Source: Candidatus Parcubacteria bacterium (GTDB lineage Bacteria > Patescibacteriota > Minisyncoccia > UBA6257 > JAGOQP01). From it: 64,000 nt of DNA. This document shows, piece after piece, positions 1 to 64,000 of the stretch. Below the pieces are notes generated by a model. That model searched no databases and was not told where the DNA came from. It saw only the letters and a list, made by a program, of their open reading frames with translations. The translations under genes and the position numbers were made by a program. Positions within the stretch are counted from its first letter, which is position 1, and each line of letters opens with the position of its first letter. Location of the stretch: assembly GCA_025999395.1 (NCBI GenBank), contig AP024682.1, forward strand, positions 468,680 to 532,679. Direction: 5' to 3'.

Positions 1-433
1 CTTTATTTTGATTTTCAGCCTCAGGAACTTGACTACTTTCGCTTTGAGGATTTTCCAAAGTTTGAGCAGAGCTTTCTTGATTCTGGTTTAGCTGAGCTGA
101 GGAAGTTGGCTGATTAATTTCGCTTTGAGTTCCAACCTCAGCAGAACTCTGAGCCTGAACCTCTTTCTTCGACTTCTTATGAAGAGGAATTTTAGGACCA
201 GCAATGATTCCTGCAGAAACTAAAATATTATGAACCGTTTCTGTTGGCTGAGCCCCCTGAGAAAGCCACTTTTTTACCTTCTCTTGATTTAAAGAGAATT
301 TATCTATGTGAGGATTATACCATCCCAAATCATCAATAAACTTTCCCTGAAGCTTAGAACGAGCTTCTGCTACTACCACTCTAAAAGAAATCTGTTTCTT
401 TTTCCCAACCGGTCTTAATTTAATCTTTAGCAT
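1..433 (-). CDS. rpsP: 30S ribosomal protein S16 (5' complete, runs off left edge) with long low-complexity Q/S/E-rich C-terminal extension
   Basis: Minus-strand ATG at 433-431; translation MLKIKLRPVGKKKQISFRVVVAEARSKLQGKFIDDLGWYNPH matches the S16 N-terminus; the frame stays open to position 1. Confidence 0.85.
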   Translation of the reverse strand, partial: MLKIKLRPVGKKKQISFRVVVAEARSKLQGKFIDDLGWYNPHIDKFSLNQEKVKKWLSQGAQPTETVHNILVSAGIIAGPKIPLHKKSKKEVQAQSSAEVGTQSEINQPTSSAQLNQNQESSAQTLENPQSESSQVPEAENQNK

Positions 434-535
434 AGTTCTTTGATCTCTGAATTTTAAATTTTAAACCAAAAATTAAAAATACAAAATGTATAAGTAAGCT
501 AACAATAAAAGGTAAAAAAGTCAATATTTTAGAAT

Positions 536-2764
536 CTAAGAACTTAATTGAGAGGATTCCTTTTCTTCTAATTTAAGAGAAAGAATTTTAGAAGAACCAC
601 CCTCATCCATCGTCACTCCATAAAGCACATCGGCTGCTTCCATTGTGATTCTGTTATGAGTAACAATAATAAACTGACTTTGAGAAGAAAAGCTTTTAAT
701 CAATTCGGAAAAACGCCGGGAGTTTTTTTCATCTAAAGCAGAATCTACTTCATCTAAAACTAAAAACGGCGGGGGGCTAACAGAAATCAAAGCAAATAAA
801 ACCGCTAAAGAAACCAAACTTTTTTCTCCTCCAGAAAGCATTTCTAATCCGCTTATCTTTTTCTGAGGAATTGAGACTTCAATTTCAATGCCTAAATCTT
901 GATCTCTTGATTCTTCTTCATCAAATTTTTGCTCTTCTTTTTGAGAATCCAATTTTTCTTCTAAATTACGAGAAATTTCACTGCCTTCTAGAAGTGGGCG
1001 AGAAATAATTTTCATCTTCGCTTGTCCTCCTCCAAACATAATTCTAAAAAATCGATGGAATTCCTGATTAACCTTACTAAAAGCGCTTCTAAATTCCACT
1101 GAAATTTTTTCTTCTAACTCCTTAATTAAGGAATTAAGATTATCGATAGCCTTTAGTAAATCCTGAGATTCTTTAGAAAGAAAGTTGTAATGAGCCTCCA
1201 CCTCTTCTGCTTCCTTAACTAAAGAAGGATCTATTTCTCCAATACTTGAAAGCTCTAAGCGTAGTTTTAAGATCCTTCTTTCTATTTCTTTAAGTTCTTC
1301 AGCATTAAAAGAAACATCAAAAGTCTCGCTTTCTGCCAAAGTTTCAAAATCCTTAAAATGAAGCCCAAGAGAGTGGATTTGATTTTTTAATTCATCTAAT
1401 TGATAAGCAATTCTTTCTTCTTCAAAAAGAATTCTTTCTTTTTCCTTATTTAAATTTTGCAAGTTTTGCCGAAGTGATTCTAAGTAAGAAAAAGCCTCTT
1501 TAAATCGATTATTAAATTCAGCCAAATCAGAGGAAAGCTGATTTTCTTTTTCTTCTAATTCCTTAAGCTGCTTTTCCAAATCAGAGATTTGAGAAGTGAT
1601 TTCCTTTTTTTGAGTCTCCAAAAGTTGGATAGCTTTTTCTTTTTCTTTTTTCTCTTTTCCTGAAGAAAAAATTTCTTCAATAGATTCTAAAAGTTTTTGA
1701 ATTTCTTTCTTTAAAGAGTCAAGATTTTTTTCTTCAAGAAGTTGAGCAAGTTTTTGACGAACATTCTTAATTAAATCTAATAAATCCTCAAGAGAAAACT
1801 GGTTTTCCTGAGAATAAGAAGAAGTTTTTTCTAACTCCACTTCTAAATGTAAAAGATTTTTTTCTAAATCATTTTTTTGAGAGAAAATTTCTTTCCTTTT
1901 TTTCTGAAGAAAAGTAATTTCTTGACTGGCAGAAGCAGTGGCTTCTACTGCCTCTAATCTTTTTTGAGCCTCTTTAATTTCTGTTTCTAATTTATTAATT
2001 TGATTTTCAATTCCTTCCAAGGGCTGGCGAATCTTAAAAGAAAGCTCTTTAAGGTTTTTAATTTTAAAAGCAAAAAAATTCTTTTCCAAAGAAGAAAGCT
2101 CTTGCTCAATCTCAAATCTTTTTTCCCAACGCGCTGTTTGTCTTTTTAGAGTTCTCAAGCGAGGCAAAACCTCTTCTATCATCGCTGATACTTTTTCTAA
2201 ATTAATCTTGGTGTTTTTTAATTTTCTTTCCGCTTCTTTCTTTTTTAATTGATACTCCTTTAGTCCTAAAATCTCCTGAACCATCATCATTCTTTCCAGA
2301 GGCGAAGCTTTCACAAAAATATCCCCCTCTCCCTGCCCAATAATCGAAAGCCCTCGACTACCCAGCTTAATTTTTGAGAAAAAATCAATAATATCCTTAA
2401 GGCGTACCTCCGCATCATTAATAAAATATTGAGAAACTCCTCCTCGATTAATACTTCGCGAAACAACAATTTCTTTAAAATCAAAAGGAAGGTTCCCTTG
2501 AGAATTATCAAAAACCAAGCTTACCTTCGCCAAAGATTGCTTAGGCTTTTTAGGAGTTCCCGCAAAAATTAAGTCTTCAATCTTTTCTCCTCGCAAAACT
2601 TTGGTTTCTCTTTCACCGATTAACCATCGAATAGCATCAATAATATTTGATTTTCCCGAACCATTGGGGCCAACAATACAAACAATTCCGGCTCCGCTGA
2701 AATCGAAGACGGTTTTCCCCGCAAAAGATTTAAATCCATTAATTTCCAGTCTTTTTAAAAACAT
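536..2764 (-). CDS. smc: SMC-family chromosome segregation ATPase (short form, 742 aa)
   Basis: N-terminal Walker A GPNGSGKSN..IDAIRWLIGE, C-terminal signature LSGGEKSLVSLAVLFAL..LDEVDSALDE, coiled-coil-rich middle; rnc-smc synteny. Confidence 0.85.
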   Translation of the reverse strand: MFLKRLEINGFKSFAGKTVFDFSGAGIVCIVGPNGSGKSNIIDAIRWLIGERETKVLRGEKIEDLIFAGTPKKPKQSLAKVSLVFDNSQGNLPFDFKEIVVSRSINRGGVSQYFINDAEVRLKDIIDFFSKIKLGSRGLSIIGQGEGDIFVKASPLERMMMVQEILGLKEYQLKKKEAERKLKNTKINLEKVSAMIEEVLPRLRTLKRQTARWEKRFEIEQELSSLEKNFFAFKIKNLKELSFKIRQPLEGIENQINKLETEIKEAQKRLEAVEATASASQEITFLQKKRKEIFSQKNDLEKNLLHLEVELEKTSSYSQENQFSLEDLLDLIKNVRQKLAQLLEEKNLDSLKKEIQKLLESIEEIFSSGKEKKEKEKAIQLLETQKKEITSQISDLEKQLKELEEKENQLSSDLAEFNNRFKEAFSYLESLRQNLQNLNKEKERILFEEERIAYQLDELKNQIHSLGLHFKDFETLAESETFDVSFNAEELKEIERRILKLRLELSSIGEIDPSLVKEAEEVEAHYNFLSKESQDLLKAIDNLNSLIKELEEKISVEFRSAFSKVNQEFHRFFRIMFGGGQAKMKIISRPLLEGSEISRNLEEKLDSQKEEQKFDEEESRDQDLGIEIEVSIPQKKISGLEMLSGGEKSLVSLAVLFALISVSPPPFLVLDEVDSALDEKNSRRFSELIKSFSSQSQFIIVTHNRITMEAADVLYGVTMDEGGSSKILSLKLEEKESSQLSS

Positions 2765-3473
2765 AAGTTAATCCTTTTTTAGCCGCTTCTATTTCCGCTT
2801 CTTGTTTAGAAAAACCCTCCCCTTCGGCTACTTTTTTATCCCCCAAAAAAAGACCCACTCGAAAAATTTTTTGATGATCGGGCCCTACTTCCTCTAAAAC
2901 CTGATAAACCGGAGTAATTTTGTACTTTTCTTGAGCTAATTCCTGAAAAAGACTCTTAGCGTCTTTATAAAGACCTTCTTTAATTACCTCTGGAGCCTTG
3001 GAAAAAATAAACTTTTTAATAAAATTAGAAACCACCTGATATCCTTGATCAAGATAAATCGCCCCCAATAAAGCCTCCAAAGCGTTGGCTAATATTACCT
3101 TGCGGGCTCGGCCGGTGTCTTTGGCTTCTCCTTTAGAAAGAAGCAGATATTTTTCCAAATCAAGAGTCCGAGCTACTTCCGCCAAGGAAAGATAGTTGAC
3201 TAAAGCGGCTCGAATACTGGTTAACTTGCCTTCATCTTCTTGAGGATATTCTTTAAAAAGATTTTCAGTAATCACTAATTCCAGCACTGCATCTCCTAAA
3301 AATTCCAATCTCTCATTATGAGGAAGGGGCCAAGAAGGATTTTCGTTTAAATAAGAGCGATGAGTAAGCGCTTCTTTTAGTAATTCTTTGTTTTTAAAAG
3401 TTATTTCTAACTTTTTTTCTAACGAAGACAAATCCTTAAGCATACTTTTTCCAAAAACTCTAAATCTAATCAT
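2739..3473 (-). CDS. rnc: ribonuclease III
   Basis: [17 protein letters not shown] RNase III signature plus C-terminal dsRBD-like region; its ATG overlaps the nusB stop as ATGA; an alternative internal start at 3443 is possible. Confidence 0.85.
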
Positions 3474-3910
3474 TGTTTCTTTACCTCCTCTAAATGTTTA
3501 AAGACGGTCCCTAGGACTCCGTTTACAAATTTTCCAGAATTAATTCCTCCGTAATTTTTTGCCAATTCAATTGCCTCGTTAATAGCTACTTTATAAGGAA
3601 CCTCGTTTTTATCAGCGAAAAGAAGCTCGTAGACTCCAATTCTTAAAACATTTCGATCAATTAAAGAAATTTGCTCAAACGGCCACTCAAGAGCAGATTT
3701 TGAAATGATTTCATCGATTTCCGGAAGATGTTTTATAATTCCATCAACCATTTTCCAAACAAACTCCGGTTCATTTAAACCAGGAGCAAATTCGTTTAGA
3801 TTTCTTTCTACAATCTTTACTAAATCCACCTTTTTTTCCAAAAAATCCCATTCGTAAAGAGATTGAAGAACGATCGAGCGCGCCAAATGGCGAGTAGCCA
3901 TAATTTTCAA
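3470..3910 (-). CDS. nusB: transcription antitermination factor NusB
   Basis: [17 protein letters not shown] motif typical of NusB, 146 aa. Confidence 0.85.
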
Positions 3911-3979
3911 TGCTTTAATTAAAACCTAAATCTTTTTTCTTTCTTAGTGAAAGATTTTCAAACATCGCTTAAATTTAGA

Positions 3980-4153
3980 TTATTTCCCCTTCTTTTTTCC
4001 TTTATAAAATCCACACTCTGGACAAGCGCGATGAGGAAGAGTTGGAAATTTACATTCCGGACAAGGAATTAAATTGGCTGGCTTTAAAGCCATATGAGAT
4101 CTTCTCTTACCAGTTTTGGAGCGAGTATGATGTTTTGTTGGAACGCCACCCAT
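3980..4153 (-). CDS. rpmF: 50S ribosomal protein L32 (57 aa, absent from the ORF track because under 60 aa)
   Basis: Translated by hand: MGGVPTKHHTRSKTGKRRSHMALKPANLIPCPECKFPTLPHRACPECGFYKGKKKGK; L32 N-terminal motif and CxxC..CxxC zinc ribbon. Confidence 0.8.
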   Translation of the reverse strand: MGGVPTKHHTRSKTGKRRSHMALKPANLIPCPECKFPTLPHRACPECGFYKGKKKGK

Positions 4154-4246
4154 AATTAAAAATTAATCTTAATTTTGAAAAATTTCTTTTTTTCTTTTAA
4201 TTTTAAATTCTCAATGATAATAAGATACCCCCTCTCAAAAGTCAAA

Positions 4247-4976
4247 TTAAGCTACTTTAAAAGATTCGAAAAATTTTCTTAAAAAACTTTGGCGATGAAC
4301 TTGAGAGGGACCAATTTTTTTCAAAACTTGAAAATGTTTTTTGGTGCCATAACCTTTATGAGCGCAAAACTGGTATTCCGGATAAACTAAATGAAGTCTT
4401 TCCATCTCTTTATCTCTTAAAACCTTAGCCACAATAGAAGCCAAAGCCACCGCCGGAACTTTTTCATCGGCTTTTGGAAAAGTTAAAAGAGTAAGAGAAT
4501 TTTTTCTTTCCAAATCATTCAATTCGAAATAAATTCCCCCATCAGCAATAACTAAAATCTTGTCGGTTTTTTTCTTGGTCTTAATTTTTCTAAGAAGCTT
4601 TTCGAGTAATCGATAAGCCGCTAAATTACAAGCTTTAGCCACATTAAGTTTGTCGATTTTTTTTAGGAGAAACAAAAGAAGTACTATAAATTATTCTTTC
4701 CCTCTTTATCCACCCAAACCACTTTTTTCTTTGAGAAGAAGAAAGCTTTTTAGAATCCCTTAAAGGGAGAAATTTGCCTTCAAAAAAAATTCCTCCCTTA
4801 ATTAAATTAATTTTTTCTGAAGGCAAAACAACTCCTGCTACCGCCAATCTTCCTGCTAAAGCTCCTCTTCCTGCTTCATCAATGCCCACCAAATAACGAT
4901 AAGAAAAAGAAAGGCTTTTTTCCTCTAATAAAAGGGGTAAGAGGGGGTAAGAGTTGGAAAGAATTCTTTTTTTCAT
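4247..4976 (-). pseudogene. rnhB: ribonuclease HII split into two frames by a single-base indel in an A8/T8 homopolymer (4657-4664)
   Basis: Upstream ORF (4644-4976) carries GIDEAGRGALAG and DSKKLS; downstream ORF (4247-4675) carries IDKLNVAKACNLAAYRLL, HKGYGT and HRQSF; removing one A from the A8 run restores PKKIDKLNV in one frame. Confidence 0.75.
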
Positions 4977-5017
4977 TTCTCTTAATAAGATACCTCAAAA
5001 CCAATTATTTTTCTATT

Positions 5018-5045
5018 TTGATTTTTAGAAAACCCCTCTTATAAT
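5018..5045 (+). promoter_or_regulatory. sigma70-like promoter candidate for dnaE (TTGATT-N16-TATAAT)
   Basis: TTGATT at 5018-5023 and TATAAT at 5040-5045 with a 16-nt spacer, about 40 nt upstream of the dnaE ATG. Confidence 0.4.
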
Positions 5046-5086
5046 TAAGAAGGTTTAAAAATTGAGTTGGAAATTTTTTTATTTCT

Positions 5087-8000
5087 ATGAAATTTGTTCA
5101 TCTTCATGTCCACAGTCACTATTCTCTTCTTGATGGATTAGCCAAGATAGATAGCCTCATTAAGAAAGCAAAAGATTTGGAAATGGAGGCTTTGGCTTTA
5201 ACCGATCACGGCAATCTTTATGGAGCCATTGAATTCTACAAAAAAGCCAAAAAAGAAGGAATAAAGCCAATTTTAGGAGTAGAAGCTTACTTAGCTCCCA
5301 AAAGCCGATTCGAGAAAAATCCCGAAGAAAAGTATTTTCACTTAACTCTCATTGCTAAAAACAATCAAGGTTGGAAAAACTTAATCAAACTGGTTACCAA
5401 AGCTAACTTAGAAGGCTTTTATTATAAACCCCGAATAGATAAAGAGTTGCTCAAAGAATATAAAGAAGGAATTATTGTTCTTTCAGGATGTCCTTCAGGA
5501 GAAATTCCCAAGTTATTAGCTAAAGAAAATTATAAAGAAGCAGCTCAAGTAGTTGATTTTTACAAAGAAAATTTTGGTGATGACTTTTATATAGAAATCT
5601 GGCGTCAACCAAAAATTAAAGAATTAGAAGGTTTAGTTCCTCTTTTAGTTAAACTAGCCGAAGAAAAAAATGTTCCTTTGGTCGCTACCCAAGACGTCCA
5701 TTATCTTGAAAAAAATGATGCTCTTTTTCATGACATCTTACTTGCGGTTCAAACCGGAAACAGAATCACCGACGATGATCGGCTTACTCTTAAAGCCGGA
5801 GAATTTTTTATGAAATCTCCAAAAGAAATGGAAGAGGCTTTTTCTTTATGGCCTCAAGCCTTGGAAAACACTCTTGAGGTAGCTCAAAAATGCGAGGTAG
5901 AAATCCCTTTAGGAAAAACTATCCTTCCCAAATTTCCGCTTCCGGAAGGAGAAACTAGTTTCTCTTATTTAAGAAAGTTAATAGAAAAAAGAATTAAGGA
6001 AAGATATCAAGAAGTTACTGATGAAGTTAAAGAAAGATTAGAGTATGAATTAGAAATTATCGAGAAAACTGGCTTTGCCGACTACTTCTTAATTGTTCAA
6101 GATTTTGTTAACTGGGCTAAAGAAAGAAGAATTGTAGTCGGCCCGGGAAGAGGGAGTGCGGCTGGAAGCCTGGTTTCTTATATTTTAAAAATTACTGAAG
6201 TTGATCCCTTAAAATATAATCTTCTTTTTGAAAGATTCCTTAATCCCGATAGGGTCCAAATGCCTGATATTGATCTTGATTTTACCGATGTAAGAAGAGA
6301 TGAGGTGATTAGTTATTTAAGACAAAAATATGGTGAAGACAGAGTAGCCAACATTATCACTTTTGGAACAATGGCTTCGCGAGCCTCTATTCGAGACGCT
6401 GGAAGAGCTTTGGGGTTTTCTTACGGTTTTTGTGATCAAATTGCCAAAATGATCCCCTTTAATTTAACTTTGAGTCAAGCCTTAGAAAAAGTGGAGGAAT
6501 TCAAAAAAGCCTATCAACAAAATCCAGATGTAAGAAAACTAATAGATGCCGCTCAACATTTGGAAGGAGTAGCTCGTCATGCTAGCGTTCATGCTTGTGG
6601 AATTGTTATTTCTAAAGAACCTCTTACTGAATATTTACCTCTCCAATTAGCCCCCCAAGATCCTAATACCATTATTACCCAATTTGAAATGCACACCATT
6701 GAAGATTTGGGGCTACTAAAGATGGATTTATTAGGACTAAAAAACTTAACCATCATTGAAGATACAATTCGTCTAATTAAAGACACCGAAAACATTTCTT
6801 TAGATATTTCCAAAATTCCTCTTGATGACGAAAAAACTTTTAAAACTCTTCAAGAAGCTCAAACTACTGGAGTTTTTCAATTAGAATCCAGCGGAATGAG
6901 AAGATATTTGAAAGAATTGGTTCCCACTCAACTCGAAGATATTATTGCTATGGTTGCTCTTTACCGCCCCGGCCCAATGGAACTTATCCCCCATTATATT
7001 GCTCGCAAACACGGCAAAGAGAAAGTCGTTTATCTTCATTCAAAATTAGAACCAATTTTATCGAGCACTTATGGAATTGGAGTTTATCAGGAACAAATGA
7101 TGCAGATTGCTCGAGATTTAGCCGGCTTTACTTTAGCTGAAGCCGATACCTTGAGAAAAGCTATTGGAAAAAAAATAAAAGAGCTCTTAGATCAACAAAA
7201 AGAAAAATTAATCGAGGGAATGATTAAAAATGGAATTGATAAGGAAACCGCTCAAAAAATCTGGGAACTTTTTCCTCCTTTTGCTCGTTACGGATTTAAT
7301 CGCAGTCACGCTGTTTGTTACGCCTTAATTGCTTATCAAACTGCCTATCTTAAAACTCATTTTCCGGTTGAATTTATGACCGCCGTCTTAAATGCTGAAA
7401 AGGCTGATGTTGAAAGAATCTCCTTTTTAATTTCAGAATCAAAAAAGATGCAGATTATAGTTTTGCCGCCAGATATCAACAAAAGCTACTCCAATTTCAT
7501 TCCGGAAGGAAAAAATATTCGTTTTGGCCTTTCGGCAATAAAAAATGTTGGCTCCAATATTGTTGAAGCGATTGTTCAGGAAAGACAAAAAAACGGTCCC
7601 TTTCAAAGATTGGAGGATTTTCTTTTGCGCGTCACTCATAAAGACTTAAACAAAAAATCTCTCGAAAGCTTAATTAAGGCAGGAGTTTTTGATTCTTTAG
7701 GGGTAGAAAGAAAACAACTGCTAACTAATCTAGATAAAATTTTAAACTTTGCTGCTAATGCCAAAAAAAATAATCATCTTCAACCCAATCTTTTTGGGAG
7801 CCAATTTCACCAAACCACAAGATTAATTTTAGAAAAATCACCTCCCGCTTCAAGCGAAGAAAAGTTTTCCTGGGAAAAAGAATTAATTGGATTTTATGTT
7901 TCCGATCATCCTTTAAAGAAATATCAAAAACTTTTCGAAGAAAAAAAGGTTCTTCCTATAAAAAAAGTGGCCGAATATATCAGCTCTGGAAAAGGAACTA

Positions 8001-8245
8001 GTTCTTTGAGAACCGGAGGAATTATTACCAGCATTAAAAAAATTATCTCCAAAAACCAAAAGACAATCCTATTTGCAAAAATTGAGGATTTAAGCGATAC
8101 TTTAGAAGTAGTGGTTTTTTCTGATGTTTTAGAAAAAAACCCCTCTCTCTGGCAAGAAAAAAATATCATTATCCTTCAAGGAAAGCCTTCCTTAAAAGAA
8201 AACGAACCCAAAATTATTGTTGATCAAGCTATTAAGCTAAATTAA
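5087..8245 (+). CDS. dnaE: DNA polymerase III subunit alpha
   Basis: N-terminal PHP domain HLHVHSHYSLLDG..TDHGNLYGA, polymerase core motifs, 1052 aa. Confidence 0.95.
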   Translation: MKFVHLHVHSHYSLLDGLAKIDSLIKKAKDLEMEALALTDHGNLYGAIEFYKKAKKEGIKPILGVEAYLAPKSRFEKNPEEKYFHLTLIAKNNQGWKNLIKLVTKANLEGFYYKPRIDKELLKEYKEGIIVLSGCPSGEIPKLLAKENYKEAAQVVDFYKENFGDDFYIEIWRQPKIKELEGLVPLLVKLAEEKNVPLVATQDVHYLEKNDALFHDILLAVQTGNRITDDDRLTLKAGEFFMKSPKEMEEAFSLWPQALENTLEVAQKCEVEIPLGKTILPKFPLPEGETSFSYLRKLIEKRIKERYQEVTDEVKERLEYELEIIEKTGFADYFLIVQDFVNWAKERRIVVGPGRGSAAGSLVSYILKITEVDPLKYNLLFERFLNPDRVQMPDIDLDFTDVRRDEVISYLRQKYGEDRVANIITFGTMASRASIRDAGRALGFSYGFCDQIAKMIPFNLTLSQALEKVEEFKKAYQQNPDVRKLIDAAQHLEGVARHASVHACGIVISKEPLTEYLPLQLAPQDPNTIITQFEMHTIEDLGLLKMDLLGLKNLTIIEDTIRLIKDTENISLDISKIPLDDEKTFKTLQEAQTTGVFQLESSGMRRYLKELVPTQLEDIIAMVALYRPGPMELIPHYIARKHGKEKVVYLHSKLEPILSSTYGIGVYQEQMMQIARDLAGFTLAEADTLRKAIGKKIKELLDQQKEKLIEGMIKNGIDKETAQKIWELFPPFARYGFNRSHAVCYALIAYQTAYLKTHFPVEFMTAVLNAEKADVERISFLISESKKMQIIVLPPDINKSYSNFIPEGKNIRFGLSAIKNVGSNIVEAIVQERQKNGPFQRLEDFLLRVTHKDLNKKSLESLIKAGVFDSLGVERKQLLTNLDKILNFAANAKKNNHLQPNLFGSQFHQTTRLILEKSPPASSEEKFSWEKELIGFYVSDHPLKKYQKLFEEKKVLPIKKVAEYISSGKGTSSLRTGGIITSIKKIISKNQKTILFAKIEDLSDTLEVVVFSDVLEKNPSLWQEKNIIILQGKPSLKENEPKIIVDQAIKLN

Positions 8246-8279
8246 TAAATTATCAACAAAAGTTAACCCTAAAAACACT

Positions 8280-10151
8280 ATGAAAAAAGAAAAAGAATCA
8301 AAAGCAAAAGAACGCGAAAAAAAACTTCATTGCATCCGCCATTCTTTATCTCATTTACTTGCAGCGGCGGTTTTAGAAAAATGGCCGCAGGCAAAATTAG
8401 CAATTGGTCCAGTAATTGAAAATGGTTTTTATTATGATTTCGATTTCAATTATTCGTCTCAAAAAAGAAAAAGTGCTTTCCCTCAAAAAGTTTTAACCGA
8501 AGAAGATCTGCCTCAATTGGAAAAAAGAATGCGAGAATTAGCTCAACAAAATCTTTGTTTTATTAAGGAAAAAATTAGTTATCCGGAAGCCAAAAAAATA
8601 TTTGCTGATGCTCCCTATAAATTAGAGTTAATAGAAGAAATCCACAAGAAAAAACTCCCCCTCTCTATTTATAAAACAATCACCTGTGAAAAATCTAAAA
8701 ACAAAAATCAATCAAAGGGGAATCTAATTTTCTTGGATCTGTGCTCGGGTCCTCATGTAAAAAATACTCGCGAAATTAATCCTCAAGCCTTTAAGCTTAC
8801 TACAATCGCCGGTGCTTATTGGAGAGGAGATGAAAAAAATAAAATGCTTACTCGAATTTATGGAGTAGCTTTTGAAACCAAAGAAGAATTAGAAACCTAC
8901 CTTAAAAATCAAGAAGAGGCTCAAAAAAGAGACCACCGAAAATTAGGCAAAGAGCTAAAAATCTTTACCTTCAGCGATTTTGTTGGACCGGGATTACCGT
9001 TGTGGCTTCCCAATGGCGCTATTTTAATTGAAGAATTAGAAAAGTTAGCCAAAGAAAAAGAAGAAGAGGCTGGTTACTTGCGAGTTCGCACTCCTCACAT
9101 TGCTAAAGAAATTATGTATAAAACCTCCGGGCATTTACCTTATTACGCTGACTCAATGTATCCGCCCATGGTCTTAGAAGAAAACGGCAAAAAGGAGGTT
9201 TATTATCTAAAGGCAATGAATTGTCCTCACCATCATCAAATTTATGCCTCTGAACCTAGAAGTTATCGCGATTTGCCTTTACGCTTAGCAGAGTACGGAA
9301 CTTGCTATCGCTACGAGAAAAGCGGGGAACTTTTTGGATTGATGAGGGTTCGCTCTCTTCAAATGAACGACGCTCATATTTATTGCACTGAAGAACAATT
9401 CCAAGAAGAGTTCTTGGCGGTAATAAAAATGTATTTGGAGTATTTTAAAATCTTTGACATTAAAAAATATGTCATTCGCTTAAGTACTCACAGCAAAGAA
9501 GGATTAGGAAAAAAATATATTGACAACGAAAGACTTTGGAAAAAAACTGAAAAAATGGTGCGAGACATTCTTAAAAAAGAAAATATCCCTTTCATTGAAG
9601 TTCCTAATGAAGCAGCTTTTTATGGACCAAAAATCGATGTTGAAATTTGGAGCGCCATCGGAAAAGAGTTTACTTTAGCCACTAATCAGGTTGATTTTGC
9701 GGTGCCGGCTCGCTTTGGTTTAACCTACAAAGATAAAGACGGAAAAGAAAAAACTCCACTCTGTATTCATCGCGCTCCTCTTTCTACCCACGAGCGCCTT
9801 ATAGGATTTTTAATTGAGCACTACGCCGGAGCTTTTCCTTTATGGTTAGCTCCTACTCAGGTAGAAGTCTTGCCAGTTTCTGAAAAACATTCAAGCTATG
9901 CTCAGAAAATAGCTCAACAAATGAAAGAGGAAAGAATTAGAGTTAGGGTTAGCGAAAGCGCAGAAACCTTGGGCAAAAGGATCCGCCAATCAGAAATTCA
10001 GAAAATCCCCTACCTTTTGATTGTTGGAGATAAAGAAAAAGAAAATAATTCTGTTAATGTCAGAAGTTATCAGAAGGGACAATTGGGAGAAATGAAATTA
10101 GAAGCTTTTATTAAAAAAGCTTTAGAGGAAATAAGGAAAAGAGCCTCTTAA
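8280..10151 (+). CDS. thrS: threonyl-tRNA synthetase
   Basis: Class II aaRS core with CPHHHQIY and HRKLGKELKIF motifs, C-terminal anticodon-binding domain. Confidence 0.9.
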   Translation: MKKEKESKAKEREKKLHCIRHSLSHLLAAAVLEKWPQAKLAIGPVIENGFYYDFDFNYSSQKRKSAFPQKVLTEEDLPQLEKRMRELAQQNLCFIKEKISYPEAKKIFADAPYKLELIEEIHKKKLPLSIYKTITCEKSKNKNQSKGNLIFLDLCSGPHVKNTREINPQAFKLTTIAGAYWRGDEKNKMLTRIYGVAFETKEELETYLKNQEEAQKRDHRKLGKELKIFTFSDFVGPGLPLWLPNGAILIEELEKLAKEKEEEAGYLRVRTPHIAKEIMYKTSGHLPYYADSMYPPMVLEENGKKEVYYLKAMNCPHHHQIYASEPRSYRDLPLRLAEYGTCYRYEKSGELFGLMRVRSLQMNDAHIYCTEEQFQEEFLAVIKMYLEYFKIFDIKKYVIRLSTHSKEGLGKKYIDNERLWKKTEKMVRDILKKENIPFIEVPNEAAFYGPKIDVEIWSAIGKEFTLATNQVDFAVPARFGLTYKDKDGKEKTPLCIHRAPLSTHERLIGFLIEHYAGAFPLWLAPTQVEVLPVSEKHSSYAQKIAQQMKEERIRVRVSESAETLGKRIRQSEIQKIPYLLIVGDKEKENNSVNVRSYQKGQLGEMKLEAFIKKALEEIRKRAS

Positions 10152-10186
10152 GAAATTTCTGCCTAAAATTTCTCTTCGGTTTTCTT

Positions 10187-11146
10187 ATGAAAAGTAAGCA
10201 GGAAGAAGAAAGGAAGGTAATTGTTATTGTTGGGCCAACGGCCAGTGGAAAATCGGATTTAGCTGTAAAAATTGCTAAGTTTATTAATCGTTTTCAAAAA
10301 AAGTTTGCAGTTGCTGGCGCAGAAATTCTTTCAGCTGATTCAAGGCAAATCTATAAAGGACTTGATTTAGTTTCCGGTAAGGTCCCCAAAGAAAAAGGAA
10401 AAAAGGATTACTACTATCAAGAAATTAAGCATCACCTTTTGGATATTGCTTCCCCTAAAAAAACTTTTTCTGTAGCTCAATACCAAAAGAAAGGAAAAGA
10501 AATTATTGAAAAACTTTTTAAAGAAAATAAGATCCCTATTATTTGTGGGGGAACGGGATTTTATATTGATTCTTTAATTTATAATTTAAGCTTTCCCGCT
10601 GTTAAACCTCAACCTAAATTAAGAAAAAAATTAGAAAAACTTTCTCTGCAAGAGCTTTATCAAAAATTAAAAAAATTAGATCCTCAAAGAGCTCAAACTA
10701 TTGATAAATTTAATAAAAGAAGATTAATCAGAGCTTTAGAAATTGTTCTTGCCACCCAAAAACCAATCCCTCCTTTAAAAAAAGAGAGGATTTTTAACAC
10801 TTTAAAAATAGGAATTCTAATCGAAAAAAAAGAACTTTCAAAAAAAATTCTTAAAAGAATTAAGAAAAGAATCAACCAAGGAATGATTAAAGAGGTTCAG
10901 CGACTTCATCGACAAGGGCTTTCCTGGAAGCGATTAGAAAGTTTTGGGTTGGAACTTAAATGGATCTCTCTTTATCTTCAGAAAAAAATTAGCCTCTATC
11001 AAATGATAAATAATCTCCTTAAAGACATTTGCCAATATGCCAAAAGACAAATGACTTGGTGGAAAAAAGAAAAAGATATTCACTGGATTCCTTTTTCAGA
11101 AAAAAAGAAAGCCCTTGATTTAGTCAAGAGCTTTCTTTTAAATTAA
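10187..11146 (+). CDS. miaA: tRNA dimethylallyltransferase
   Basis: P-loop VIVIVGPTASGKSDLAV and ILSADSRQIYKGLDLVSGK motifs. Confidence 0.9.
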   Translation: MKSKQEEERKVIVIVGPTASGKSDLAVKIAKFINRFQKKFAVAGAEILSADSRQIYKGLDLVSGKVPKEKGKKDYYYQEIKHHLLDIASPKKTFSVAQYQKKGKEIIEKLFKENKIPIICGGTGFYIDSLIYNLSFPAVKPQPKLRKKLEKLSLQELYQKLKKLDPQRAQTIDKFNKRRLIRALEIVLATQKPIPPLKKERIFNTLKIGILIEKKELSKKILKRIKKRINQGMIKEVQRLHRQGLSWKRLESFGLELKWISLYLQKKISLYQMINNLLKDICQYAKRQMTWWKKEKDIHWIPFSEKKKALDLVKSFLLN

Positions 11147-11631
11147 TCGCTCTCTTTATTTTGATTTTCTTCCTCTGTTTGAGGGTTTTCTTTTCTTTCT
11201 CTCATTCGCCCCTCAATCTTCCGGCTTAATTTATTAGTTATTAGAGTTATTCTACTTAATAGATTTAGCAATCTTTCAGCTCCCATCATATTTATTGCTT
11301 GATCAATTTTATTTGAATCATTCCAGCTATAAACTAAACTTAAGAAATTTTCCAAAACTTCTCTGGTTTTTTCCTGTAGTCGCCTTTCCCTTTCCTCTTG
11401 AATATCAGAGTAAAGTTTCTCTAATAATTCGGCTATTTGAGTTAGTTGAGTGTCGGTTATTTTTTCTTTCATTTTTTTCACCTCCCGCTCTTCACTTCTG
11501 TCAGAGCCTCTTAAAATATCCATCAAATTAAATAATTCTTGCTCAATTCCCTCCAAATTAACTGGTAAAGATTCTTTTTCTTCTCTTTCCAAATTACCGC
11601 TAAAGCCTATTTCTCTATGAGTCATAATCAA
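11143..11631 (-). CDS. hypothetical protein, acidic and coiled-coil rich (162 aa)
   Basis: Complete ORF with no recognisable motif; overlaps the miaA stop by 4 nt; first gene downstream of the 82-aa ORF. Confidence 0.5.
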   Translation of the reverse strand: MIMTHREIGFSGNLEREEKESLPVNLEGIEQELFNLMDILRGSDRSEEREVKKMKEKITDTQLTQIAELLEKLYSDIQEERERRLQEKTREVLENFLSLVYSWNDSNKIDQAINMMGAERLLNLLSRITLITNKLSRKIEGRMRERKENPQTEEENQNKESD

Positions 11632-11636
11632 AAAAT

Positions 11637-11885
11637 TTAGTTCTTATTCTCTAAACTTGCTTGCCATTGATCAAGATCTTCTTTTGAAATTTTCCCTCTT
11701 TTAAATAACTCTTCAGCTACTTTCTTTAATTCTTCTTTTAACTCTTCATCAGTTAATTCACTAAGCTCGGCAATTCCTTCTCTAACTTTAAGTATCTCTC
11801 TTTGAGCAGTTACTTCTTGCTCAGCTGTTATTTTTCGCTCTTCTTGATTAGATTGATTGTTATTCATCAAATTTTCCATATTCAT
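11637..11885 (-). CDS. hypothetical small coiled-coil protein (82 aa)
   Basis: ORF packed 5 nt from the next gene; N/Q-rich N-terminus then a charged helix. Confidence 0.45.
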   Translation of the reverse strand: MNMENLMNNNQSNQEERKITAEQEVTAQREILKVREGIAELSELTDEELKEELKKVAEELFKRGKISKEDLDQWQASLENKN

Positions 11886-11981
11886 ATTAATATATTAATA
11901 ATAAAGTTTAATAATAATTTATTTTGCGACCATTTTAAAAACTAACACTTTAATTCATTAACTTAATTCTTTTTTATTCAT

Positions 11982-12830
11982 TTATTCATTTCTTATCTTG
12001 AGCCGCTTTTCTAAATGCTTTAATACCAAATCACCTCTTTTTAAAGCCATCTCCGGAGTTAACAAGCGTGTTTTTTTTAATTCATCCATTATTTCATTTT
12101 TAAATTTCAAAAATGATTCATCAAAAATATATTGGGGTATATCATAATAAGAATTTTCGTCATAAATAATTCTTTTATATAACTTAACCACTTTTTCCAT
12201 AATTTCCCCCAAAGAAAGAACGCCCTCTTGAGATAATCTAGCTGCTTTTGTATAAGGATCAGAAGTTGATTTTTCCCAGTATGAATCACTAAAAACAAAC
12301 CCTCTTAAAAATCCTTCCCAAATTTCAAATCTCAATGTTTTGTAGATAACCTCACTCATAGATTCCTTCTTTGACGAAGGCTCCCATTCTCCTATTCTTT
12401 CTTCTATAACTTTTTCCGCCTCCTTCCAAATCTCTTCCAATCTTTTCATTTGTATTTCTCTATTAGAAGGAATCTTTCTCTCAAAAATTAAAAATATATA
12501 ATTTTTAAGCAAATTTAAAAAAGTTCGATAATAACCCTCCTTTTCGCTACGTCCCCTGCCCCGTGTTCTGAAGAAAATTTCTCTTAAAGCCTCACTGAGT
12601 TCATCAATTTTTGATTCCAAAAAATTAGGATTCAATTCCTCTCCTCCGCGAATAAGATGTTCAATGTAATTTATCAGATCAGAGCCACCGAGAATAGATA
12701 AATTTTTCTTTACTATTTGAAGCTCATAATCGGGAAGCTGGAGTCCAACATTTGCAAGGGCAATATCTTCAATGTTTTTTTTCTGAGATCCTCCTCCTCC
12801 CTCATTGAAATGAAAATATAAAGCGCTCAT
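11982..12830 (-). CDS. hypothetical protein (282 aa)
   Basis: Long ORF with no family recognised; about 30% GC, a little below the housekeeping neighbours. Confidence 0.55.
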   Translation of the reverse strand: MSALYFHFNEGGGGSQKKNIEDIALANVGLQLPDYELQIVKKNLSILGGSDLINYIEHLIRGGEELNPNFLESKIDELSEALREIFFRTRGRGRSEKEGYYRTFLNLLKNYIFLIFERKIPSNREIQMKRLEEIWKEAEKVIEERIGEWEPSSKKESMSEVIYKTLRFEIWEGFLRGFVFSDSYWEKSTSDPYTKAARLSQEGVLSLGEIMEKVVKLYKRIIYDENSYYDIPQYIFDESFLKFKNEIMDELKKTRLLTPEMALKRGDLVLKHLEKRLKIRNE

Positions 12831-12854
12831 ATTTTGTTTATTGTAAATTATTTT

Positions 12855-14306
12855 TTAATCTGTTTCCTTTCTTTTTAATTCTTCAAAAATTGAGTGGATA
12901 ATTTTGGGATTAGCTTTGCCTTTTGTTTCCTTCATCACTTGGCCGATTAAGAATTGCAAGGCATTTTCCTTTCCATTTTTGTAATCATACCATACTTTTT
13001 GATTTTTGTCAATAACTAAGCGAGCAATCTTTTCTAACTGATTCTCATCCGAAACCTGCTCCAAATTGCCAGCCGCAATTACTTCCTGAGGAGAAGAGCC
13101 CTCCTCAAAGACTTTAGCTAATACATCTTTCGCTACTCGACTAGAAATTTTTCCATTTCCCGCTAAAGAAACAAGATAAGCCAAATCCTTAGGCTTAAGT
13201 TTTGAGTTTTCAAGAAGAGTGCCCTTTTCTTTTTCTAAGCCCTTCACATCAGAAACAAGATAGTTATAAACCAAATTAATATCCGCTTCTTTATTCAAGC
13301 TTTTCAACTCAGAAACTGCTTCCTCAAAAAAGTCAGCTAAATAAGGGTTTTCAACTAAAACTTGACTTTTCTTTTCTGAAAGGTTGTATTCTTTTTCAAA
13401 TCTTTCTCTTTTTTCTTGAGGAAGTTCTTCTATTTTTGATCTTATTTCTTCAATCATCTCAGCGCTTAAAGAAAAAGGAGGTAGATCTGGCTCAGGAAAA
13501 TAACGATAATCGTGAGCCTCTTCTTTACTGCGTTGAGAAAAAGTTTCTTCTTTTATTTCATCCCACCCTCGAGTTTCCTGAACTACTTGATGACCTTTTT
13601 CCAGCAAATCAATTTGTCTTTTAATTTCATAATCTATTGCTTTAGCAAGAGCACGAAAAGAATTTAAGTTCTTTACTTCTACTTTAGTTCCTAACTCATT
13701 CGAATTTTGAGAAACAGAAATGTTAGCCTCTAATCTTAAATTCCCCTTTTCCATATCTGCTGCCGAAACCTTAAGATAACGCAAGATAAGTTGTAGTTCT
13801 TGAGCAAATTCAACCACCTCTTGAGCTGAGGAAAAATCTGGCTCAGTCACTAATTCCATTAAAGGCACTCCCGCTCGATTAAAATCGACCAAACTATGTT
13901 TACCATCAGGAGAATGAAAAAGCTTAGCGGCGTCTTCTTCCAAATGAATTCGACGAATCCCTATTCTTTTTTTAAGAAACGGCAAAATTAAAAAACCTTG
14001 ATAACAAAAAGGTTGATCATACTGACTAATCTGATAAGCTTTAGGCAAATCAGGATAAAAATAATTTTTTCTATCAAATTTAGAAAAATGATTGATTCTA
14101 CAATTTAAAGCCAGACCCGTTTTAATAACCAATTCAATTGCCTTCCAGTTGGCTTTAGGAAGGGTTCCCGGATGTCCTAAACAAATAGGACAAACATTAA
14201 TATTGGGTTCAGTTTCAAGAGGATCGTTTTTACAATCACAAAACATCTTGCTTTCTGTCAGAAGCTCAGCATGAATTTCTAAACCAATAGTTGGGTAATA
14301 TTTCAT
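12855..14306 (-). CDS. gatB: Asp-tRNA(Asn)/Glu-tRNA(Gln) amidotransferase subunit B
   Basis: MKYYPTIGLEIHAEL N-terminus, CDC/CPICLG zinc motifs, GatB/YqeY tail. Confidence 0.95.
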   Translation of the reverse strand: MKYYPTIGLEIHAELLTESKMFCDCKNDPLETEPNINVCPICLGHPGTLPKANWKAIELVIKTGLALNCRINHFSKFDRKNYFYPDLPKAYQISQYDQPFCYQGFLILPFLKKRIGIRRIHLEEDAAKLFHSPDGKHSLVDFNRAGVPLMELVTEPDFSSAQEVVEFAQELQLILRYLKVSAADMEKGNLRLEANISVSQNSNELGTKVEVKNLNSFRALAKAIDYEIKRQIDLLEKGHQVVQETRGWDEIKEETFSQRSKEEAHDYRYFPEPDLPPFSLSAEMIEEIRSKIEELPQEKRERFEKEYNLSEKKSQVLVENPYLADFFEEAVSELKSLNKEADINLVYNYLVSDVKGLEKEKGTLLENSKLKPKDLAYLVSLAGNGKISSRVAKDVLAKVFEEGSSPQEVIAAGNLEQVSDENQLEKIARLVIDKNQKVWYDYKNGKENALQFLIGQVMKETKGKANPKIIHSIFEELKRKETD

Positions 14307-14370
14307 AATTAAAAAATCAAATTCTAACTCACTTCAAATATTTATTCATTCTTTCAAAAAAGCAGAGAAA

Positions 14371-14997
14371 CTACAAGTATTCTGCTAAAGAAACTTTTGT
14401 TTTTTCAAAAACTTCTTGAGGAGTTCCATTTCCATCAATTATCTCAAACCCCTGAAAATGTCTTCCGATATTCAAGTAGGCTTCTCTCACCAATCTTTGT
14501 CTTTCTAAAGTTTCAAAATAAGTTTTTTCCTCTCCTCTTTTTTCTATTCGCCCCAAAGCAATATCAGGGCTGACATCAAAAAATAAAGTTTTGGCAGGTA
14601 AAATAAAATCCTTACCGATAATCTGCTTGTGATAATCAAAAAGGGTTTTCCAGTGAAGACTTTTATCTAAACTTCCATAAGCTAAAGTAGAAAGAAAATA
14701 GCGATCACAAAAAACTAAATTTCCTTTTTTTAGCTGAGGTTTAATAAATTTTTCAATATGTTCCTTTCTATCCAAAATATAAAGCAATTGAAGATCTCTT
14801 AAAGAAAAATCGGTAATTTTCCCTGAAAGAATTTCATCTATTTTCTGAGACCAATGGCTTTCTCGGGTATGTTCAAAAGTAAAAACAACATTTGTTCTTT
14901 GTCTTTTTTGAAAGTAATCTTTTAGCATTTCTATTTGGGTTCCCTTACCTGAGCCGTCTATTCCTTCAAAAACAACAAAGTTTCTTTCAGTTACCAT
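14371..14997 (-). CDS. tmk: thymidylate kinase
   Basis: FVVFEGIDGSGKGTQ P-loop and DRY motif. Confidence 0.9.
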   Translation of the reverse strand: MVTERNFVVFEGIDGSGKGTQIEMLKDYFQKRQRTNVVFTFEHTRESHWSQKIDEILSGKITDFSLRDLQLLYILDRKEHIEKFIKPQLKKGNLVFCDRYFLSTLAYGSLDKSLHWKTLFDYHKQIIGKDFILPAKTLFFDVSPDIALGRIEKRGEEKTYFETLERQRLVREAYLNIGRHFQGFEIIDGNGTPQEVFEKTKVSLAEYL

Positions 14998-15067
14998 AAG
15001 TCCATTATAACAAAAACAGCCTTCTCAAAAAAGCAGGCTGTTTAAAATTTAAGTTTGAAAAACATTT

Positions 15068-15520
15068 TTATTCGTTTCTTACTTCAATCCCCATTGAGCG
15101 AGCGGTCCCCTCGACAATTTTCATCGCTGCTTCAATATCGGTGGTATTTAAATCGGGCATTTTCTTTTCAGCAATTTTTCTTACATCCTCTTTGGTTACA
15201 AACCCCACTTTATTTCTCAAAGGATCGCCAGAGCCCTTTTCAATTCCTACCCCTCCCCCTCCTTTAAGAGAACGAGCGGCTTTCTTTAATAAATCGGAAA
15301 CTGGCGGGGTTTTTAGCTGAAATTCAAAGGTTCTATCTTCATAGATTGTAATTACCGCAGGAATCACACTGCCTGCCATTTCTTTGGTGGCTTCATTAAA
15401 TTGCTGACAAAACTGCCCTAAGTTAATTCCGTAAGGACCCAAAGCGGTTCCTACTGGAGGAGCTGGGGTAGCGCTAGCTGCTGGAAGTTGAATTTTTATT
15501 ACTGCCTTAATTGGTTTCAT
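15068..15520 (-). CDS. rplK: 50S ribosomal protein L11
   Basis: [22 protein letters not shown] signature. Confidence 0.95.
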
Positions 15521-15569
15521 ATTTTCTAAAAAAATAACAAATAATCTTTAAAAAAGCAATGAATAACTA

Positions 15570-16184
15570 CTAGACTTTTTGCAATTGGAGAGAATCAATT
15601 TCTACTACCGTTTCTCTTCCAAAAATAGGGATGGCTACTTTGACTCTTCCTCTTTCCTCGTCCACCTCCAACACCTTTCCTTCATAATCCTTAAAAGGAC
15701 CATCTATAATTTTTACCAAATCTCCTGCCGAGTAATCAATTCTAAACTTCATCTCTTTCTCTTTATTATCGCTGATAAAAGAAAGTAGATAATTTACCTC
15801 TTCTTGAGAAAGAGGAGTGGGCTTCGTGGGATCTGGACCAACAAAGCCCATTACTCGCGGAGTGTTTCTTACAACATACCACGAATCTTCAGTTAAGTTC
15901 ATTTCTACCAAAACATAGCCGGGATAAACTTTTTCTTCAACAATCTTCTTTTTACCGTTTTTAATCTTAATCTTCTTCTCTTTAGGAACAACAACATTAA
16001 AAATTTTGTCACCCATCGAAAGAGATTCGACTCGTTGCTTTAAATAGCGAGCCACTGCGTCTTCATAGCCAGAATAGGTATGAATAGCATACCAACGACG
16101 CTGATCTCTTTCCTTATCAGTGACTTGCAAATCTCTTTCCTTTTTTTCTTCGGCTGTTTCTTTAGCTTTATTTTTTTCTTCCAT
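15570..16184 (-). CDS. nusG: transcription termination/antitermination factor NusG
   Basis: WYAIHTYSGYE NGN domain and C-terminal KOW (VKIIDGPFKDYEGKV); secE-nusG-rplK synteny. Confidence 0.9.
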   Translation of the reverse strand: MEEKNKAKETAEEKKERDLQVTDKERDQRRWYAIHTYSGYEDAVARYLKQRVESLSMGDKIFNVVVPKEKKIKIKNGKKKIVEEKVYPGYVLVEMNLTEDSWYVVRNTPRVMGFVGPDPTKPTPLSQEEVNYLLSFISDNKEKEMKFRIDYSAGDLVKIIDGPFKDYEGKVLEVDEERGRVKVAIPIFGRETVVEIDSLQLQKV

Positions 16185-16206
16185 TTTTACTTTCTTAATT
16201 ACTTAA

Positions 16207-16416
16207 TTAAAAGTGAAGATTAAAAATCAGTTGCTCTAAACCATAAGAAAAGATAATATCCAAGACTCCCAAAAAAATAGCCAAAGCCACAGAAAAACCT
16301 AACACAATCAAGGTTAGTTTGGTTACTTCTTTTCGAGTAGGCCAGTTCACTTTCTTTACTTCCTGCCATGACTCCAAAAGATAGTTTTTTAATCTAGAAA
16401 TCATATTTTCAAACAA
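16207..16416 (-). CDS. secE: preprotein translocase subunit SecE
   Basis: KNYLLESWQEVKKVNWPTRKE followed by a single TM helix, 69 aa, upstream of nusG. Confidence 0.8.
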   Translation of the reverse strand: MFENMISRLKNYLLESWQEVKKVNWPTRKEVTKLTLIVLGFSVALAIFLGVLDIIFSYGLEQLIFNLHF

Positions 16417-16433
16417 AGTTTATTAATTTATTT

Positions 16434-16453
16434 AAAAACCGCCTTGGGGCGGC
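16434..16453 (-). terminator. rho-independent terminator downstream of gyrB (minus strand)
   Basis: Minus-strand hairpin CCGCC-CCAA-GGCGG followed by TTTTT. Confidence 0.5.
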
Positions 16454-16515
16454 TCACTTTTAATTTATCAAGATTTAAAGCTTGTGTCAAATTTATTTTT
16501 AATATTATATCAACC

Positions 16516-18561
16516 CTAAATATCTAAGTTCTTCACCATTACCGCTCGACTTTGAATAAAATGTTTTCTGGGTTCTACTTTTTCTCCCATTAAAATATCA
16601 AACATTCGATCAGCTTCTTGAGCGTCAGCAATGGTAACTTGCCGCAAAATTCTTGTCTCGGGATTCATCGTTGTTTCCCATAACTGCTGAGGATTCATTT
16701 CCCCTAAACCCTTGTAGCGCTGAATGTTGATATTTAAGGAAGATTCTGGTGATTCCTTTGCTTCCTTTTGATCGTCTTTCTTAGTTTTTTTACTAACAGT
16801 TTCCTGATGCTTTTTAGTTATTTGCTCGATGATTTTATCTTTTTCCGCGTCTGAATAAGCATACCAAAACTCCTTTCCTTTTTGGATTTTGTATAAAGGC
16901 GGTTGAGCAATGTAAAGATAACCCCTTTCTATTACTTCTCTAAAATAGCGGTAAAAAAGAGTTAAAAGCAGGGTTCGAATATGAGCGCCATCAACATCAG
17001 CATCAGTCATAATAATAATCTTGTGATAGCGAATTTTGTCGGGGTTAAAGTCATTACCAATTGCCGCTCCCAAAGCAATTACTAAAGACTTAATCTCGTT
17101 ATTAGCAAGCATTTTATCCAAGCGCGCTTTCTCGACATTTAAAATTTTTCCTCGCAAAGGCAAAACTGCTTGAAAGCGTCTGTCCCGCCCTTGCTTTCCA
17201 CTTCCTCCCGCTGAATCACCTTCTACGATAAATAATTCTGATTCAGAAGGATCTTTAGAAATACAATCTGCTAATTTACCCGGCAACGATAAACCTTCCA
17301 AAGGCCCGCGTCTTAAAACGGTTTCTTTAGCGGCTTTAGCGGCTCGTCGAGCTTTGGCAGCTAAAAGACATTTAGCAATAATATTTTTGGCAGAGGAAGG
17401 ATTTTTTTCAAGAAATTCTTTAAGCGCCTCAGAAACAACGGATTCGGTAGCGGTTCGAGCAGAAGGATTTCCTAATCGCGCTTTGGTTTGCCCCTCAAAT
17501 TGAGGCTCTTTAATTTTTATAGAAACAATGGCTACTAAACCTTCTCTAACATCATCTCCAGTTAGATTTTCTTCTTTTTCCTTAATGTAACCATTTTGAC
17601 GAGCGTAATCGTTTAAAACTCTGGTTAAAGCCGAACGAAAACCAGTTAAATGAGTTCCCCCATCAGAAGTATAAATATTGTTAGCAAAACTTAGTTCTTG
17701 AATTTCGGTGTCATTACTATAAACAAAAGCCGCTTCTACCTGAATAGTTTCTGCCTTTTTAGAAGCTGGTGCTTCTTCGGCAAAAACAAAATCTTTACTG
17801 ACATAAAAAGGAACCTCCTGAATAACTTCAGTAAATTCAGTTAAATAATCCAAAAAAGAAAGCAAGCCTCCTTCAAAATAAAAAGCATAATAATCAACCG
17901 CTTCCTCTCTTTCATCAATGACTTCAATTTTTACTCCCTTCACCAAAAAAGCTTGCTGACGAAGATGATCGATGATTTTCTTTTTATCAAATTCAATTTT
18001 GGAAAAAATTTCTTTATCTGGTTGAAAGGTAACGATGGTTCCGGTTTTAGAAGAAGTTCCTACCTTTTTTAATTTATACTGAGGAACCCCTCTTTTATAC
18101 TCTTGAACATAAATTCCCCCATCTCTTTCCACTTCTACTTTCATCCAAGAAGAAAGAGCATTAACCACCGAAACTCCTACGCCGTGAAGTCCTCCGGCAA
18201 CTTTATAAGATTCGCCTCCAAACTTTCCACCAGCATGAAGAGTACAAAGCACCGTTTCAAGAGCTGATTTTTTAGTTTGAGGATGAATATCCACTGGAAT
18301 TCCTCTTCCATCGTCTGTTACCCTTACTTTGTTTTCCTTAAGAAGTTCAACTCGAATATTTTTAGCAAAACCAGCCATTGCTTCATCAATAGAGTTATCT
18401 ACCACCTCCCAAATTAAATGATGAAGGCCATCTACACCGGTGGAGCCAATATACATTCCCGGTCTTTTGCGAACCGGCTCTAAACCTTCCAAAACATAAA
18501 TATCCTTGGCAGTATAAGTGCTTGTCTTTTGAGTATTTTTTTCTTCTTTATTTTTATCCAT
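16516..18561 (-). CDS. gyrB: DNA gyrase subunit B
   Basis: GHKL ATPase motifs (EVVDNSIDEAMAG, GLHGVGVSVVNALS), Toprim (IVEGDSAGGS), C-terminal EGDSA tail. Confidence 0.95.
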   Translation of the reverse strand: MDKNKEEKNTQKTSTYTAKDIYVLEGLEPVRKRPGMYIGSTGVDGLHHLIWEVVDNSIDEAMAGFAKNIRVELLKENKVRVTDDGRGIPVDIHPQTKKSALETVLCTLHAGGKFGGESYKVAGGLHGVGVSVVNALSSWMKVEVERDGGIYVQEYKRGVPQYKLKKVGTSSKTGTIVTFQPDKEIFSKIEFDKKKIIDHLRQQAFLVKGVKIEVIDEREEAVDYYAFYFEGGLLSFLDYLTEFTEVIQEVPFYVSKDFVFAEEAPASKKAETIQVEAAFVYSNDTEIQELSFANNIYTSDGGTHLTGFRSALTRVLNDYARQNGYIKEKEENLTGDDVREGLVAIVSIKIKEPQFEGQTKARLGNPSARTATESVVSEALKEFLEKNPSSAKNIIAKCLLAAKARRAAKAAKETVLRRGPLEGLSLPGKLADCISKDPSESELFIVEGDSAGGSGKQGRDRRFQAVLPLRGKILNVEKARLDKMLANNEIKSLVIALGAAIGNDFNPDKIRYHKIIIMTDADVDGAHIRTLLLTLFYRYFREVIERGYLYIAQPPLYKIQKGKEFWYAYSDAEKDKIIEQITKKHQETVSKKTKKDDQKEAKESPESSLNINIQRYKGLGEMNPQQLWETTMNPETRILRQVTIADAQEADRMFDILMGEKVEPRKHFIQSRAVMVKNLDI

Positions 18562-18674
18562 AGGAATTTATTAACAAAAGAAAACTTCCTTCCTCAGGAA
18601 GAATCTAACTTAAGTATAACAAAAAACAAAAAGAAAAACAATTAAAATATTAAGTCAAAAAGCCTTGTTTTTGC

Positions 18675-19721
18675 TTATTTTTTTGCTAGCCACGGATAGA
18701 GTTTAGGCAAGTTTTCGAGAATGATATTCTTTGTTTCTTCTAAGGATTTTTTTACCACCGCTCCCGCTGCTAGTTTATGACCTCCGCCCCCTAAAAGCGC
18801 TGCCAATTGAGAAAGATCGACCCCAACATCTTCCTGCGCTCTCAAACTTACTTTAATAATTCCTTCCTCTTTTTCTATCAAAGTAATCACAATCTTCCAC
18901 TCCGCTACCAACTGCAATTCATCACTAACATTATTCAAAGAGATAATTTTTTTATCCACTCCGCTTTTTTCCAAATCTTTTAAAGTAATCTCAGAAATAA
19001 CCACTTGGCCATCAAAAAGAATTTCTAAATTGTTATAAGCCAAGCTTCTTAATTTGAGTATTTCTTTGTTTAATTTTTTCCTAGTAGCTTGAAAAACTTT
19101 TCTAAAGTCAGGATAAAGTCTTGCTAAAAAACAAGCAATCTCTAGTGTTTCTAAGCTGGTTTTATCGTATTGAAAGCCGCCGGTATCAGCATAAATACCC
19201 GCTAAAAGACAAGCCGCGATTTCAGGAGTAATTGTTATCCCCCACTCTTTAAAAAGATCATGAAGCATTTGGCAAGTAGCTGGGTAAGAAGAATCAATAA
19301 GATTGATGTCCCCAAAACCACTATTAGAATCGTGATGATCAATCACAATAGTTTTTAAATTGGAGGGAAAGGTTACTTTATTAAGTTGAGAAATCATCTC
19401 GGGACTGGCGCTGTCTAAAATGATAAAAAGATCAAATTCCTCTAAATTTACCTCAAAAAAATTTTTTTCTTCAATTTCTTTAAATCCGGGTAAAAAAGAG
19501 AGATTTTTCAAAACGCCCGAATCTCCTGAGATAACCACCGCTTTTTTACCAAGCCCCAAAAGAGCTTGATACATAGCCAAAGCACTGCCTACGCTGTCTT
19601 CATCAGGAAAAGGATGGCAATGAAGAAGAATCTTGCGAGAGTTTTTAATAGTTTCAAGAAGTTGAGAAGAAAGAAGAGGTGAAATTTTAGTCATAAAATC
19701 TTTGAATTTACAAGTAACCAC
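18675..19721 (-). CDS. nrnA: DHH-family phosphoesterase, NrnA-like bifunctional oligoribonuclease/pAp phosphatase
   Basis: DHH motif (IVIDHHDSN), DHHA1 GGGGH motif near the C-terminus. Confidence 0.75.
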   Translation of the reverse strand: MVTCKFKDFMTKISPLLSSQLLETIKNSRKILLHCHPFPDEDSVGSALAMYQALLGLGKKAVVISGDSGVLKNLSFLPGFKEIEEKNFFEVNLEEFDLFIILDSASPEMISQLNKVTFPSNLKTIVIDHHDSNSGFGDINLIDSSYPATCQMLHDLFKEWGITITPEIAACLLAGIYADTGGFQYDKTSLETLEIACFLARLYPDFRKVFQATRKKLNKEILKLRSLAYNNLEILFDGQVVISEITLKDLEKSGVDKKIISLNNVSDELQLVAEWKIVITLIEKEEGIIKVSLRAQEDVGVDLSQLAALLGGGGHKLAAGAVVKKSLEETKNIILENLPKLYPWLAKK

Positions 19722-19792
19722 CGACTCCTAATGATAAAGAAAAAAACTTCTTTTAGCAAATTACAGAAAACAATATCAAAAATTAAAAAATC

Positions 19793-19820
19793 TTGAATTC
19801 AGAAACAAAATTTTTATAAT
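19793..19820 (+). promoter_or_regulatory. sigma70-like promoter candidate for hsp20 (TTGAAT-N16-TATAAT)
   Basis: TTGAAT at 19793-19798 and TATAAT at 19815-19820 with a 16-nt spacer; about 65-nt leader before the hsp20 ATG. Confidence 0.4.
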
Positions 19821-19890
19821 TTATAGTGATTTTTTCACCCTCCTAAAGGTCGCTTAAAACCTAATTACAATTAACCTTTTTTATAAAACT

Positions 19891-20313
19891 ATGGCGCTAA
19901 TACCTTGGAAATCATTTAGCGATTTAGAAAAGTTTTTTGAAGATGATTGGTTTTTACCTGTTTTTTCTAAGCACACCCTCACCAAACCAGCTATTAATCT
20001 TAAAGAAACCGAAAAGGAATTTGTAGCTGAAGTGGAGGTGCCAGGTTTTGATCCCAAGAATATTGAGGTTTCGGTAGAGAATGGAATGCTAAGAGTAAAA
20101 GGGATGATAGACGAAGAAAAAGAAGAAAGAGAAAAAGATTATTGGCGCCATGAATTCAGACAAAGCTCTTTCGAAAGAGTTATTAGCTTGCCAAAAGCAG
20201 TAAAAGAAAATCAGATAGAAGCAACCTACGAAAAGGGCATTCTAAAGATAGTAATGCCCAAAGCTAAAGAAGAAAAAGCAACCAAAGTCAAAATTAAGGT
20301 TAAAGAAAAATAA
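19891..20313 (+). CDS. Hsp20/alpha-crystallin family small heat shock protein
   Basis: Alpha-crystallin domain (VDIKETEKEF-like INLKETEKEFVAEVEVPGF..ATYEKGILKIVMPK). Confidence 0.9.
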   Translation: MALIPWKSFSDLEKFFEDDWFLPVFSKHTLTKPAINLKETEKEFVAEVEVPGFDPKNIEVSVENGMLRVKGMIDEEKEEREKDYWRHEFRQSSFERVISLPKAVKENQIEATYEKGILKIVMPKAKEEKATKVKIKVKEK

Positions 20314-20340
20314 GCAAATCAATTATTTCCCCTTTCAAAA

Positions 20341-20368
20341 AAGCTCCTTGAGTTCAAGGAGCTTTTTT
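20341..20368 (+). terminator. rho-independent terminator after hsp20
   Basis: Perfect hairpin AGCTCCTTGA/TCAAGGAGCT followed by TTTTTT. Confidence 0.7.
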
Positions 20369-20394
20369 GATTAGCAAATTAAGAATTTAACTTG

Positions 20395-20468
20395 GGAGGC
20401 TAAGCGGATTTGAACCGCTGCTAACAGGGCCACAACCTGTTGTGCTACCGGGCTACACCATAGCCTCC
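20395..20468 (-). tRNA. tRNA-His (GTG) with encoded G-1
   Basis: Hand-folded cloverleaf: anticodon loop TTGTGGC, G-1 pairs with C73 (a His identity element), T-loop TTCAAAT. Confidence 0.8.
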
Positions 20469-20550
20469 ATCATTTTTTCTTGATTTTACGCTATTTATTG
20501 ATAAAATCAAGAAAGCACAACAAATTCGTTTCTAGTAAAAACAAATTTGA

Positions 20551-20623
20551 GCCCCCGTAGCTCAATGGATAGAGCAGGTCCCTTCTAAGGACAAGATGAG
20601 GGTTCGATTCCTTCCGGGGGCGC
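20551..20623 (+). tRNA. tRNA-Arg (TCT)
   Basis: GCCCCCG acceptor, D-arm GCTC/GAGC, anticodon loop CTTCTAA, T-loop TTCGATT. Confidence 0.75.
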
Positions 20624-20686
20624 TTTTTTTATTGATTTTTTTTCATTCAATTGATATCTTTAAAAAGTAATTGAAAACAAAAAATT

Positions 20687-20761
20687 GCCGCGGTAGCTCA
20701 GTGGTAGAGCGCATGCCTGAAGAGCATGGCGTCGGGGGTTCGATTCCCTCCCGCGGCACCA
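20687..20761 (+). tRNA. tRNA-Phe (GAA), CCA encoded
   Basis: GCCGCGG acceptor, anticodon stem CATGC/GCATG with loop CTGAAGA, T-loop TTCGATT, 3' CCA. Confidence 0.85.
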
Positions 20762-21352
20762 ATGACAAAAAAACAAAAAAATAAACTTGTTTTTATTTTT
20801 ATCACCGGAAATAAAAATAAAGTTCTTGAAGCTCGTCAAATTCTCAAGGATTTCGAAATAAAACAATGTACCCTCAATCTTCCCGAAATTCAAAGCTTAA
20901 AGGTAGAAGAAGTTGTTAAAGAAAAAGCAAAAGAAGCTTTCAAGATAGTTAAAAAACCAGTTCTGGTTGAAGACACTAGTCTTGAAATCAAAGCTTGGAA
21001 TAACTTTCCGGGAGCATTAATTAAGTTTCTTTTAGAAAGTGTTGGGGTGCAAGGAATTATAAAAATGCTTTCTGGAGAAAAAAATCGCTTTGCTGTTGCC
21101 AAAACAGCGCTTGGTTTATACGATGGAAAAAATTTAAAGGTTTTTGTTGGAAAGATTGAAGGAACTATTTCCAAAAAAGTCTCTGGTAAAAAAGGATTTG
21201 GCTGGGACTCAATTTTTATCCCCCAAGGATTAAAAAAAACTTTCGCTCAAATGAATTCCGAAGAAAAAAACTCTCTTTCTATGAGAAGAAAAGCTCTTGA
21301 AAAAATGGAAAGGTATTTAATTAAAGTAAAGAAAAACACTTTAAAAAATTAA
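20762..21352 (+). CDS. rdgB: non-canonical purine NTP pyrophosphatase (RdgB/Ham1 family)
   Basis: FITGNKNK, EDTSLEI..NNFPGAL, GFGWDSIFIP and SMRRKAL motifs; ATG immediately follows the tRNA-Phe CCA; the longer track ORF from 20726 would overlap the tRNA. Confidence 0.8.
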   Translation: MTKKQKNKLVFIFITGNKNKVLEARQILKDFEIKQCTLNLPEIQSLKVEEVVKEKAKEAFKIVKKPVLVEDTSLEIKAWNNFPGALIKFLLESVGVQGIIKMLSGEKNRFAVAKTALGLYDGKNLKVFVGKIEGTISKKVSGKKGFGWDSIFIPQGLKKTFAQMNSEEKNSLSMRRKALEKMERYLIKVKKNTLKN

Positions 21353-21397
21353 GAGATTGAAATTGTTTTCTTTTTTGATAAATTTATAAGAGCAATT

Positions 21398-21468
21398 CGG
21401 GCCGTAGTGTAATGGTAGCACGAGTCCTTTGGGAGGATTTAGTCCGAGTTCGAATCTCGGCGGCCCGA
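21398..21468 (+). tRNA. tRNA-Pro (TGG)
   Basis: CGGGCCG acceptor pairing with CGGCCCG, anticodon loop TTTGGGA, A73 discriminator. Confidence 0.75.
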
Positions 21469-21475
21469 CAAAAAT

Positions 21476-21502
21476 AAAAACCTTCATTGATGAAGGTTTT
21501 TT
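21476..21502. terminator. bidirectional terminator hairpin between convergent tRNA-Pro and tRNA-Ala
   Basis: AAAAA-CCTTCA-TTGA-TGAAGG-TTTTTT. Confidence 0.6.
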
Positions 21503-21509
21503 AATTATG

Positions 21510-21583
21510 TGGACCCGATCGGGCTCGAACCGACGACCTCCTCGATGCCATCGAGGCGCTCTAGCCAACTGAGCTACGGGCCC
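21510..21583 (-). tRNA. tRNA-Ala (GGC)
   Basis: GGGCCCG acceptor with a G3:U70 wobble (the Ala identity element), anticodon loop ATGGCAT, T-loop TTCGAGC. Confidence 0.75.
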
Positions 21584-21679
21584 TTTTGAAAATTTAAGAA
21601 AATTTGATTTTACTAAAATAAATAATACAATAAGAGAAAATCAATTTCAACACAAAAAAGATAATCGGATTTTTTAAGA

Positions 21680-21754
21680 GCCCCCGTAGTTCAACGGATA
21701 GAACAGATCCGTCCTAAGGATAAAATGGAAGTTCGATTCTTCCCGGGGGCACCA
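21680..21754 (+). tRNA. tRNA-Arg (CCT), CCA encoded
   Basis: Close paralog of the Arg-TCT gene; anticodon loop GTCCTAA; 3' CCA. Confidence 0.75.
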
Positions 21755-21758
21755 AAAA

Positions 21759-21846
21759 GGAGGGTTGGCAGAGTGGTCGAATGCGCCGCACTCGAAATGC
21801 GGTTGGGGACAAAATCCCCTCAGAGGTTCGAATCCTCTACCCTCCG
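21759..21846 (+). tRNA. tRNA-Ser (CGA), class II with long variable arm
   Basis: GGAGGGT acceptor, anticodon stem CCGCA/TGCGG with loop CTCGAAA, variable arm GGGGACAAAATCCCC, G73. Confidence 0.8.
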
Positions 21847-21929
21847 CTGATTTTAAGCCTAAAAAGAAGCCTTTTAAAAAACATTATGTTATACTTTTAT
21901 TAATTGAATTTTGTTTTAAACTTTTCACT

Positions 21930-22544
21930 ATGAATACAGAAGTAAACACTCAGTGGGAAGAGAAAAATAAAAATATTACCAGAGCTACTCTTAGTCAGCG
22001 GCCGGAAGTAAATTTGGAAATTACCAAAACAAAAGCTCTTCAAGAAATTAAAAGAAGAACTCCTTGGATCTTTTTAAGCGTGCTTGCTGGGATCGCGATG
22101 ATTTGGATAAGCCAATCTTATGAACAAATGTTTTTGAAAAAGATGGAATTAGTCTTTTTTATCCCAATGATTGTTTACATTAGCGATAGCATTGGAACTG
22201 AAACCTTGGCTCTTTTTATCAGAGAATTAGCTCTTAAGAGAGTCAGTATAAAAAAATTAGCCTTAAAAGAAATTCTTGTTGGTCTTTCTTTAGGAATAAT
22301 GAGCGGGATCCCAATGGGATTGTTTAGCTATTTTAGATTTCATGACTTAAAGCTATCAACAGCGGTATCGACGGCAATGATTATTAATGGTGTTATTGCG
22401 GTCTTTCTGGGTATTGCTATCCCCTTTATTTTTTTCAAGTTAAAAAAAGATCCCGCTCTAGGAACTGATGAAATTACTACCATTATTTCCGATAACCTTA
22501 GCTTACTGGTTTATTTAATAACCTCAACAATTATTATTTTTTAA
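21930..22544 (+). CDS. MgtE-family divalent cation transporter, membrane domain only (204 aa)
   Basis: FIPMIVYISDSIGTETLALFIRELA resembles the MgtE transmembrane core; start chosen downstream of tRNA-Ser; no room for the N-terminal or CBS domains. Confidence 0.6.
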   Translation: MNTEVNTQWEEKNKNITRATLSQRPEVNLEITKTKALQEIKRRTPWIFLSVLAGIAMIWISQSYEQMFLKKMELVFFIPMIVYISDSIGTETLALFIRELALKRVSIKKLALKEILVGLSLGIMSGIPMGLFSYFRFHDLKLSTAVSTAMIINGVIAVFLGIAIPFIFFKLKKDPALGTDEITTIISDNLSLLVYLITSTIIIF

Positions 22545-22553
22545 ATAAAAATT

Positions 22554-23543
22554 ATGACAATATCCGAAAAAAGGACAGTTCAAATAATAAAAAAGGTGTT
22601 GCCGGCAGTAGTTTCAATTTCTGTTTTTAAAAACCAAGATAAAAGATTAGATTCAAGAATAAGCTTTTCTCAAAAACCAAAGGACGCTCTTCAAGAAGGA
22701 GGTTCAGGATTTTTTGTAGATAATAAAGGAACAATTGTCACCGCTTTGCATGTAATTTCTTCCAATCCAGAGACTGAATACCAAATCACTACCTTTAACA
22801 ACAAAGTTTATAAGGCAAAAAAAATAGGGGTTAGTTTTGTTAATGATGTGGCTTTCTTAAAAATAGAGCCAAATGTTAAAACGCCTTTTATTCCTTTGGG
22901 AAATTCTTCTAGCCTTCAACTTGGTCAAGAAGTTTTTGCGATTGGCAATGTTTTGGGAATTTTTCAAAACACCGTTTCTAAAGGAATTATTTCTGGTCTT
23001 TCACGATCAATTATTGCCAAAAATCAAGAAATGGAAGAAGATCTTCATGGTTTAATTCAAACAGATGCAGCGATTAATCCCGGAAATTCCGGAGGGCCAC
23101 TAATTGACAGCCAAGGAAAAGTAATCGGCATTAATTCTGCTAGTGTGGCTTATGCAGAAAACATTGGTTTCGCAATTCCCATAAATAGCATCAAAAAAGA
23201 ACTTGAAAAGATTCACCGTTTTGGATCTCTTAAAATTCCTTTTTTAGGAGTGCGCTATATCTTGATTAATAAAAAAATCCAAGAAATTTTCAAAATGCCA
23301 GTAAGTCAAGGAGCTTTGGTGGCTAGCCCTAATCCTAAAATTAAGCCAGCGGTTATTCCAAGAAGCCCGGCAGAGAAAGGAGGAATTAAGGAAGGTGATA
23401 TAATTTTAGAAATCAATAATCTAGCAATTACTCCTCAAAACAAGATAGAGGAAATTTTAGAAAAAACTAGTCAAAAAGAAATCCTTAAAATAAAACTCTT
23501 AAGAAAAGGAAAAATAAAAATTCTTCAAATAAAATTAGATTAA
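22554..23543 (+). CDS. htrA: HtrA/DegP-family trypsin-like serine protease with C-terminal PDZ domain
   Basis: GSGFFVD..TALHVI (His), GNSGGPL (Ser) and a PDZ-like C-terminal region. Confidence 0.85.
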   Translation: MTISEKRTVQIIKKVLPAVVSISVFKNQDKRLDSRISFSQKPKDALQEGGSGFFVDNKGTIVTALHVISSNPETEYQITTFNNKVYKAKKIGVSFVNDVAFLKIEPNVKTPFIPLGNSSSLQLGQEVFAIGNVLGIFQNTVSKGIISGLSRSIIAKNQEMEEDLHGLIQTDAAINPGNSGGPLIDSQGKVIGINSASVAYAENIGFAIPINSIKKELEKIHRFGSLKIPFLGVRYILINKKIQEIFKMPVSQGALVASPNPKIKPAVIPRSPAEKGGIKEGDIILEINNLAITPQNKIEEILEKTSQKEILKIKLLRKGKIKILQIKLD

Positions 23544-23566
23544 CCCTTCCTATCCTTTATCAAAAG

Positions 23567-25087
23567 TTACTGACGATTAGTATAAAAAGTAACCTGAAAG
23601 CTAACCAGATTACTCTCTAAAGGAGTAAGGCTGGCTAAAGGCAAATCGACTTTGCTTAAACCATTTATTTTCTCTAAGGACTTCTTAAACTCTACCGCTT
23701 CAGATTCAGAGGAAGCACGAGCATTAACAATAATAGGCACATCTGGAGATTGAATAAGAATTCTTTCAATTGTTATTTTATTTTCAGATGCTTTTTGATA
23801 AAGCTCTTCAATTAACCAAGCCCAGCGAGTTTGTTGAGATTTAACTGTAAGCGCTTTTTCCACCTTAAGATTAAAATCATTAGCTTCATTCTTTAGAGAA
23901 TTAAAATAAGCAGTGTTATAAGAAGAAGAAATATTAGATAAATCATTAGTTAAACTTTTAATAAAAAGGTTTAAGAAGATAAAAATCCCCAAGAAAGCCG
24001 TTAAAATCACTGATAAAGAAACGATTAAAATATTTCTCCACAAGCGAACAAAAGAAAGAACTTGGGAATGAAAAAATTGAATTTCAGTTCCCTCAGGAGC
24101 AAGGCTAATTTCTGTATCTTGAGAACGCGGAATTAAACCTCTTAAAGCCGCCCCTAATGCACAAGCAAAAGAAAGCTCTAAGGGATAACTTTTTATCTGA
24201 AACGGGAGAATTTGTAAGCTGAAATTATCCTTTAAAATTCCGCTAACCTCTTTTTCCAATCCGGGAGCAATTAAATAAACATTTTTAATATCCCTACTAA
24301 AGCGACTGGAATAAAAATTAATTACTCTATGAGTCTCCTGAATAACAAGATTTCGAAAATCAGCAAAAGAAATTTCTCTTTCCAAGCTATAATTACTTGC
24401 TACCGTGCTCCAAGAAGAAAAATGATTAAAGTAAAGAGAGTGTTTGTGAACAATAGAAAAGCTTAAACCATCACTATCAATATAAAGAACAAAAAAATCT
24501 TCTTCTCCCAAAGTATTTTTCTCTTCAAAATTAATTAAACGGATAATAGACATTGCCTTTTGTTCAATCGCCAAAGGCAAGAAATTGGCTTGAACAAGTT
24601 GATGATAAAAACTATCTACAATCTCCTTAGAAATGAAAGAGGAGAGAATTTCTATTTCATAATTAGAATTGGAGTGCAAACTTTCTACTTTTTGCCAATC
24701 AGAATAGGCTCGAGAAAAATCAAGAGGAGAAATAACCTGTAAATTAAGACGAACCGCTTCTTCCAAGTTTGCATCTTTTAAAAGAGGAAGAGAAAAAAGC
24801 TGGGTATAAACATTAGCATCAGAAAGAGAGACGATTACAGGAATTTTTTCTGATTCCTTTGAAGTAATTTGATGATGTAAGCTTTTGAGAGAATTGAAAA
24901 ATTCTTTGGGGTTAATCAGTTTTCCCTCTTCGATAACACCCACAGGAAACTTTAAAGAAAACTTTTGAAGTTGTCCTCTTTTTTCCCCGAAAGAAAAAAA
25001 AGTCAACCCGCTATCACTAATCACCAAACCGCCAATTTCTAAGTAGGGTTTTAAGAAGCGAAAAACTTTTTTTAAAAAAACACTCAT
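23567..25087 (-). CDS. pilM: type IV pilus assembly protein, PilM-like actin-fold ATPase fused to a PilN-like TM/periplasmic region
   Basis: PilM-like N-terminal 340 aa, TM helix ILIVSLSVILTAFLGIFIFLNLFI, about 130-aa C-terminal domain; heads the pilus locus. Confidence 0.6.
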   Translation of the reverse strand: MSVFLKKVFRFLKPYLEIGGLVISDSGLTFFSFGEKRGQLQKFSLKFPVGVIEEGKLINPKEFFNSLKSLHHQITSKESEKIPVIVSLSDANVYTQLFSLPLLKDANLEEAVRLNLQVISPLDFSRAYSDWQKVESLHSNSNYEIEILSSFISKEIVDSFYHQLVQANFLPLAIEQKAMSIIRLINFEEKNTLGEEDFFVLYIDSDGLSFSIVHKHSLYFNHFSSWSTVASNYSLEREISFADFRNLVIQETHRVINFYSSRFSRDIKNVYLIAPGLEKEVSGILKDNFSLQILPFQIKSYPLELSFACALGAALRGLIPRSQDTEISLAPEGTEIQFFHSQVLSFVRLWRNILIVSLSVILTAFLGIFIFLNLFIKSLTNDLSNISSSYNTAYFNSLKNEANDFNLKVEKALTVKSQQTRWAWLIEELYQKASENKITIERILIQSPDVPIIVNARASSESEAVEFKKSLEKINGLSKVDLPLASLTPLESNLVSFQVTFYTNRQ

Positions 25088-25118
25088 AAATTAGATTGGT
25101 ATCTCTTACTACAAACTT

Positions 25119-25616
25119 TTACTGAGCGGTGATTTCTTCAATCGACTCTAAAATTACTTGACCACTTAAAGGATGAAGATAAACTCGAGCTTTGTATTTT
25201 TTGTTTTTATTTAAAAAAGTTGCCAAAGAAACCACTTCGTATCTATCTGTCAAAGACGGCGTCCCACAACTTGTTCCCCCCAAATAAGTTAAATTTTTAC
25301 AAACCGTTATTTGAACAGGAATACTGGAGATATTTAAGTTATAAGAAGTACTTGAAGAAAAGTCATTGTGAATAATTCTTCTTAAAGCGTCGTTAATTCC
25401 CGAAAAAGCAGCAAAATTAACTAAATTTAAAATTCTTACTCCCAACCCTCCCTGACTAGCAAGATAAGAAATAAGAAGAGCAGCCAAAGCTATCTCAAAA
25501 ACAACCATTCCCACAATTAAAATCGAAGAAACAGCCAACGCCCCGCTCTGATTTTTTTTGTCAAGGAAATTAACTTTAACAACTTCTAATAAACTCACTT
25601 TTAAATTATAGCACAA
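25119..25616 (-). CDS. hypothetical membrane protein in pilus locus (possible PilO or minor pilin-like)
   Basis: One N-terminal TM helix; sits between pilM/N and the pilin genes. Confidence 0.4.
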   Translation of the reverse strand: MCYNLKVSLLEVVKVNFLDKKNQSGALAVSSILIVGMVVFEIALAALLISYLASQGGLGVRILNLVNFAAFSGINDALRRIIHNDFSSSTSYNLNISSIPVQITVCKNLTYLGGTSCGTPSLTDRYEVVSLATFLNKNKKYKARVYLHPLSGQVILESIEEITAQ

Positions 25617-25647
25617 GCAACAATTTTCAAAAAATTACTTTTAAAAA

Positions 25648-26127
25648 TTAAGGGTTGGTTGTTGTATTTTGATTAACAGAAGAACTAGAATCTAAGCTGC
25701 TGTTATTTGAAAAATTTTCAGGATAACTAGAGGAATTAGGATTGGAAATATTAACATTAGGATTTGATAAATTAGAGCTTTTACCAGAAACTAAAGAAAA
25801 AATCTGACTAGTAGGAGAAATTTTAGCTATCCAAACAACTTGATCTTTATTTATTTTGATTTTATCTTCTGGACCCCAAACTGATTGGTCAAAACGGCTA
25901 ATAGAAACCTCTCCTTGAGAATTAGTTCTTAGATACCAAACGTTTGAAAGACTAAGATAAGGAAATCGAGATAATTTTCCAAAATAAATGTCCCCTGTTT
26001 TTAGATAAACCGCATAATAATCATCAAAATCAAATTTGGAAAAATAAAAAAATAAAAAGACTGAAGTTAACAAAATTAAAAAAACTATTAAAAAAAACCC
26101 GATTAGAAAAACATTTCTTTTGATCAT
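25648..26127 (-). CDS. hypothetical membrane protein with N/S-rich C-terminal tail
   Basis: N-terminal TM helix, low-complexity NSS tail; pilus-locus context. Confidence 0.4.
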   Translation of the reverse strand: MIKRNVFLIGFFLIVFLILLTSVFLFFYFSKFDFDDYYAVYLKTGDIYFGKLSRFPYLSLSNVWYLRTNSQGEVSISRFDQSVWGPEDKIKINKDQVVWIAKISPTSQIFSLVSGKSSNLSNPNVNISNPNSSSYPENFSNNSSLDSSSSVNQNTTTNP

Positions 26128-26223
26128 ATTTCTTAAAAGTTAATAATAAAAAACAAACATCTAAATAATAATACATCAATAATAATACATCAAAACAGAA
26201 AAATCCATTAAATTTTAAATAAA

Positions 26224-27840
26224 TTAAGGAGACCAGTTAACTACAATTCCATCAACAGTGGGGCTTAAAGTATATCCTGAATCTGGAGAAAGAATAATTT
26301 TATATCGAAAATATCGATGATTATTATGATACTTTAAATTAATTTGAACAGGGATATTTGAATTATTAGGAGTATAATAAGTAGAACCAGAACCATCTGG
26401 ACCAAGATAATTCCAAGGGCCAGTAGAAGAATTAGAAGAAGCAATCTGAAATTTAACATTGGTGCCAGCGGGTTTTGTTCCTCTCCACATCAAAGAGTTA
26501 AAAGCTGCTCCTCCGTTTACTTGAGTATCGAAAGTAGAAGAGTACAAAATTCCATCAGAGCTTTTGTTGGTTATTTGTAAGGAAGAGCCGGCGCTAATAT
26601 TGCTTGCGGAAGAGTATTTATTATTTACTTCTGTAATAGGACCTTCTTGGCCACTTCCTCCCGACCAATCTTTTTGCCAAAAAACAAGATTTCTTTTTGA
26701 CCGAGTTAAATAAAAACTAATTTCATTCTTTCTTCCATTAGTCCAAACAACGGCACTAGTTATTTTTTGAGTCGAAGGATCATCATTATTTGAATTATAA
26801 GTTGACTCAATAACGCCATTTGTATCTCGAGAAACATTATCGACATAAAAATAACGATAATAAATCGAACTTTGATAAAGTTGTTTTATTTCATCAGAAG
26901 ATAAAACCCGATTATAAATACGGGCTTCATCAACAATACCAAAAGACATATAAGGACTACCACCACCAATCCTATAATCAGCAGTTCCATAATCTCTTAA
27001 AGGTTTTGTAATAGATGCTGTAGAACCAACTTGAGAACCATTAAGATAAAGTTTAAATTGATTATTAACTTCATCAACTGTCATCACTATATGATACCAA
27101 TTACCAACTGCTAAATTTTTACCACTGTAAATAACAGTATTGGTATTATCATAATAATAAATGACTGCTCTCAACTCTCCTGTTGATAAAGTATAAAACA
27201 AACCCAAATGATAGCCAGCTCTTAAAAAGATATATCCATCATACCCATTTTTAGGTAGTCCAGAAGGTTTAAACCAAACAGCAAAAGAAAAATTCCGACC
27301 ATCATCAGTTAAATCTTGTAAAGTAGAAGAATTGCCAGGAATAGAAACATAGTCATCTATTCCATCTAAACTTAGCCCCCTTCCGGCATAAGCAGTAGTT
27401 CTTAAAGGACTATTGATAAGAGTGCCATTGTTTCCATATCCAGAAAAGTCATAAGCAGTATTTCCTGATATTTCATCAAGTTTCCAATAACCAACAAGAC
27501 CAGCATTTATATCATTAGCCAAAACACTCTCCTGACCAGAAACAGCTGAAGTTAAAGAAGAACTAGAAACTAAATAAAATTGATTAGTTGACCCTTTGGC
27601 TAAATCATAGATGTTATGCCAGTTAGATTCAGCAAAGGAACTTATTTTATTTGAAAGTTCAGAAACTAAATTAGTAGCAATCTGATTTCCTCTTGATTCA
27701 AAGTTATTTCTAACAACACTTAAAATAGCAGCTGTTGCTGCTGCTAAAAGCAAACTTAAAACAGCCAGTGAAATTAAAATTTCTGCCAGCAGTTGCCCTT
27801 TTTCACAAGAAAATTTTTTTCTCAAAAAATCTCTTTTCAT
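26224..27840 (-). CDS. large type IV pilin-like protein with LamG (concanavalin A-like lectin) domain, 538 aa
   Basis: Class III prepilin-like N-terminus KGQLLAEILISLAVLSLLL (E at +5), LamG hallmarks GLVGYWKLDE.. and LSLDGIDDYVSIPG..ARIYNRVLSSDEIKQLY. Confidence 0.7.
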   Translation of the reverse strand: MKRDFLRKKFSCEKGQLLAEILISLAVLSLLLAAATAAILSVVRNNFESRGNQIATNLVSELSNKISSFAESNWHNIYDLAKGSTNQFYLVSSSSLTSAVSGQESVLANDINAGLVGYWKLDEISGNTAYDFSGYGNNGTLINSPLRTTAYAGRGLSLDGIDDYVSIPGNSSTLQDLTDDGRNFSFAVWFKPSGLPKNGYDGYIFLRAGYHLGLFYTLSTGELRAVIYYYDNTNTVIYSGKNLAVGNWYHIVMTVDEVNNQFKLYLNGSQVGSTASITKPLRDYGTADYRIGGGSPYMSFGIVDEARIYNRVLSSDEIKQLYQSSIYYRYFYVDNVSRDTNGVIESTYNSNNDDPSTQKITSAVVWTNGRKNEISFYLTRSKRNLVFWQKDWSGGSGQEGPITEVNNKYSSASNISAGSSLQITNKSSDGILYSSTFDTQVNGGAAFNSLMWRGTKPAGTNVKFQIASSNSSTGPWNYLGPDGSGSTYYTPNNSNIPVQINLKYHNNHRYFRYKIILSPDSGYTLSPTVDGIVVNWSP

Positions 27841-27851
27841 TTTAAAAAAAA

Positions 27852-29081
27852 TTAATAACTTTCATAAAGCTTTTTTATCTCATCTTCTGATAAGGCTCTG
27901 CTATAAATCCTAACCTCATCAACCAACCCATTAAAATGATCTGTTCCCACAGCTGATCCTTCTCTGTGAGCAATATGAATGGAACCAGTATCATTGTATA
28001 TGGAGCCGGTAGAAGTAGCTAAACCTTGAAAACTACCATCGACATAAATTTTTCTTTCTCCGGTTAAACTATCATAAGTACCAACAAAATGATGCCAATT
28101 TTGAGGATCATTAACAGTATAGCAAGGATTATACTGCCAAGTAGTAGTATAAATAATAAAACACATATTTTTACCTCCAGAAGCATTCGTTCCTAAAATA
28201 TAAGCCGAATACTTACTTACAATCTGATAAACTCCACTGTAACCAGTTGTCAAATTAGACTTAACCCAAGCAGAAACAGTAATAGCATTATTAGGATTTA
28301 TACTAGAAATATTTAAATAGTCATCAGTGCCATCAAAATTTAACGCCCCCCCTACTCTTCCTGAAAGACCGTTGTTCCATGCTTGACTAGTAGTTGTTTG
28401 AGTACCACTTGCTCCAACACTTAACAATCCATCTTTACTATAACCAGAAGCATCATAAGCATAACTACCGCTTGACTCATCCATTGGCCAGTAACCTACT
28501 AAACCCGATTCTTGCAAACTTCTTATTTGACCACTACTGCTAATAAAAATAGAATAAACATTATCTTTATTTTTTTGTTTTAAAGAAACTACCTGGGCAG
28601 CTGTTGGCTTTCCGGAAATTGCTGAAAAAGAAATAGTTTTGCTAAAACCAGGAGCTGGATTGGTTAATTCAGAAGCATAACTTAAAGAACCTCTTAAAAC
28701 TACAGAAGAAGTCGAATAACTAGGATCAGGAAAAATTTCGAAATAATCATCGGTAGAAGTACTATTAGTAAAACGAATACTCCAGCTACTTTTATTTTCC
28801 TGACTAATAGAACGTTGTTGAGTATTTCTAATAGATTCAACTACCTTCTCTACATCCAAATCAAAATTGCGTTTACTTTTATAAGAAGAAAAATTCACTA
28901 TTCCTATAGTTGCTAAAATCGCAATCAGACTAATGACAATAATTAATTCATAAAGAGTAAAAGCTTTTTCTTTCTTTATTAACTTTATTAAAAAACTAAT
29001 TTTGTTTTTAAAATTATAGAATTTAGTTAACCTATCTTTAATATTTCTTTCCATAAAAATAAAATCTAAAATTATTCTCAA
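27852..29081 (-). CDS. large type IV pilin-like protein with LamG domain, 409 aa (tandem paralog)
   Basis: KAFTLYELIIVISLIAILA prepilin-like helix; GLVGYWPMDE.., LNFDGTDDYLNIS, VRIYSRALSEDEIKKLY. Confidence 0.7.
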   Translation of the reverse strand: MRIILDFIFMERNIKDRLTKFYNFKNKISFLIKLIKKEKAFTLYELIIVISLIAILATIGIVNFSSYKSKRNFDLDVEKVVESIRNTQQRSISQENKSSWSIRFTNSTSTDDYFEIFPDPSYSTSSVVLRGSLSYASELTNPAPGFSKTISFSAISGKPTAAQVVSLKQKNKDNVYSIFISSSGQIRSLQESGLVGYWPMDESSGSYAYDASGYSKDGLLSVGASGTQTTTSQAWNNGLSGRVGGALNFDGTDDYLNISSINPNNAITVSAWVKSNLTTGYSGVYQIVSKYSAYILGTNASGGKNMCFIIYTTTWQYNPCYTVNDPQNWHHFVGTYDSLTGERKIYVDGSFQGLATSTGSIYNDTGSIHIAHREGSAVGTDHFNGLVDEVRIYSRALSEDEIKKLYESY

Positions 29082-29102
29082 CTATTTTTAACTTAATAAA
29101 AA

Positions 29103-30311
29103 TTAAAAAGAACTGGTTAATTGATAAACTGGAATAATAACCGCTAAAGCGATAATTCCAACAATTAATCCAATTAACATCAACATCACCGGCTCAATAA
29201 AAGAAACCAATGTTTTTACGGAAGATTCAACTTCTTTGGCGTAAAAATCAGCCAGAGTCGCTAAAATATTTTCAATATGGCCTGATTTTTCTGAAACCGC
29301 AATTAAGTTTGAAACTACTTTTGGAAAGAATGGTTCTTTGCGAAAAGCTTCCCCCACCGTTAAACCCCGGGTAATTCCTTCTCGAGAAATTCTTAAAAGA
29401 GCATTCTTTAATTCCGGCAATCCTACTGAATCAGCGGTAATTTCCAACGCCTCAATAATCGGCAAACCCGAACTAAGTAAAGAAGAAAGAGTGGCTGCAA
29501 ATCTTTGAAGAGAAATTTCTTTAAGCACCCGGCTAATCACTGGCAACCTTAAAGCAAGGTTAAAAAGAAATTTTTTCCCTACCAAAGTTTTAAAAAAGAA
29601 AAGAAATCCTCCAAAAATTAAAAGCCCCAACAAAGATAAAATTAAAGCCAGATGATTTCCAATAAAAAGACCAACTGTAAAAACAATTCTTGAGAAAGTA
29701 GGAGGATTCATTCCCCCGGAAAGAAAAACAGTTGCGATTTTAGGCAAAGAAAAGCTTACTAAAAGAACCAAAACCAAAATAGAAGCAAAGAAAAGAATAA
29801 TTGGATAAGTTAAAGATGATTTAATTTTGCTGTTAAGTTCCCTTTCTTTTTCTAAAGAGGTACTCAATTGATCAAAAACTCTTTCTAGGTTTCCCGAAAC
29901 TTCCCCTGCCTTAATAAGATTAACAAAAACCTGAGAAAAAATTTTGGGATAATGAGCAAAAGTAGTATAAAAAGGCTGCCCTTTTTCTAAACTGGAACGC
30001 ACCTCTAGAAGCAAAGATTTAACTGCTGGTTTATCAAAATCTTCTATTAGAATATCAATCGCCTTAAAAAGATCGGTACCTACTTTTAACATCAAGGAAA
30101 GATACTTAGTAATAAAAACTTTGTCCTCAAGAGTAATTTTCTGATGAACCAAGGCACCAACTTGGAAAGAAAATCTTTTAATCGGCTTAATTAAAATAGG
30201 CTTTAATCCCATCGAAGCAACTTTGGCAATTGCTTCAGATGATCCCTGAGCCTCAATTTCTCCTTCGGCTATTCTGCTGTCTGGGCGAACTGCTTTATAA
30301 TAAAAACGCAT
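29103..30311 (-). CDS. pilC: type IV pilus inner-membrane platform protein PilC (GspF family)
   Basis: Duplicated GspF domain architecture, three TM segments, 402 aa. Confidence 0.85.
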   Translation of the reverse strand: MRFYYKAVRPDSRIAEGEIEAQGSSEAIAKVASMGLKPILIKPIKRFSFQVGALVHQKITLEDKVFITKYLSLMLKVGTDLFKAIDILIEDFDKPAVKSLLLEVRSSLEKGQPFYTTFAHYPKIFSQVFVNLIKAGEVSGNLERVFDQLSTSLEKERELNSKIKSSLTYPIILFFASILVLVLLVSFSLPKIATVFLSGGMNPPTFSRIVFTVGLFIGNHLALILSLLGLLIFGGFLFFFKTLVGKKFLFNLALRLPVISRVLKEISLQRFAATLSSLLSSGLPIIEALEITADSVGLPELKNALLRISREGITRGLTVGEAFRKEPFFPKVVSNLIAVSEKSGHIENILATLADFYAKEVESSVKTLVSFIEPVMLMLIGLIVGIIALAVIIPVYQLTSSF

Positions 30312-30378
30312 AATTTTATTTTTTGATTAAATTTTTAATTGGCAATTTCAAAAAATCAACTAATAACTATTTAAAAAA

Positions 30379-32091
30379 TTATTCCCGAATTACTCTCAAG
30401 ACTTCTTCAATGGTAGTTTGCCCCAAAGAGGCTTTCCTTAATCCATCTTCAAACATTGTAACCATTCCATTCTTTTTAGCAGCCATTGTTAAAAGGTCTA
30501 AAGAAAAATCTGGGCTAACAATAATCTTTCTAATATCTTCATTTACCTCAAGTAATTCAAAAATACCCATTCTTCCTCGATAACCAGTTCCCCCACAAGA
30601 TTTACAACCTTTCCCTCGATAAAGAACTCGAGGAATATTTGAATCAGGTAAGTTTAGACTTTTTATTTGTGTTCTTAAAGAATGAAGGAAATCTTCCGAA
30701 GGAGAAAAAGACTCGATACAATCAAGACAAATTTTTCTTACCAAGCGTTGTGCCAAAACCATATTTAAAACCGCCGCTACCAAAAAAGGGGGAATTCCCA
30801 TATCAATTAACCGCGGAACAGCGGTGGGAGCATCGTTGGTATGAAGAGATGACAAAAGTAAATGTCCAGTTAAGGCCGCATTAACAGCAATTTCAGCGGT
30901 TTCTTGGTCTCTAATTTCTCCTACCATAATAATGTTTGGGTCTTGCCTTAAAATAGAACGCAACCCCGAAGCAAAAGTGATTCCCGCCAAAGGATTAATC
31001 TGCACCTGATTGATATACTTGATGTTATATTCAATCGGATCTTCGATAGTAACAATGTTTACTTCCGGCCGATTCAACATATTTAAAATAGAATACAAAG
31101 TAGTAGTTTTTCCCGAACCCGTGGGCCCAGTTACCAAAATCATCCCGTAAGTTTTTTTAATATTTTCCTCTACTATCTTTGCCGTCTCTTCGGTCATTCC
31201 TAACTCAATTAAAGAAAGAGGTCTTTGAGTAGCGGGAAGAAGCCTTAAAACAATTTTTTCTCCATACAAAGTGGGAATTACTGAAACTCTGACATCAATT
31301 ACCGTTGATCCGACTTTATAACGAAAGCGTCCGTCTTGGGGTTTTTGGTGTTCATCTACTTTTAAGGAAGCTAAAAGTTTGATGCGAGCAACAATGGCTG
31401 GATGAACTTCTTTAGGAATCTGAAAAACTTCGTGTAAAATTCCATCAATTCGAAAACGCACTAAAATACTATCCTCCATAGCTTCTAGATGAATATCGGA
31501 AGTGTTTAAAGAAGAAGCGTAAGAAAGAGTGTTATTAACAATTTCTACTATTGGAAGCTGAGTAGCCGCTTCTTCTTCTTTAGAAGCGCTAATTTTCCTC
31601 TCCAAAGAAGCTTTGATATTTTCTTCAATTAAACGTTTGAAATCTTGAGTCAGCTGAGAACCATAAGCGGAAAAACCAAAGGCTAAATCATCATCAGAGG
31701 CCAAAAAAGGTCTAATTTTGGAAGATAGTTTTTTTTCTAAAAATTCTATAGTTATTAAATCGGTTGGATCTGCCATTGCCAAATCGATTGTTCCGTCTCC
31801 TTCTTGAGCAAAAGCGATAACATTTTTTTCTCGAGCAAATTTTTCTTCAATTTTATAAAGAACCTCTCGATTAATTCCTCGATACCTTAAATTAGCCAAT
31901 TCTACCCCAAAAAAATTAGAAGCTAAATGAAGTAGAAAATCCTTAGTAACAAATCCTTTAGAAATCAAAACATCTCCTAAATCTTGATTCATTCGGCGCG
32001 CTTCTTCTAAAGCTTGGTTGAAATCTTCTTCCTCAATTAATCCTTGTTCTAAAAGAAAAGTTTTAAGTTTTTGAGAAGGAATGGGTACCAT
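30379..32091 (-). CDS. pilB: type IV pilus assembly ATPase PilB (GspE family)
   Basis: Walker A GPTGSGKTTTLYS, Asp and His boxes, tetracysteine CLDC..CKSCGG motif. Confidence 0.9.
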   Translation of the reverse strand: MVPIPSQKLKTFLLEQGLIEEEDFNQALEEARRMNQDLGDVLISKGFVTKDFLLHLASNFFGVELANLRYRGINREVLYKIEEKFAREKNVIAFAQEGDGTIDLAMADPTDLITIEFLEKKLSSKIRPFLASDDDLAFGFSAYGSQLTQDFKRLIEENIKASLERKISASKEEEAATQLPIVEIVNNTLSYASSLNTSDIHLEAMEDSILVRFRIDGILHEVFQIPKEVHPAIVARIKLLASLKVDEHQKPQDGRFRYKVGSTVIDVRVSVIPTLYGEKIVLRLLPATQRPLSLIELGMTEETAKIVEENIKKTYGMILVTGPTGSGKTTTLYSILNMLNRPEVNIVTIEDPIEYNIKYINQVQINPLAGITFASGLRSILRQDPNIIMVGEIRDQETAEIAVNAALTGHLLLSSLHTNDAPTAVPRLIDMGIPPFLVAAVLNMVLAQRLVRKICLDCIESFSPSEDFLHSLRTQIKSLNLPDSNIPRVLYRGKGCKSCGGTGYRGRMGIFELLEVNEDIRKIIVSPDFSLDLLTMAAKKNGMVTMFEDGLRKASLGQTTIEEVLRVIRE

Positions 32092-32187
32092 ATAATGAAA
32101 AGTATTTTCTTTCTGTACTTTTTATTTTAACACAAATTTAGGCTTAAAAAAACAAATTGCCAAGATTTTTGTTTAAAATTAGATGAA

Positions 32188-32218
32188 ATAAAAAAGAAAA
32201 CGCCTTTCAAAAGGCGCT
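32188..32218 (-). terminator. strong rho-independent terminator after the major pilin gene
   Basis: Minus strand GCGCCTTTTGAAAGGCG followed by TTTTCTTTTTTATTT. Confidence 0.7.
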
Positions 32219-32248
32219 TTCTAAAAAAGAGTTGAGCAAACTTTACAA

Positions 32249-32794
32249 CTATAAGTCTAATCCCGGCTCCGTTCCAACTTCATAAATGGTGGTAGAATTG
32301 CCACCGTCGTTTCCTTCTTTGTCATTTGTTCCACCAGAAGAATATTTGGCACTTTCTAAATCAGCGTTTAATTCAAAAGTTAAATTTGTTGCATCTGCAT
32401 CCCATGCATAATGATAAGTACCATCATTTATTGGATCTCTAGGCCACGCAGAAATGGGTGGTGGAGGACTTGTCATTGCTGTTAAATCGACTCCTACCCA
32501 ACCATTATTAATAGCAAAACCCCTAGTTGAACAAGTTCCAACTAAACTATAACAACTTCCAGTAGCAGAAGCAAAAGGACCGGATGTCAAAGTAGGATTT
32601 GAAACTGTCGAAAGATACAAAGCAACCACACTTTTCACAGTATCTAAATCAGACATTCTTTGAACATCACGCGCTTGTCTTAGCAATTCCGCTGGGTTAA
32701 GTACTACTACCACTGCAGCTGCCAAGATGGCCAAGATACCAATAACTACCAACAATTCTACCAAAGTGAAACCCTTTTTATTTTCTTGATTCAT
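32249..32794 (-). CDS. pilA: type IV major pilin (PilA-like)
   Basis: Canonical prepilin leader MNQENKKG|FTLVELLVVIGILAILAA. Confidence 0.85.
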   Translation of the reverse strand: MNQENKKGFTLVELLVVIGILAILAAAVVVVLNPAELLRQARDVQRMSDLDTVKSVVALYLSTVSNPTLTSGPFASATGSCYSLVGTCSTRGFAINNGWVGVDLTAMTSPPPPISAWPRDPINDGTYHYAWDADATNLTFELNADLESAKYSSGGTNDKEGNDGGNSTTIYEVGTEPGLDL

Positions 32795-32960
32795 AGTTTT
32801 TTCAACTTAAATTAATTTTAATGAATTATAAATTAAAAAAAATAGAAAAATAAAATTAAATAAATTATCGACCCCAAAACTAAAACACTCCCTTAAACAT
32901 TATAAAAAAATAGAAAAAAAATCAAAAAAAATCTGTTGATAACTTAACTAAAAATTAAAA

Positions 32961-33365
32961 CTAAGAAGGATTGAGGAAACTTAAAATGTTGGTTACTAAA
33001 TCGTCAATTGAGGTTTTAGCTTTAATAAAGTACTCAATCGCCCCCAGTTCTTGTCCTTTGGCTACATCTTCCGGCTGCCCCAAATTAGAAATAATAATAA
33101 TAGGAGCGCTGTTAAGTTGAGGATCTTGTCTAATTTCTTCCATCACTTCAAAACCTGATTTCTTGGGTAAAATTAAATCAAGCAAAATCAAATCTGGTTT
33201 GGTGCTGGTTTGAAGAAAAGAGATTGCCTCCTGACCATCTTTGGCATGAATTACCTCTATCCCTTCTCGGCTAAACCGATTTTTCAAAAGAGAAGAAAGA
33301 AACGGATCATCTTCTACCAAAAGAATTTTTTTATTTCCCTTTGTTGCTTCCATTGTTGTTTCCAT
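32961..33365 (-). CDS. single-domain response regulator (CheY-like receiver, PilH/PilG-like)
   Basis: KILLVEDDP..LDLILPKKSGFEV receiver motifs, no output domain, 134 aa. Confidence 0.8.
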   Translation of the reverse strand: METTMEATKGNKKILLVEDDPFLSSLLKNRFSREGIEVIHAKDGQEAISFLQTSTKPDLILLDLILPKKSGFEVMEEIRQDPQLNSAPIIIISNLGQPEDVAKGQELGAIEYFIKAKTSIDDLVTNILSFLNPS

Positions 33366-33391
33366 ATGGTTGAATTATATCAGTAACTCTT

Positions 33392-33425
33392 ACAAAAAAC
33401 AACACCACCTTAAAAGGGTGGTGTT
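33392..33425 (-). terminator. terminator-like hairpin between 16S rRNA and the response regulator gene
   Basis: Minus strand ACACCACC-CTTTTAA-GGTGGTGT then GTTTTTTGT. Confidence 0.5.
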
Positions 33426-33555
33426 ATTAACCTTTACATCCCTTAAAAACTTTTTCGGTTGTCCCTTGAGACATCCTGCTTATAAAGCAAGATGGGTCGA
33501 AACTTGAGGATCCTCGACCAACTCCTCGACGTCAAAGACGCCATCGACGTAACAA

Positions 33556-35105
<1,550 letters not shown>

Positions 35106-35371
35106 TCGCCAACTTAACACTGACTTAACGCTGACCGACGCCGACAAAATTAAATGTCCGCGTAAGTCCGCGTCCAGTCCGCGCTTGTTAGCGACTCTTA
35201 GACAAGGGACAACCAAAAAAATTTTCAAGGTGCTTTCAGAAGCAAAAATAAGTATAGCAAAGAACTTAAAGGTGTCAAGAAATAGAGTAAAAAAATGCCT
35301 TTAAAAAATTAATTGAAAAATTTAACTTGCTTTTAAAAATTTCATCAAAATTACTTATTTTAAAAAACTAT

Positions 35372-35399
35372 TTGACTTTAAATTACTTTCTTGTATTAT
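35372..35399 (+). promoter_or_regulatory. sigma70-like promoter candidate for rpmE (TTGACT-N16-TATTAT)
   Basis: TTGACT at 35372-35377 and TATTAT at 35394-35399 with a 16-nt spacer; rpmE ATG at 35433. Confidence 0.4.
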
Positions 35400-35432
35400 T
35401 TTTAAGAAGTTTTTAAGTAAATTTTTTATTTT

Positions 35433-35702
35433 ATGAAGAAAGATATCCATCCTACCTATTATCCAGACGCCAAAGTAGTTTGCGCTTGCGGAAATACTTT
35501 CACTGTTGGCTCAACCAAAAAGGAAATTAAAGTTGAAATTTGCTATGCTTGCCATCCTGCTTACACTGGAAAAGAAAAATTGATTGATACCGCTGGCCGA
35601 GTAGAAAAATTTAAAGCTAAAAGAGAAAAGGCAGCCAAAGTTACTACCCGAAAAAAGTCAGAAAAAAGAGCCGCTAAAAAAGTAAAGAAAGAGAAAAAGT
35701 AG
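35433..35702 (+). CDS. rpmE: 50S ribosomal protein L31
   Basis: [10 protein letters not shown]..CxCG..CxxCHP zinc-ribbon L31 signature. Confidence 0.9.
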
Positions 35703-35755
35703 CTCTTCGAAAAAATTCATTTTAAAACAAGTTTTAAACTTGGTTTTTTGCTTTT

Positions 35756-36490
35756 ATGGAAACAATCAACAAAATTGTTATAGAAATTCGAGCGGGCGCG
35801 GGAGGAGATGAAGCAGCAATTTTTGCGGGCGATCTGGTTAATATGTATCAAAAATATTCCCAAAAGAAGGGGTGGAAATTTACGGTTCTTGATTTTAATA
35901 AAACCTCTTTGGGTGGCTATAAAACTTTCATTGGTAAAATAGAAGGTCAAGGAGTTTATGACGAACTCAAGCAAGAATCGGGCGTTCATCGCGTTCAAAG
36001 AATTCCTAAAACTGAAAAATCAGGCCGCATTCACACTTCCACCGCCTCCGTAGCTATTTTACCGATCGTCGAACCAAAAGAGATTCAAATCAATGAAAAC
36101 GATTTAGAAATTACCTTCTCCCGCGCCGGAGGGCCCGGAGGACAAAATGTTAACAAAGTAGAAACTGCCGTCAGAATTCTTCACAAACCCACCGGGATTG
36201 TAGTCTCTTCTCGGGAAGAACGTTCTCAACACGCTAATCGAGAAAGAGCCTTAGAAATTTTAAGAGCTAAACTTTATGAAATTCAAAGAGAAGAACAGGA
36301 AGGAAAACTAACCGCTGAAAGGCGAGCTCAAATTGGCTCTGGTGAGCGCTCCGAAAAAATCAGAACCTATAACTTTCCCGAAGACAGAATTACCGACCAT
36401 CGAATTGGCAAAAAATTCCACAACATTGAAAAAATTTTAGACGGCGATTTAGAGCCAATAATTGAAGCTTTCAAAAATCAAAGAAAATAA
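35756..36490 (+). CDS. prfA: peptide chain release factor 1 homolog lacking N-terminal domain 1 (244 aa)
   Basis: Begins at the domain-2 motif [19 protein letters not shown]; RF1-type tripeptide region [14 protein letters not shown] (PxT); GGQ motif ([11 protein letters not shown]); only 53 nt separate it from rpmE, so no space for domain 1. Confidence 0.8.
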
Positions 36491-36500
36491 GTCGCCAATT

Positions 36501-37976
36501 TTACCCCTCCAAAACATTGATATCTTCTTGAAATTCTTGTGCTCGGGAAATAACTCGAGCACCATAACTATTTAAATAGTACTGCCATCTCCCCCCGGCA
36601 TAATATCTAGCAGCCGCTACTTTTTCATCATACAAAGAAGCTCCTTTACCCGCTCCTGCGTTTTTCAAATAAAGCGCGGTTGCCATAAAAGCATCCAAAT
36701 TATTCCAAGGAGAGGGAGGATTGTGGCCGGTTAAAGCTGCAATTTGAGATTCATACTTCATCCAAGTAGAAGGAATAAATTGAGCTGGTCCCATTCCTCC
36801 ACCGTAAGCTCCATCAGCCGGAATTGGACAGGAAACCATTACACTTTCGGGATTTAAGCCTAATTTAGAGGTTATTTGCAAAAACAAAGGAATGTCTCGA
36901 GTGGGATGCATAGTTGTAGGATTGCTTGCTTTGGCTGGATAATAAGGGTTGACATTGTATTTGCACTGGCCAACATTTCTTCCCAAAGCTGATTCTCTAT
37001 CCAAAACCGCCAAAATAAGAGCCGCTCTCACCCCGGTTGCCTCCGAGGCTACTTTGGCTAATTTATAAGCCTCTCCAAAAGAAAGCTCACCGCCACCGAT
37101 CAATTCGTAAATTCTACTTCTAATTTGAGCAGCGGTTTTTCTTTTTTCTTTCAAAATTTCTTGATATTTGGCTTCTTGACCTTTGGTTAGAGTAAGCAGT
37201 TCTTTCTTTTGAGCTTCTGTTTTCTTAATTGATTCTCTTTGGCTTTCCTGATAAGCCTTTAATTGAGAAACATCGTTGTATTCTTCTGCTAAAGCTTCTT
37301 TTTGATCTAACAAATTATTCTTTAAATCAATAATCTTTTCCAAAGTTACTCTTAAATTATCCTGAACCGCTATTAAATTATTTATATTAAAAAAGAAGTC
37401 AGAAATTTTGGGATTAGTAGCCATCATTTCAATAACACTCACCTGTTCACTTTCATAAATATCCTGAAGAATAGAAGCTAAATATTTCTTATTTTTTAAA
37501 ATTTCGCCCTCGGTTTGAGTAATCTTATCTTTGGTAAGATTAATTTCTTTATCTAATTTTTCTAAGCTAAGATTGATCGCTTTAATTTGAAGATTAAGTT
37601 TAGCAATTTTAGCATTCAAAGCCTTAATCTCCGATTCTAAAGTTTTTCCTTGTTTTTGATACTGAGAGACGGTGTTCTCGTATTCAGCAATTTGTTTTTC
37701 TAGTTCCTTAAGTTGAGCTTCCAATTCCGCTCTTTCTGCTTCTTTATTTGAAGCCGCCATTAAAAATTTAGTATTAATCGGAGCATAAGCCGAGCTTAAG
37801 ATAAAAGAAAACACCGAAAGAGAAATAGCAAAAAAAACTGAGATTTTCTTCAGCGGAAGAACAATTTTTTTAGAAGAAAGAAAAATAGTTCTTGAAAAAG
37901 AAGGGTGAGCTTTTGCTGAATTTCTCTTATTCGGATAAATATCCCAAAACTTTCTGTGATAAGGATTAGAATTCAT
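36501..37976 (-). CDS. membrane-anchored coiled-coil protein with C-terminal MltB-like lytic transglycosylase domain
   Basis: N-terminal TM, about 200-aa heptad-rich coiled coil, C-terminal GGMGPAQFIPSTW motif resembling MltB-family transglycosylases. Confidence 0.55.
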   Translation of the reverse strand: MNSNPYHRKFWDIYPNKRNSAKAHPSFSRTIFLSSKKIVLPLKKISVFFAISLSVFSFILSSAYAPINTKFLMAASNKEAERAELEAQLKELEKQIAEYENTVSQYQKQGKTLESEIKALNAKIAKLNLQIKAINLSLEKLDKEINLTKDKITQTEGEILKNKKYLASILQDIYESEQVSVIEMMATNPKISDFFFNINNLIAVQDNLRVTLEKIIDLKNNLLDQKEALAEEYNDVSQLKAYQESQRESIKKTEAQKKELLTLTKGQEAKYQEILKEKRKTAAQIRSRIYELIGGGELSFGEAYKLAKVASEATGVRAALILAVLDRESALGRNVGQCKYNVNPYYPAKASNPTTMHPTRDIPLFLQITSKLGLNPESVMVSCPIPADGAYGGGMGPAQFIPSTWMKYESQIAALTGHNPPSPWNNLDAFMATALYLKNAGAGKGASLYDEKVAAARYYAGGRWQYYLNSYGARVISRAQEFQEDINVLEG

Positions 37977-38071
37977 AAATAAAAAGAGGATAAAAAATCA
38001 AAATCACTTATCAATCATCAAAGATAAGCTCCTATTTATTATATCAGAAACGAGATGATTCCAAAACAAAA

Positions 38072-38728
38072 TTAAGAAGTTTCCTTTTTCTCCTCCTTCT
38101 TTTCGATCTCCGAACTTGAAGCTGGCTTTTCTTTTTCTTCTTCAGGAGTTTCTGCTTCTTCCTTTTCTTTCTCCTCCTCTACTCGACGCTCTACTACTGT
38201 TGCTAAAACTGTCTCTGGATCGGCCAATACTCGCACTCCTTCTGGAATAGAAATATCTTTTAAGTGAATACTTTTATGAATTTCGTCTAATAAAGAAAGG
38301 TCTACCGTCAAATGCGAAGGAATTCGAGAAGGTAAAGCTTCTACCTCCAACCTTTCTACTGCTTTTACTAAAATTCCTCCTTTTTCCTTAACAGCGGGAG
38401 AAACTCCCTCAAAGTGAAGAGGAACATGAGAAGTAACTTTTCTATCCATTCTCACCTGATAAAAATCAATATGAATAACTTCTTTCCCTAATAAATCTTT
38501 GCTTATCTCATGAATGATCACCTGATAAGTTTTTCCTTCTACCCTTAAATCAACCAAGGAGCTTTCTCCCGCTTCTTCAAAGACAGAATAAAATTCTTTG
38601 GCAGGAACCATTAAGTGAAGGTTTTCTACTCCCGGCCCATAAAGTTCAGCTGGGATAAAACCTTGTTTGAGAAGATTCTTAACCTTTTTCCCAAAAATTT
38701 CTCTTATTTGAGCATTTAATTGAGGCAT
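38072..38728 (-). CDS. rplY: 50S ribosomal protein L25 / general stress protein Ctc
   Basis: L25 N-terminal beta-barrel with an acidic C-terminal tail. Confidence 0.75.
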   Translation of the reverse strand: MPQLNAQIREIFGKKVKNLLKQGFIPAELYGPGVENLHLMVPAKEFYSVFEEAGESSLVDLRVEGKTYQVIIHEISKDLLGKEVIHIDFYQVRMDRKVTSHVPLHFEGVSPAVKEKGGILVKAVERLEVEALPSRIPSHLTVDLSLLDEIHKSIHLKDISIPEGVRVLADPETVLATVVERRVEEEKEKEEAETPEEEKEKPASSSEIEKKEEKKETS

Positions 38729-38815
38729 ATAAAAAAGCTATCATAAACCAAAAAAAGAGGCAAGATTTGGATAATTTAAAGCAAAAAATATGAAAACTTT
38801 GGTTATTCCAAAAAT

Positions 38816-40021
38816 CTACTTATAAGAAACTTCAACGCTATCAATCCACAACCGTCCTTCACTGCCAGCATGTCCGTAAAGATAAAGAGAGACATTGTGA
38901 CTATTAAGCTCCCAATCACTATCAATAGTAAATTCTTGGCTGACTTCTTCCCATCGATTAGCTCTACTTAAACTTTTGGTTACAATTGCTGTTCCAAAAG
39001 TATAAACTCCAGAAGCGTTTGACCAGTGATAAAGGCCAAAATAAGTAGGTTTTCCGGTAGTACTGACTTTTGCCATAAATCTAACTTTTACTTTAGTGCC
39101 ATTCGTCCATCCTAAAGATATTCCCGGCGTAGAAAAAGTTTGAGCAAATCCTAACCATCGATGACAATACCCGTAGGTACAATTTTCATCTATATATTCC
39201 AATCCGCCGCTATTTTTTATTCCTCCTGTAGAAGTAGCGTGAGCATGATAGCCAACCGAAGGATTGGTCACTCCAGAATTATAACCAGAACTAAAACCAT
39301 TAGTAGGCCGATAAGTTCCGTTTAAGTTTACATCCCAGCCGGGAGTATAAGGAGTAGTTAGATCATTAACAGAAGAATTAATAACAATATTTTCGTTTTT
39401 ATAAAAAGACAAATTATCTCCTTTTTCATAAGAGTAATCACTAATTCCCCCATCGCTTGACGAAATTTCTTTATCCCCTCCGGGTTTATAATCAAAGCTT
39501 TCGAAGTTTTTTGCTCCTACCACAAATTTTCCCGCTCCATCAGTCGCATAGAAATAATAAAGGTTTTCAGTATCAGAATTAGTTGGGTCAATCGGTAAAG
39601 AAGAAGCCCCCAGCGAAGATAAACCGTCTGTCAAGTTAATAGGAATCCAACCAGTGCTATCAATTTTTAAAAGATTAGCCGAAGAAACACATCGATAACT
39701 CCACCCCGAAGGCAATTTTGGAAGATTTAGATCAGAACAATTTTGATTAGCCGAAGGAAGAGAAAGGTAAAGAGTATTTGCACTTCCCAAAGAAAGAGCC
39801 CGGTTGCCTTTGTATTTATAGTTAGAAATTAAAAGAGCTAACTGATTAATATCAGCAATTCTTTTAGAATCTCTGGCTCTTTTAAAATACTCAACGGGAT
39901 TAAGAACAAGTACTACCGCTGAAAACAAAATAGACAAAATTCCAATCACTACCAAAATTTCAACCAGAGTGAAAGATTTATTCGAATTAAAAAAATTTCT
40001 TGTTTTAATAAATCCCCCCAT
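38816..40021 (-). CDS. large type IV pilin-like protein (401 aa) with C-terminal carbohydrate-binding-like domain
   Basis: NKSFTLVEILVVIGILSILFSAVVL prepilin-like helix (Ser at -1); N-terminal about 190 aa paralogous to the 54274-55542 protein (LPSGWSYRCV.., WIPIN/WIPVN). Confidence 0.6.
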   Translation of the reverse strand: MGGFIKTRNFFNSNKSFTLVEILVVIGILSILFSAVVLVLNPVEYFKRARDSKRIADINQLALLISNYKYKGNRALSLGSANTLYLSLPSANQNCSDLNLPKLPSGWSYRCVSSANLLKIDSTGWIPINLTDGLSSLGASSLPIDPTNSDTENLYYFYATDGAGKFVVGAKNFESFDYKPGGDKEISSSDGGISDYSYEKGDNLSFYKNENIVINSSVNDLTTPYTPGWDVNLNGTYRPTNGFSSGYNSGVTNPSVGYHAHATSTGGIKNSGGLEYIDENCTYGYCHRWLGFAQTFSTPGISLGWTNGTKVKVRFMAKVSTTGKPTYFGLYHWSNASGVYTFGTAIVTKSLSRANRWEEVSQEFTIDSDWELNSHNVSLYLYGHAGSEGRLWIDSVEVSYK

Positions 40022-40059
40022 TTATTTTTTTTAAAAAAAAATCGGCTTTAAAGATTAAA

Positions 40060-40938
40060 CTAAACCTCGCTAAAAATCCTTAACTTTTCTAAAACCACCT
40101 TTTCTACTTCATAAACCACCTCTGGAAGCAATTTATAGGGAACAATTTCATTAGGATGAGATAAAAGCGCCAAATCTAAACCTCTTTTCCAAGCTACTCT
40201 TAATTCCGTGCTGATATGAATAATAGAAGCTCCCGCTTTGATAGCAAGCTTAAGTTGCTCATTTGAAATTCCTGAGCCGCCATGAAGGACTAAAGGAACC
40301 CCGGCTACTTTTTTTATCTCGCTAATTCTTTCAATATCTAAACTAGGATTTAAAGCGCCCGCTAGCATTCCATGAAGATTTCCTACCGCTGGAGCCAATA
40401 AATCAATATTAGTTTCGCGAACAAATCTTTCCGCCTGCTCAGGAGTAGTTAAATCTTCTCTTTTAATGGCCGCTCCTTGGGGAATATCTTCTAAAATAAC
40501 CGAGCCACTACCAATGTAACCTAATTCTCCTTCTATCAAAATTTCCGTACCTTTTTGCTGATTATAATTTTTAACAAACTCAGCCGCCTCCTTAGTAAGC
40601 CTAAGATTTTCTTCAAAATCTTTTTGACCAGCATCAAAAAGAATAGCATCAAACCCTGCTTCCGCCGCTTCTTTAACCCTCTCTAAAGAATGAGTGTGAT
40701 CAGCATTCAAAAAAATAGGAAGGTTGTATTCCTCTCTCAAGCTTTTAATTAAAGCAACTGTCTGCTTTACCCCCAAAAAATCTCTTTCTCCCTCTGAGAC
40801 TCCAATAATCACCGGCAAATTAAGCTTTTGAGCAGCAGAAACAATCCCTTTTAAAATCGAAAAATCCGAGATGTTAAAATGACCGAGCGCTTGGCCTTTT
40901 TCGTGAGCTTGTTGAATAGCTTCTTTTAAAGTTATCAT
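40060..40938 (-). CDS. fba: class II fructose/tagatose-bisphosphate aldolase
   Basis: ALGHFNI, metal-binding HxH, LVLHGGSGI motifs. Confidence 0.85.
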   Translation of the reverse strand: MITLKEAIQQAHEKGQALGHFNISDFSILKGIVSAAQKLNLPVIIGVSEGERDFLGVKQTVALIKSLREEYNLPIFLNADHTHSLERVKEAAEAGFDAILFDAGQKDFEENLRLTKEAAEFVKNYNQQKGTEILIEGELGYIGSGSVILEDIPQGAAIKREDLTTPEQAERFVRETNIDLLAPAVGNLHGMLAGALNPSLDIERISEIKKVAGVPLVLHGGSGISNEQLKLAIKAGASIIHISTELRVAWKRGLDLALLSHPNEIVPYKLLPEVVYEVEKVVLEKLRIFSEV

Positions 40939-41004
40939 TTTTCTTTTTAGTAGATTTTAAATCTTTGAAATTGGAATTTAAAAAAATATTGAAAACTTAA
41001 TTTT

Positions 41005-42270
41005 CTACTTTGACCAAATATTTTCCGGATCAAGGTAACCTTTAATGAGATTTTCTTTAATTAATTCCTCCATCTTTTCCCAGCCAACAAAAGAAGCAAA
41101 AATTTTATTCCACAGAGATTCTTGATGATGGTAAAGATATTTTACCATCTCCTTATTTTGGACCAAAGACATCGTGATATCAACCAGATTAAAGCTCACC
41201 AATACTTCTACTCCCGTTTCGGTAACAAAATAATCTCCCACCCAGTTAAGATCTTGCCAAAAATCAAAATTTTTTAATCCTAAAGAGTTTCCCAAAAGAG
41301 AAATACCCCTTTCGGCTTTTTCCCAGTGAAGAGCTTCGGGGTTCACATGAGGAAAACTCAGGCGCCAATCATTTTCATCATCTTTAGCTAAGTATCTTTG
41401 AATAATGAGCCAGTGATTATCTTTAACAGCATTGCGATCATCAATAACATCTCCCCGAATAAGAGAAGATAAAATGTCAGCAAAGACTTTCTCTGGCTGA
41501 AGAGCAGCCTTCTTAAAAAGTTCTGAATAAAAAGAAACTTCATTAAGATAATGAATAAGTAAGGCAACTGTTCTCATCAGCTGTCCCTTGGCTTCTATTT
41601 TGGTTGGAAGAATAAAAATTACTCCCAGTTCCTTAAGATGACTAATATTGTGATATTTCTTCTTCATAAAAGAAGTGGCAATCTCCTGCCATCTTTGATC
41701 TAAAGTAATAATTTCAATTTTTCTTTCTTCAAAATCCGAGGGAGATAAAGAAAGATAATGAGGCAAAAGTTTTTGATTTATCCAATCCCCTCCCTCCACA
41801 AATCTTAAAGCTGCTCCAATTTCCTTCCAGTCGTAGCGCTCAAACATTTGAGTAACCGAATCCAAACCCAACACTTCTAGAAGCTTTTGAGGAGGTTGAG
41901 CTTCAAGAATTCTAATAAAGCTTTCTTTCTTTAAAAAAAAGCCGTCAGGGAAAGAAAAGCTCTTTTCTAAGTAAGAGACAATGTCTAAACAACCTTGATG
42001 AAGATGACAATCAGGATAATTCATTGCCCGATTCAGAGAAGCATCATCTTTTTCCAGACGAGTTATTAAAGCCTGATAAACCTCTTTTGCCGAAGCAGAG
42101 AAAGAAAGATTAAGATCGGCTAAAACTTGCTTAATTCTTTCTTCGTTTTCCTTAGCAATTGTTTCAATAACTTTTGATTTCTTTGACAATCTCCCCAAGT
42201 AAGCCTCCAAAAAATAAATCACATCCTTATCGGTTCTTAAGATTCGAGCAATTTTTCTTAAATAATCCAT
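41005..42270 (-). CDS. hypothetical protein (421 aa) embedded in sugar-phosphate metabolism cluster
   Basis: Long ORF, no recognisable family; flanked by fba and pfkB-family kinase on the same strand with short gaps. Confidence 0.55.
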   Translation of the reverse strand: MDYLRKIARILRTDKDVIYFLEAYLGRLSKKSKVIETIAKENEERIKQVLADLNLSFSASAKEVYQALITRLEKDDASLNRAMNYPDCHLHQGCLDIVSYLEKSFSFPDGFFLKKESFIRILEAQPPQKLLEVLGLDSVTQMFERYDWKEIGAALRFVEGGDWINQKLLPHYLSLSPSDFEERKIEIITLDQRWQEIATSFMKKKYHNISHLKELGVIFILPTKIEAKGQLMRTVALLIHYLNEVSFYSELFKKAALQPEKVFADILSSLIRGDVIDDRNAVKDNHWLIIQRYLAKDDENDWRLSFPHVNPEALHWEKAERGISLLGNSLGLKNFDFWQDLNWVGDYFVTETGVEVLVSFNLVDITMSLVQNKEMVKYLYHHQESLWNKIFASFVGWEKMEELIKENLIKGYLDPENIWSK

Positions 42271-42277
42271 AAAAAAG

Positions 42278-43357
42278 TTATTTTAACTTTTTTATTAAAA
42301 TTTTAAGATTTTTCCATCTCTTTTGATGAGAAAAGTCTTTGGCGGTTAAAATTCCTTGATTAGCTCCCAAGTGTTCAATAACTGAAGTAGCGTTGGCACT
42401 AGCTTTTTTTAAGGCGTAAAAGATTTGTTTTTGATCGAAGAAGCCGTTTTTCTTGTAATTTTTATCCTTTGAAAAAAAATTTTTCTTTTCCCATTCTAAC
42501 AAGCCGGCCACAAAGCCACTGCCAAAAGCATCACCAGCACCCGTTCGATCAACAACTCTTTTTTCTTTAAAAACACCCGCTTGGTAAAGAATTTTTCCAT
42601 CAGAAACATAGGCTCCTTTTTCTCCATCAGTCATAACTGCCACCCCAGAAACAGATTCATCCAATTTTTTAAAAATCTCTTTTGTTTTCAAGTAGTTAAT
42701 TCCTGTTAAATAAGAAGCTTCTTCTCGATTAAGAAAGACCACTTGGCACCAGTTAAAAATTTTTCGAAGACGACGAATCCCTTTCTCTAACATATCCTTA
42801 GAAGGATTAAGAGCAATTTTGGCTCCTCTTTTTTTAAGAAGAGAAAGGACTCTTTCTATTACAGGAAAAGGAATACTTCCAGAGGCTACATAAACCCAAG
42901 AAGCAAAAAGTTTATCGTAAGGTATTTCTTTTAAAGTAATTTGACCTGAGCATCCTCGACTGACTAAAACTGTTCTTTCTCCCGTTTTATTAAGCAAGAT
43001 AAAAGACTGGCCTGATGACCTTTTTTTATCAACGATCACTAAGGGAGTAATTTTTTCTTTCTTGGTATTTTGAAGAATCAACTTTCCCCAATAATCATCG
43101 CCAATATTAAAGAGAGTGGCCGTTTTAAATCCGTGGCGAGCAAAAGTTACCGCCGCGTTGAAAGCTCCTCCTCCAATAGAAACAAAAGGCTCTGCTATCT
43201 CAATTTTAGAACCCAAAGAAAAACACTGAGCCTTTCCGGTTTTAAACCCTAAAAGAGAAAGGTGGCGAAAATCACTGATTGTTTTAAAATCATTTTTAAT
43301 AAAAACATCAACAGTAGCAGTTCCAATAGTTAAAACATCGAACTTATTTTTATTCAT
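42278..43357 (-). CDS. PfkB-family carbohydrate kinase (ribokinase-like fold)
   Basis: N-terminal GG dipeptide region, C-terminal TGAGDAFGSGFVAGLL anion-hole motif. Confidence 0.8.
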   Translation of the reverse strand: MNKNKFDVLTIGTATVDVFIKNDFKTISDFRHLSLLGFKTGKAQCFSLGSKIEIAEPFVSIGGGAFNAAVTFARHGFKTATLFNIGDDYWGKLILQNTKKEKITPLVIVDKKRSSGQSFILLNKTGERTVLVSRGCSGQITLKEIPYDKLFASWVYVASGSIPFPVIERVLSLLKKRGAKIALNPSKDMLEKGIRRLRKIFNWCQVVFLNREEASYLTGINYLKTKEIFKKLDESVSGVAVMTDGEKGAYVSDGKILYQAGVFKEKRVVDRTGAGDAFGSGFVAGLLEWEKKNFFSKDKNYKKNGFFDQKQIFYALKKASANATSVIEHLGANQGILTAKDFSHQKRWKNLKILIKKLK

Positions 43358-43381
43358 TGATTATTTTTTAGAACAAAATTT

Positions 43382-44377
43382 TTATAGCTTTCTTTTCAAA
43401 ACTTTTTTAGTAGCCAAGATGATATCCTTCACATCCAAGTGATATTTTTTCCAGAGCTCGTAAATTTTTCCTGATTGACCAAAAACATCTTTAATTCCTA
43501 CAAACTCCATCGGTACTGGATATTCTTGAGCCAACACTTCTGCAACTGCTGAACCCACTCCTCCCAAAACATTATGCTCTTCTACCGTTACCACTGCTTT
43601 TGCTTTCTTTGCCCAATCAACAATTGCTTTTTTATCTAAAGGTTTAATCGTATGAAGATTAATCACCACACTTTTTATCTTCTGGTTTTCTAATTCTTTA
43701 GCGGCTAAAAGAGCATTGTAAAGCAGGGGCCCAGCTCCAATAATGGCTACATCTAAAGTCTTCCCTTTAGAAATCCAAAGAGGATAACTTTTTCCAAAAA
43801 CAAAAGGTGTTTCTGGAGTAGTTAAAAGAGGGGTTTTTTCTCGCGCCAAACGAAGATAGACCGGTCCCCAAATAAAAACTGAAGCCAATGTTGCTTTTCT
43901 TGCTTCTTCAGCATCACAGGGAACCACCACTTTCATATTAGGTATTGAACGCATTAAAGCGATATCTTCAATTGCTTGATGAGTAGCACCATCAGGTCCA
44001 GTAGAAATTCCGGCGTGATGGCCAGCGATTTTTACATTAGCATCGTTATAAGCAATAGTAGTTCTAATTTGCTCCCAATTTCTGCCCGGAGAAAAAGTAG
44101 CGTAAGAATTAATGAAAGGAATTTTCCCAGAAATTCCTAATCCTGCGGCAATTGCCGCCATATTTTGTTCAGCCACTCCACATTCAATAAATCTTTCCGG
44201 ATAAACTTTTTTAAACCACTGGCAGCGGGTAGATTCTTCCAAATCAGCGGTTAAGACAACAACATTCCTTTCTTTTCCGGCTTCCAAAAGGCCTTTGCCG
44301 TAGCCATCCCGCAAAGCTTCCTGACCAGGATCTTTATCGAAGATTTTATGATTAGGATAAATTTCCAAATTAAGCAT
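43382..44377 (-). CDS. transketolase, C-terminal subunit (pyrimidine-binding and C-terminal domains)
   Basis: Homology to split-transketolase subunit B; EQNM motif in VAEQNMAAIAAGL. Confidence 0.85.
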   Translation of the reverse strand: MLNLEIYPNHKIFDKDPGQEALRDGYGKGLLEAGKERNVVVLTADLEESTRCQWFKKVYPERFIECGVAEQNMAAIAAGLGISGKIPFINSYATFSPGRNWEQIRTTIAYNDANVKIAGHHAGISTGPDGATHQAIEDIALMRSIPNMKVVVPCDAEEARKATLASVFIWGPVYLRLAREKTPLLTTPETPFVFGKSYPLWISKGKTLDVAIIGAGPLLYNALLAAKELENQKIKSVVINLHTIKPLDKKAIVDWAKKAKAVVTVEEHNVLGGVGSAVAEVLAQEYPVPMEFVGIKDVFGQSGKIYELWKKYHLDVKDIILATKKVLKRKL

Positions 44378-44420
44378 AAGAAAAAGTTTTGATTAAAAAC
44401 TTTTTATCTCTTTAAAATTC

Positions 44421-44753
44421 TTACAAACTCTTTTTAGCTAATCTCCAATGGTAAAGAAATAAAGGCGTCCCTACCAAAATCATTGCCAAAGCATTGGCTG
44501 CCTGCCGCTGACGTCGACTAGCCAAATCGTTTTTTTGAAACTCTTCCAACTCTTTAGGATCGGGCTCTTTTAAAGTATTTTCTTTTTCAGAAATAACTTT
44601 TGGCGCCGGATAATTGTAGTAAATATCGGCTTTAGTAAAAACCCAGGTTTTTAAAGCAAGATTAGTAAGCTGAACTCCCCCTATAATTAACAAAACCAGT
44701 CCCACTGCTGAAAAAAGATAAATGTAAATTTTTTTCACCCATTCGATATTCAT
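44421..44753 (-). CDS. hypothetical small membrane protein (2 TM) between the transketolase subunits
   Basis: 110-aa ORF with two hydrophobic helices, same strand, tight spacing. Confidence 0.45.
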   Translation of the reverse strand: MNIEWVKKIYIYLFSAVGLVLLIIGGVQLTNLALKTWVFTKADIYYNYPAPKVISEKENTLKEPDPKELEEFQKNDLASRRQRQAANALAMILVGTPLFLYHWRLAKKSL

Positions 44754-44775
44754 ATTTTTAAAAAATTAATTTTAT

Positions 44776-45633
44776 TTAATCGTGTTCCGATTTAATTTTC
44801 CCTCCCAATCGACGCAGTTGACGCAAAGCTTCTTTGGCTTGTTCTTTGGTAGGAGGAATTCCATGCCATTGATACTTTTGCTCCATAAAGCTTACTCCTT
44901 TACCCGGGATAGTGTGAGCAATAATCACCGTTGGCTTTTCATAGACAGCTTTGGCTTCTAAAACTGCTGCTACAAATTCTTCTATGTCGTGGCCGTTAAC
45001 ATCGATTACATTCCATCCAAAAGCTTGATATTTATCTCGCAAAGGTTCCAGAGGCATAACATCTTCTGTGTAGCCATCAATTTGAATGTTGTTTCTATCT
45101 ATAATAGCAGTTAAGTTGCTTAAGCGGTTTTTTCCTGCAAACATTACCGCTTCCCAAACATTTCCTTCTTGATGCTCACCATCAGACATAATTACATAGG
45201 TGTGATAGCGCGCCCCATCTAGCCGAGCCGCTAAAGCTACTCCAATTGCCTGAGAAAGACCGCTTCCCAAAGGTCCAGAAGTAGTTTCTACTCCGGACAA
45301 ACTTTTGCGATGAGGATGCCCTTGAAGACGAGAACCAAGTTTTCTTAAAGTTTTTAATTCTTTCAAAGGAAAATATCCCGCCCGCGCTAAAGTAGCATAA
45401 AGAATGGGACAAATATGCCCATTAGAAAGAATTAGCCTATCTCTTTGAGGCCAAGAAGGTTCTTTGGGCCGATGGTTTAAAATAAAAAAATACATTGCAG
45501 CAAAAACTTCTGCCATTCCCAAAGGCCCTGCTGAGTGCCCGGAGCCAGCCTCAGTTAGCATTTCAATCACATCTTCCCTAAGACGATTAGCGGTTTTATA
45601 TAGTTCTTTTAGGCGATGATAAGAAAGAAGCAT
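44776..45633 (-). CDS. transketolase, N-terminal subunit (TPP-binding)
   Basis: GSGHSAGPLGMAE, GHPHR-type motif, GVETTSGPLGSGLSQAIGVA, GDG TPP-binding motif. Confidence 0.85.
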   Translation of the reverse strand: MLLSYHRLKELYKTANRLREDVIEMLTEAGSGHSAGPLGMAEVFAAMYFFILNHRPKEPSWPQRDRLILSNGHICPILYATLARAGYFPLKELKTLRKLGSRLQGHPHRKSLSGVETTSGPLGSGLSQAIGVALAARLDGARYHTYVIMSDGEHQEGNVWEAVMFAGKNRLSNLTAIIDRNNIQIDGYTEDVMPLEPLRDKYQAFGWNVIDVNGHDIEEFVAAVLEAKAVYEKPTVIIAHTIPGKGVSFMEQKYQWHGIPPTKEQAKEALRQLRRLGGKIKSEHD

Positions 45634-45636
45634 AAG

Positions 45637-46269
45637 TTAAATTTTTTTCAATTCCCAAAATCTTTCTTGGGGGTTTTTTGATTTCCAAATATAAGAAGAA
45701 GAAACAATTATATTTGCACCTGCTTTTTTTACTTTTTGCGCTACTTCTGGATTAATGCCTCCATCTACTGATATTGTAGCATAAGGATACTTTTTTCTCA
45801 AAAATTTAATAATTTTTAAGGCTTGAGGGCTAAATTTTTGAGCTGAGGGACCGGGAGAAACAGCTAACACCTGAATAAACCTAATCCCTTGAGGAAGAGA
45901 AAACCGAGAAGAAAAATAATCAGCTTCTACCACTACTCCTAAAATTTTTTTATGCTTTCGAGCTGCTTTTTTTAAAAAATTCCAATCTTCTACCTGACGC
46001 CAATAAAAGAGTAACCTTTTAAAAGGAGAATGAAACCAACCAAGGTTATAAATTTCTTCCTTATTTATCATCAAATCCCCTTCAAATTTAAAATAATCAG
46101 AGTATTTTCTTAGAATTTTAAAATCAAAAAAAGAATGACTTCGGGCAAAAGGCTTTTGAGAAATATCAATACTTACCCAAGAATTTTTTGGAAGAAAAGA
46201 TTTAGCTAGCGAAAGTCTTTTTTCAAAACAGCCTTTGGTTGAGCAATTAATTACCGGAAAAACCTTCAT
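45637..46269 (-). CDS. ribulose-phosphate 3-epimerase-like protein with divergent N-terminal half
   Basis: C-terminal half matches RPE (VLAVSPGPSAQKFSP, ISVDGGI, AGANIIVSSS); canonical His/Asp metal ligands in the N-terminal half appear substituted. Confidence 0.55.
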   Translation of the reverse strand: MKVFPVINCSTKGCFEKRLSLAKSFLPKNSWVSIDISQKPFARSHSFFDFKILRKYSDYFKFEGDLMINKEEIYNLGWFHSPFKRLLFYWRQVEDWNFLKKAARKHKKILGVVVEADYFSSRFSLPQGIRFIQVLAVSPGPSAQKFSPQALKIIKFLRKKYPYATISVDGGINPEVAQKVKKAGANIIVSSSYIWKSKNPQERFWELKKI

Positions 46270-46274
46270 AAAAA

Positions 46275-46742
46275 TTACTCAAAGTAATTAAGAGTCTTTG
46301 CTTCTAAGTCGTTTAATTTTTCTAATCGCCTTTGATGATGAGGATTTTGATCAAATTGAGTTTGTAACCAAACAAAAACAATTTTTTTAGCCACTTCTTC
46401 ATCAAGAAAATCAGCCGGCAAAACCAAAACATTAGCATCATCATGAGCACGAGCAAGCATTGCCTGATCAGGAGAAAAACACAAAGAGGCTCTCACATTT
46501 CTAAATTTGTTAGCAACCACATCCATCCCCACTCCCGAGCCACAGATTAAAATTCCTTTGCCAAAAGAAGGATCTTTGCTTACCTCTTTCGCAACCGCAA
46601 TCGCAAAATCAACATAATCATCGCTTTCGTCCTTCTCTTTATTTCCAAAATCGGCTACTTCATACCCAGCATCTTTAAGATGTTTCTTTAAAGATTCTTT
46701 TAAGAAGAATCCGCGATGATCAGCAGCAAGATAGATTAACAT
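46275..46742 (-). CDS. rpiB: ribose-5-phosphate isomerase B
   Basis: LacAB_rpiB fold motifs ILICGSGVGMDVVANK. Confidence 0.85.
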   Translation of the reverse strand: MLIYLAADHRGFFLKESLKKHLKDAGYEVADFGNKEKDESDDYVDFAIAVAKEVSKDPSFGKGILICGSGVGMDVVANKFRNVRASLCFSPDQAMLARAHDDANVLVLPADFLDEEVAKKIVFVWLQTQFDQNPHHQRRLEKLNDLEAKTLNYFE

Positions 46743-46771
46743 AACTTTATTATAACTTAGTTTCTAAAATT

Positions 46772-46807
46772 AACAAAAACTACTCCCTGCCGGGAGATAG
46801 TTTTTGT
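46772..46807 (-). terminator. long imperfect hairpin / terminator candidate between the secreted-protein gene and rpiB
   Basis: AACAAAAACTACTCCC-TGCC-GGGAGATAGTTTTTGTT inverted repeat. Confidence 0.4.
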
Positions 46808-46832
46808 TAATTTGAAATCGCTAATCTAGCAG

Positions 46833-48602
46833 TTAACGAATCTTCTCTAAAATTTCAAGAAGAAGAGATTTGGCCGATTCCAAAACACTCGCCATTTGAC
46901 CTTCAATTGAATCACTAGAAGAATTTTGCTCTAATTTTTCTTCACCTGTTTCTCCTACATTTACACTAATACTAGTTTTTGCACTAGCTCCTTTGTCATC
47001 AGTTACTGTAAATGTTGGGTTATAGATTCCCGCTTTACTATAAGAATGAGTAAAGGTTGCTGATTGCTGGAAGGAAGCAGAAGAAGGAGCTGCTTGCATT
47101 CCTGTTGCTGTAGCTTCATCTCCCCAAATTACCGAATAACGCAAACTTCCATTTTCTGGATCAGAAGCTTTAACTGTCCAGGTTCCCTGTTGATTAACTG
47201 AAAGAGTAGTTGGACCATCAACTTCATGAATTACTGGAGGTTGATTAGCGGTGGTAGTGCCGCTTGTAATTTTGAAGTAACCGTCACTAGAATCACATCT
47301 ATCGTTTGTCTCACTTTGACAAACTTGAATTCTATAAGAACCATCAGGTGCTATAATGCTTGTACCACTATAATTTATAACCTTGCCAACCGACCACTTG
47401 TACGAAAAACCTTCTACTTTTTTAGCAATAACATAAGGCATGACAGCATACATCGGACAAACGCTTCCTGTACAAGGCTGAAATTCCGGAATTAACCTGA
47501 TATCCCAGAATTTTGGTGCTGGAGGAGAACATTCGGCTCCCGATGGGCAGCTTGGCACAGGTGTATTATCTCGCCAGTTAATTACTTGCGTTGTTCCCTT
47601 TACCCAAGTTTCTCCTCCGTTAGGAGAAAGAACAGTAACAACAGAAGAGGTAGGTAAAGAAGACCCCTCGTAAGCTTCAACCTCATAAGCTACAAGGCCG
47701 TTAAAGCCGCCTTCCAATTTTATGTATTCAAGATACCCCTTAATCACTACTTGCTGATTTTCCAGCTTTTTAAGTTTTTCTAAAACATTATCATTAGCCG
47801 CTTTGACACGATAAAGTACCGATACTGGCAAACAAGGAGCTTTTACACAAATAACCTGCTCTTGTGTGGAAAGAGTGTGGGTTCCCCACATATAAATACT
47901 TGGTTCCGCTGCCTTCAAGAAACCAATAAATCTCTTCATCATTCCCCTTTCCAATGGTGGTTGTGAAGGAGTAATTCCTCCTGTTTCGGGAGGCATTACT
48001 TTTGGTGGAACACCCGGAGAAATTGTTTCACAGCCATACAATGCATTTAACTTTGCTCGAGTTGATTTACCAACAAGCCCAGTAGGATATTTTAATCCCA
48101 AAGGATCAAGAATTTCGCTGCGATATTTTTCTTGAAAACCACTTACTGCTGACGCAGTCGCTTCGCCAAACACTCCTGATTCTCTTTCTTCTCTTAAATT
48201 AAAACCCTCAGCTTCTAAAATTCTTTGAAGAGCTAAAACTGCCTCGCCCCGGCTTCCTAAAGAAAGATTAAAGTTAAAGTTATAACACAATCGGTTATCC
48301 CTCGAAGGAGGAACAACAACTCCCATCGGTGGCACTTTTGTTGCCGAGGAATCAAAAGTTTTTCCTTCTTCTTTTAAAGAATCTTCCTTACCCCCTTCTC
48401 TTACAGGCGGTCCCAAAAAGATGGGAGTTTTCAATGAGGCTCGCACCTGCTGAAGTTGAGCTTGTAGTTGAGAAACCATTCTCATTAATTCTTGAATTTT
48501 TGCCTCCAAAGAAGTTAGCTCACTTTGAGCAAAGGCTTTCCCTTGAAAGAAAGCTACACCCAAGCCAAGAACAATTACAAAAAACAAAAATTTTTTAGTC
48601 AT
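46833..48602 (-). CDS. secreted protein with peptidoglycan-binding domain and C-terminal Ig/PKD-like region
   Basis: Signal peptide; PG_binding_1-like LGSRGEAVLALQRILEAEGF..GVFGEATASAVSGFQ; beta-rich C-terminus. Confidence 0.6.
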   Translation of the reverse strand: MTKKFLFFVIVLGLGVAFFQGKAFAQSELTSLEAKIQELMRMVSQLQAQLQQVRASLKTPIFLGPPVREGGKEDSLKEEGKTFDSSATKVPPMGVVVPPSRDNRLCYNFNFNLSLGSRGEAVLALQRILEAEGFNLREERESGVFGEATASAVSGFQEKYRSEILDPLGLKYPTGLVGKSTRAKLNALYGCETISPGVPPKVMPPETGGITPSQPPLERGMMKRFIGFLKAAEPSIYMWGTHTLSTQEQVICVKAPCLPVSVLYRVKAANDNVLEKLKKLENQQVVIKGYLEYIKLEGGFNGLVAYEVEAYEGSSLPTSSVVTVLSPNGGETWVKGTTQVINWRDNTPVPSCPSGAECSPPAPKFWDIRLIPEFQPCTGSVCPMYAVMPYVIAKKVEGFSYKWSVGKVINYSGTSIIAPDGSYRIQVCQSETNDRCDSSDGYFKITSGTTTANQPPVIHEVDGPTTLSVNQQGTWTVKASDPENGSLRYSVIWGDEATATGMQAAPSSASFQQSATFTHSYSKAGIYNPTFTVTDDKGASAKTSISVNVGETGEEKLEQNSSSDSIEGQMASVLESAKSLLLEILEKIR

Positions 48603-48794
48603 ATTTTTAATTAAAAATAATCAATAATAAAAAGTTAAGTTGAATAAATTTAAAAACGACCTTTGAAAAATCATTTTGAAGATTATAGCAGAATGCCTAA
48701 ATTTTACTACTTCCCTCTATAAAAACCAATATTCTGCTCTCGGTAGTGAATAAAAATCTCCCTATAATATAAATGTCAAGGGTTAGTTAACGTT

Positions 48795-51104
48795 CTATCT
48801 ATTTAGAATGCGTTTTATAACATTCAAAATACTTTTAATAGAAAAAATAGATTGCTGAAGAGATTCTAAGGAAAGAGGAGTACCTGTAGAAGAAGTTTTA
48901 AGATCAGAGGTGGTTGCTTTAGTTCCTACTGATCCTTGTTGAGGTAAAGGACGAGGATCTTTAAGAGTAAGCTTAACCACATCAATTGAGGCGGGATGAA
49001 TCTGAAAGATAGCAAAGGTTTTATCATCTACTTGTTGGAGGTGAGCATCCACCAAAATTTCTCCATTATAATTTAAGCCAGAAACATCGGCTGGAATAAT
49101 TTTAAGATTTCCATCATCACTAACTAATCCAACAGCTAGTGGTGCATAATAGAGCAACATATCACTTGAAGCAGATGATGGATCAAAACCAAAGCGATCA
49201 AGTTTTATTTTATTAACATCTCTTAATAAGACAACCCCATTATAAGCATGATTTCCAAAAGAATAATCGTTCAATTCCCCAAAGCGCGTCAGATCACCAA
49301 TAAATGCTATAGGCAAGGATTTAGTAAGTTCTTTAAATGGAGAAAACTTTGAATTAAGACCACAGGTTTTTCCAAGACCACTCGGCGGTGATTTGAGATC
49401 ATCCTCACACAAAGTATAACGGGAAATAAAGTTAAAACCACCTTCATTATTGAGTTTACGTATAATAACCCCGTTACGATAGCGATAGGAAGCGTCGGTT
49501 GGCCACTCTGGTCTTTTATGAATTCCAAATATTACATAAGCGAACTCCGCATTTTGATGATCATAATCATGAGAGAAAAAGTCGTAAATATACCCTTTAA
49601 CCTTATCTACTTCCAAACTTCCCCTATCAACATAAATTCTAACATCTTCAACTTCTGAAGCGTCGGGAAAATGAAGTTGGCCATTTAAACCACTTAATTT
49701 GAATGCTCCAATGAAAACAGGAATGCTGGGATTTGTAAGGTCAAAAACAAGAATATTTGACTCGTGTGTAGCATGCTGACGACCTCTTGAAACTGAAACA
49801 TTAGCTAAATAATACAGCTTACCTCCTTGATTTACAAAAAAGCTACCAGTAGCACCAACTTGATTAATAACACCCCTTTCTCTCATTAGTTGAGGAAGTT
49901 TATCTAAGCTAATTTTCCCTCCAGGCCTTAAATAAGGAGAACTATAACTTTGATTATCTGTAGCGATTACCTCAGCAACCTTAGAAAAAGTTTCTGATGT
50001 TACATCGAAAATCTCGAAATTAAATTTATTAGCCACTTTTTCTCTATAAGTATTCCCAATTGCGTATACCTTCCCATCAATACCCCTAAAAAGGCTAAAC
50101 AAATAAATACGATCATCATCGTTTTTGCCAGAATTTTCATCCTTGATTTCAGAAATACTCCAATCGGGATTGATTTTAAAAGAAACTACTGTAGCGCCTC
50201 CACTTCCAGGTACTAGAGAATAAATAACGGGATGATCATCAACAACTAGAAGAGGTGGTCTGTAAAATCCGATAAGTTGAACTGCTACTGCACCCCACAT
50301 TTGACCAGTTATCGAATCTTGATCATTGGGAATAATTTTTTCTCCCAGCAATCGAGGATTAAAGGGATTACTAATGTCGTAAATAGAAACCTTTATTCTT
50401 TTAGGAAAAGCTGTATAGCCAGTTTTTGAGTCAGAATGCGATGTTATCACCAGCATCACCTTTTTATTGTATAAACTAAAGAAAGCTACTTTGCTTATTC
50501 TCTCAGAGATAGTTTGTCCAGGCAATAAACTAAAAGGGTAAGCATAGTTATCACCATCTTTTAGTTCAATTAACTTTTTGATAAATTGAAAAGAACCAAG
50601 AGAAGAATTCACTTCGGTAATTTGAGGAGAGGCGATGGAGGGACGATCAGCTGAAACTATTATTTTTTCTTCCTTATAAAGTAACCAGGTGCAGGTAATT
50701 TTGTCAGAGGGTCCCTTAATTTCAAAAGCCGGACAAGAACTTCCCTTTTCTTTGTAATCTCCTAAATGAGTGGTATAACCTCGACTAATAATCTCCTCTA
50801 ATCCTTTAACCTGAGCTCGATAACTTCCGGGATCAAGATAAATGGGTTGACCTAAGGGAAATTCACCGATTTTTTTATTTTGAAGAAAAGCAAAGCTATC
50901 AGTCGATTTCGTTTCTGTCCAGATTTCTATCTTCACTTTTTGAGGATTAGGAATGGGCTCGTCTTCAATAAAATTTGTTCCTTGCCAATGGCCAAGTTTA
51001 ATAAAATAAGTAAAAGTTCCTCCTGTTTCAGCTTTAATAATTGAGGGAAGGTAAGAGAAAAGAAGAGAGGATAAAAGAAGAAGAAGATTAAGAGATTTTT
51101 TCAT
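48795..51104 (-). CDS. large secreted hypothetical protein (769 aa)
   Basis: Signal peptide MKKSLNLLLLLSSLLFSYLPSIIKA; beta-rich, possibly beta-propeller; no known motif. Confidence 0.55.
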   Translation of the reverse strand: MKKSLNLLLLLSSLLFSYLPSIIKAETGGTFTYFIKLGHWQGTNFIEDEPIPNPQKVKIEIWTETKSTDSFAFLQNKKIGEFPLGQPIYLDPGSYRAQVKGLEEIISRGYTTHLGDYKEKGSSCPAFEIKGPSDKITCTWLLYKEEKIIVSADRPSIASPQITEVNSSLGSFQFIKKLIELKDGDNYAYPFSLLPGQTISERISKVAFFSLYNKKVMLVITSHSDSKTGYTAFPKRIKVSIYDISNPFNPRLLGEKIIPNDQDSITGQMWGAVAVQLIGFYRPPLLVVDDHPVIYSLVPGSGGATVVSFKINPDWSISEIKDENSGKNDDDRIYLFSLFRGIDGKVYAIGNTYREKVANKFNFEIFDVTSETFSKVAEVIATDNQSYSSPYLRPGGKISLDKLPQLMRERGVINQVGATGSFFVNQGGKLYYLANVSVSRGRQHATHESNILVFDLTNPSIPVFIGAFKLSGLNGQLHFPDASEVEDVRIYVDRGSLEVDKVKGYIYDFFSHDYDHQNAEFAYVIFGIHKRPEWPTDASYRYRNGVIIRKLNNEGGFNFISRYTLCEDDLKSPPSGLGKTCGLNSKFSPFKELTKSLPIAFIGDLTRFGELNDYSFGNHAYNGVVLLRDVNKIKLDRFGFDPSSASSDMLLYYAPLAVGLVSDDGNLKIIPADVSGLNYNGEILVDAHLQQVDDKTFAIFQIHPASIDVVKLTLKDPRPLPQQGSVGTKATTSDLKTSSTGTPLSLESLQQSIFSIKSILNVIKRILNR

Positions 51105-51243
51105 AAGAAAGATAAATTTTAATAAAAACCAAGACTTTTTTAAAAAGACCTTTTTAATTCTTTTGGTAATTATAAGCTAATTCTTTGGAAAAGAGAAGAA
51201 AGTCTACAAAATTTTTTATATCCTCAACAAATAAATATAAGAA

Positions 51244-52269
51244 TTAATGTATTTCTGGCTGGAAATTACGATTGATAAAAACTCTATACCTTTCCTCAGC
51301 TTCAATCCCTTTTTTAGAAACAAAAACCTTAACCGCTAATCCCTCCATTGTTTCTTTTGAAAAGTTCTGATCAAAAACAAAATTTCCCAAACTATAAAAA
51401 ATAATGCCTTTTTTGTATCTTTCTATCTCCTGAACTACATGAGGATGATGTCCAACAATAATATCAGCTCCAGCATCTATAAGTTGATGAGCCAATTTTT
51501 TCTGCCAGCGGCTAGCATTTTTTTCATACTCGTTCCCCCAGTGAAGAGAAACAACAAGAATATCTGCCTCTTTTTTTTCTTTTATAGCCGCTACTAATTT
51601 TAAAATCCTTTCAATATCAAACCGGCTAATGCCGACTTGATTTTCTTTTGCCTCTAAACTTTTTGGATATAAATTTGTGTAAGCTAAAAAACCAATCTTT
51701 AAACGATCAGCGTCTAACGAAACAACTTTAAGAGAATTAGCTTCGTCAAAATTTTCTCCAGCGCCAACAGGAATTATTCCGTTATCTTTTAGAATTGTCA
51801 GAGTATCAAAAAGAGCCTCTTTGCCCCAATCCCAAATATGATTATTAGCTAAAGACAAAACATCAAAGCCGGCATAAATTAATCCTTCAACAACCTCAGG
51901 ATGAGCCCGAAAGGAATAAATACTCCCCTGATTTTCGCCACGCGCAGAAATAGGTCCTTCCAAATTTCCAAAAGTGATATCGGCTCCTTTCAAAAAATCA
52001 GCAGAAAGCTGAAAAGGGAAGGCGTAGTTATTATATTTTTCCATCTGCCTTCCTACAGCTCGCGACAGCATAATATCGCCTACAAATATCAGAGTTGCTA
52101 ACTGATGTTGATTGTCCTGCCGACTAACACTAACTAAATTACCCAAAAGAGAAGCAGTAAGTTGAGATTCCAAAGATTTTTCCCAAGCATCAAAAATTTG
52201 TCTTCCTAAATAACTCAATCCAGCTAAAAGAAAAACAACGACAAAAGAAAAAATAATAAAATTTCTCAC
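51244..52269 (-). CDS. capA: CapA/PgsA-family membrane-anchored metallophosphatase
   Basis: N-terminal TM; GDIMLSR, GNLEGP, HWGNEY, GHHPH motifs of the PGA_cap family. Confidence 0.75.
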   Translation of the reverse strand: MRNFIIFSFVVVFLLAGLSYLGRQIFDAWEKSLESQLTASLLGNLVSVSRQDNQHQLATLIFVGDIMLSRAVGRQMEKYNNYAFPFQLSADFLKGADITFGNLEGPISARGENQGSIYSFRAHPEVVEGLIYAGFDVLSLANNHIWDWGKEALFDTLTILKDNGIIPVGAGENFDEANSLKVVSLDADRLKIGFLAYTNLYPKSLEAKENQVGISRFDIERILKLVAAIKEKKEADILVVSLHWGNEYEKNASRWQKKLAHQLIDAGADIIVGHHPHVVQEIERYKKGIIFYSLGNFVFDQNFSKETMEGLAVKVFVSKKGIEAEERYRVFINRNFQPEIH

Positions 52270-52330
52270 AAATTATTTTTGTTATCTTCTCAAAAAATGA
52301 AATAGCCTTAAAAAACCAAATTCAAAAAAA

Positions 52331-53155
52331 CTAAAACTCAACCAATGAAAACTTTCCGCTGGTTTCCTTCATTTTTTGATTTCCGTTACCATCAAGCAAA
52401 ACAAAAACAATTCTATAATTTCCCGGTTTTACCCTTATTTCAAAGTTGCTAGTGCCAGCACAAGAGGACATAACAAACCCTGCCACCCATTCAAACTGGC
52501 TATCATTTTTTATTGCCGCATCTGGACACAAAGCACCAATTTCTCTTCCTTTCTCATCGACTAAAGTAAAGAGGTGGGTAAGAGGATGATAATCTTTTAA
52601 AATATTACTGGCGAGTTTAATACTAAAAGACTTTCCAATAACCAATCGACTACCTTCTTGTGGTAATAGAAAAAAAGAATTTGTTTCAGAAGGCCCAACA
52701 ATAGTGAAAGTAACTGAGTTGCTTCTTAAACCAAAAGCTGCTACATAAATCTCGTAAACTCCCGGAATAACTTCTAAATAACCCGAGCAAGGTAATTCCG
52801 GATTCGTTTTTTTAACACAAACTTTTTCGGGAAATCGAAAATTCAAAAGATTCGAATTTAATGTGTTTTTTACGCTAAAAACTCCGCTTTCTCCACGACT
52901 ATTGGTTATCCAAATATCTGTCCAACCATCAGGACCATTTAAGTTTTTTCCTTTTAAAGTAATAGGTATCCCCACCGCTCCAGAATCTGGAAAAATAGAA
53001 TCAATAAAGGGCTGATTATTAACTTCACTGGTTACTTGGTTTTGATTTACATTATTAGTACCACTATTAGAAACCGGTTTGTTAATAAAAGTGTATATTA
53101 ATACTCCTCCCAAAATTAATGCTGAAGCAATCAATATTATCGTGATTCTCTTCAT
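52331..53155 (-). CDS. secreted/membrane-anchored protein with IPT/TIG-like domain
   Basis: N-terminal TM or signal peptide; IDSIFPDSGAVGIPITLKGKNL IPT-like segment. Confidence 0.45.
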   Translation of the reverse strand: MKRITIILIASALILGGVLIYTFINKPVSNSGTNNVNQNQVTSEVNNQPFIDSIFPDSGAVGIPITLKGKNLNGPDGWTDIWITNSRGESGVFSVKNTLNSNLLNFRFPEKVCVKKTNPELPCSGYLEVIPGVYEIYVAAFGLRSNSVTFTIVGPSETNSFFLLPQEGSRLVIGKSFSIKLASNILKDYHPLTHLFTLVDEKGREIGALCPDAAIKNDSQFEWVAGFVMSSCAGTSNFEIRVKPGNYRIVFVLLDGNGNQKMKETSGKFSLVEF

Positions 53156-53159
53156 AACC

Positions 53160-54179
53160 TTACAAGACCTCTTTTATTTTCAACAAATGCTTAACTAAGG
53201 TTGCTACATATCCCCACTCGTTATCATACCAAGACAAAACTTTTACCAAGTCACCGTCAATTACTTTGGTAAACTTCAAGTCAACAATTGCTCCATAAGG
53301 TTCTCCAATAATGTCGCTAGAAACAATCGGATCATTAGTTACCTTTAATATTCCCTGCCATTGAGGCGATAGAGAAGCTTGAGTTAAAATTTGGTTTATT
53401 TCTTCAACCGAAGTTGGTCTTTTAGAAACAAAGGTGATATCTGCAATTGAACCACTTACTACCGGCACTCTCATCGCTACCCCATCAAATTTTCCTTCCA
53501 ACTCTGGCAGAGCCCGAGTTACTGCCAAAGCAGCTCCAGTCGTAGAAGGGACAATATTGAAAGCCCCCGCTCTTCCCCGGCGAAAATCATTTCCTTTTAC
53601 TGGTCCATCAACAAGATTTTGAGTAGCAGTATAAGCGTGAACAGTATTCAAGATTGCTTTCTTAATTCCCGGATTTTGAGATAAAACCGCTATTACTGGT
53701 GAAGCAGCATTGGTAGTACAAGAAGCGTTGGAAGAAATTTTACAGGTAGAAATTTTATCTTCATTAAGACCGATTAGAACGGTTTTTCCTATTTCATTAT
53801 CCTCATCTTTAGCTGGAGCAGTTAAAAGAACTCTTTTAGCTCCCGCTTCTAAATGAACTTTGGCTTTTTCATATGATTCAAAAACCCCCGTTGATTCAAT
53901 AACCACATCCACCGCTAACGCTCCCCAAGGAAGTTTTAGAGGATCCTTTTCTTGAAAAAAATGAATGCTCTTGCCCTCAACTAAAAGAAGATTTTTAGCA
54001 GTATCTACTTCAACTTTTTTCTCCCAAGCGCGATAAACTGAATCGTACTTTAAAAGATAAGCCAAATTTTCTAATCCTCCCAAATCGTTAATAGCTACCA
54101 CCTCTATCTCGGAATGATCAAAAATTTGACGGAAGAAAAGTCTTCCGATTCTTCCGAAACCATTAATAGCAATTTTCAT
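53160..54179 (-). CDS. gap: glyceraldehyde-3-phosphate dehydrogenase
   Basis: INGFGRIGR NAD-binding motif and active-site ASCTTN. Confidence 0.95.
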   Translation of the reverse strand: MKIAINGFGRIGRLFFRQIFDHSEIEVVAINDLGGLENLAYLLKYDSVYRAWEKKVEVDTAKNLLLVEGKSIHFFQEKDPLKLPWGALAVDVVIESTGVFESYEKAKVHLEAGAKRVLLTAPAKDEDNEIGKTVLIGLNEDKISTCKISSNASCTTNAASPVIAVLSQNPGIKKAILNTVHAYTATQNLVDGPVKGNDFRRGRAGAFNIVPSTTGAALAVTRALPELEGKFDGVAMRVPVVSGSIADITFVSKRPTSVEEINQILTQASLSPQWQGILKVTNDPIVSSDIIGEPYGAIVDLKFTKVIDGDLVKVLSWYDNEWGYVATLVKHLLKIKEVL

Positions 54180-54273
54180 ATTTCTAATAAAAAAATTAAT
54201 TATAAAAAAAACACCTTGTTAAATTTTTTAAGATCAGATCAAGTTTAATTATACTAAAAGACAAACTAAAAAA

Positions 54274-55542
54274 CTAATTGGTGGCTTGATAAATAGAAAG
54301 AATTTCTGAATCAGAAAGAGCTCTGTTAAAAAGATAAATCTCATCCAATAATCCATTGAAATAACTACGGAAATCTACTCCATTTGTAGTAGACTCAGCT
54401 CCCATAACAAACTTAGTCACCGAAGAGGGAGTATTAATAGATGAGGGAGAAAATTGTTGGACAAAATTACCATTTTTAAAAGCTTTTACAGTAGAACCAT
54501 CAAAAGAAATTCCAACAAAAGTCCATTGACTTAAAGGAAAACTAAAGCTAGAAAAATTAGTATCCATACACCCTCCCCAGAAATTCAGATTAGTACCAAA
54601 CCTTCCAAAATAAAACTGTTTGCCAGTGCAATCTCCATTACCATAACCAACTATGCCATAGTAATTGACACTATTTAACGGTTTTACCCAAGCCAAAATC
54701 GTTCGTGGGGAATTTCCTTTTGGTAAATTGTTTACCGAAGCTAAAGCATAGTCATTTACTCCATCGAAATTAAGACAACTTCCCTTTTTACAATTAGCTC
54801 CAGTCTCCCAAATAGGACCATTATAAAGAGTAGCATGGTTTCCCTTTCCTGAAGAATCGTTAGCTATCAAACCAGACCCTTCATCAAAAGACCAATGTCC
54901 TAACAACCCCGTCAACCTTACTGTAAAGGGAGTCAATGAAGATACTGAAGTTCTACGATAATAAACTCCATTCCCACCGGTAAATGAGGAAATATACTTA
55001 TCTGATTCTAATAAGGAAGTTAATTCCCAACTTCCTCCTGTTACATAGGTATAATAATTTCCAGTAGAGGTAGCATTAATAGGATCAATAGGAAGTTTAG
55101 AAAAGGAAAGAGCTCTGGATTGAGAGAAATTAACAGGAATCCAGCCATTACCATCAATTCTTTGAAGATTAGCTTGAGTAACACAGCGATAACTCCAACC
55201 TGAAGGTAAAGAAGGTAAACCTAAATTAGCACAAGTTGAAGAGGTATCAGGGATTGAGACATAAACAGTATTAGGATTTCCAAAAGAGGTATATCCTTGA
55301 GACTCTAAGACTAATAAAGCCTTATTAATGCTATCTAAATCAGAGACTCTTTGAGCATCGCGAGCTTGTTTAAGATAGTCTAAAGGGTTTAAAGTAACAA
55401 TAACAGCGGTAGTTAAAACTGCAATGATGCCGATAACAATTAAGAGTTCTACAAGGGTGAAGGATTTTTGAAAGTTTTCTTTTAAAGAATAAAAATTAGA
55501 ATAAAAATTAGGATTTTTTTTAATAGAATTCATTTTATACAA
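54274..55542 (-). CDS. large type IV pilin-like protein with LamG domain (422 aa)
   Basis: QKSFTLVELLIVIGIIAVLTTAVI prepilin-like helix; LamG hallmarks LLGHWSFDEGSG.., LNFDGVNDYALAS, IYLFNRALSDSEILSIYQ; starts immediately after the pheS stop. Confidence 0.7.
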   Translation of the reverse strand: MYKMNSIKKNPNFYSNFYSLKENFQKSFTLVELLIVIGIIAVLTTAVIVTLNPLDYLKQARDAQRVSDLDSINKALLVLESQGYTSFGNPNTVYVSIPDTSSTCANLGLPSLPSGWSYRCVTQANLQRIDGNGWIPVNFSQSRALSFSKLPIDPINATSTGNYYTYVTGGSWELTSLLESDKYISSFTGGNGVYYRRTSVSSLTPFTVRLTGLLGHWSFDEGSGLIANDSSGKGNHATLYNGPIWETGANCKKGSCLNFDGVNDYALASVNNLPKGNSPRTILAWVKPLNSVNYYGIVGYGNGDCTGKQFYFGRFGTNLNFWGGCMDTNFSSFSFPLSQWTFVGISFDGSTVKAFKNGNFVQQFSPSSINTPSSVTKFVMGAESTTNGVDFRSYFNGLLDEIYLFNRALSDSEILSIYQATN

Positions 55543-56712
55543 CTACCTAATTAATGCCTTAAGCTCTTCTTTTGTTTTTTCAACAATTTTTTCCTGAATT
55601 TTATTTACTTCTTCATTGGTTAAAGTTCTTTCTGGAGAACGATAGATGATTCTAAAGGTATAACTTAATTTATCCTTACCAAACTTCTCATCGTTTTCAT
55701 ATTTATCCAACATTTTAACTTCCTCCACTAATTCTCCAGCACAATCACGAACAATTTCATAATAATTGTTAAGACTCATATTTTTGGGCACAATAAAAGA
55801 AATATCTCGATAAGTCATCGGGAATTTGCTCACTTCACGATAAATACTATCAATGCTAGTAAACTGACTAGTGATGCGCGGGTCATTTGACCAAAAAATT
55901 CTGATATCGGGAATTTTCATTTTAACCATTGCCAATCTTTCCAAACCAAAACCAAAGGCCCAACCATTGTAAATCTCTGGATCAATTCCAAGATTTTTAA
56001 GAACCTGATTATGAACTACTCCTGCCCCTACCACCTCCAGCCATTTTTCTTCTCCACCATCGCTTTCAATTTTGATTTCTACTTGAGTGCTGGGATGCGT
56101 AAAAGGAAAAGTATCTTCTAAAAATCGGAAAACTACTTTCTCGCCATAAATTGCTTTTACAATCTCTGAAAGCACTTCTTGAAGCTCGGGAATGCCAATA
56201 ATTTTTTTATCTCGCCGACATAAGTAAAGCCCATCAACTTGATGAAAAACCGGGAAATGATTCCTGTCAATTTCGTCTTTCCGGAAAACCTTACCATAAC
56301 TTAAGAGTCCAATTTCCCCTTCTTCTTGAAGCTTCTTTTTAGCATCTTCTCTTTGAAGATAAAAAGTCCACATTACCGTGGTTTGGGTTCGCAAAACATA
56401 ATCTTTGCTGACATAATAAGTGTCTGTTTCTCGGCGACTAGGATGATCTAAAGGAGTATTAAGCAAATCAAAATTATCCCGAACGCTTACAATCTCTGGA
56501 AATTCAATAATGTCAAAGTCTTTAAAAGCTTCAATTGAAAGAATCTTTTCAACAATAAACTTTAGAGGCGAATTTTCTTTCCTTGTAAGATCAGGAAGAG
56601 ACAAAAGTCTTTTTATTCTTGTTGCTTGAATATCGTCTCTTTTTTTTAGTTCTTCTAATAATTGATCGCTAATTGGATCTTTAGCAACAATATATTCGCG
56701 TTTCATTTTCAA
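55543..56712 (-). CDS. pheS: phenylalanyl-tRNA synthetase alpha subunit
   Basis: Class II motifs incl. FRFLEDTFPFTHPS.., motif 3 GWAFGFGLERLAMV. Confidence 0.85.
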   Translation of the reverse strand: MKMKREYIVAKDPISDQLLEELKKRDDIQATRIKRLLSLPDLTRKENSPLKFIVEKILSIEAFKDFDIIEFPEIVSVRDNFDLLNTPLDHPSRRETDTYYVSKDYVLRTQTTVMWTFYLQREDAKKKLQEEGEIGLLSYGKVFRKDEIDRNHFPVFHQVDGLYLCRRDKKIIGIPELQEVLSEIVKAIYGEKVVFRFLEDTFPFTHPSTQVEIKIESDGGEEKWLEVVGAGVVHNQVLKNLGIDPEIYNGWAFGFGLERLAMVKMKIPDIRIFWSNDPRITSQFTSIDSIYREVSKFPMTYRDISFIVPKNMSLNNYYEIVRDCAGELVEEVKMLDKYENDEKFGKDKLSYTFRIIYRSPERTLTNEEVNKIQEKIVEKTKEELKALIR

Positions 56713-56774
56713 TGATTTTTTAATTTTAGATCACTTAATCAAAAAAATAATAGCAAAAAAAACAAAAAACACAA

Positions 56775-56807
56775 ATAATAAAAAGCCGTATCGTAGCAAC
56801 ACGGTAA
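56775..56807 (-). terminator. rho-independent terminator candidate after the 61-aa ORF
   Basis: Minus strand ACCGTGTTGCTACGATACGG followed by CTTTTTATT. Confidence 0.4.
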
Positions 56808-56824
56808 AAACCAAAGAGCAAATT

Positions 56825-57010
56825 CTATTTTTCTTTCTGAGATTCTTTCTTCAACTCCTCATAATAAAGGGAAGGTTGTTTTCTGACAAACTCAAGAAAC
56901 CAATCTCCGTCGTATCCCATTTCCTCTCCCATTTTTCTAACGAACTTTTCCATCTCTTCATCAAATTCAACCGACCTTGAATTTCTCGGAAAATAGAGAA
57001 CCTCACCCAT
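56825..57010 (-). CDS. hypothetical small acidic protein (61 aa)
   Basis: Isolated short ORF between tRNA-Leu and pheS with its own terminator; no motif. Confidence 0.3.
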   Translation of the reverse strand: MGEVLYFPRNSRSVEFDEEMEKFVRKMGEEMGYDGDWFLEFVRKQPSLYYEELKKESQKEK

Positions 57011-57109
57011 CTTTCTCCCTCCTTTCTAAAGAACCTTCTGAAGTAGAATAGAAAACAAGTTTTTTGCCAAACAAAAGTAGAGTTAAGAAAAACAAAGAAT
57101 AAAAACCAG

Positions 57110-57194
57110 TGCGCGGGAGAGGACTCGAACCTCCACGCCTAAAAAGGCACTACCACCTCAAAGTAGCGCGTCTACCAATTCCGCCACCCGCGCA
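57110..57194 (-). tRNA. tRNA-Leu (GAG), class II
   Basis: GCGCGGG acceptor, anticodon stem CTACT/GGTAG with loop TTGAGGT, variable arm GCCTTTTTAGGC, T-loop TTCGAGT, A73. Confidence 0.8.
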
Positions 57195-57282
57195 TTCAAA
57201 TCGTCTTAAAGATAAAATGTTCTTAAAAAAATTATAGACAAAGAAAAATCAAATTTCAACGTTTCTAAAAAATAGAATTTTT

Positions 57283-57316
57283 TAAAAACAAAAAACAGGG
57301 TTCCTTTCCCCTGTTT
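57283..57316 (-). terminator. strong rho-independent terminator after rplS
   Basis: Minus strand CAGGG-GAAAGGAA-CCCTG followed by TTTTTTGTTTTT. Confidence 0.7.
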
Positions 57317-57341
57317 TGAATAATCATCAAAAAGCTTTCTT

Positions 57342-57674
57342 TTATAAAGAAACCCCTAACTTTCTTTGAATCTTCTTCTTAGAAGCTTCTCTTACCCAAT
57401 AAAGTTTGGCCCTTTTTACTTTCTTAGGAGAGGAAAGAATTTTTACTGAAAGAATATTGGGAGAGTTTAAGGGATAAATTTTTTCTACCCCCACTCCATC
57501 GACAATTGCTCGAACAGTAAAGGTTGCCTGCGGTTGACTGCCGTGCTTTCTGGCAATTACCAAGCCCTTAAAAGTGCTGGTTCTTCCTTTTTCTCCTTCA
57601 CCTACTTTTTCTACTACACTCACTAAGGCTCCCGGTTTTATTTTTTCAGCAGTTTCTTTGTCTATCATACCCAA
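57342..57674 (-). CDS. rplS: 50S ribosomal protein L19
   Basis: L19 signature region KPGALVSV..GEGEKGRTSTFKGLVIARK. Confidence 0.9.
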   Translation of the reverse strand: MGMIDKETAEKIKPGALVSVVEKVGEGEKGRTSTFKGLVIARKHGSQPQATFTVRAIVDGVGVEKIYPLNSPNILSVKILSSPKKVKRAKLYWVREASKKKIQRKLGVSL

Positions 57675-57694
57675 AAAGAATAGCGGAAAAAAAT

Positions 57695-58402
57695 CTATTT
57701 GTCAAAATCAAACCCCAAAAAAGAAGAAAAATCATCAGGCAAAGGAGCTTCGATTTTATATCTTTGATTACGCCAATCGCTAAACTCTAAAGAAAAAGCG
57801 TGAAGCATTAGTCGCGAAGCCAGTAAAGCATTTTTCTTACCTCCATAAATTTTATCTCCTACTACTGGATGATTTAAAAAATTCAAATGAACTCTTATTT
57901 GATGAGTTCTTCCGGTAAGAGGCATTATTTCTAATAAAGAAAACCATTCTTCTCCTTTTTTAAATTCTTTGAGAACTTTATATTCAGTAATTGCTTCTTT
58001 GGTCATTTTTGAAGAAAAAATCGTTCTTTTGGTGGTTCCTTTTTTAATTCCAAGAGGAAGATTTATTACTCCCGCCTTATTTTTTAGTTGTCCCCTCACC
58101 ACCGCTAGATAAGTTTTTTTTACCTGCCGTTGAGCAAAAAGATTTTTAAAATAATCAAAACTTTCTTGATGTAAACATACCAAAAGAGCTCCGGAAGTCT
58201 CCTTATCTAAGCGATGAACAATGCCGGGGCGCCAGATAGGATCATCACCTACTTTTTTAACTTGAGGAAAGTTTTTTACTAACCACTCAACTAAGGTTGG
58301 CTGCTTTTCTTTAAAATAAGGGGCGCCGTGAACCAATAACCCAGCGGGTTTGTTTAAAACCAGAAAATCTTTATTTTGAAAAACAATCTCTATCTCCTTC
58401 AT
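57695..58402 (-). CDS. RluA-family pseudouridine synthase
   Basis: Catalytic HRLDKETSGALLV motif. Confidence 0.85.
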   Translation of the reverse strand: MKEIEIVFQNKDFLVLNKPAGLLVHGAPYFKEKQPTLVEWLVKNFPQVKKVGDDPIWRPGIVHRLDKETSGALLVCLHQESFDYFKNLFAQRQVKKTYLAVVRGQLKNKAGVINLPLGIKKGTTKRTIFSSKMTKEAITEYKVLKEFKKGEEWFSLLEIMPLTGRTHQIRVHLNFLNHPVVGDKIYGGKKNALLASRLMLHAFSLEFSDWRNQRYKIEAPLPDDFSSFLGFDFDK

Positions 58403-58408
58403 TAAAAA

Positions 58409-59326
58409 TTAGCGCTGAACACTTTCTAGGTAATAAGCAAGAGTCTCAAAAGATGCGTCTCTTTGATCAATCTCCTGAGAAGCTTTTTCCTCAAACAAAG
58501 AAACTCTTCTTCTATAAACTTCTCTTGCTCTTTCTAGGGTTCTTCGATAAAGAGAAATTTCCTCTTCTGGTCGTCTATTTTTTCTTGCATAATCTATCCA
58601 AGCTTCCAACTCTAAGATAATCTCCCTCAAAATTTGAAAATTTAAAAAATGACTCCTTACTCTTTCTTGAAAGGTTGGATTCATTCTTGAAGAAAGCCAG
58701 ATCTGTCCAAAATCTTTTACCGTCGCCGGATCTGCAGCAATGACAACTCGCGGAATTCGAGAAAGTTCCCCTCGAAAATTCATTCTTTGAGAAGAAAAAT
58801 ATTTTACTCGAGCGAAATTTCCCTTCCGCACATCTTCCAAAACTTGACCCAATTTTCCTTCTAACTCTCTACCGGTAGTGACATCAACCGCTAACCCTAA
58901 ATGAGAGTACAAATCCTCCTTCTTTTCCCAAAACTCAACAACCGCATCAACCCCTCCGAAAAAGTCATCATATAAAGAAGTCCCTTTTACTAAAGAATTA
59001 GGGCCAAAAAGCCTATCTTCTTTATTTACCCCTCGCTCGATAATCATTCCCTCAAAGGCGATCCCTAGTTTTAAAACTTCAGCCGGCATTCCGGCATCTA
59101 TTTGTTCAAAATATTTTTTTCTTCTTTCCACCCTTTCTAAATCTTCTCTTACTCTTTCTACACCATACAAATCGACAAAATCTTCCATTTTAATAGAAAG
59201 GCCTTCTCTCCATCTTTTCGCTTCTCGATACAATTGATCTAAAAAAATCCGATCTAGCGTTCTTTCTTCTTCTCGTCGAAAACCTCTAAAGTCACGCATA
59301 AATGTAGAAATAAATTTACCTCTCAT
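58409..59326 (-). CDS. hypothetical protein (305 aa), Arg/Glu-rich, translationally coupled to upstream MazG-like gene
   Basis: Complete ORF; its first 11 nt overlap the mazG-like 3' end; no recognisable family. Confidence 0.5.
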   Translation of the reverse strand: MRGKFISTFMRDFRGFRREEERTLDRIFLDQLYREAKRWREGLSIKMEDFVDLYGVERVREDLERVERRKKYFEQIDAGMPAEVLKLGIAFEGMIIERGVNKEDRLFGPNSLVKGTSLYDDFFGGVDAVVEFWEKKEDLYSHLGLAVDVTTGRELEGKLGQVLEDVRKGNFARVKYFSSQRMNFRGELSRIPRVVIAADPATVKDFGQIWLSSRMNPTFQERVRSHFLNFQILREIILELEAWIDYARKNRRPEEEISLYRRTLERAREVYRRRVSLFEEKASQEIDQRDASFETLAYYLESVQR

Positions 59327-59645
59327 CTCCCTCTCCTGAGATCTTGTTTCTCTCCAGGCGAGAGAAAAGCTTTTCTAAATTAGTTTGAGCAATATCCTCC
59401 AAAGAAATTTCTAATTCTGTCGCCACCTGAGAAAGATACCATAAAACATCACCCAACTCTTTCTTAATCGCTTCTTTGGTTTCTTCGTCTACTACTCCAT
59501 TTTTATCTCGAAAAATTTTTTTTACTTTTTCGGCCACTTCTCCTGACTCTCCTACTAATCCCAAAAGAGGATAAACAAATCCCTTATCAATTACCGGGTA
59601 CTTAGCTGTCTTACGAGATTCTTTTTGATATTCTTCAAAAGTCAT
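59316..59645 (-). CDS. MazG-like nucleoside triphosphate pyrophosphohydrolase (small all-alpha NTP-PPase)
   Basis: LLGLVGESGEVAE..ELGDVLWYL EExxE/D metal-binding helices of the MazG/NTP-PPase fold. Confidence 0.7.
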   Translation of the reverse strand: MTFEEYQKESRKTAKYPVIDKGFVYPLLGLVGESGEVAEKVKKIFRDKNGVVDEETKEAIKKELGDVLWYLSQVATELEISLEDIAQTNLEKLFSRLERNKISGEGDER

Positions 59646-59698
59646 AAATAAAAGTTTTAAAATTTAATTGTAAATTAATTAAAATTTTGCCTCAAAAA

Positions 59699-60088
59699 CT
59701 ATTTTCCTTCCGAATCGTTTTTAATTTTTTGAAATAATTTTTTTATGAAGTCTAAAATAGAAAAATTTCCACTATAATCCACCAATCCTCCCTTTTTAAT
59801 CATTTTATCTTCATCTTCTTGAGGAAGAGTGCTACCAGCAAGAAGATGAAATAAAGGATTTTTTCTCACCCTTTCACCAATCTTTGAAAGAAGAAGAGAG
59901 GCAAAATTATTCATCTCCCAGAAAAAGGCTACTCTTTGATCCGGCGAAGATGATTCGTAAAAGTCTTTTACTGCTTTTCTTGCCTCCTCTAAATCTTTTT
60001 GATTAACAACCCTTTCTACTAAATTACCTTCCGAATTCTCTTTTTCAGGGGGGTAGGGATAGTTATTTTTATATCTTCTTTCTGTCAT
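59699..60088 (-). CDS. hypothetical protein (129 aa)
   Basis: Complete ORF directly downstream of tRNA-Val/Ile and upstream of the mazG-like gene; no motif. Confidence 0.45.
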   Translation of the reverse strand: MTERRYKNNYPYPPEKENSEGNLVERVVNQKDLEEARKAVKDFYESSSPDQRVAFFWEMNNFASLLLSKIGERVRKNPLFHLLAGSTLPQEDEDKMIKKGGLVDYSGNFSILDFIKKLFQKIKNDSEGK

Positions 60089-60118
60089 TATAAATATATA
60101 AGAGTAATTCTAAGTCTG

Positions 60119-60192
60119 TGCGCGTGCCCCGACTCGAACGGGGGACCTTTTGCGTGTCATGCAAACGCTCTAACCAACTGAGCTACACGCGC
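60119..60192 (-). tRNA. tRNA-Val (GAC)
   Basis: GCGCGTG acceptor, D-arm GCTC/GAGC, anticodon loop ATGACAC, T-loop TTCGAGT. Confidence 0.8.
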
Positions 60193-60208
60193 CTCTAAAG
60201 TGCTTTAG

Positions 60209-60280
60209 TGCGCAAGGGAGGGATCGAACCTCCGACCTCTGTCTTATCAGGACAGCGTTCTACCACTGAACTACTTGCGC
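60209..60280 (-). tRNA. tRNA-Ile (GAT)
   Basis: GCGCAAG acceptor, anticodon stem CTGTC/GACAG with loop CTGATAA, T-loop TTCGATC. Confidence 0.8.
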
Positions 60281-60344
60281 TTTTAAAGTTAAACTACAAA
60301 AATTTTACACCTTCTTTCCTTTTCAAGTCAATATAAAAAAATCC

Positions 60345-60581
60345 TTAATTTTTCTCCTCCTCCTGATTCAATAAACCCAAATCTTTTAAGGCTTCGAGAT
60401 TAAATCTTACAAAACTTGATGATCCACTTTTTAACTCTAGCGCAAGATTAACTTTTTTTATCAAGAAACTAATAGAGTTAACGAAAAGAAAGATTAAAAG
60501 GGTAGCCAAAAAAAATCCGATCAAACTAAAATAAATCTCTCTTTTGTTCTTTTTGAAAAAACTAAAATCTATTTTTTTCAT
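60345..60581 (-). CDS. hypothetical small membrane protein (78 aa)
   Basis: One TM helix; located upstream of tRNA-Ile. Confidence 0.35.
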   Translation of the reverse strand: MKKIDFSFFKKNKREIYFSLIGFFLATLLIFLFVNSISFLIKKVNLALELKSGSSSFVRFNLEALKDLGLLNQEEEKN

Positions 60582-60589
60582 AATTTTTA

Positions 60590-61117
60590 TTAGGAAGAAA
60601 AGAATACCTGACCGTTAATATTTATTCTTAATCTATCAGCCCCTCCATCCATTAAATCAAAAGAACTTATTTTTAAAGAATAATACTTTTCTTCAATTTC
60701 CTTCAAAAAAGCCAAAATCCCCGAAAAACTTCCTTCCAGAGAAGCAACAAAACTCACTGAGCCCAATCCTTTAGCGGAGGGAAGATCCGCTTCTTTTCCA
60801 AAATTAAAGGAAAGATTAACATTTTTTTCTTGAGCTATCTTCTGAAAGTCATTAGAAAGACTTACTAACTTATCTTTTGGCGGAATCAGAAGATTGACTC
60901 TTTCTTTATATTTTTTAGCTGTCTCCCACTCTTTGATTAAAAGAGAAAGGTTTTCAGCCGACTGAGAAAGAGCGGTTTTGCGCCCTTGTAAATCCTGAAT
61001 AACCTCAACCTGATGATTAATATCTAATCGAAAAAGAAAAAAGAAGATCAAAAAAATAACAACTGCCACCCCCACAGCAACAAGATTTTTAATAAGAGTC
61101 TTTTTAAAGTCAAGCAT
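60590..61117 (-). CDS. PilO/PilN-like bitopic membrane protein (175 aa)
   Basis: N-terminal TM, coiled-coil, then a ferredoxin-like-length C-terminal domain; divergent from dprA. Confidence 0.4.
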   Translation of the reverse strand: MLDFKKTLIKNLVAVGVAVVIFLIFFFLFRLDINHQVEVIQDLQGRKTALSQSAENLSLLIKEWETAKKYKERVNLLIPPKDKLVSLSNDFQKIAQEKNVNLSFNFGKEADLPSAKGLGSVSFVASLEGSFSGILAFLKEIEEKYYSLKISSFDLMDGGADRLRININGQVFFSS

Positions 61118-61176
61118 AACTCAAAAATCCCTTTTGAATTTTTCCTTATTATTTAAGAATTGTATAATAAAAGCCA

Positions 61177-62055
61177 ATGGAAAACAATCCAAAAGAAATC
61201 AAGCTTGTTAGAAAAGAAGATAAAAATTTCCCTTCTTCTCTAAAAAAGATATCCTCTCCCCCTAAAACTCTCTATTTTCAAGGCAAATTTGATCCCGAAG
61301 GAAAGAAGATTATCGCTATTGTAGGAACCAGAAAGCCCTCTCGGGAAGGAGAAAAAATAGCTTATCAGCTTGCTTTTGAGTTGGCTCAAAGAAAAATTAT
61401 AGTTCTTAGTGGTTTGGCTTTTGGAATAGATTGCATCGCTCACCAAGCCGCTCTTGAAGCTGGAGGAATTACTTGGGCAGTGTTAGCTTCTGGTTTGGAT
61501 AAGGTTTATCCTGCCAGTCATAAAAATCTTGCTCAAAAAATAATAGAAAAGGGGGGCTGTTTAATTTCCGAATATCCTTCCGGGGCTTTCCCTCAAACTC
61601 ACTACTTTGTTTTAAGAAATCGCTTAATTAGTGCTTTGGCAGAGGGAGTATTAGTAGTAGAAGCTCCTTTAAAATCGGGAGCTTTAATTACTGCTCATTT
61701 TGCTCTTCAACAAAAAAAGAAGTTAATGGCTGTCCCTGGCTCTCCTTTTTCTCCTAATTCTCAAGGAACTAACCAACTTATTAAAGAAGGCGCTATTTTG
61801 GTAAGAAATGCAGATGATGTTTTAGAAGAACTGAGAATAAAAACCGACACTCAACAGAAAGTTGATCTTGATTCTCTAAATTCTAAAGAAAGAAAAATTA
61901 TAGAGGTTTTAAGAGAAAAAAAGGAGTTAGATGTTGACAATCTCTGTCAACTTACTAAACTAAACTCCCAAGAATTGCTATCAGAATTATCCAAGCTAAT
62001 TATTGAGGGAAAAGTTAAGGAAAATAATCGAGGAAGATACACTCTTTCCTTTTAA
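61177..62055 (+). CDS. dprA: DNA processing protein DprA (Smf)
   Basis: Rossmann-like DprA core IAIVGTRKPS..GLAFGIDCIAHQAAL..GALITA and C-terminal winged-helix region; dprA-topA synteny. Confidence 0.9.
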   Translation: MENNPKEIKLVRKEDKNFPSSLKKISSPPKTLYFQGKFDPEGKKIIAIVGTRKPSREGEKIAYQLAFELAQRKIIVLSGLAFGIDCIAHQAALEAGGITWAVLASGLDKVYPASHKNLAQKIIEKGGCLISEYPSGAFPQTHYFVLRNRLISALAEGVLVVEAPLKSGALITAHFALQQKKKLMAVPGSPFSPNSQGTNQLIKEGAILVRNADDVLEELRIKTDTQQKVDLDSLNSKERKIIEVLREKKELDVDNLCQLTKLNSQELLSELSKLIIEGKVKENNRGRYTLSF

Positions 62056-62092
62056 ATTAAGATCAACAAAAACTTAAAAATATTTTATTAAT

Positions 62093-64000
62093 ATGAATCT
62101 TGTAATTGTTGAATCGCCTACCAAGGCTAAAACGATTAGTTCTTTTTTGGATAAAAACTACCTGGTGGTTTCCTCCTACGGACACATTCGCGATCTTCCC
62201 AAAAGCAAACTAGGAATTGATATAGAAAATAACTTTGAGCCTCACTATATTATTCCCCTTAAGGCAAAGAAAAGAGTCAAAGAACTAAAAAAAGTTTCTC
62301 AAAAAGCTAAAAAGATAATTTTAGCGACTGATGAAGATAGAGAGGGAGAAGCCATTGCTTTTCATTTAATGGAGGTTTTAAGCGCTGATTTAAAGAAAAC
62401 AAAAAAGAACAATCAAAAAGAAAGAGATTCTCTTTTTGAGAGAATTGTTTTTCACGAAATTACTCCCCAAGCAATAAAAGAAGCTCTTCTTCATCCTCGC
62501 CAAATAGATTTAAACTTGGTTGACGCTCAACAAGCCAGAAGAATTCTTGATAGATTAGTGGGCTACAGCCTTTCTCCTTTCTTATGGAAAAAGGTAGCCA
62601 AAAGGCTTTCGGCAGGAAGAGTTCAATCGGTAGCTCTAAGATTAATCGTTGAGAGAGAAAGAGAAATAAGAAGCTTTCAGCCACAAGAGTATTGGCTAAT
62701 TGAAGCTATTTTTCTTACTGAAGAAGGAAAGCAGCTGGAATCTTCCTTAATTAAAATAAACAACCAATCAATTGCCGAAGAAAGTATTCGCACTCAAGAA
62801 GAAAGCGAAGAAATTACTAAAGACTTAAAAAAGGCTTCTTTTAAAATCATTTCGGTCAATAAAAAAGAAACCAAAAGAAATCCCCTGCCTCCCTTTATCA
62901 CCAGTACCCTCCAGCAAACCGCTTTCAGCCAACTTAGATTTTCTTCAAAACAAACAATGAGAATTGCTCAATCTCTTTATGAAAAAGGATTAATTACTTA
63001 TATGAGAACTGATTCAGTTAATCTTTCTCAACAATCACTTTTTCAAGCTCAGCAATGGCTAAAAAATAATTTAGGAGAAAAGTATGCTCTCTCTCACTTT
63101 CGACAATTTAAAAACAAATCAAAAAATGCTCAAGAAGCTCACGAAGCTATTCGTCCCACCATTATTGACCTTGTCCCCAAAAGTCTAAGAAAAAAAGAGC
63201 ATCCGGCAAGTAAAAAAATAGAAACCTCTCAAGAAGAAAAACTTTATGAACTAATTTGGAGAAGATTCATTGCTTCGCAGATGCCGGAAGCCATTTTTGA
63301 TTCAACCACCATTGAAATTGAAGGGAAGGGAGAAAAAAAATACCTTTTTAGATGTAGCGGCCTTACTTTAAAATTTGATGGCTTTTTAAAAATTTGGCCC
63401 AAAAAAATTGAAGAAAAGGAAATCCCTCAGGTAAAAGAAAAACAAGCGGTTACTTTAGAAAAAGTTATTCCTAGTCAGCACTTTACTCAACCCCCTCCTC
63501 GGTATAATGAAGCTTCTTTAATTAAAAAATTAGAGGAATTGGGAATTGGACGGCCATCTACTTACGCTCCGATTATTTCGGTTATTCAAGAAAGAAATTA
63601 TGTCATTAAAAATGAACAAAAAGCTTTCCAACCCACCGAAATTGGAGAGAAAGTTAATGATATTTTAGTGGAACATTTCCCAGAGATTGTTGATATCAAC
63701 TTCACTGCCAAAATGGAAGAAGAGTTAGATGAAATTGCTCAAGGAAAACTCAAATGGCAAGAAGTGATTAGAAAATTTTATTTTCCTTTTTCAAAAAATC
63801 TTCAAGAAAAATATCAAAGCGTTCAAAACCAAAACTTTCAAGAAGAAACCGAAGAAAAGTGTGAAAAATGTGGCAAGCCTTTAAAAATAAGATTTTCCCG
63901 CTTTGGAAAGTTTTTGGGTTGCTCTGGATTTCCTGAATGTCAATTTACTAAACCTCTTAACAATAACAATTCTTTTTCTCAATCTTTAGGAAGCTGTCCC
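62093..64000 (+). CDS. topA: DNA topoisomerase I (3' end beyond window)
   Basis: Toprim N-terminus MNLVIVESPTKAKTI.., active-site Tyr region, Zn-ribbon CEKCGKPL at the window end; the frame is open to position 64000. Confidence 0.9.
   Translation, partial: MNLVIVESPTKAKTISSFLDKNYLVVSSYGHIRDLPKSKLGIDIENNFEPHYIIPLKAKKRVKELKKVSQKAKKIILATDEDREGEAIAFHLMEVLSADLKKTKKNNQKERDSLFERIVFHEITPQAIKEALLHPRQIDLNLVDAQQARRILDRLVGYSLSPFLWKKVAKRLSAGRVQSVALRLIVEREREIRSFQPQEYWLIEAIFLTEEGKQLESSLIKINNQSIAEESIRTQEESEEITKDLKKASFKIISVNKKETKRNPLPPFITSTLQQTAFSQLRFSSKQTMRIAQSLYEKGLITYMRTDSVNLSQQSLFQAQQWLKNNLGEKYALSHFRQFKNKSKNAQEAHEAIRPTIIDLVPKSLRKKEHPASKKIETSQEEKLYELIWRRFIASQMPEAIFDSTTIEIEGKGEKKYLFRCSGLTLKFDGFLKIWPKKIEEKEIPQVKEKQAVTLEKVIPSQHFTQPPPRYNEASLIKKLEELGIGRPSTYAPIISVIQERNYVIKNEQKAFQPTEIGEKVNDILVEHFPEIVDINFTAKMEEELDEIAQGKLKWQEVIRKFYFPFSKNLQEKYQSVQNQNFQEETEEKCEKCGKPLKIRFSRFGKFLGCSGFPECQFTKPLNNNNSFSQSLGSCP

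Follow-up and report, generated by a model that had tools for sequence, protein, structure and literature searches.

Genes that are confined to single lineages and have no assigned function are abundant in the Patescibacteria, in which 45,788 of 54,343 lineage-specific clusters of this kind are species-level clusters in the AGNOSTOS classification (Vanni et al. 2022, PMC9132574). Species-restricted genes of this kind are the rule in the group, and the three adjacent genes described here had already been deposited as hypothetical proteins. They resemble the 'unknown' clusters of that study (PMC9132574) in being domainless, in having a CPR host with a small genome and in lacking homologues outside a narrow lineage. 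These clusters represent a statistical category, unlike a functional family, and membership is silent on mechanism.

Gene organisation and distribution

The trio was found in the window, a 64,000-nt stretch of contig AP024682.1 from Candidatus Parcubacteria bacterium, between gatB and miaA. The genes, their immediate neighbours and the terminator are as follows.

12855..14306, minus strand: gatB, upstream of g282 in the same presumed transcription unit and ending 24 nt before it
11982..12830, minus strand: g282, coding for a 282-aa orphan protein (NCBI KatS3mg098_474)
11637..11885, minus strand: g82, coding for an 82-aa acidic protein with an N/Q-rich N-terminus (KatS3mg098_473, pI 4.7)
11143..11625, minus strand: g160, coding for a 160-aa acidic protein predicted to be helical (KatS3mg098_472, pI 5.0)
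11095..11139, minus strand: intrinsic terminator, a 16-bp hairpin (11139..11103) followed by a U-rich tail, 4 nt past the g160 stop
10187..11146, plus strand: miaA, the convergent neighbour of the trio

An earlier note on this DNA had described three same-strand ORFs at 11143-12830, and all three are indeed present on the minus strand, downstream of tmk-gatB and convergent with miaA. The flanking genes are identified by profile matches (miaA as IPPT, 2.7e-63; gatB, 3.8e-115), with tmk and thrS further out. Alternative ATG codons of g82 would give products of 80 or 76 aa, of which the 80-aa form is the NCBI call, while g160 comprises 160 aa if translation begins at the ATG at 11625 and 162 aa with the TTG at 11631 as start. 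The g282 and g82 genes are separated by 96 nt, and the g82 stop lies 11 nt from the g160 ATG (5 nt if the TTG is the start). The TTAA at 11143-11146 forms the overlapping stop codons of g160 and miaA. No terminator was found between gatB and g282. The terminator behind g160 is strong, with a folding energy of -21.9 kcal/mol (z = -4.4), and none of 200 shuffles was equally good. It sits inside the final codons of miaA; its G.U pairs form in the minus-strand RNA only, and a strain variant at 11130 gives one extra G.U pair. An Rfam scan of the cassette yielded nothing beyond sub-threshold hairpin matches at this terminator.

Searches with the three proteins against Pfam, NCBIfam, PHROGs, PADLOC and PDB sequences gave nothing above threshold, in agreement with the earlier statement that the trio has no recognisable domains; homology to housekeeping families was likewise not found. 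An exhaustive hmmsearch with g282 over 1.84e9 representative proteins returned only the query itself. The g282 protein matched P0001 at 100%, with just one further cluster at 85% identity, and is present on one JGI contig. A word-index search of 5.8e9 proteins detected only strain variants, 80-100% identical (g82 80-100%, g160 98-100%); g82 and g160 were searched by this method alone, which remote homologues of short, biased proteins may escape. No relative was detected by phmmer --max and hhalign at 80 gatB loci of other genomes, and no paralogues occur within the window. All relatives come from nearly identical strains within a single lineage of Parcubacteria (NCBI MAG KatS3mg098) and always occur at the gatB/miaA locus. 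In the three independent assemblies that are long enough (L001, L088 and L089) the order is gyrB-secE-nusG-L11-tmk-gatB-282-82-160-miaA-thrS, and shorter strain contigs agree across the part that they cover.

The junction itself is far more widespread than its contents. The convergent gatB-miaA arrangement recurs in 19 retrieved Patescibacteria loci, where 15-1542 nt separate the two genes; the trio does interrupt a conserved stretch, as had been proposed. The ORFs occupying this slot in the 19 loci are unrelated, lineage-specific and mostly without a Pfam match, and in many Patescibacteria gatB directly abuts miaA, leaving the slot empty. The closest relatives carry unrelated small same-strand ORFs right after gatB. 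Positional orthology of the trio with the ORFs that fill the slot in its nearest relatives (among them L007, L008 and L019) was considered and rejected (phmmer --max E > 1, hhalign probability < 1%). The miaA-gatB interval is a junction conserved across Patescibacteria and a recurrent slot for lineage-specific genes. The trio in it is itself lineage-specific and not a set of widely syntenic genes with housekeeping homology, the case that would have refuted the earlier note.

Taken together, the trio probably represents species- or genus-restricted orphan coding genes in the variable gatB/miaA gap of a Parcubacteria genome of ~0.56 Mb, the host lineage being a single species-level group of very small Parcubacteria from hot springs. 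Judging from gene spacing and sequence, the trio would be co-transcribed with (tmk-)gatB and close the 3' end of that operon. Its products would be soluble, non-enzymatic, mostly alpha-helical cytoplasmic proteins. The trio may have originated by rapid divergence of older slot genes, or by lineage-specific gene birth or gain.

Coding evidence and the encoded proteins

The three genes are real and are under purifying selection. The dN/dS ratios are 0.18 for g282, 0.14 for g82 and 0.23 for g160. Across 15 strain sequences the trio is free of indels despite 13% variable columns, the one exception being a homopolymer slip in the g282 gene of strain sequence L006. In g282, 111 of 849 columns are variable, and 56 of 109 strain differences fall on codon position 3. 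In g82, 32 of 250 columns are variable, and a patch at 11776-11800 is replaced in L006 and L087. It is extremely unlikely that the ORFs are chance frames of intergenic DNA or of a long 3' UTR and not genes. Such an origin would account for the lack of homologues outside the lineage, the biased, E/K-rich composition and the missing Shine-Dalgarno motifs. However, an open frame of 282 codons would very rarely occur by chance in DNA of 32% GC, the low dN/dS, the third-position excess and the intact frames are those of coding sequence, and Shine-Dalgarno motifs are absent from the whole genome and not just from the trio. With no homologue found outside a narrow lineage (by exhaustive search for g282) and with real coding capacity, the trio belongs among the taxonomically restricted orphan genes of Patescibacteria.

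The lower GC content that had been ascribed to the trio is correct only in part. The three genes have 30.9, 32.4 and 32.7% GC, under the mean of 35.3 +/- 2.8% for the 56 ORFs of the window by 1-1.6 SD, but similarly low values hold for the flanking miaA (30.7%) and tmk (31.6%), and the GC3, codon usage and codon log-likelihood of the trio are average for window ORFs. The trio is native in composition, and all strains sampled have it fixed at the gatB/miaA locus; there is no sign that it was recently acquired by horizontal transfer.

The g282 protein is aromatic-rich, has a pI of 6.1 and is predicted to be all-alpha with ~13 helices; neither a signal peptide nor a transmembrane segment was predicted. 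Its AF2 model is all-helical (pLDDT 42). The AF2 model of g160 (pLDDT 62.5) shows a hairpin of two 42-residue helices (pLDDT about 60-80), and a Foldseek search of this model against the PDB gave no match at E below 1. Because both models are of low confidence, a recognisable fold may be hidden in them. The N-terminus of g82 is polar and probably disordered. The description of g82 and g160 as acidic coiled coils can be retained as regards acidity, and helices were modestly modelled for g160 alone; when a coiled coil is taken to require heptad hydrophobic periodicity sustained over at least 28 residues, the best-register a/d score does not exceed that of sequence shuffles (p = 0.24 for g82 and p = 0.34 for g160). 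The charged, acidic g82 and g160 proteins most likely bind each other or another partner, as their sequences and the spacing of their genes would suggest. Two weak resemblances were rejected: that of g160 to CPDase (2H-phosphoesterase; E = 0.0015, 18.7 bits against a cut-off of 21, HxT/S motifs absent), and that of g82 to uL29 (E ~0.06), which covers 24 residues of a low-complexity LS(D/E)EEL...ELF stretch. No RHH, HTH, AbrB or Phd/YefM DNA-binding domain was found in any of the three proteins with Pfam and NCBIfam.

The most variable part of the trio lies within g282.

12288..12602, minus strand: dimorphic core of g282 (aa 77-181), present as two allele classes

One class is found in L001-L005 and the other in the window, L006 and L087-L093. 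The alleles diverge by 24-30% per 100 nt, whereas the adjoining DNA is 94-100% identical. The core has a dS of 0.92, a dN of 0.19 and a dN/dS of 0.21, against a dN of 0.008 in the C-terminal part. An Arg/Gly-rich loop, RTRGRG(R/Y)S, is kept in both alleles. Conserved N- and C-terminal parts would flank a dimorphic four-helix core, which may form a partner-specific or otherwise polymorphic surface. The raised dS points to balancing selection or introgression; genes of conflict or specificity show such divergence more typically than bland accessory ones do, which counts against a plain accessory role. A target of a diversity-generating retroelement was rejected: the substitutions are nearly all transitions, occur in both directions and are not adenine-specific (A>G 36, G>A 32, C>T 22, T>C 14), all neighbouring genes share the transition bias (156:17), no template repeat was found in the window, and the dN/dS of the core is low. 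A one-off deaminase hypermutation was also rejected, the spectrum being symmetric and the same as the background. With its sharply bounded two-allele core, g282 could be a modest example on which to study balancing selection or the birth of genes where genomes are ultra-small.

The g282-g82 spacer and the palindrome

The interval between g282 and g82 contains three nested features.

11886..11981, minus strand: g282-g82 spacer, 96 nt, AT-rich, holding a promoter-like site and a 7-codon mini-ORF
11911..11939, minus strand: sigma-70-like promoter candidate, TTTAAA and TATTAT with a 17-nt spacer
11885..11900, no strand assigned: perfect 16-bp palindrome TATTAATATATTAATA, abutting the first g82 ATG

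None of the 96 columns of the spacer varies in any aligned strain sequence that reaches it, as compared with 4-5 mismatches per 150 nt in the flanks. Its RNA is unstructured (fold z = +1.1). The promoter candidate matches at 9 of 12 positions, and sites of this quality are no more frequent in the region than in shuffles. The AT-rich, invariant spacer probably supplies an internal promoter and an unstructured leader without a Shine-Dalgarno motif for the tightly spaced g82-g160 pair, as may be supposed from gene spacing and sequence.

The exact 16-bp palindrome reported at the g82 ATG, at 11885-11900, is present and occurs once in the window; it opens with the T of the g82 CAT/ATG and can also be read as two tandem copies of TATTAATA. 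Its proposed role as an operator finds a single point in favour, the invariance of the spacer. The window has 4 perfect palindromes of at least 16 bp, where a first-order Markov model predicts 2.7, and at least one arose in 91% of simulations, which is the chance level for an AT-rich window. Moreover, an 18-bp AT palindrome at 48602-48619 abuts, in identical geometry, the ATG of an unrelated PKD/PG-binding gene. The invariance of the spacer, palindrome included, could be a sign of a real operator; most likely, the palindrome is a by-product of the AT-rich leader sequence, and AT-only palindromes at start codons in the KatS3mg098 genome are compositional.

Alternative explanations and comparison with known systems

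Alternatively, g82 and g160 might encode a toxin and its neutraliser (or g282 might do so together with a small partner) in a novel toxin-antitoxin or anti-phage module autoregulated at the palindrome before g82, which we regard as unlikely. Both genes are small and their 11-nt junction is that of a small-gene pair, a feature that is non-specific; the palindrome lies between the promoter-like site and the ATG within the strain-invariant spacer; the dimorphic, high-dS core of g282 is of a kind often seen in specificity and conflict genes; and the trio occupies a variable slot and has no housekeeping homology. The conserved C-terminal helix of g282 also contains an Rx6H string (R265-H272), but such a string is to be expected by chance and no profile supports it, and its reading as a HEPN motif was rejected. 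However, none of the type II toxin superfamilies (RelE/ParE, MazF, VapC-PIN, HipA, Doc/Fic, HicA, HEPN, GNAT, Zeta and others) was matched at curated cut-offs in Pfam, NCBIfam or PADLOC, and the best matches to the PADLOC-DB v2 defence models (E 0.008-0.05) were to short coiled-coil-like stretches. Both small proteins are acidic, and the polar N-terminus of g82 carries no RHH, HTH or AbrB domain. The locus occurs once per strain and is fixed in a single lineage, not patchy as toxin-antitoxin and defence genes typically are. Variants of g282 and of g82 do not change together from strain to strain, and the palindrome is no more than chance would give, with the same geometry at an unrelated gene. 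In a broader form, the trio would be a hitherto undescribed module for conflict or specificity in an episymbiotic Parcubacterium, serving toxin/immunity, defence or host interaction, with the g282 alleles under balancing selection and with the spacer and palindrome controlling g82-g160; this, too, seems improbable. Insertion of a prophage or mobile-element remnant between gatB and miaA is far less likely still. The interruption of an otherwise conserved junction and the small, charged products of no assigned function, which are common in phages, would fit it, but PHROGs gave no significant match, IMG/VR no relatives and INPHARED only a non-significant best match (a helicase, E = 0.03). There is no integrase, no tRNA within 8 kb (the nearest is at 20394) and no flanking direct or inverted repeat, codon usage is native, and the trio would be part of a host operon, with a host-type terminator. 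These results, together with the occurrence of the trio at one place in all sampled strains and the lack of a DNA-binding domain in g82, speak against the acquired addiction, defence or phage module suggested in the earlier note, and the cassette is free of the signatures of such elements. That the trio is accessory and lineage-specific, in an otherwise conserved and often abutting junction, was borne out.

It is also unlikely that the trio encodes accessory factors, peculiar to the lineage, for the neighbouring tRNA and translation genes (GatB, MiaA, ThrRS), such as a GatC replacement or adaptor in GatCAB or an RNA-binding partner. The neighbourhood is tRNA-centred, g282 follows gatB closely, the stretch from gatB to g160 has one terminator, behind g160, and none in the gatB-g282 gap, and the Arg/Gly-rich loop is kept in both g282 alleles. 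The closest relatives too have unrelated same-strand small ORFs directly after gatB, and no gatC-like ORF was found in the window with a GatC sequence as query, which is a lead only. Nevertheless, a slot gene is not generally required, given the many Patescibacteria in which gatB abuts miaA, and the gatA and gatC genes may be located beyond the window. The identification of g82 as GatC was rejected: PF02686 is absent from its Pfam matches at E up to 1, and phmmer with that GatC sequence, again a lead only, found nothing. The usual order is gatC-gatA-gatB, and a position downstream of gatB is not usual for gatC.

Orphan coding genes in a variable slot thus remain the preferred reading, and the comparison with described systems is as follows. 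Like GatC of GatCAB, g82 encodes a small, acidic, presumably helical protein next to gatB; unlike GatC, it has no detectable sequence similarity to that family, and its slot is empty in many relatives. Like type II toxin-antitoxin modules, g82 and g160 are two small adjacent genes behind an AT-rich spacer with a palindrome beside the start codon; unlike them, the trio has no toxin or antitoxin domain or DNA-binding fold, is not patchy, multicopy or mobile, has two acidic small products and carries a palindrome at chance level. The cargo of classical integration hot spots belongs to mobile elements or defence systems and is accompanied by integrases or repeats, whereas the trio locus has none of these and its cargo would be wired into a host operon. 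The locus resembles the variable slots or hot spots between convergent core genes, in which the flanks are conserved and the cargo is unrelated and lineage-specific.

Gene content of the gatB-miaA interval

As claimed in the earlier note, three open reading frames, g282, g82 and g160, occupy window positions 11143-12830 between gatB and miaA; all three are on the minus strand. The features of the region are as follows.

8280-10151, plus strand, thrS (Pfam)
10187-11146, plus strand, miaA (Pfam)
11625..11143, minus strand, g160, ORF from an ATG (or from TTG 11631, giving 162 aa)
11885..11637, minus strand, g82, ORF with in-frame ATGs at codons 1, 3 and 7
12830..11982, minus strand, g282, ORF
14306..12855, minus strand, gatB (Pfam)
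14997..14371, minus strand, tmk (Pfam)

The g282 start follows the gatB stop by 24 nt, gaps of 96 and 11 nt separate g282 from g82 and g82 from g160, and the stop codons of g160 and miaA overlap in the tetranucleotide TTAA. The encoded proteins are 100% identical to KatS3mg098_474 (g282), _473 (g82) and _472 (g160), all annotated as 'hypothetical proteins' in a MAG that bears the name Candidatus Parcubacteria bacterium and has a longest contig of 561,860 bp.

The three ORFs are genes. In an alignment of the window with 14 contigs, taken from independent assemblies of close strains, 111 of 849 columns vary in g282, 32 of 250 in g82 and 14 of 483 in g160, and the single indel is an A7/A8 homopolymer slip in one Logan contig. 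Between the window and one of these contigs, L001, 56 of 109 differences in g282 fall at codon position 3. Nei-Gojobori dN/dS is 0.18 for g282, 0.14 for g82 and 0.23 for g160, and 0.07-0.11 for gatB, tmk and miaA; that the ORFs are non-coding is extremely improbable. The slip (contig L006 from SRR16588181, position ~567, window 12078) frameshifts the last ~28 codons of g282 and reflects either misassembly or a truncation confined to this strain; contig L087 carries the same g82 allele without this difference.

None of the proteins matched Pfam, NCBIfam, PHROGs, PADLOC or PDB sequences up to threshold (curated for the first four), in agreement with the reported lack of recognisable domains. Among 5.8 billion clustered proteins, g282 found two clusters (100% and 85% identity), g160 four (98-100%) and g82 four (80-100%), all from the same lineage. 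When a g282 profile was run exhaustively with HMMER against 1.84 billion representatives, the sole hit was g282. One contig was matched in JGI metagenomes. The description of g82 and g160 as acidic coiled coils holds for acidity (pI 4.7 and 5.0) and, in g160, for predicted helicity; the coiled coils are putative, with heptad periodicity no higher than in shuffled sequences.

Allelic variation in g282 and g82

The one unusual feature of the trio is the dimorphic core of g282. Over 12300-12600 (aa 77-181), divergence between two allele classes climbs to 24-30% per 100 nt; hardly any variation occurs in the last 100 residues, and identity between the classes is 94-100% in neighbouring DNA. The core has a dS of 0.92 and a dN/dS of 0.21, and its variation is therefore old or introgressed and constrained by purifying selection, rather than relaxed decay. 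With only two alleles, the pattern may stem from balancing selection or from one recombination tract. Substitutions in g282 comprise 104 transitions and 5 transversions (156:17 in neighbouring genes), with a symmetric spectrum; these patterns rule out a diversity-generating retroelement (DGR) and make one-sided deaminase hypermutation unlikely.

Across 10100-19000 the comparison with L001 is a mosaic: 15800-18000 has no mismatches at all, gatB differs by 4-10%, and g282 by as much as 30% per 100 nt. Transitions outnumber transversions 260:22 overall, an extreme bias shared by every gene, and the pattern suggests recombination together with a mutation spectrum prone to transitions. In g82, a patch at 11776-11800 (aa 29-37), which varies independently, is replaced in L006 and L087 (REILKVREG to KAKYEAEQE, with many transversions) and resembles a short tract of gene conversion with its donor outside the sampled strains.

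Probable transcription unit, spacer and palindrome

Between gatB and g282 there is no terminator-like site. Four nt past the g160 stop, a 16-bp hairpin (11139..11103) with a U-rich tail behind it folds in the minus-strand RNA; its stability (-21.9 kcal/mol, z = -4.4) was equalled in 0 of 200 shuffles. The DNA of the hairpin is also coding sequence of the convergent miaA, falling in its final 14 codons. The G.U pairs of the hairpin hold on minus-strand RNA only, as does a further one that arises through a strain variant at 11130. We infer that (tmk-)gatB-g282-g82-g160 is one transcription unit. A tRNA- or GatB-associated accessory role for the trio is improbable. Within the 3' end of g160 is a weak hairpin (11171-11185) that resembles a plus-strand terminator.

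The 96-nt spacer between g282 and g82 (11886..11981) has no variable columns in any strain covering it; against L001 it has no mismatches, with 4-5 per 150 nt in the flanks (P roughly 0.05). Its RNA is unstructured (fold z = +1.1), and its weak sigma-70-like site (11939..11911) is of a kind no commoner here than in shuffles. A 7-codon mini-ORF, ATGAATAAAAAAGAATTAAGTTAA (MNKKELS*; 11958-11981, minus strand), directly follows the g282 stop (TAAATG) and is as invariant as the remaining spacer. Shine-Dalgarno motifs are almost absent upstream of most window ORFs, whose starts are preceded by A/T-rich, unstructured sequence.

The 16-bp AT palindrome at the first ATG of g82 (11885-11900) is exact and unique in the window. 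Its reading as an operator fares less well: four perfect palindromes of at least 16 bp occur in the window against 2.7 expected, and at least one appears in 91% of Markov simulations. The same geometry recurs in an 18-bp perfect AT palindrome, TATTTTTAATTAAAAATA (48602-48619), abutting the ATG of a minus-strand gene (46833..48602) with PKD and peptidoglycan-binding domains. Spacer invariance, the one point in favour of the palindrome, is explained equally well by an operator and by constraint on a promoter or leader.

The junction in relatives and the origin of the trio

The strain contigs share the order gyrB-secE-nusG-L11-tmk-gatB-282-82-160-miaA-thrS, each over its covered part, and three (L001, L088 and L089) show it in full. 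Of 80 gatB loci taken from the representative genomes of GTDB species, the closest belong to a Wolfebacteria MAG (GatB identity 72%) and a Paceibacterota MAG (67%). A convergent miaA lies downstream of gatB in 19 of the 80, with gaps of 15, 19, 51, 68, 74, 82 and up to 1542 nt, the long ones filled by unrelated ORFs, including a DUF6941 protein and, in two cases, ordinary enzymes. The earlier note was thus right that the trio interrupts a conserved junction, which is a slot that lineage-specific genes have occupied repeatedly. The nearest relatives likewise have domain-less gap ORFs, unrelated to one another and to the trio:

L007, 7432-8436, gatB strand, ORFs of 136 and 186 aa
L008, 7458-7883, gatB strand, acidic ORF of 141 aa
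L019, 7571-8803, gatB strand, ORF of 410 aa

Gap ORFs of the gatB loci showed no resemblance to the trio (phmmer --max E > 1; hhalign probability < 1%).

The trio's GC (30.9-32.7%) is below the mean of 56 window ORFs (35.3 +/- 2.8%), but the flanking miaA (30.7%) and tmk (31.6%) are just as low, and both GC3 (21.7-26.9% against 26.2 +/- 3.7%) and codon-usage log-likelihood are average. There are no flanking repeats and no integrase, and the closest tRNA is 8 kb away. Nothing here supports an acquired, mobile or defence module, and a novel toxin-antitoxin or defence system is unlikely. A phage remnant is very improbable; IMG/VR gave no match and INPHARED nothing significant.

Elsewhere in the window, GC rises to 46-56% because of a complete 16S rRNA gene (33556-35104, minus strand); Rfam found no 23S or 5S rRNA in the 64 kb, so the rRNA genes appear unlinked. 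Seven tRNA genes (His, Arg-tct, Phe, Pro, Ala, Arg-cct and Ser) lie on both strands at 20394-21847; an ORF listed at 20726-21352 begins within tRNA-Phe, and its true start is therefore probably further downstream.

We consider it likely that the trio are ordinary taxonomically restricted orphan genes in the gatB operon, encoding soluble, non-enzymatic helical binding proteins. Of the 54,343 lineage-specific unknown clusters in a catalogue for Patescibacteria, 45,788 are restricted to the species level (PMC9132574).

Follow-up and report, generated by a model that had tools for sequence, protein, structure and literature searches.

A Parcubacteria type IV pilus operon with nested and grafted LamG modules on its minor pilins, probably for gripping the host cell

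The 64,000-nucleotide stretch of DNA analysed here (the window), from the Candidatus Parcubacteria MAG KatS3mg098, carries at 23567-33365 a single type IV pilus (T4P) operon of the type of these ultra-small CPR bacteria. We consider it likely that this is the main T4P operon and that its LamG-bearing minor pilins sit at the pilus tip, with probable host-glycan-binding heads. As module-bearing pilins of this kind have been described before, including ones with LamG modules, the operon is a well-resolved example and no new system; the scaffold family with insertion hotspots is a modest new angle. The contiguous one-strand T4P block proposed by the first-pass annotation is borne out by an ORF check, which recovered all nine ORFs in place on the minus strand, and by Pfam matches for PilB, PilC, N_methyl and Response_reg. 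The features are:

23567-33365, minus: T4P operon, running from a REC-only regulator and the major pilin with its terminator through PilB, PilC, a pair of LamG prepilins and a pair of small membrane proteins to a PilM-PilN fusion
32961..33365, minus: single-domain (REC-only) response regulator, opening gene of the block (Pfam Response_reg 2.4e-21, no other domain)
32249..32794, minus: major pilin, 181 aa, leader MNQENKKG↓FTLVE (N_methyl 4.4e-9; TIGR02532 7e-8)
32195..32222, minus: intrinsic-terminator-like hairpin 3' of the major pilin gene (consensus match only)
30379..32091, minus: PilB extension ATPase with N-terminal MshEN/GSPII domain (T2SSE 1.2e-125; MshEN 4.7e-11)
29103..30311, minus: PilC platform protein (T2SSF 2.2e-52, two repeats)
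27852-29081, minus: pilin A, 409-aa ORF (Laminin_G_3 6.4e-26, residues 250-403)
28512..28976, minus: pilin moiety of pilin A, residues 36-190, class III signal KEKA↓FTLYE (ortholog comparison)
27855..28511, minus: LamG module of pilin A, C-terminal graft, residues 191-409 (Laminin_G_3 6.4e-26; Pentaxin 7.9e-7)
26224-27840, minus: pilin B, 538 aa (Laminin_G_3 3.4e-23, residues 160-319)
27505..27840, minus: N-terminal part of pilin B, residues 1-112, with leader, G15↓QLLAE20, alpha-1 helix and first beta-strands
26863..27504, minus: LamG module nested in pilin B, residues 113-326 (Laminin_G_3 3.4e-23; ConA/LamG fold)
26566..26862, minus: rest of the pilin B globular domain, residues 327-425
26227..26565, minus: residues 426-538 of pilin B, the fused C' domain (beta-sandwich of jelly-roll type)
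25648..26127, minus: bitopic membrane protein, 159 aa, S/N-rich tail, lineage-specific
25119..25616, minus: pilin-like protein, 165 aa, N-terminus QSG↓ALAVSSILIV without Glu5 (PilX/GspK-like by motif)
23567..25087, minus: PilM-PilN fusion, 506 aa (family profile against PDB; matches to L023 genes)
38816..40021, minus: fourth pilin (orphan), 401 aa, major-pilin-like domain and C-terminal module of about 230 aa, family unassigned (N_methyl 7.3e-6)
54274..55542, minus: third pilin (orphan), complete major-pilin-like domain and C-terminal LamG (N_methyl 8.4e-6; Laminin_G_3 5.2e-17)
60590..61117, minus: PilO-like bitopic protein, not linked to the operon, with dprA as divergent neighbour (jackhmmer homologs)
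61177-62055: dprA (1e-75)

Among 80 PilB-centred loci assembled for comparison (L-numbers), the closest relatives (L002-L021) share the order response regulator, major pilin(s), PilB, PilC, A, B, C, PilX-like protein and PilMN, with the minor-pilin cassette downstream of pilC. Homologs of the REC-only regulator occur in 19 of the 80 loci and lie upstream of the major pilin, at the equal position, in L003, L004, L006, L009, L014 and L018; for the major pilin itself, the number of tandem copies that relatives carry upstream of pilB ranges from one to four. The strong terminator previously noted behind the canonical major pilin corresponds to a hairpin at 32222-32195, predicted from the consensus, with a 12-bp stem (5 GC pairs), a 4-nt loop and a following T-run (TTTTTATTTC), which may keep the pilin transcript in excess over the machinery genes.

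With respect to the machinery, PilB scores 547.8 bits against TIGR02538, under the equivalog cut-off of 675. The 506-aa ORF alone has zero Pfam matches and reaches TIGR01175 pilM at 2.3e-8, under cut-off; a profile of the ORF with nine orthologs matches PilM of Myxococcus xanthus (1.8e-15) and Thermus thermophilus (1.9e-12) in PDB, with a weak further match to PilN of M. xanthus (0.022, positions 346-466), and the protein matches separate neighbouring genes in L023 for PilM_2 (1.8e-47) and PilN (1.9e-8), in agreement with the pilM/N fusion originally claimed. The PilO-like protein, with zero Pfam matches of its own, has jackhmmer homologs in 43 loci, immediately behind PilN in L023 and L024, the L023 homolog matching Pfam PilO at 0.0033, under cut-off. 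Neither a second T2SSE ATPase nor Peptidase_A24 nor a secretin is found among window ORFs of at least 100 aa, a PilD-motif regular expression run over the six frames of the window found nothing, and PilD, PilT and secretin were found neither in the 64 kb nor in up to 10 kb past either end; the reported lack of secretin and retraction ATPase holds over this range.

Pilin A, which more likely starts at the ATG at 29054 and so has 400 aa, is predicted to be a canonical prepilin with a LamG module grafted C-terminally. Its N_methyl score of 20.8 bits is narrowly below the cut-off of 21.2, and against TIGR02532 it scores 20.8 bits, over the cut-off of 16.3; the family profile matches many pilin alpha-1 helices in PDB. 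Its orthologs show the canonical motif G↓FTL(I/V)E, and in the closest one it reads MKA↓FTLIE, similar to KEKA↓FTLYE of the window, which argues for prepilin N-termini rather than SPase-I signals. The pilin moiety is a stand-alone minor pilin of 150-190 aa in L002, L003, L004, L005, L008, L011, L014, L015 and L030, and the C-terminal LamG is carried by the L009, L012, L016 and L018 orthologs but missing from most others. Matches under cut-off to ComGD (2.5e-7) and GspH (2.3e-4) weakly suggest an H-like subunit. Laminin_G_3, over the Pfam gathering threshold in three window pilins, confirms LamG in both tandem pilins, the description of which as paralogous applies to the LamG modules (33% identity) and not to the pilin parts, which belong to separate minor-pilin families.

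Pilin B is modelled as a GspI-like prepilin (G↓QLLxE) with LamG inserted at the beta3-beta4 turn, the fold being assigned on the insert-free relative P0032, and is in addition fused to the CBM-like jelly-roll C', a separate Sec-secreted protein in close relatives. The motif G15-Q16-x-L18-x-E20 is nearly invariant in the family and precedes a 59-residue helix at 14-72 in the AlphaFold2 model, with strands at 88-107, and N_methyl matches the L002 ortholog at 1.1e-5; here too a prepilin N-terminus is indicated and not an SPase-I signal. In insert-free relatives the flanks of the module join directly (15-112 corresponding to P0032 5-102, and 327-538 to P0032 103-315); the protein is no plain pilin-LamG graft but has its module nested by insertion and a second gene fused on. 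A missing LamG fold and ordinary SPase-I signals had been named beforehand as possible refutations, and neither was observed. The model places a beta-sandwich at 119-309 with ConA/LamG-type jelly rolls as top PDB matches: AbnA domain 4 (5hon_A, E 1.4e-8, TM 0.63, target-normalised), PTX3, the lectin domain of trans-sialidase and the lectin-like one of tetanus/botulinum Hc.

An artefact of assembly or a frameshift, uniting the genes of pilin B and protein C into the 538-aa ORF, is hardly credible, although close relatives encode B and C by two genes and the window also holds an RNase HII gene that is probably frameshifted. Where the genes are split, protein C has about 280-460 aa and combines a jelly-roll domain with WAWNDxxGW repeats; the fusion lacks its signal peptide and WAWND repeats and is therefore no simple read-through. 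Full-length fused orthologs (520-550 aa, 98-100% coverage) occur in dozens of independent assemblies, 40 of the best 150 cluster representatives are uninterrupted B-C' cores of 307-367 aa, and the AlphaFold2 model is confident over the B-C' junction; the artefact is effectively refuted.

The scaffold family of pilin B comprises 647 clusters at 50% identity (E<=1e-30), and its profile matches are interrupted at two preferred sites. Ligand-binding folds predominate among the inserts of 70 interrupted members (Laminin_G_3 36, Kelch 5, RCC1 2, NHL 2, PA14 1). Over 16 orthologs of pilin B the LamG core (161-299) shows 22% identity versus 44-60% in the scaffold segments, and at most 29% with the closest ortholog. 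The core thus appears hypervariable, and its combination with a conserved scaffold would fit a host-specificity determinant; the low identity could also reflect relaxed constraint or module replacement instead of selection for new specificities.

Of the "two membrane unknowns" initially listed, the 159-aa protein keeps this status, with zero Pfam or NCBIfam matches and, among the 80 loci, a homolog in L002 alone, at the equal position. The 165-aa protein, without a match among PDB sequences, is pilin-like: orthologs lie immediately upstream of pilM/N in L002, L004, L006, L008, L011 and L003, and relatives of 400-460 aa found by jackhmmer match PilX_N at 2.5e-5 to 1.5e-3, narrowly under cut-off, so it looks PilX-like by motif and sub-threshold matches. 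A J-type minor pilin was not recognised.

Two orphan pilins stand outside the operon, and both had been correctly noted. The third (422 aa) has 34% identity to the major pilin across the latter's first 156 residues; its gap-free abutment on pheS was a longest-ORF effect, independent gene calls giving 419 aa and a 9-nt gap. The fourth shares 48% identity with it over the N-terminal 155 residues, has N_methyl as sole Pfam match and in PDB matches only by alpha-1. Both might be co-polymerised or serve as alternative subunits.

By analogy with GspH-I-J-K/FimU-PilVWX and Streptococcus sanguinis PilA-B-C, the first proteins to gather on PilC/PilMN(O) would be pilin A, B-C' and the 165-aa protein; having primed PilB-driven polymerisation of the major pilin, they would come to lie at the pilus tip. 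Both LamG modules and the C' jelly roll would then form ligand-binding heads at the far end of the pilus, with a glycan of the host cell envelope as likeliest ligand. The LamG pilins are probably for gripping the host cell; the labels 'lectin' and 'tip' we infer from the same analogy.

PF13385 includes many non-lectin proteins, and certain LamG folds bind proteins. That the modules bind a non-glycan ligand (host surface protein, S-layer) or capture a nutrient or polymer is nevertheless rather unlikely: the LamG fold matches not only CBM-like domains but also protein-binding jelly rolls such as pentraxin and neurotoxin Hc-N, by sequence the top PDB entry is the S-layer-domain protein 4qvs_A (2.1e-10) and no sugar-binding residues were identified, but the accompanying C' domain likewise resembles CBMs and sugar-recognition domains, the ConA-like pilin module characterised by experiment is a lectin (S. 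sanguinis, PMC9934059), and Saccharibacteria host binding is inhibited by sugars (PMC11623550).

A pilus mainly for DNA uptake, its bulky pilins serving DNA capture or envelope crossing and not host adhesion, is quite improbable, competence and adhesion not being mutually exclusive. DprA is indeed encoded where first reported, with the PilO-like gene as divergent neighbour, but 28 kb from the operon, and its tie to the T4P is speculative. Pilin A weakly matches ComGD/ComGE/ComGC, but far under cut-off and confined to the N-terminal helix region. The LamG, Kelch, NHL, RCC1 and PA14 inserts are ligand-binding folds, for which we know of no DNA-binding role. A passage in PMC10187176 describes CPR bacteria as naturally competent. 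In Saccharibacteria, competence stayed at the wild-type level in mutants of those pilin genes that could be tested (non-essential, T4P-2; PMC11623550).

The LamG pilins have their closest parallels in published modular pilins. IPR012902-PF13385 is the commonest modular-pilin architecture in a published census (229 proteins; Raynaud et al. 2021, PNAS, PMC8179133), CPR examples being many, and several representative proteins of the top architectures come from CPR phyla. The window's 409-aa and 422-aa proteins fit its class III signal/pilin module plus Laminin_G_3 exactly, whereas the 538-aa protein has Gln at +1, no Pfam N_methyl match, its LamG nested in the pilin fold without a linker graft and an extra jelly-roll domain. 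Such a census would largely miss the pilin B family, because N_methyl at 1e-5 is found in only 3 of the 70 interrupted members.

S. sanguinis PilC is a ConA-like, glycan-binding lectin pilin modelled at the tip with I-like PilA (Shahin et al. 2023, PMC9934059); for this species as for Saccharibacteria, minor pilins of lectin-like type with a role in binding to the host have been published. Its PilA-PilB-PilC complex, like the window's T4P, belongs to a monoderm-type system without secretin and joins an I-like minor pilin to two bulky modular pilins, one a ConA-like lectin. Beyond domain superfamilies, however, no sequence relationship is detectable; the window's I-like pilin itself bears LamG, both modular pilins have LamG and no vWA module, and a PilX_N-like protein is present.

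In Saccharibacteria, the lectin-like minor pilins PilX1/PilX2 of Nanosynbacter lyticus TM7x are needed for efficient host binding (PMC11623550; ISME J 2025, PMC12206443), their C-terminal domains resembling L-type or beta-propeller lectins and sugars inhibiting binding (PMC11623550). The pilin B scaffold family likewise includes members with beta-propeller inserts (NHL, Kelch, RCC1). TM7x belongs to another CPR class; its locus has PilT and PilD, neither present in the window, and PilX1/PilX2 are reported without PilD signal peptides, whereas the window proteins keep G/A(-1)...E5 motifs.

Compared with the GspH-GspI-GspJ-GspK and FimU-PilV-PilW-PilX priming (tip) complexes, the J-type subunit is not recognised here, the H- and K-like ones are sub-threshold, and the inserts are beta-sandwich ligand-binding modules in place of the alpha-domain of GspK. 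Finally, while protein C has no sequence or fold kinship to the beta-propeller of PilY1, it is, like the PilY1/PilC tip adhesins of diderm T4aP, a Sec-secreted non-pilin in the minor-pilin cluster of split-gene relatives, and the B-C fusion in other lineages suggests, from gene fusion only, that it associates physically with the minor-pilin complex.

The block at 23567-33365 consists of nine open reading frames on the minus strand of a window of approximately 34% GC, which also contains housekeeping genes. All nine were found as the first-pass annotation had described them, and the block is real, a chance pattern being excluded. Its 538-aa product corresponds with 100% identity to the 'hypothetical protein KatS3mg098_489' of a Candidatus Parcubacteria MAG. 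The genes of the block and the outlying pilus genes are:

23567-25087 (-), PilM-PilN fusion of 506 aa
25119-25616 (-), protein of 165 aa
25648-26127 (-), protein of 159 aa
26224-27840 (-), minor pilin B of 538 aa
27852-29081 (-), minor pilin A of 409 aa
between pilin A and PilB (-), platform protein PilC
30379-32091 (-), extension ATPase PilB
32249-32794 (-), major pilin of 181 aa
at the 33365 end of the block (-), REC-only response regulator
38816-40021, outlying pilin of 401 aa
54274-55542, outlying pilin of 422 aa
60590-61117, PilO-like gene

For comparison, 80 PilB-centred loci, with one genome per species, were retrieved and their open reading frames searched with the window proteins. The nearest relatives encode a PilB with 54-65% identity to that of the window, 65% being the best value in the GTDB representative set, and have in common the gene order response regulator, major pilin(s), PilB, PilC, pilin A, pilin B, protein C, PilX-like protein and PilMN.

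The identities of the REC-only regulator, the canonical major pilin, PilB and PilC are upheld by domain searches. PilB is a PilB-type extension ATPase (T2SSE 1.2e-125) with an N-terminal GSPII/MshEN domain (MshEN 4.7e-11), for which TIGR02538 PilB is the top NCBIfam model, yet under its equivalog cut-off, while PilC matches T2SSF (2.2e-52) over two stretches. The major pilin displays the class III signal KKG|FTLVE (N_methyl 4.4e-9, TIGR02532 7e-8), and a good terminator-like hairpin lies downstream of its gene. The 506-aa protein alone has no Pfam match, but as a profile together with nine orthologs it retrieves PilM structures (1.8e-15 and 1.9e-12) and PilN (0.022) from the PDB, and in L023, a more distant relative, it matches two neighbouring genes that Pfam verifies as PilM and PilN; the earlier designation as a PilM-PilN fusion is therefore right. 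The third alignment protein, PilO, is recognised only transitively and below threshold through the PilO-like gene at 60590-61117, which adjoins dprA. Directly 3' of this gene, a 78-aa bitopic open reading frame (60345-60581, minus strand), which two independent assemblies annotate as a gene and which has no family match, may be another small pilus-assembly component.

Neither a secretin nor, as a second T2SSE gene, the retraction ATPase PilT, an optional component that defines retractile T4aP, was found in the window or within 10 kb on either side, in agreement with their previously noted absence; these flanks contain no pilus genes. The prepilin peptidase PilD (Peptidase_A24) was equally missing from the open reading frames of the window, from the 10 kb flanks on either side and from a motif scan. 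Among the retrieved loci, PilT is linked to pilB only in those of Microgenomates/Saccharibacteria type (L066, L075, L077 and L078), and linkage of PilD to pilB is likewise limited to loci of this type. Two relatives (L007:11757-13490 and L020:1352-3085) encode a second full-length PilB-like ATPase of 577 aa right after pilB in the place of pilC, which has no counterpart in the window. Residues 12-54 of PilB match the MshE-related cyclic di-GMP-binding motif model NF053729 with 41.1 bits (cut-off 38); binding of cyclic di-GMP is doubtful, though, because the key arginine and glutamine positions are, by eye, substituted.

In domain searches the LamG modules score well above threshold: Laminin_G_3 covers profile positions 1-151 in three pilins with 82.9, 91.7 and 62.8 bits versus a cut-off of 27.6. 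Consistent with the initial description, they reside in the 409-aa and 538-aa proteins and in the 422-aa pilin, which combines N_methyl with LamG, while the 401-aa pilin possesses N_methyl alone. In an AlphaFold2 model of the 538-aa protein (pLDDT 76.5), residues 119-309 are all-beta and form a two-sheet jelly-roll beta-sandwich, for which Foldseek against the PDB places ConA/LamG-type domains on top (E 1e-8 to 1e-6), including AbnA domain 4, tetanus/botulinum Hc-N, a trans-sialidase lectin domain and PTX3; the fold proposed for this protein is thus borne out by structure prediction. The label 'lectin', that is carbohydrate binding, would follow by analogy with the Streptococcus sanguinis pilin PilC. 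The two tandem pilins had been considered paralogous, which holds for their LamG modules (33% identity) and not for the remainder. Recent gene conversion between the two modules is rejected, as the longest DNA repeat is 44 nt at 73% identity, and LamG in both A and B side by side recurs in three relatives (L009, L012 and L016).

A class III signal combines a short polar leader ending in G, A or S with about 20 hydrophobic residues that have a glutamate at +5 and form a long alpha-1 helix. The signals here are A|FTLYE in the 409-aa, G|QLLAE in the 538-aa (conserved in 15 orthologs) and S|FTLVE in the 422- and 401-aa proteins. Pfam N_methyl is sub-threshold in the 409-aa and gives no match in the 538-aa protein. 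Orthologs of the former possess the canonical G|FTL(I/V)E, and the nearest relative with MKA|FTLIE resembles the KEKA|FTLYE of the window. For the latter, G15, Q16, L18 and E20 are nearly invariant among 16 aligned orthologs, the AlphaFold2 model predicts a 59-residue N-terminal helix (residues 14-72), and the insert-free ortholog in L002, the nearest relative, matches N_methyl with 1.1e-5. In contrast, the separate protein C of relatives has an AxA-type Sec signal. As judged from motif conservation and the predicted helix, the N-termini of the 409- and 538-aa proteins are class III signals and not signal peptidase I signals. The leader of the 409-aa pilin (28976-29081, minus strand) is unusually long, with 31 aa from the ATG at 29054 or 40 aa from the TTG at 29081, and contains the hydrophobic stretch ISFLIKLI; leaders of its orthologs range from ~3 to ~40 residues, mostly below ~27.

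The relatives also disclose how the two minor pilins are built. Pilin A usually comprises 150-190 aa, equivalent to residues 36-190 of the 409-aa protein, and a C-terminal LamG on it is limited to some lineages (L009, L012, L016, L018 and the window). Pilin B, mostly of 214-243 aa, corresponds to window residues ~8-110 followed directly by 325-420; compared with the insert-free homolog P0032, window residues 15-112 correspond to 5-102 and 327-538 to 103-315. As the flanks are contiguous in insert-free relatives, LamG (residues 113-326) is inserted into the pilin sheet at its beta3-beta4 turn. For residues 426-538 (C') the match is with the C-terminal end of protein C, which relatives encode separately as a secreted protein containing WAWNDxxGW repeats. 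The 538-aa protein is thus a pilin B with inserted LamG, fused to the C' jelly-roll domain. That the open reading frame is an artefactual fusion is rejected and the B-C' fusion is genuine, because many independent assemblies encode full-length orthologs. The unannotated repeat of the secreted C proteins, (W/F)AWND(x)2GW(I/L/M)(D/N)F, occurs in the minor-pilin cassettes at L002:14018-14854 (a protein without Pfam match), L003:7199-8137, L005:14431-15312 and others, and, in those orthologs of the 538-aa protein that reach 690-700 aa (P0002-P0005), forms an insertion of ~150 aa within C'.

An exhaustive profile search with the pilin-B scaffold retrieved 647 clusters at 50% identity with E<=1e-30 and 2,532 with E<=1e-10. 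The best 150 clusters include 40 uninterrupted cores of 307-367 aa, 10 pilin-B-only members and 95 interrupted members (the longest of 1,533 aa), with the breaks in the scaffold match gathering at profile positions ~85-105, the LamG site, and ~200-230. Inserts in 70 interrupted members match Laminin_G_3 (36), Kelch (5), RCC1 (2), NHL (2) and PA14 (1), while Pfam N_methyl at 1e-5 recognises only 3 of these 70; the family is poorly caught by N_methyl-based searches. Among 16 orthologs of the 538-aa protein, the LamG core displays on average 22% identity versus 44-60% in every scaffold segment. We tentatively suggest, as a possibility somewhat short of even odds, that the 538-aa protein stands for an extensive and mostly unannotated family of GspI-like minor pilins in Patescibacteria (G|Q-S/L-L-x-E), fused to a CBM-like jelly roll. 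The family would serve as a plug-in scaffold with two hotspots at which modules for ligand binding are inserted, LamG in roughly half of the interrupted members and Kelch, NHL or RCC1 propellers, PA14 or folds of unknown kind in the others, and the inserted LamG core would turn over much more rapidly than its scaffold. In that case the family would be the main host-range cassette of Parcubacteria-type episymbionts, and the split and fused states would identify, in the secreted jelly-roll protein, a CPR equivalent of PilY1-type tip adhesins.

The 165-aa protein is probably a PilX/GspK-like cap subunit, judging from sequence features and gene position. Orthologs sit immediately upstream of pilM/N and conserve an N-terminus G|(F/I/V/A)xAL... 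without Glu5 (G|ALAVSS in the window). PF14341 (PilX_N) is not found in the window protein, larger relatives recovered by jackhmmer reach 18.9-24.6 bits against PilX_N, below the cut-off of 25.5, and the family profile has no match in the PDB. A GspH-like classification was tried for pilin A, whose family profile gives only alpha-1 matches in the PDB. For the 159-aa protein no family match was obtained, and its sole homolog among the 80 loci is in the nearest relative. The 422- and 401-aa pilins consist of a complete major-pilin-like domain, with 34% identity to the major pilin over the first 156 residues of the latter, and a C-terminal module, which for the 401-aa pilin gave an empty PDB sequence search. 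Just upstream of the 422-aa pilin, a series of genes (46833-53155, minus strand) encodes proteins predicted to be secreted or located at the surface, of 589 aa (PG_binding_1 and PKD), 769 aa (family-less), a PGA_cap protein and 274 aa (family-less), which may be further envelope or host-interaction factors.

Several further features of the window deserve mention. A complete 16S rRNA gene (1446 bits; 33556-35104, minus strand) lies immediately 5' of the response regulator of the pilus operon, with its own terminator-like hairpin (33428-33398), and stands unlinked, 23S and 5S both missing from the 64-kb window. RNase HII (4247-4976, minus strand) is split into two overlapping open reading frames of 142 and 110 aa, while in further assemblies of this organism the protein is in one piece of 242 aa; the split is a frameshift in this record, either an assembly error or a pseudogene. 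Downstream of rpmE (35433-35702), a class-I release factor (35756-36490, plus strand) of only 244 aa has PCRF and RF-1 domains, the GGQ motif and PKT at the RF1 'PxT' position. Its domain 1 is apparently missing, because the PCRF match begins only at profile position 100, and no N-terminal exon or frameshifted open reading frame is visible. Seven tRNA genes (His, Arg, Phe, Pro, Ala, Arg, Ser) at 20394-21847 are on both strands, with a Ham1-family gene among them; the MgtE open reading frame as listed overlaps tRNA-Ser with its initial 80-odd nucleotides, so that MgtE probably starts further downstream.

CPR/Patescibacteria live as episymbionts, obligate or presumed, and their recognition of hosts is known chiefly from a few cultivated Saccharibacteria. 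The locus is a clean, nearly complete example from the Parcubacteria, a much larger uncultivated branch. Gene content, domain identity, architecture, conservation and variability pattern are direct observations. By analogy, the minor pilins would most likely prime assembly on PilC/PilMN(O), and PilB would polymerise major pilin subunits beneath them; the pilus tip would display the C' jelly roll together with the LamG heads for binding a ligand of the host envelope, probably a glycan. The likeliest candidates for host contact would then be the heads on the priming minor pilins, two of LamG and one of CBM-like type. With the conserved scaffold as a probe, the variable module could be recovered from metagenomes and related to co-occurring hosts.

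Modular pilins have been defined as a pilin module, a short linker and a module not specific to type IV pili (Raynaud et al., 2021; PMC8179133), a build displayed by the 409- and 422-aa proteins and from which the 538-aa protein departs, as its module sits within the pilin domain. The commonest architecture in Dataset S1 of the same study is IPR012902-PF13385 with 229 proteins, and CPR phyla supply several of the representatives shown for the top architectures (Raynaud et al., 2021; PMC8179133). For the S. sanguinis ConA-like pilin PilC, lectin function has been shown, with stabilisation by the I-like PilA and a modelled position at the tip (Shahin et al., 2023; PMC9934059), while lectin-like minor pilins are needed for host binding in Saccharibacteria (PMC11623550). 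In light of these precedents, the locus joins an already known kind of pilus system. The current picture, which already includes modular lectin pilins with an established role in adhesion, is unchanged; nested insertion, gene fusion and hotspot scaffold are to be regarded as refinements, not as a new category.

Follow-up and report, generated by a model that had tools for sequence, protein, structure and literature searches.

Is the gene directly downstream of rpmE in the 64-kb stretch of DNA analysed here (the window) the housekeeping release factor 1 (RF1) gene, prfA, of its genome, and if so, has the factor really dispensed with its entire N-terminal domain? Of all the parts of bacterial class-I release factors, domain 1 is the one understood least, and the roles proposed for it are docking on the uL11/bL12 stalk and mediating the interplay with RF3. 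We consider it likely (a probability of approximately 80%) that the gene is the housekeeping prfA of a Parcubacteria/Paceibacteria bacterium and that it lost domain 1 by deletion.

The features of the locus are listed in Table 1. An earlier note on this DNA had given the gene the span 35,703 to 36,490. The end of that span stands but the start does not, as 35,703 is the first base past the rpmE stop codon and the reading frame opens at 35,756. The same note had stated that the sequence between the two genes cannot encode domain 1, and three-frame translation bears this out: the spacer has no capacity for domain 1 in any frame, and an in-frame TAA confines any N-terminal extension of prfA to at most six codons, none of which is an alternative start codon. 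We found no terminator-like site on the + strand between rpmE and prfA in our scan, and there is a promoter-like site ahead of rpmE, which suggests that the two genes are probably co-transcribed from that site. The divergent 16S rRNA gene marks the region as a chromosomal housekeeping neighbourhood.

Table 1. Coordinates of the features discussed in the text (window positions; residue numbers refer to the 244-aa protein).
Feature	Position	Strand	Basis and remarks
prfA without domain 1	35756..36490	+	ATG start, TAA stop, 244 aa
rpmE (bL31, 89 aa), directly 5' of prfA	35433..35702	+	Pfam Ribosomal_L31, E 7.7e-30
rpmE-prfA spacer, 53 nt	35703..35755	+	Direct reading, three-frame translation
In-frame TAA in the spacer	35735-35737	+	6 codons before the prfA ATG
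Promoter-like site TTGACT-16 nt-TATTAT, 5' of rpmE	35372..35399	+	Consensus scan, 10/12 matches
16S rRNA gene, divergent from rpmE-prfA	33556..35104	-	Rfam SSU_rRNA_bacteria, 1446 bits, full length
Alpha5 tip codons G16-G17-D18-E19 (GGDE)	35801..35812	+	Gap-free +100 offset to T. thermophilus RF1
Decoding segment Q81...P84-K85-T86...H93-T94	35996..36037	+	Sequence; same +100 T. thermophilus RF1 offset
GGQ, G128-G129-Q130, peptidyl-tRNA hydrolysis motif	36137..36145	+	Sequence; clade-invariant
uL11	15068-15520	-	

The 244-aa protein matches Pfam PCRF over profile positions 100-194 of 194 (E 8e-44) and Pfam RF-1 over positions 4-116 of 116 (E 1e-41). Its best NCBIfam family is prfA, with 369.9 bits against TIGR00019 (positions 113-350 of 361) and 378.7 bits against NF001859 (positions 105-341 of 347). 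These scores exceed that of prfB (241 bits) by more than 125 bits, and prfH and ArfB score 86 and 56 bits, respectively. Both prfA scores are under the curated equivalog cutoffs (423.25 for TIGR00019 and 400 for NF001859), because a third of the profile, corresponding to domain 1, has no counterpart in the protein. Pairwise alignments to PDB sequences are gap-free, with residues 7-241 aligning to T. thermophilus RF1 107-341, residues 8-239 to E. coli RF1 112-344, and residues 3-237 to T. maritima RF1 84-318. The match to RF1 profiles begins only at position ~105-113. The ~105-112 N-terminal RF1 profile positions that make up domain 1 are absent, and the protein consists of RF1 domains 2, 3 and 4 only, confirming the claim that domain 1 is missing as a whole. 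The one missing domain thus accounts both for the lack of a domain-1 match and for the scores under the equivalog cutoffs.

The sequence motifs on which the earlier note had relied are all present, namely a 19-residue stretch at residues 8-26, a 14-residue stretch at 82-95, and GGQ at 128-130. The tripeptide reads PKT, which is of the RF1 type (PxT) and not SPF. At the constant offset of +100, the T. thermophilus RF1 counterparts of the alpha5 tip and decoding segment residues are G116...E119, Q181, P184, T186, H193, and T194. In established RF1-ribosome structures, G116 and E119 are the alpha5-tip residues that read the first base of the stop codon, and Q181, P184-x-T186, and H193/T194 are stop-codon readers as well, with Gln, His, and Thr reading bases 2 and 3. 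In an alignment of 38 clade members, G16, G17, and E19 are invariant, as are Q81, P84, T86, E87, H93, and T94, and the GGQ motif sits inside an invariant block of 11 residues. An AlphaFold model of the protein, built on the 38 relatives, has a mean pLDDT of 83.4, with low-confidence stretches at the GGQ loop (residues 126-133) and at residues 185-199, which we assume to be the RF1 switch loop. The model superimposes on the free (ribosome-unbound, compact) T. maritima RF1 (1rq0) with a query-normalised TM-score of 0.86 and an rmsd of 2.5 A over 242 columns.

Other members of the release factor family were considered and rejected. An RF2 identity is contradicted by PKT in place of SPF and by a score far below the TIGR00020 cutoff of 370 bits. 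ArfB/ICT1 shares the GGQ domain with the window protein, but only this region is matched (positions 8-42 of the 140 in its profile, with 56 bits where the cutoff is 100); ArfB has no codon-recognition domains and carries a C-terminal basic tail, whereas the window protein has codon-recognition domains. The profile scores and the clade-invariant decoding residues indicate that the protein is an RF1 by function and descent and not RF2, PrfH or ArfB, as had been proposed.

The truncation might still be an artefact, if a gap or chimeric join in the assembly had taken away the 5' part of prfA or the start codon had been miscalled, and the window sequence is indeed MAG-derived. However, the exact protein and an identical rpmE-53 nt-ATG arrangement are found in four independent assemblies (the NCBI MAG GCA_026419535.1, two Logan assemblies, and one ENA assembly), and the stop codon six codons ahead of the ATG leaves no room for a missed upstream start. 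We also retrieved the best 120 database homologues (71-80% identical; Candidatus Parcubacteria, Paceibacterota, Wolfebacteria, and Liptonbacteria are among the taxa named), of which 119 are 237-253 aa long. The truncated homologues begin no more than ~10 residues from the IEIRAGAGG strand, so that the starts of 119 independent sequences lie no further than 10 residues from one common position, and orthologues in related genomes share the truncation, a point that the earlier note had asked to be checked. Some relatives are faulty: the one exception in length (P0040, 323 aa) carries an extension of ~80 residues that is an out-of-frame read-through of the rpmE tail, a bad gene call, and the extra length of two further long relatives (P0121 and P0122) consists of internal duplications. 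Four independent assemblies together with 119 truncated homologues rule out an assembly error, and the chance that an artefact of any kind explains the truncation is negligible. In NCBI the relatives are named 'PCRF domain-containing protein' and the exact window protein 'hypothetical protein'; given such vague names, automated surveys may score prfA as missing in genomes of this clade.

Reduced genomes lose genes, and the uninformative NCBI names and sub-cutoff equivalog scores could be taken as signs of a decaying gene, a pseudogene whose role in UAA/UAG termination has passed to another factor. Against this, the alignment of 38 species-level relatives (70-80% identity) has 82 invariant columns that include every decoding and catalytic motif, the ORFs are intact throughout, and no frameshifts or motif losses were seen in close relatives. 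Of the 55 window ORFs with 100 aa or more, 54 are closed by TAA or TAG, so that the cell cannot do without an RF1 activity. We regard decay of the gene as extremely improbable.

The usage of TGA was considered separately. It occurs in frame in none of the 17,980 codons of the window but 938 times out of frame, and a codon that is common out of frame and absent in frame is not a sense codon; the claim that the standard genetic code is in use therefore holds. As a stop codon, TGA closes one of 56 window ORFs (nusB), and TAG closes 27%. The rarity of TGA stops might suggest that RF2 has been lost and TGA left unassigned, but this idea is unsupported, as relatives with truncated RF1 do use TGA stops. 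Its share of stops in these relatives is 14-32%, increasing with GC content (the average at unrelated low-GC loci is 8%), and at one locus (L004) TGA closes prfA itself. This suggests that RF2 activity is very likely present in the clade. A search of metagenome contigs with the degenerate pattern GVHRLVRxSPFD yielded 80 arbitrary RF2 loci, none of which is truncated and none of which is recognisably from CPR.

A more serious alternative is that a full-length prfA lies elsewhere in the genome and that the window copy is a specialised accessory or rescue-type paralogue similar to PrfH or ArfB. The window and ~7 kb of flanking sequence cover only ~12% of the genome, the longest contig recorded for this protein being ~569 kb, and PrfH (RFH), a natural class-I release factor homologue of ~200-230 aa, shows that paralogues without domain 1 exist (PMC1586002, PMC6514570). 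PrfH, however, has neither PxT nor SPF, occurs sporadically, and is linked with RtcB, whereas the window protein has PKT and lies beside rpmE. Its score against TIGR03072 is well under the prfH cutoff of 166.65 bits, and no rtcB or other rescue partner was found within 10 kb on either side, where the adjacent genes are rpmE and one with an SLT domain; a PrfH identity was rejected on these grounds. The score for prfA is also far above those for prfH and ArfB, and every stop-codon-reading residue of RF1 has been kept. Genomes of ~0.6-0.8 Mb seldom retain duplicates, which counts against a paralogue. Searches with tblastn revealed no second release factor gene in the window, and none in the 10 kb on either side of prfA at 80 GTDB loci, and no second RF1 locus from a genome of the clade appears among the 80 best GTDB loci, which came from a non-exhaustive pattern search.

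Gene order points the same way. At most of the CPR and cyanobacterial loci examined, rpmE is located no more than ~250 nt upstream of prfA, whether that prfA is truncated or full-length, which upholds the synteny argument made earlier for a housekeeping gene. Because the order is the same where prfA is full-length, the truncated gene fills the ancestral prfA slot. A paralogue is therefore unlikely, and synteny and conservation make it very probable that the truncated gene is the only prfA of its genome.

To place the window protein among other RF1 sequences, we examined the best 80 RF1 loci from a GTDB scan with one genome per species, measured the open frame upstream of the RF1 core at each, and built an HMM from 68 domain-1 sequences. 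The HMM matches 68 of the 80 RF1s and none of a set of ten (L001-L010) that are without domain 1. These ten, from Jorgensenbacteria, Liptonbacteria, and other Patescibacteria, are 62-76% identical to the window protein and form one group in unbootstrapped neighbour-joining trees of the RF1 core. Their upstream open frames are at most 34 codons long, with the exception of L007, whose 77-aa 'extension' was rejected as a domain 1 since it overlaps rpmE and gives no signal with the domain-1 HMM; this is a further point against an artefact. The loss has become fixed across a large clade, with Wolfebacteria, Liptonbacteria, and Jorgensenbacteria among its members. A search for compensatory substitutions specific to the clade yielded only six weakly diagnostic positions (L102, K108, F121, P127, I141, and I224).

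Outside the truncated group, domain 1 has a length of 122 aa in L011 and 101-110 aa in L055 and L023, and at non-CPR loci in GTDB it has 103-132 residues. Approximately 12 Parcubacteria outside the group have a shorter domain 1 of 72-82 aa that is missing helix alpha1; they include RAAC4_OD1, Kaiserbacteria, Taylorbacteria, Nomurabacteria, and Minisyncoccia. The RF1 of T. maritima likewise has a short domain 1, so the short intermediate in itself is not new. Taken in sequence, these lengths suggest that domain 1 was probably eroded across Parcubacteria, from ~105-120 aa to ~72-82 aa and finally to 0-25 aa. The intermediates also bear on the possibility that the gene has split and that a separately encoded domain 1 acts in trans with the 244-aa protein. 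PMC1586002 describes domain 1 as a flexibly attached helical module, which would suit such an arrangement. However, the best domain-1 HMM match in a six-frame translation of the window and flanking loci has an E-value of 0.45, and a domain 1 that is shortened yet still fused argues for erosion and not fission. We consider a split gene highly unlikely.

The deletion of domain 1 from a housekeeping prfA does not appear to have been a single event. A Nomurabacteria search was seeded with the protein of locus L021, and 49 of the best 120 matches are only 248-290 aa long. All but one of these short forms share an N-terminus of the pattern M(D/N)W(Q/E)(E/K/D)(W/F)KK... joined to the domain-2 linker (48 of 49), and the remaining one (P0380) begins directly at the domain-2 strand. 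Nomurabacteria siblings that are 80-85% identical to the truncated forms retain 75-88 aa of domain 1. This different junction indicates that a subgroup of Nomurabacteria lost domain 1 separately. A third truncated lineage (P0124), which is 60% identical and represented by 10 JGI contigs, starts at a GTG, and this start and the rpmE stop codon overlap by 4 nt. In an unbootstrapped neighbour-joining tree it falls beside the window clade and L011, and it may represent a further separate loss. The sequences thus indicate that domain 1 was lost completely at least twice, mainly on the strength of the distinct junction peptides and the 80-85% core identity. We infer that selection on domain 1 was relaxed, for example through the absence of RF3.

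Compared with canonical RF1 (T. thermophilus 4V63, E. coli 2B3T, and T. maritima 1RQ0), domains 2-4 of the window protein align without gaps from end to end with 44-52% identity. The PxT, GGQ, alpha5-tip, and His/Thr/Gln decoding residues and the compact fold are the same, as is the rpmE-prfA neighbourhood in many bacteria. The canonical factors differ in having the helical domain 1, ~105-112 residues (83 in T. maritima) that the window protein is without, and in having a less basic core. The closest cellular relatives with a reduced N-terminus are the RF1s of Parcubacteria with a short domain 1, which likewise have a basic core and the rpmE-prfA gene order; these and the T. maritima factor keep 72-88 domain-1 residues, without helix alpha1, whereas the window protein keeps none.

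The nearest precedents are engineered E. coli deletions and virus-encoded proteins without domain 1. Truncated E. coli RF1 and RF2 have been constructed with the same domains 2-4 architecture (Mora 2003, as described in PMC1586002 and PMC6076264); these are artificial deletions in a host with RF3 and a full-length ancestor, whereas the window form is natural, fixed in a clade, and known from sequence. Viral RF1-like proteins from IMG/VR (L217, L228, and L279) are ~220-240 aa long, with the domain-2 start IEIRAAEGG, a PPT tripeptide, and GGQ. Their best NCBIfam family is also prfA, under the cutoff, and their identity to the window protein is only 34-47%. The genes lie on viral contigs, and 60 of 67 such loci have an in-frame TGA at a conserved Trp. 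The window gene, unlike these, is chromosomal and nests among the RF1s of CPR.

How would such a factor work? Domains 2 and 4 would recognise the UAA and UAG codons at the decoding centre through the alpha5 tip, PKT, Q81, and H93/T94, and domain 3 would put GGQ into the peptidyl-transferase centre, leading to release of the peptide. The factor would bind and leave the ribosome without a domain-1 contact to the uL11/bL12 stalk, domain 1 would not be needed for any interplay with RF3, and departure would be spontaneous or through subunit rotation. According to PMC1586002, which cites Mora 2003, E. coli RF1 minus domain 1 has unchanged codon specificity and in vitro release, and the 'truncated RF1 functions in vivo'. 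Since these E. coli deletions retain activity, the natural truncated RF1 should, by analogy, decode UAA and UAG and hydrolyse peptidyl-tRNA normally. Domain 1 appears to be dispensable in these organisms; the activity, start site, and expression of the 244-aa factor are predictions from its sequence, as is the manner of its recycling.

The earlier note had also held that a class-I release factor without domain 1 would change how termination and recycling work. This has to be softened: the engineered E. coli factor works, and RF3 can still recycle RF1 without domain 1 (PMC1586002, PMC6076264). PMC6076264 describes, by cryo-EM, a bL12 C-terminal domain that bridges RF1 domain 1 and uL11, states that bL12 promotes RF1 binding, and reports no direct contact between RF1 and RF3. 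RF3 itself is non-essential and missing from small genomes, according to PMC1586002. The uL11 protein encoded in the window retains both of its domains, including the N-terminal one, so the stalk partner of domain 1 has not visibly degenerated.

The charge of the protein may be relevant to how it manages without the stalk contact. The net charge of the domains 2-4 core is +5.3 in the truncated RF1s and +4.6 in Parcubacteria with a short domain 1, whereas full-length RF1s from other phyla have -1.3. With domain 1 itself at approximately -9 to -11, its removal makes a basic factor out of an acidic one. A basic core would favour binding to rRNA without domain 1. Because the relatives with a short domain 1 have it too, the basic core predates the loss, and it may have permitted the loss of domain 1 as a possible compensation.

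In the full-text literature that is searchable without a subscription, we found no description of a natural housekeeping RF1 without domain 1, in CPR or otherwise. A review of release-factor evolution gives only PrfH and ArfB as reduced forms (PMC6514570). What looks like the housekeeping RF1 has lost domain 1 in nature, across a whole clade and in at least two separate events. The result is a new natural version of a well-known factor and not a new kind of system.

In hundreds of database sequences domain 1 has been dispensed with in what is apparently the only RF1, and sister lineages are intermediate, which provides an evolutionary deletion series. This series can be set against the presence or absence of RF3, the stalk proteins, and the GTPase-associated centre rRNA, and it lends itself to biochemical tests. 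It also adds a factor-level example to the known reductions of CPR ribosomes. A broader and more tentative possibility, which we hold to be doubtful at present, is that a branch of Patescibacteria has a minimal termination apparatus, in which class-I release factors do without domain 1 and its contact to the stalk, there is no RF3, and RF2 may have been reduced in a similar way. If this were true, the erosion of domain 1 from ~110 to ~78 to 0 aa would be the trace of a relaxation of selection that followed an altered factor-binding site on the ribosome or altered recycling, and the clade would amount to a natural series of knockouts for a domain whose role has long been debated.

RF1-like proteins without domain 1 are encoded at 67 of the 80 hits on viral contigs (IMG/VR loci L216, L217 and L223-L290). 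Most of these proteins are ~220-240 aa in size and have both the PPT(E) 'anticodon' and the GGQ motif. In 60 of the 67 genes, an in-frame TGA falls exactly at the conserved tryptophan of the 'KKGW' motif, which suggests either phages that decode TGA as tryptophan or a TGA-dependent expression switch.

Of the 55 window ORFs that reach 100 aa or more, 39 terminate with TAA, 15 with TAG, and 1 (nusB) with TGA. This TGA share is low even for a GC content of 35%, the mean at comparable loci being ~8%. Across the set of 56 window genes, TGA occurs 938 times out of frame and never in frame. The scarcity of TGA stops is nevertheless insufficient for concluding that RF2 has been lost.

The RF1s of Nomurabacteria, which lost domain 1 independently (L021 and P0288-P0405), share a tryptophan-rich N-terminal peptide (MDWQEWKKSQ...), and a similar peptide (YDWKQWQNYQ) is found in L010, the basal locus of the window clade. 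This peptide may stand in for domain 1 as a mini-motif, either retained or arisen by convergence. In the third lineage with truncated RF1, the EF-Ts gene adjoining RF1 encodes only 131-149 aa, approximately half the usual bacterial length, and EF-Ts is here another reduced translation factor.

Coordinates of features in the window and at the compared loci.
Feature	Locus	Position	Strand
Nomurabacteria RF1 with Trp-rich peptide	L021	6294-7103	
RF1 with similar peptide	L010	9929-10732	
Short EF-Ts gene	L208	4408-4803	
Short EF-Ts gene	L210	2404-2853	
Viral RF1-like gene (IMG/VR)	L228	3977-4654	
Viral RF1-like gene (IMG/VR)	L217	6001-6693	
Sole TGA stop (nusB)	window	3470-3472	-
secE-nusG-rplK	window	14371-16416	-
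Seven tRNA genes within 1.5 kb	window	20395-21846	both
Type IV pilus-like cluster	window	25119-32794	-
16S rRNA gene, isolated	window	33556-35104	-
Strong promoter-like site (TTGACA-16-TG-TATACT) upstream of 16S	window	35278-35251	
Phenylalanyl-tRNA synthetase (PheRS)	window	55543-56712	-
Other ORFs (421-769 aa) without Pfam match	window	23567-25087; 41005-42270; 48795-51104	

The window PheRS is a single chain of 389 aa that combines a catalytic alpha-type core with an FDX-ACB anticodon-binding domain, and pheT is not adjacent to its gene. In the PDB, this chain is matched best by human mitochondrial monomeric PheRS (3CMQ and others, E 2e-56) rather than by bacterial alpha subunits. The pilus-like cluster encodes a PilB-type ATPase, a PilC-type platform protein, N-methyl pilins, and large Laminin_G_3 proteins. 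A Pfam search returned no match for several ORFs that follow this cluster, nor for other window ORFs of 421-769 aa.

The rRNA genes are unlinked, as the 16S rRNA gene is followed by a response-regulator gene and the 23S and 5S genes are absent from the whole 64-kb window. In the window, secE-nusG-rplK is followed by a thymidylate kinase gene where rplA, rplJ, and rplL would be expected, placing the genes for uL1, uL10, and bL12 away from their usual position beside uL11. This arrangement matters here, since RF1 domain 1 has bL12 and uL11 as its partners on the ribosome.
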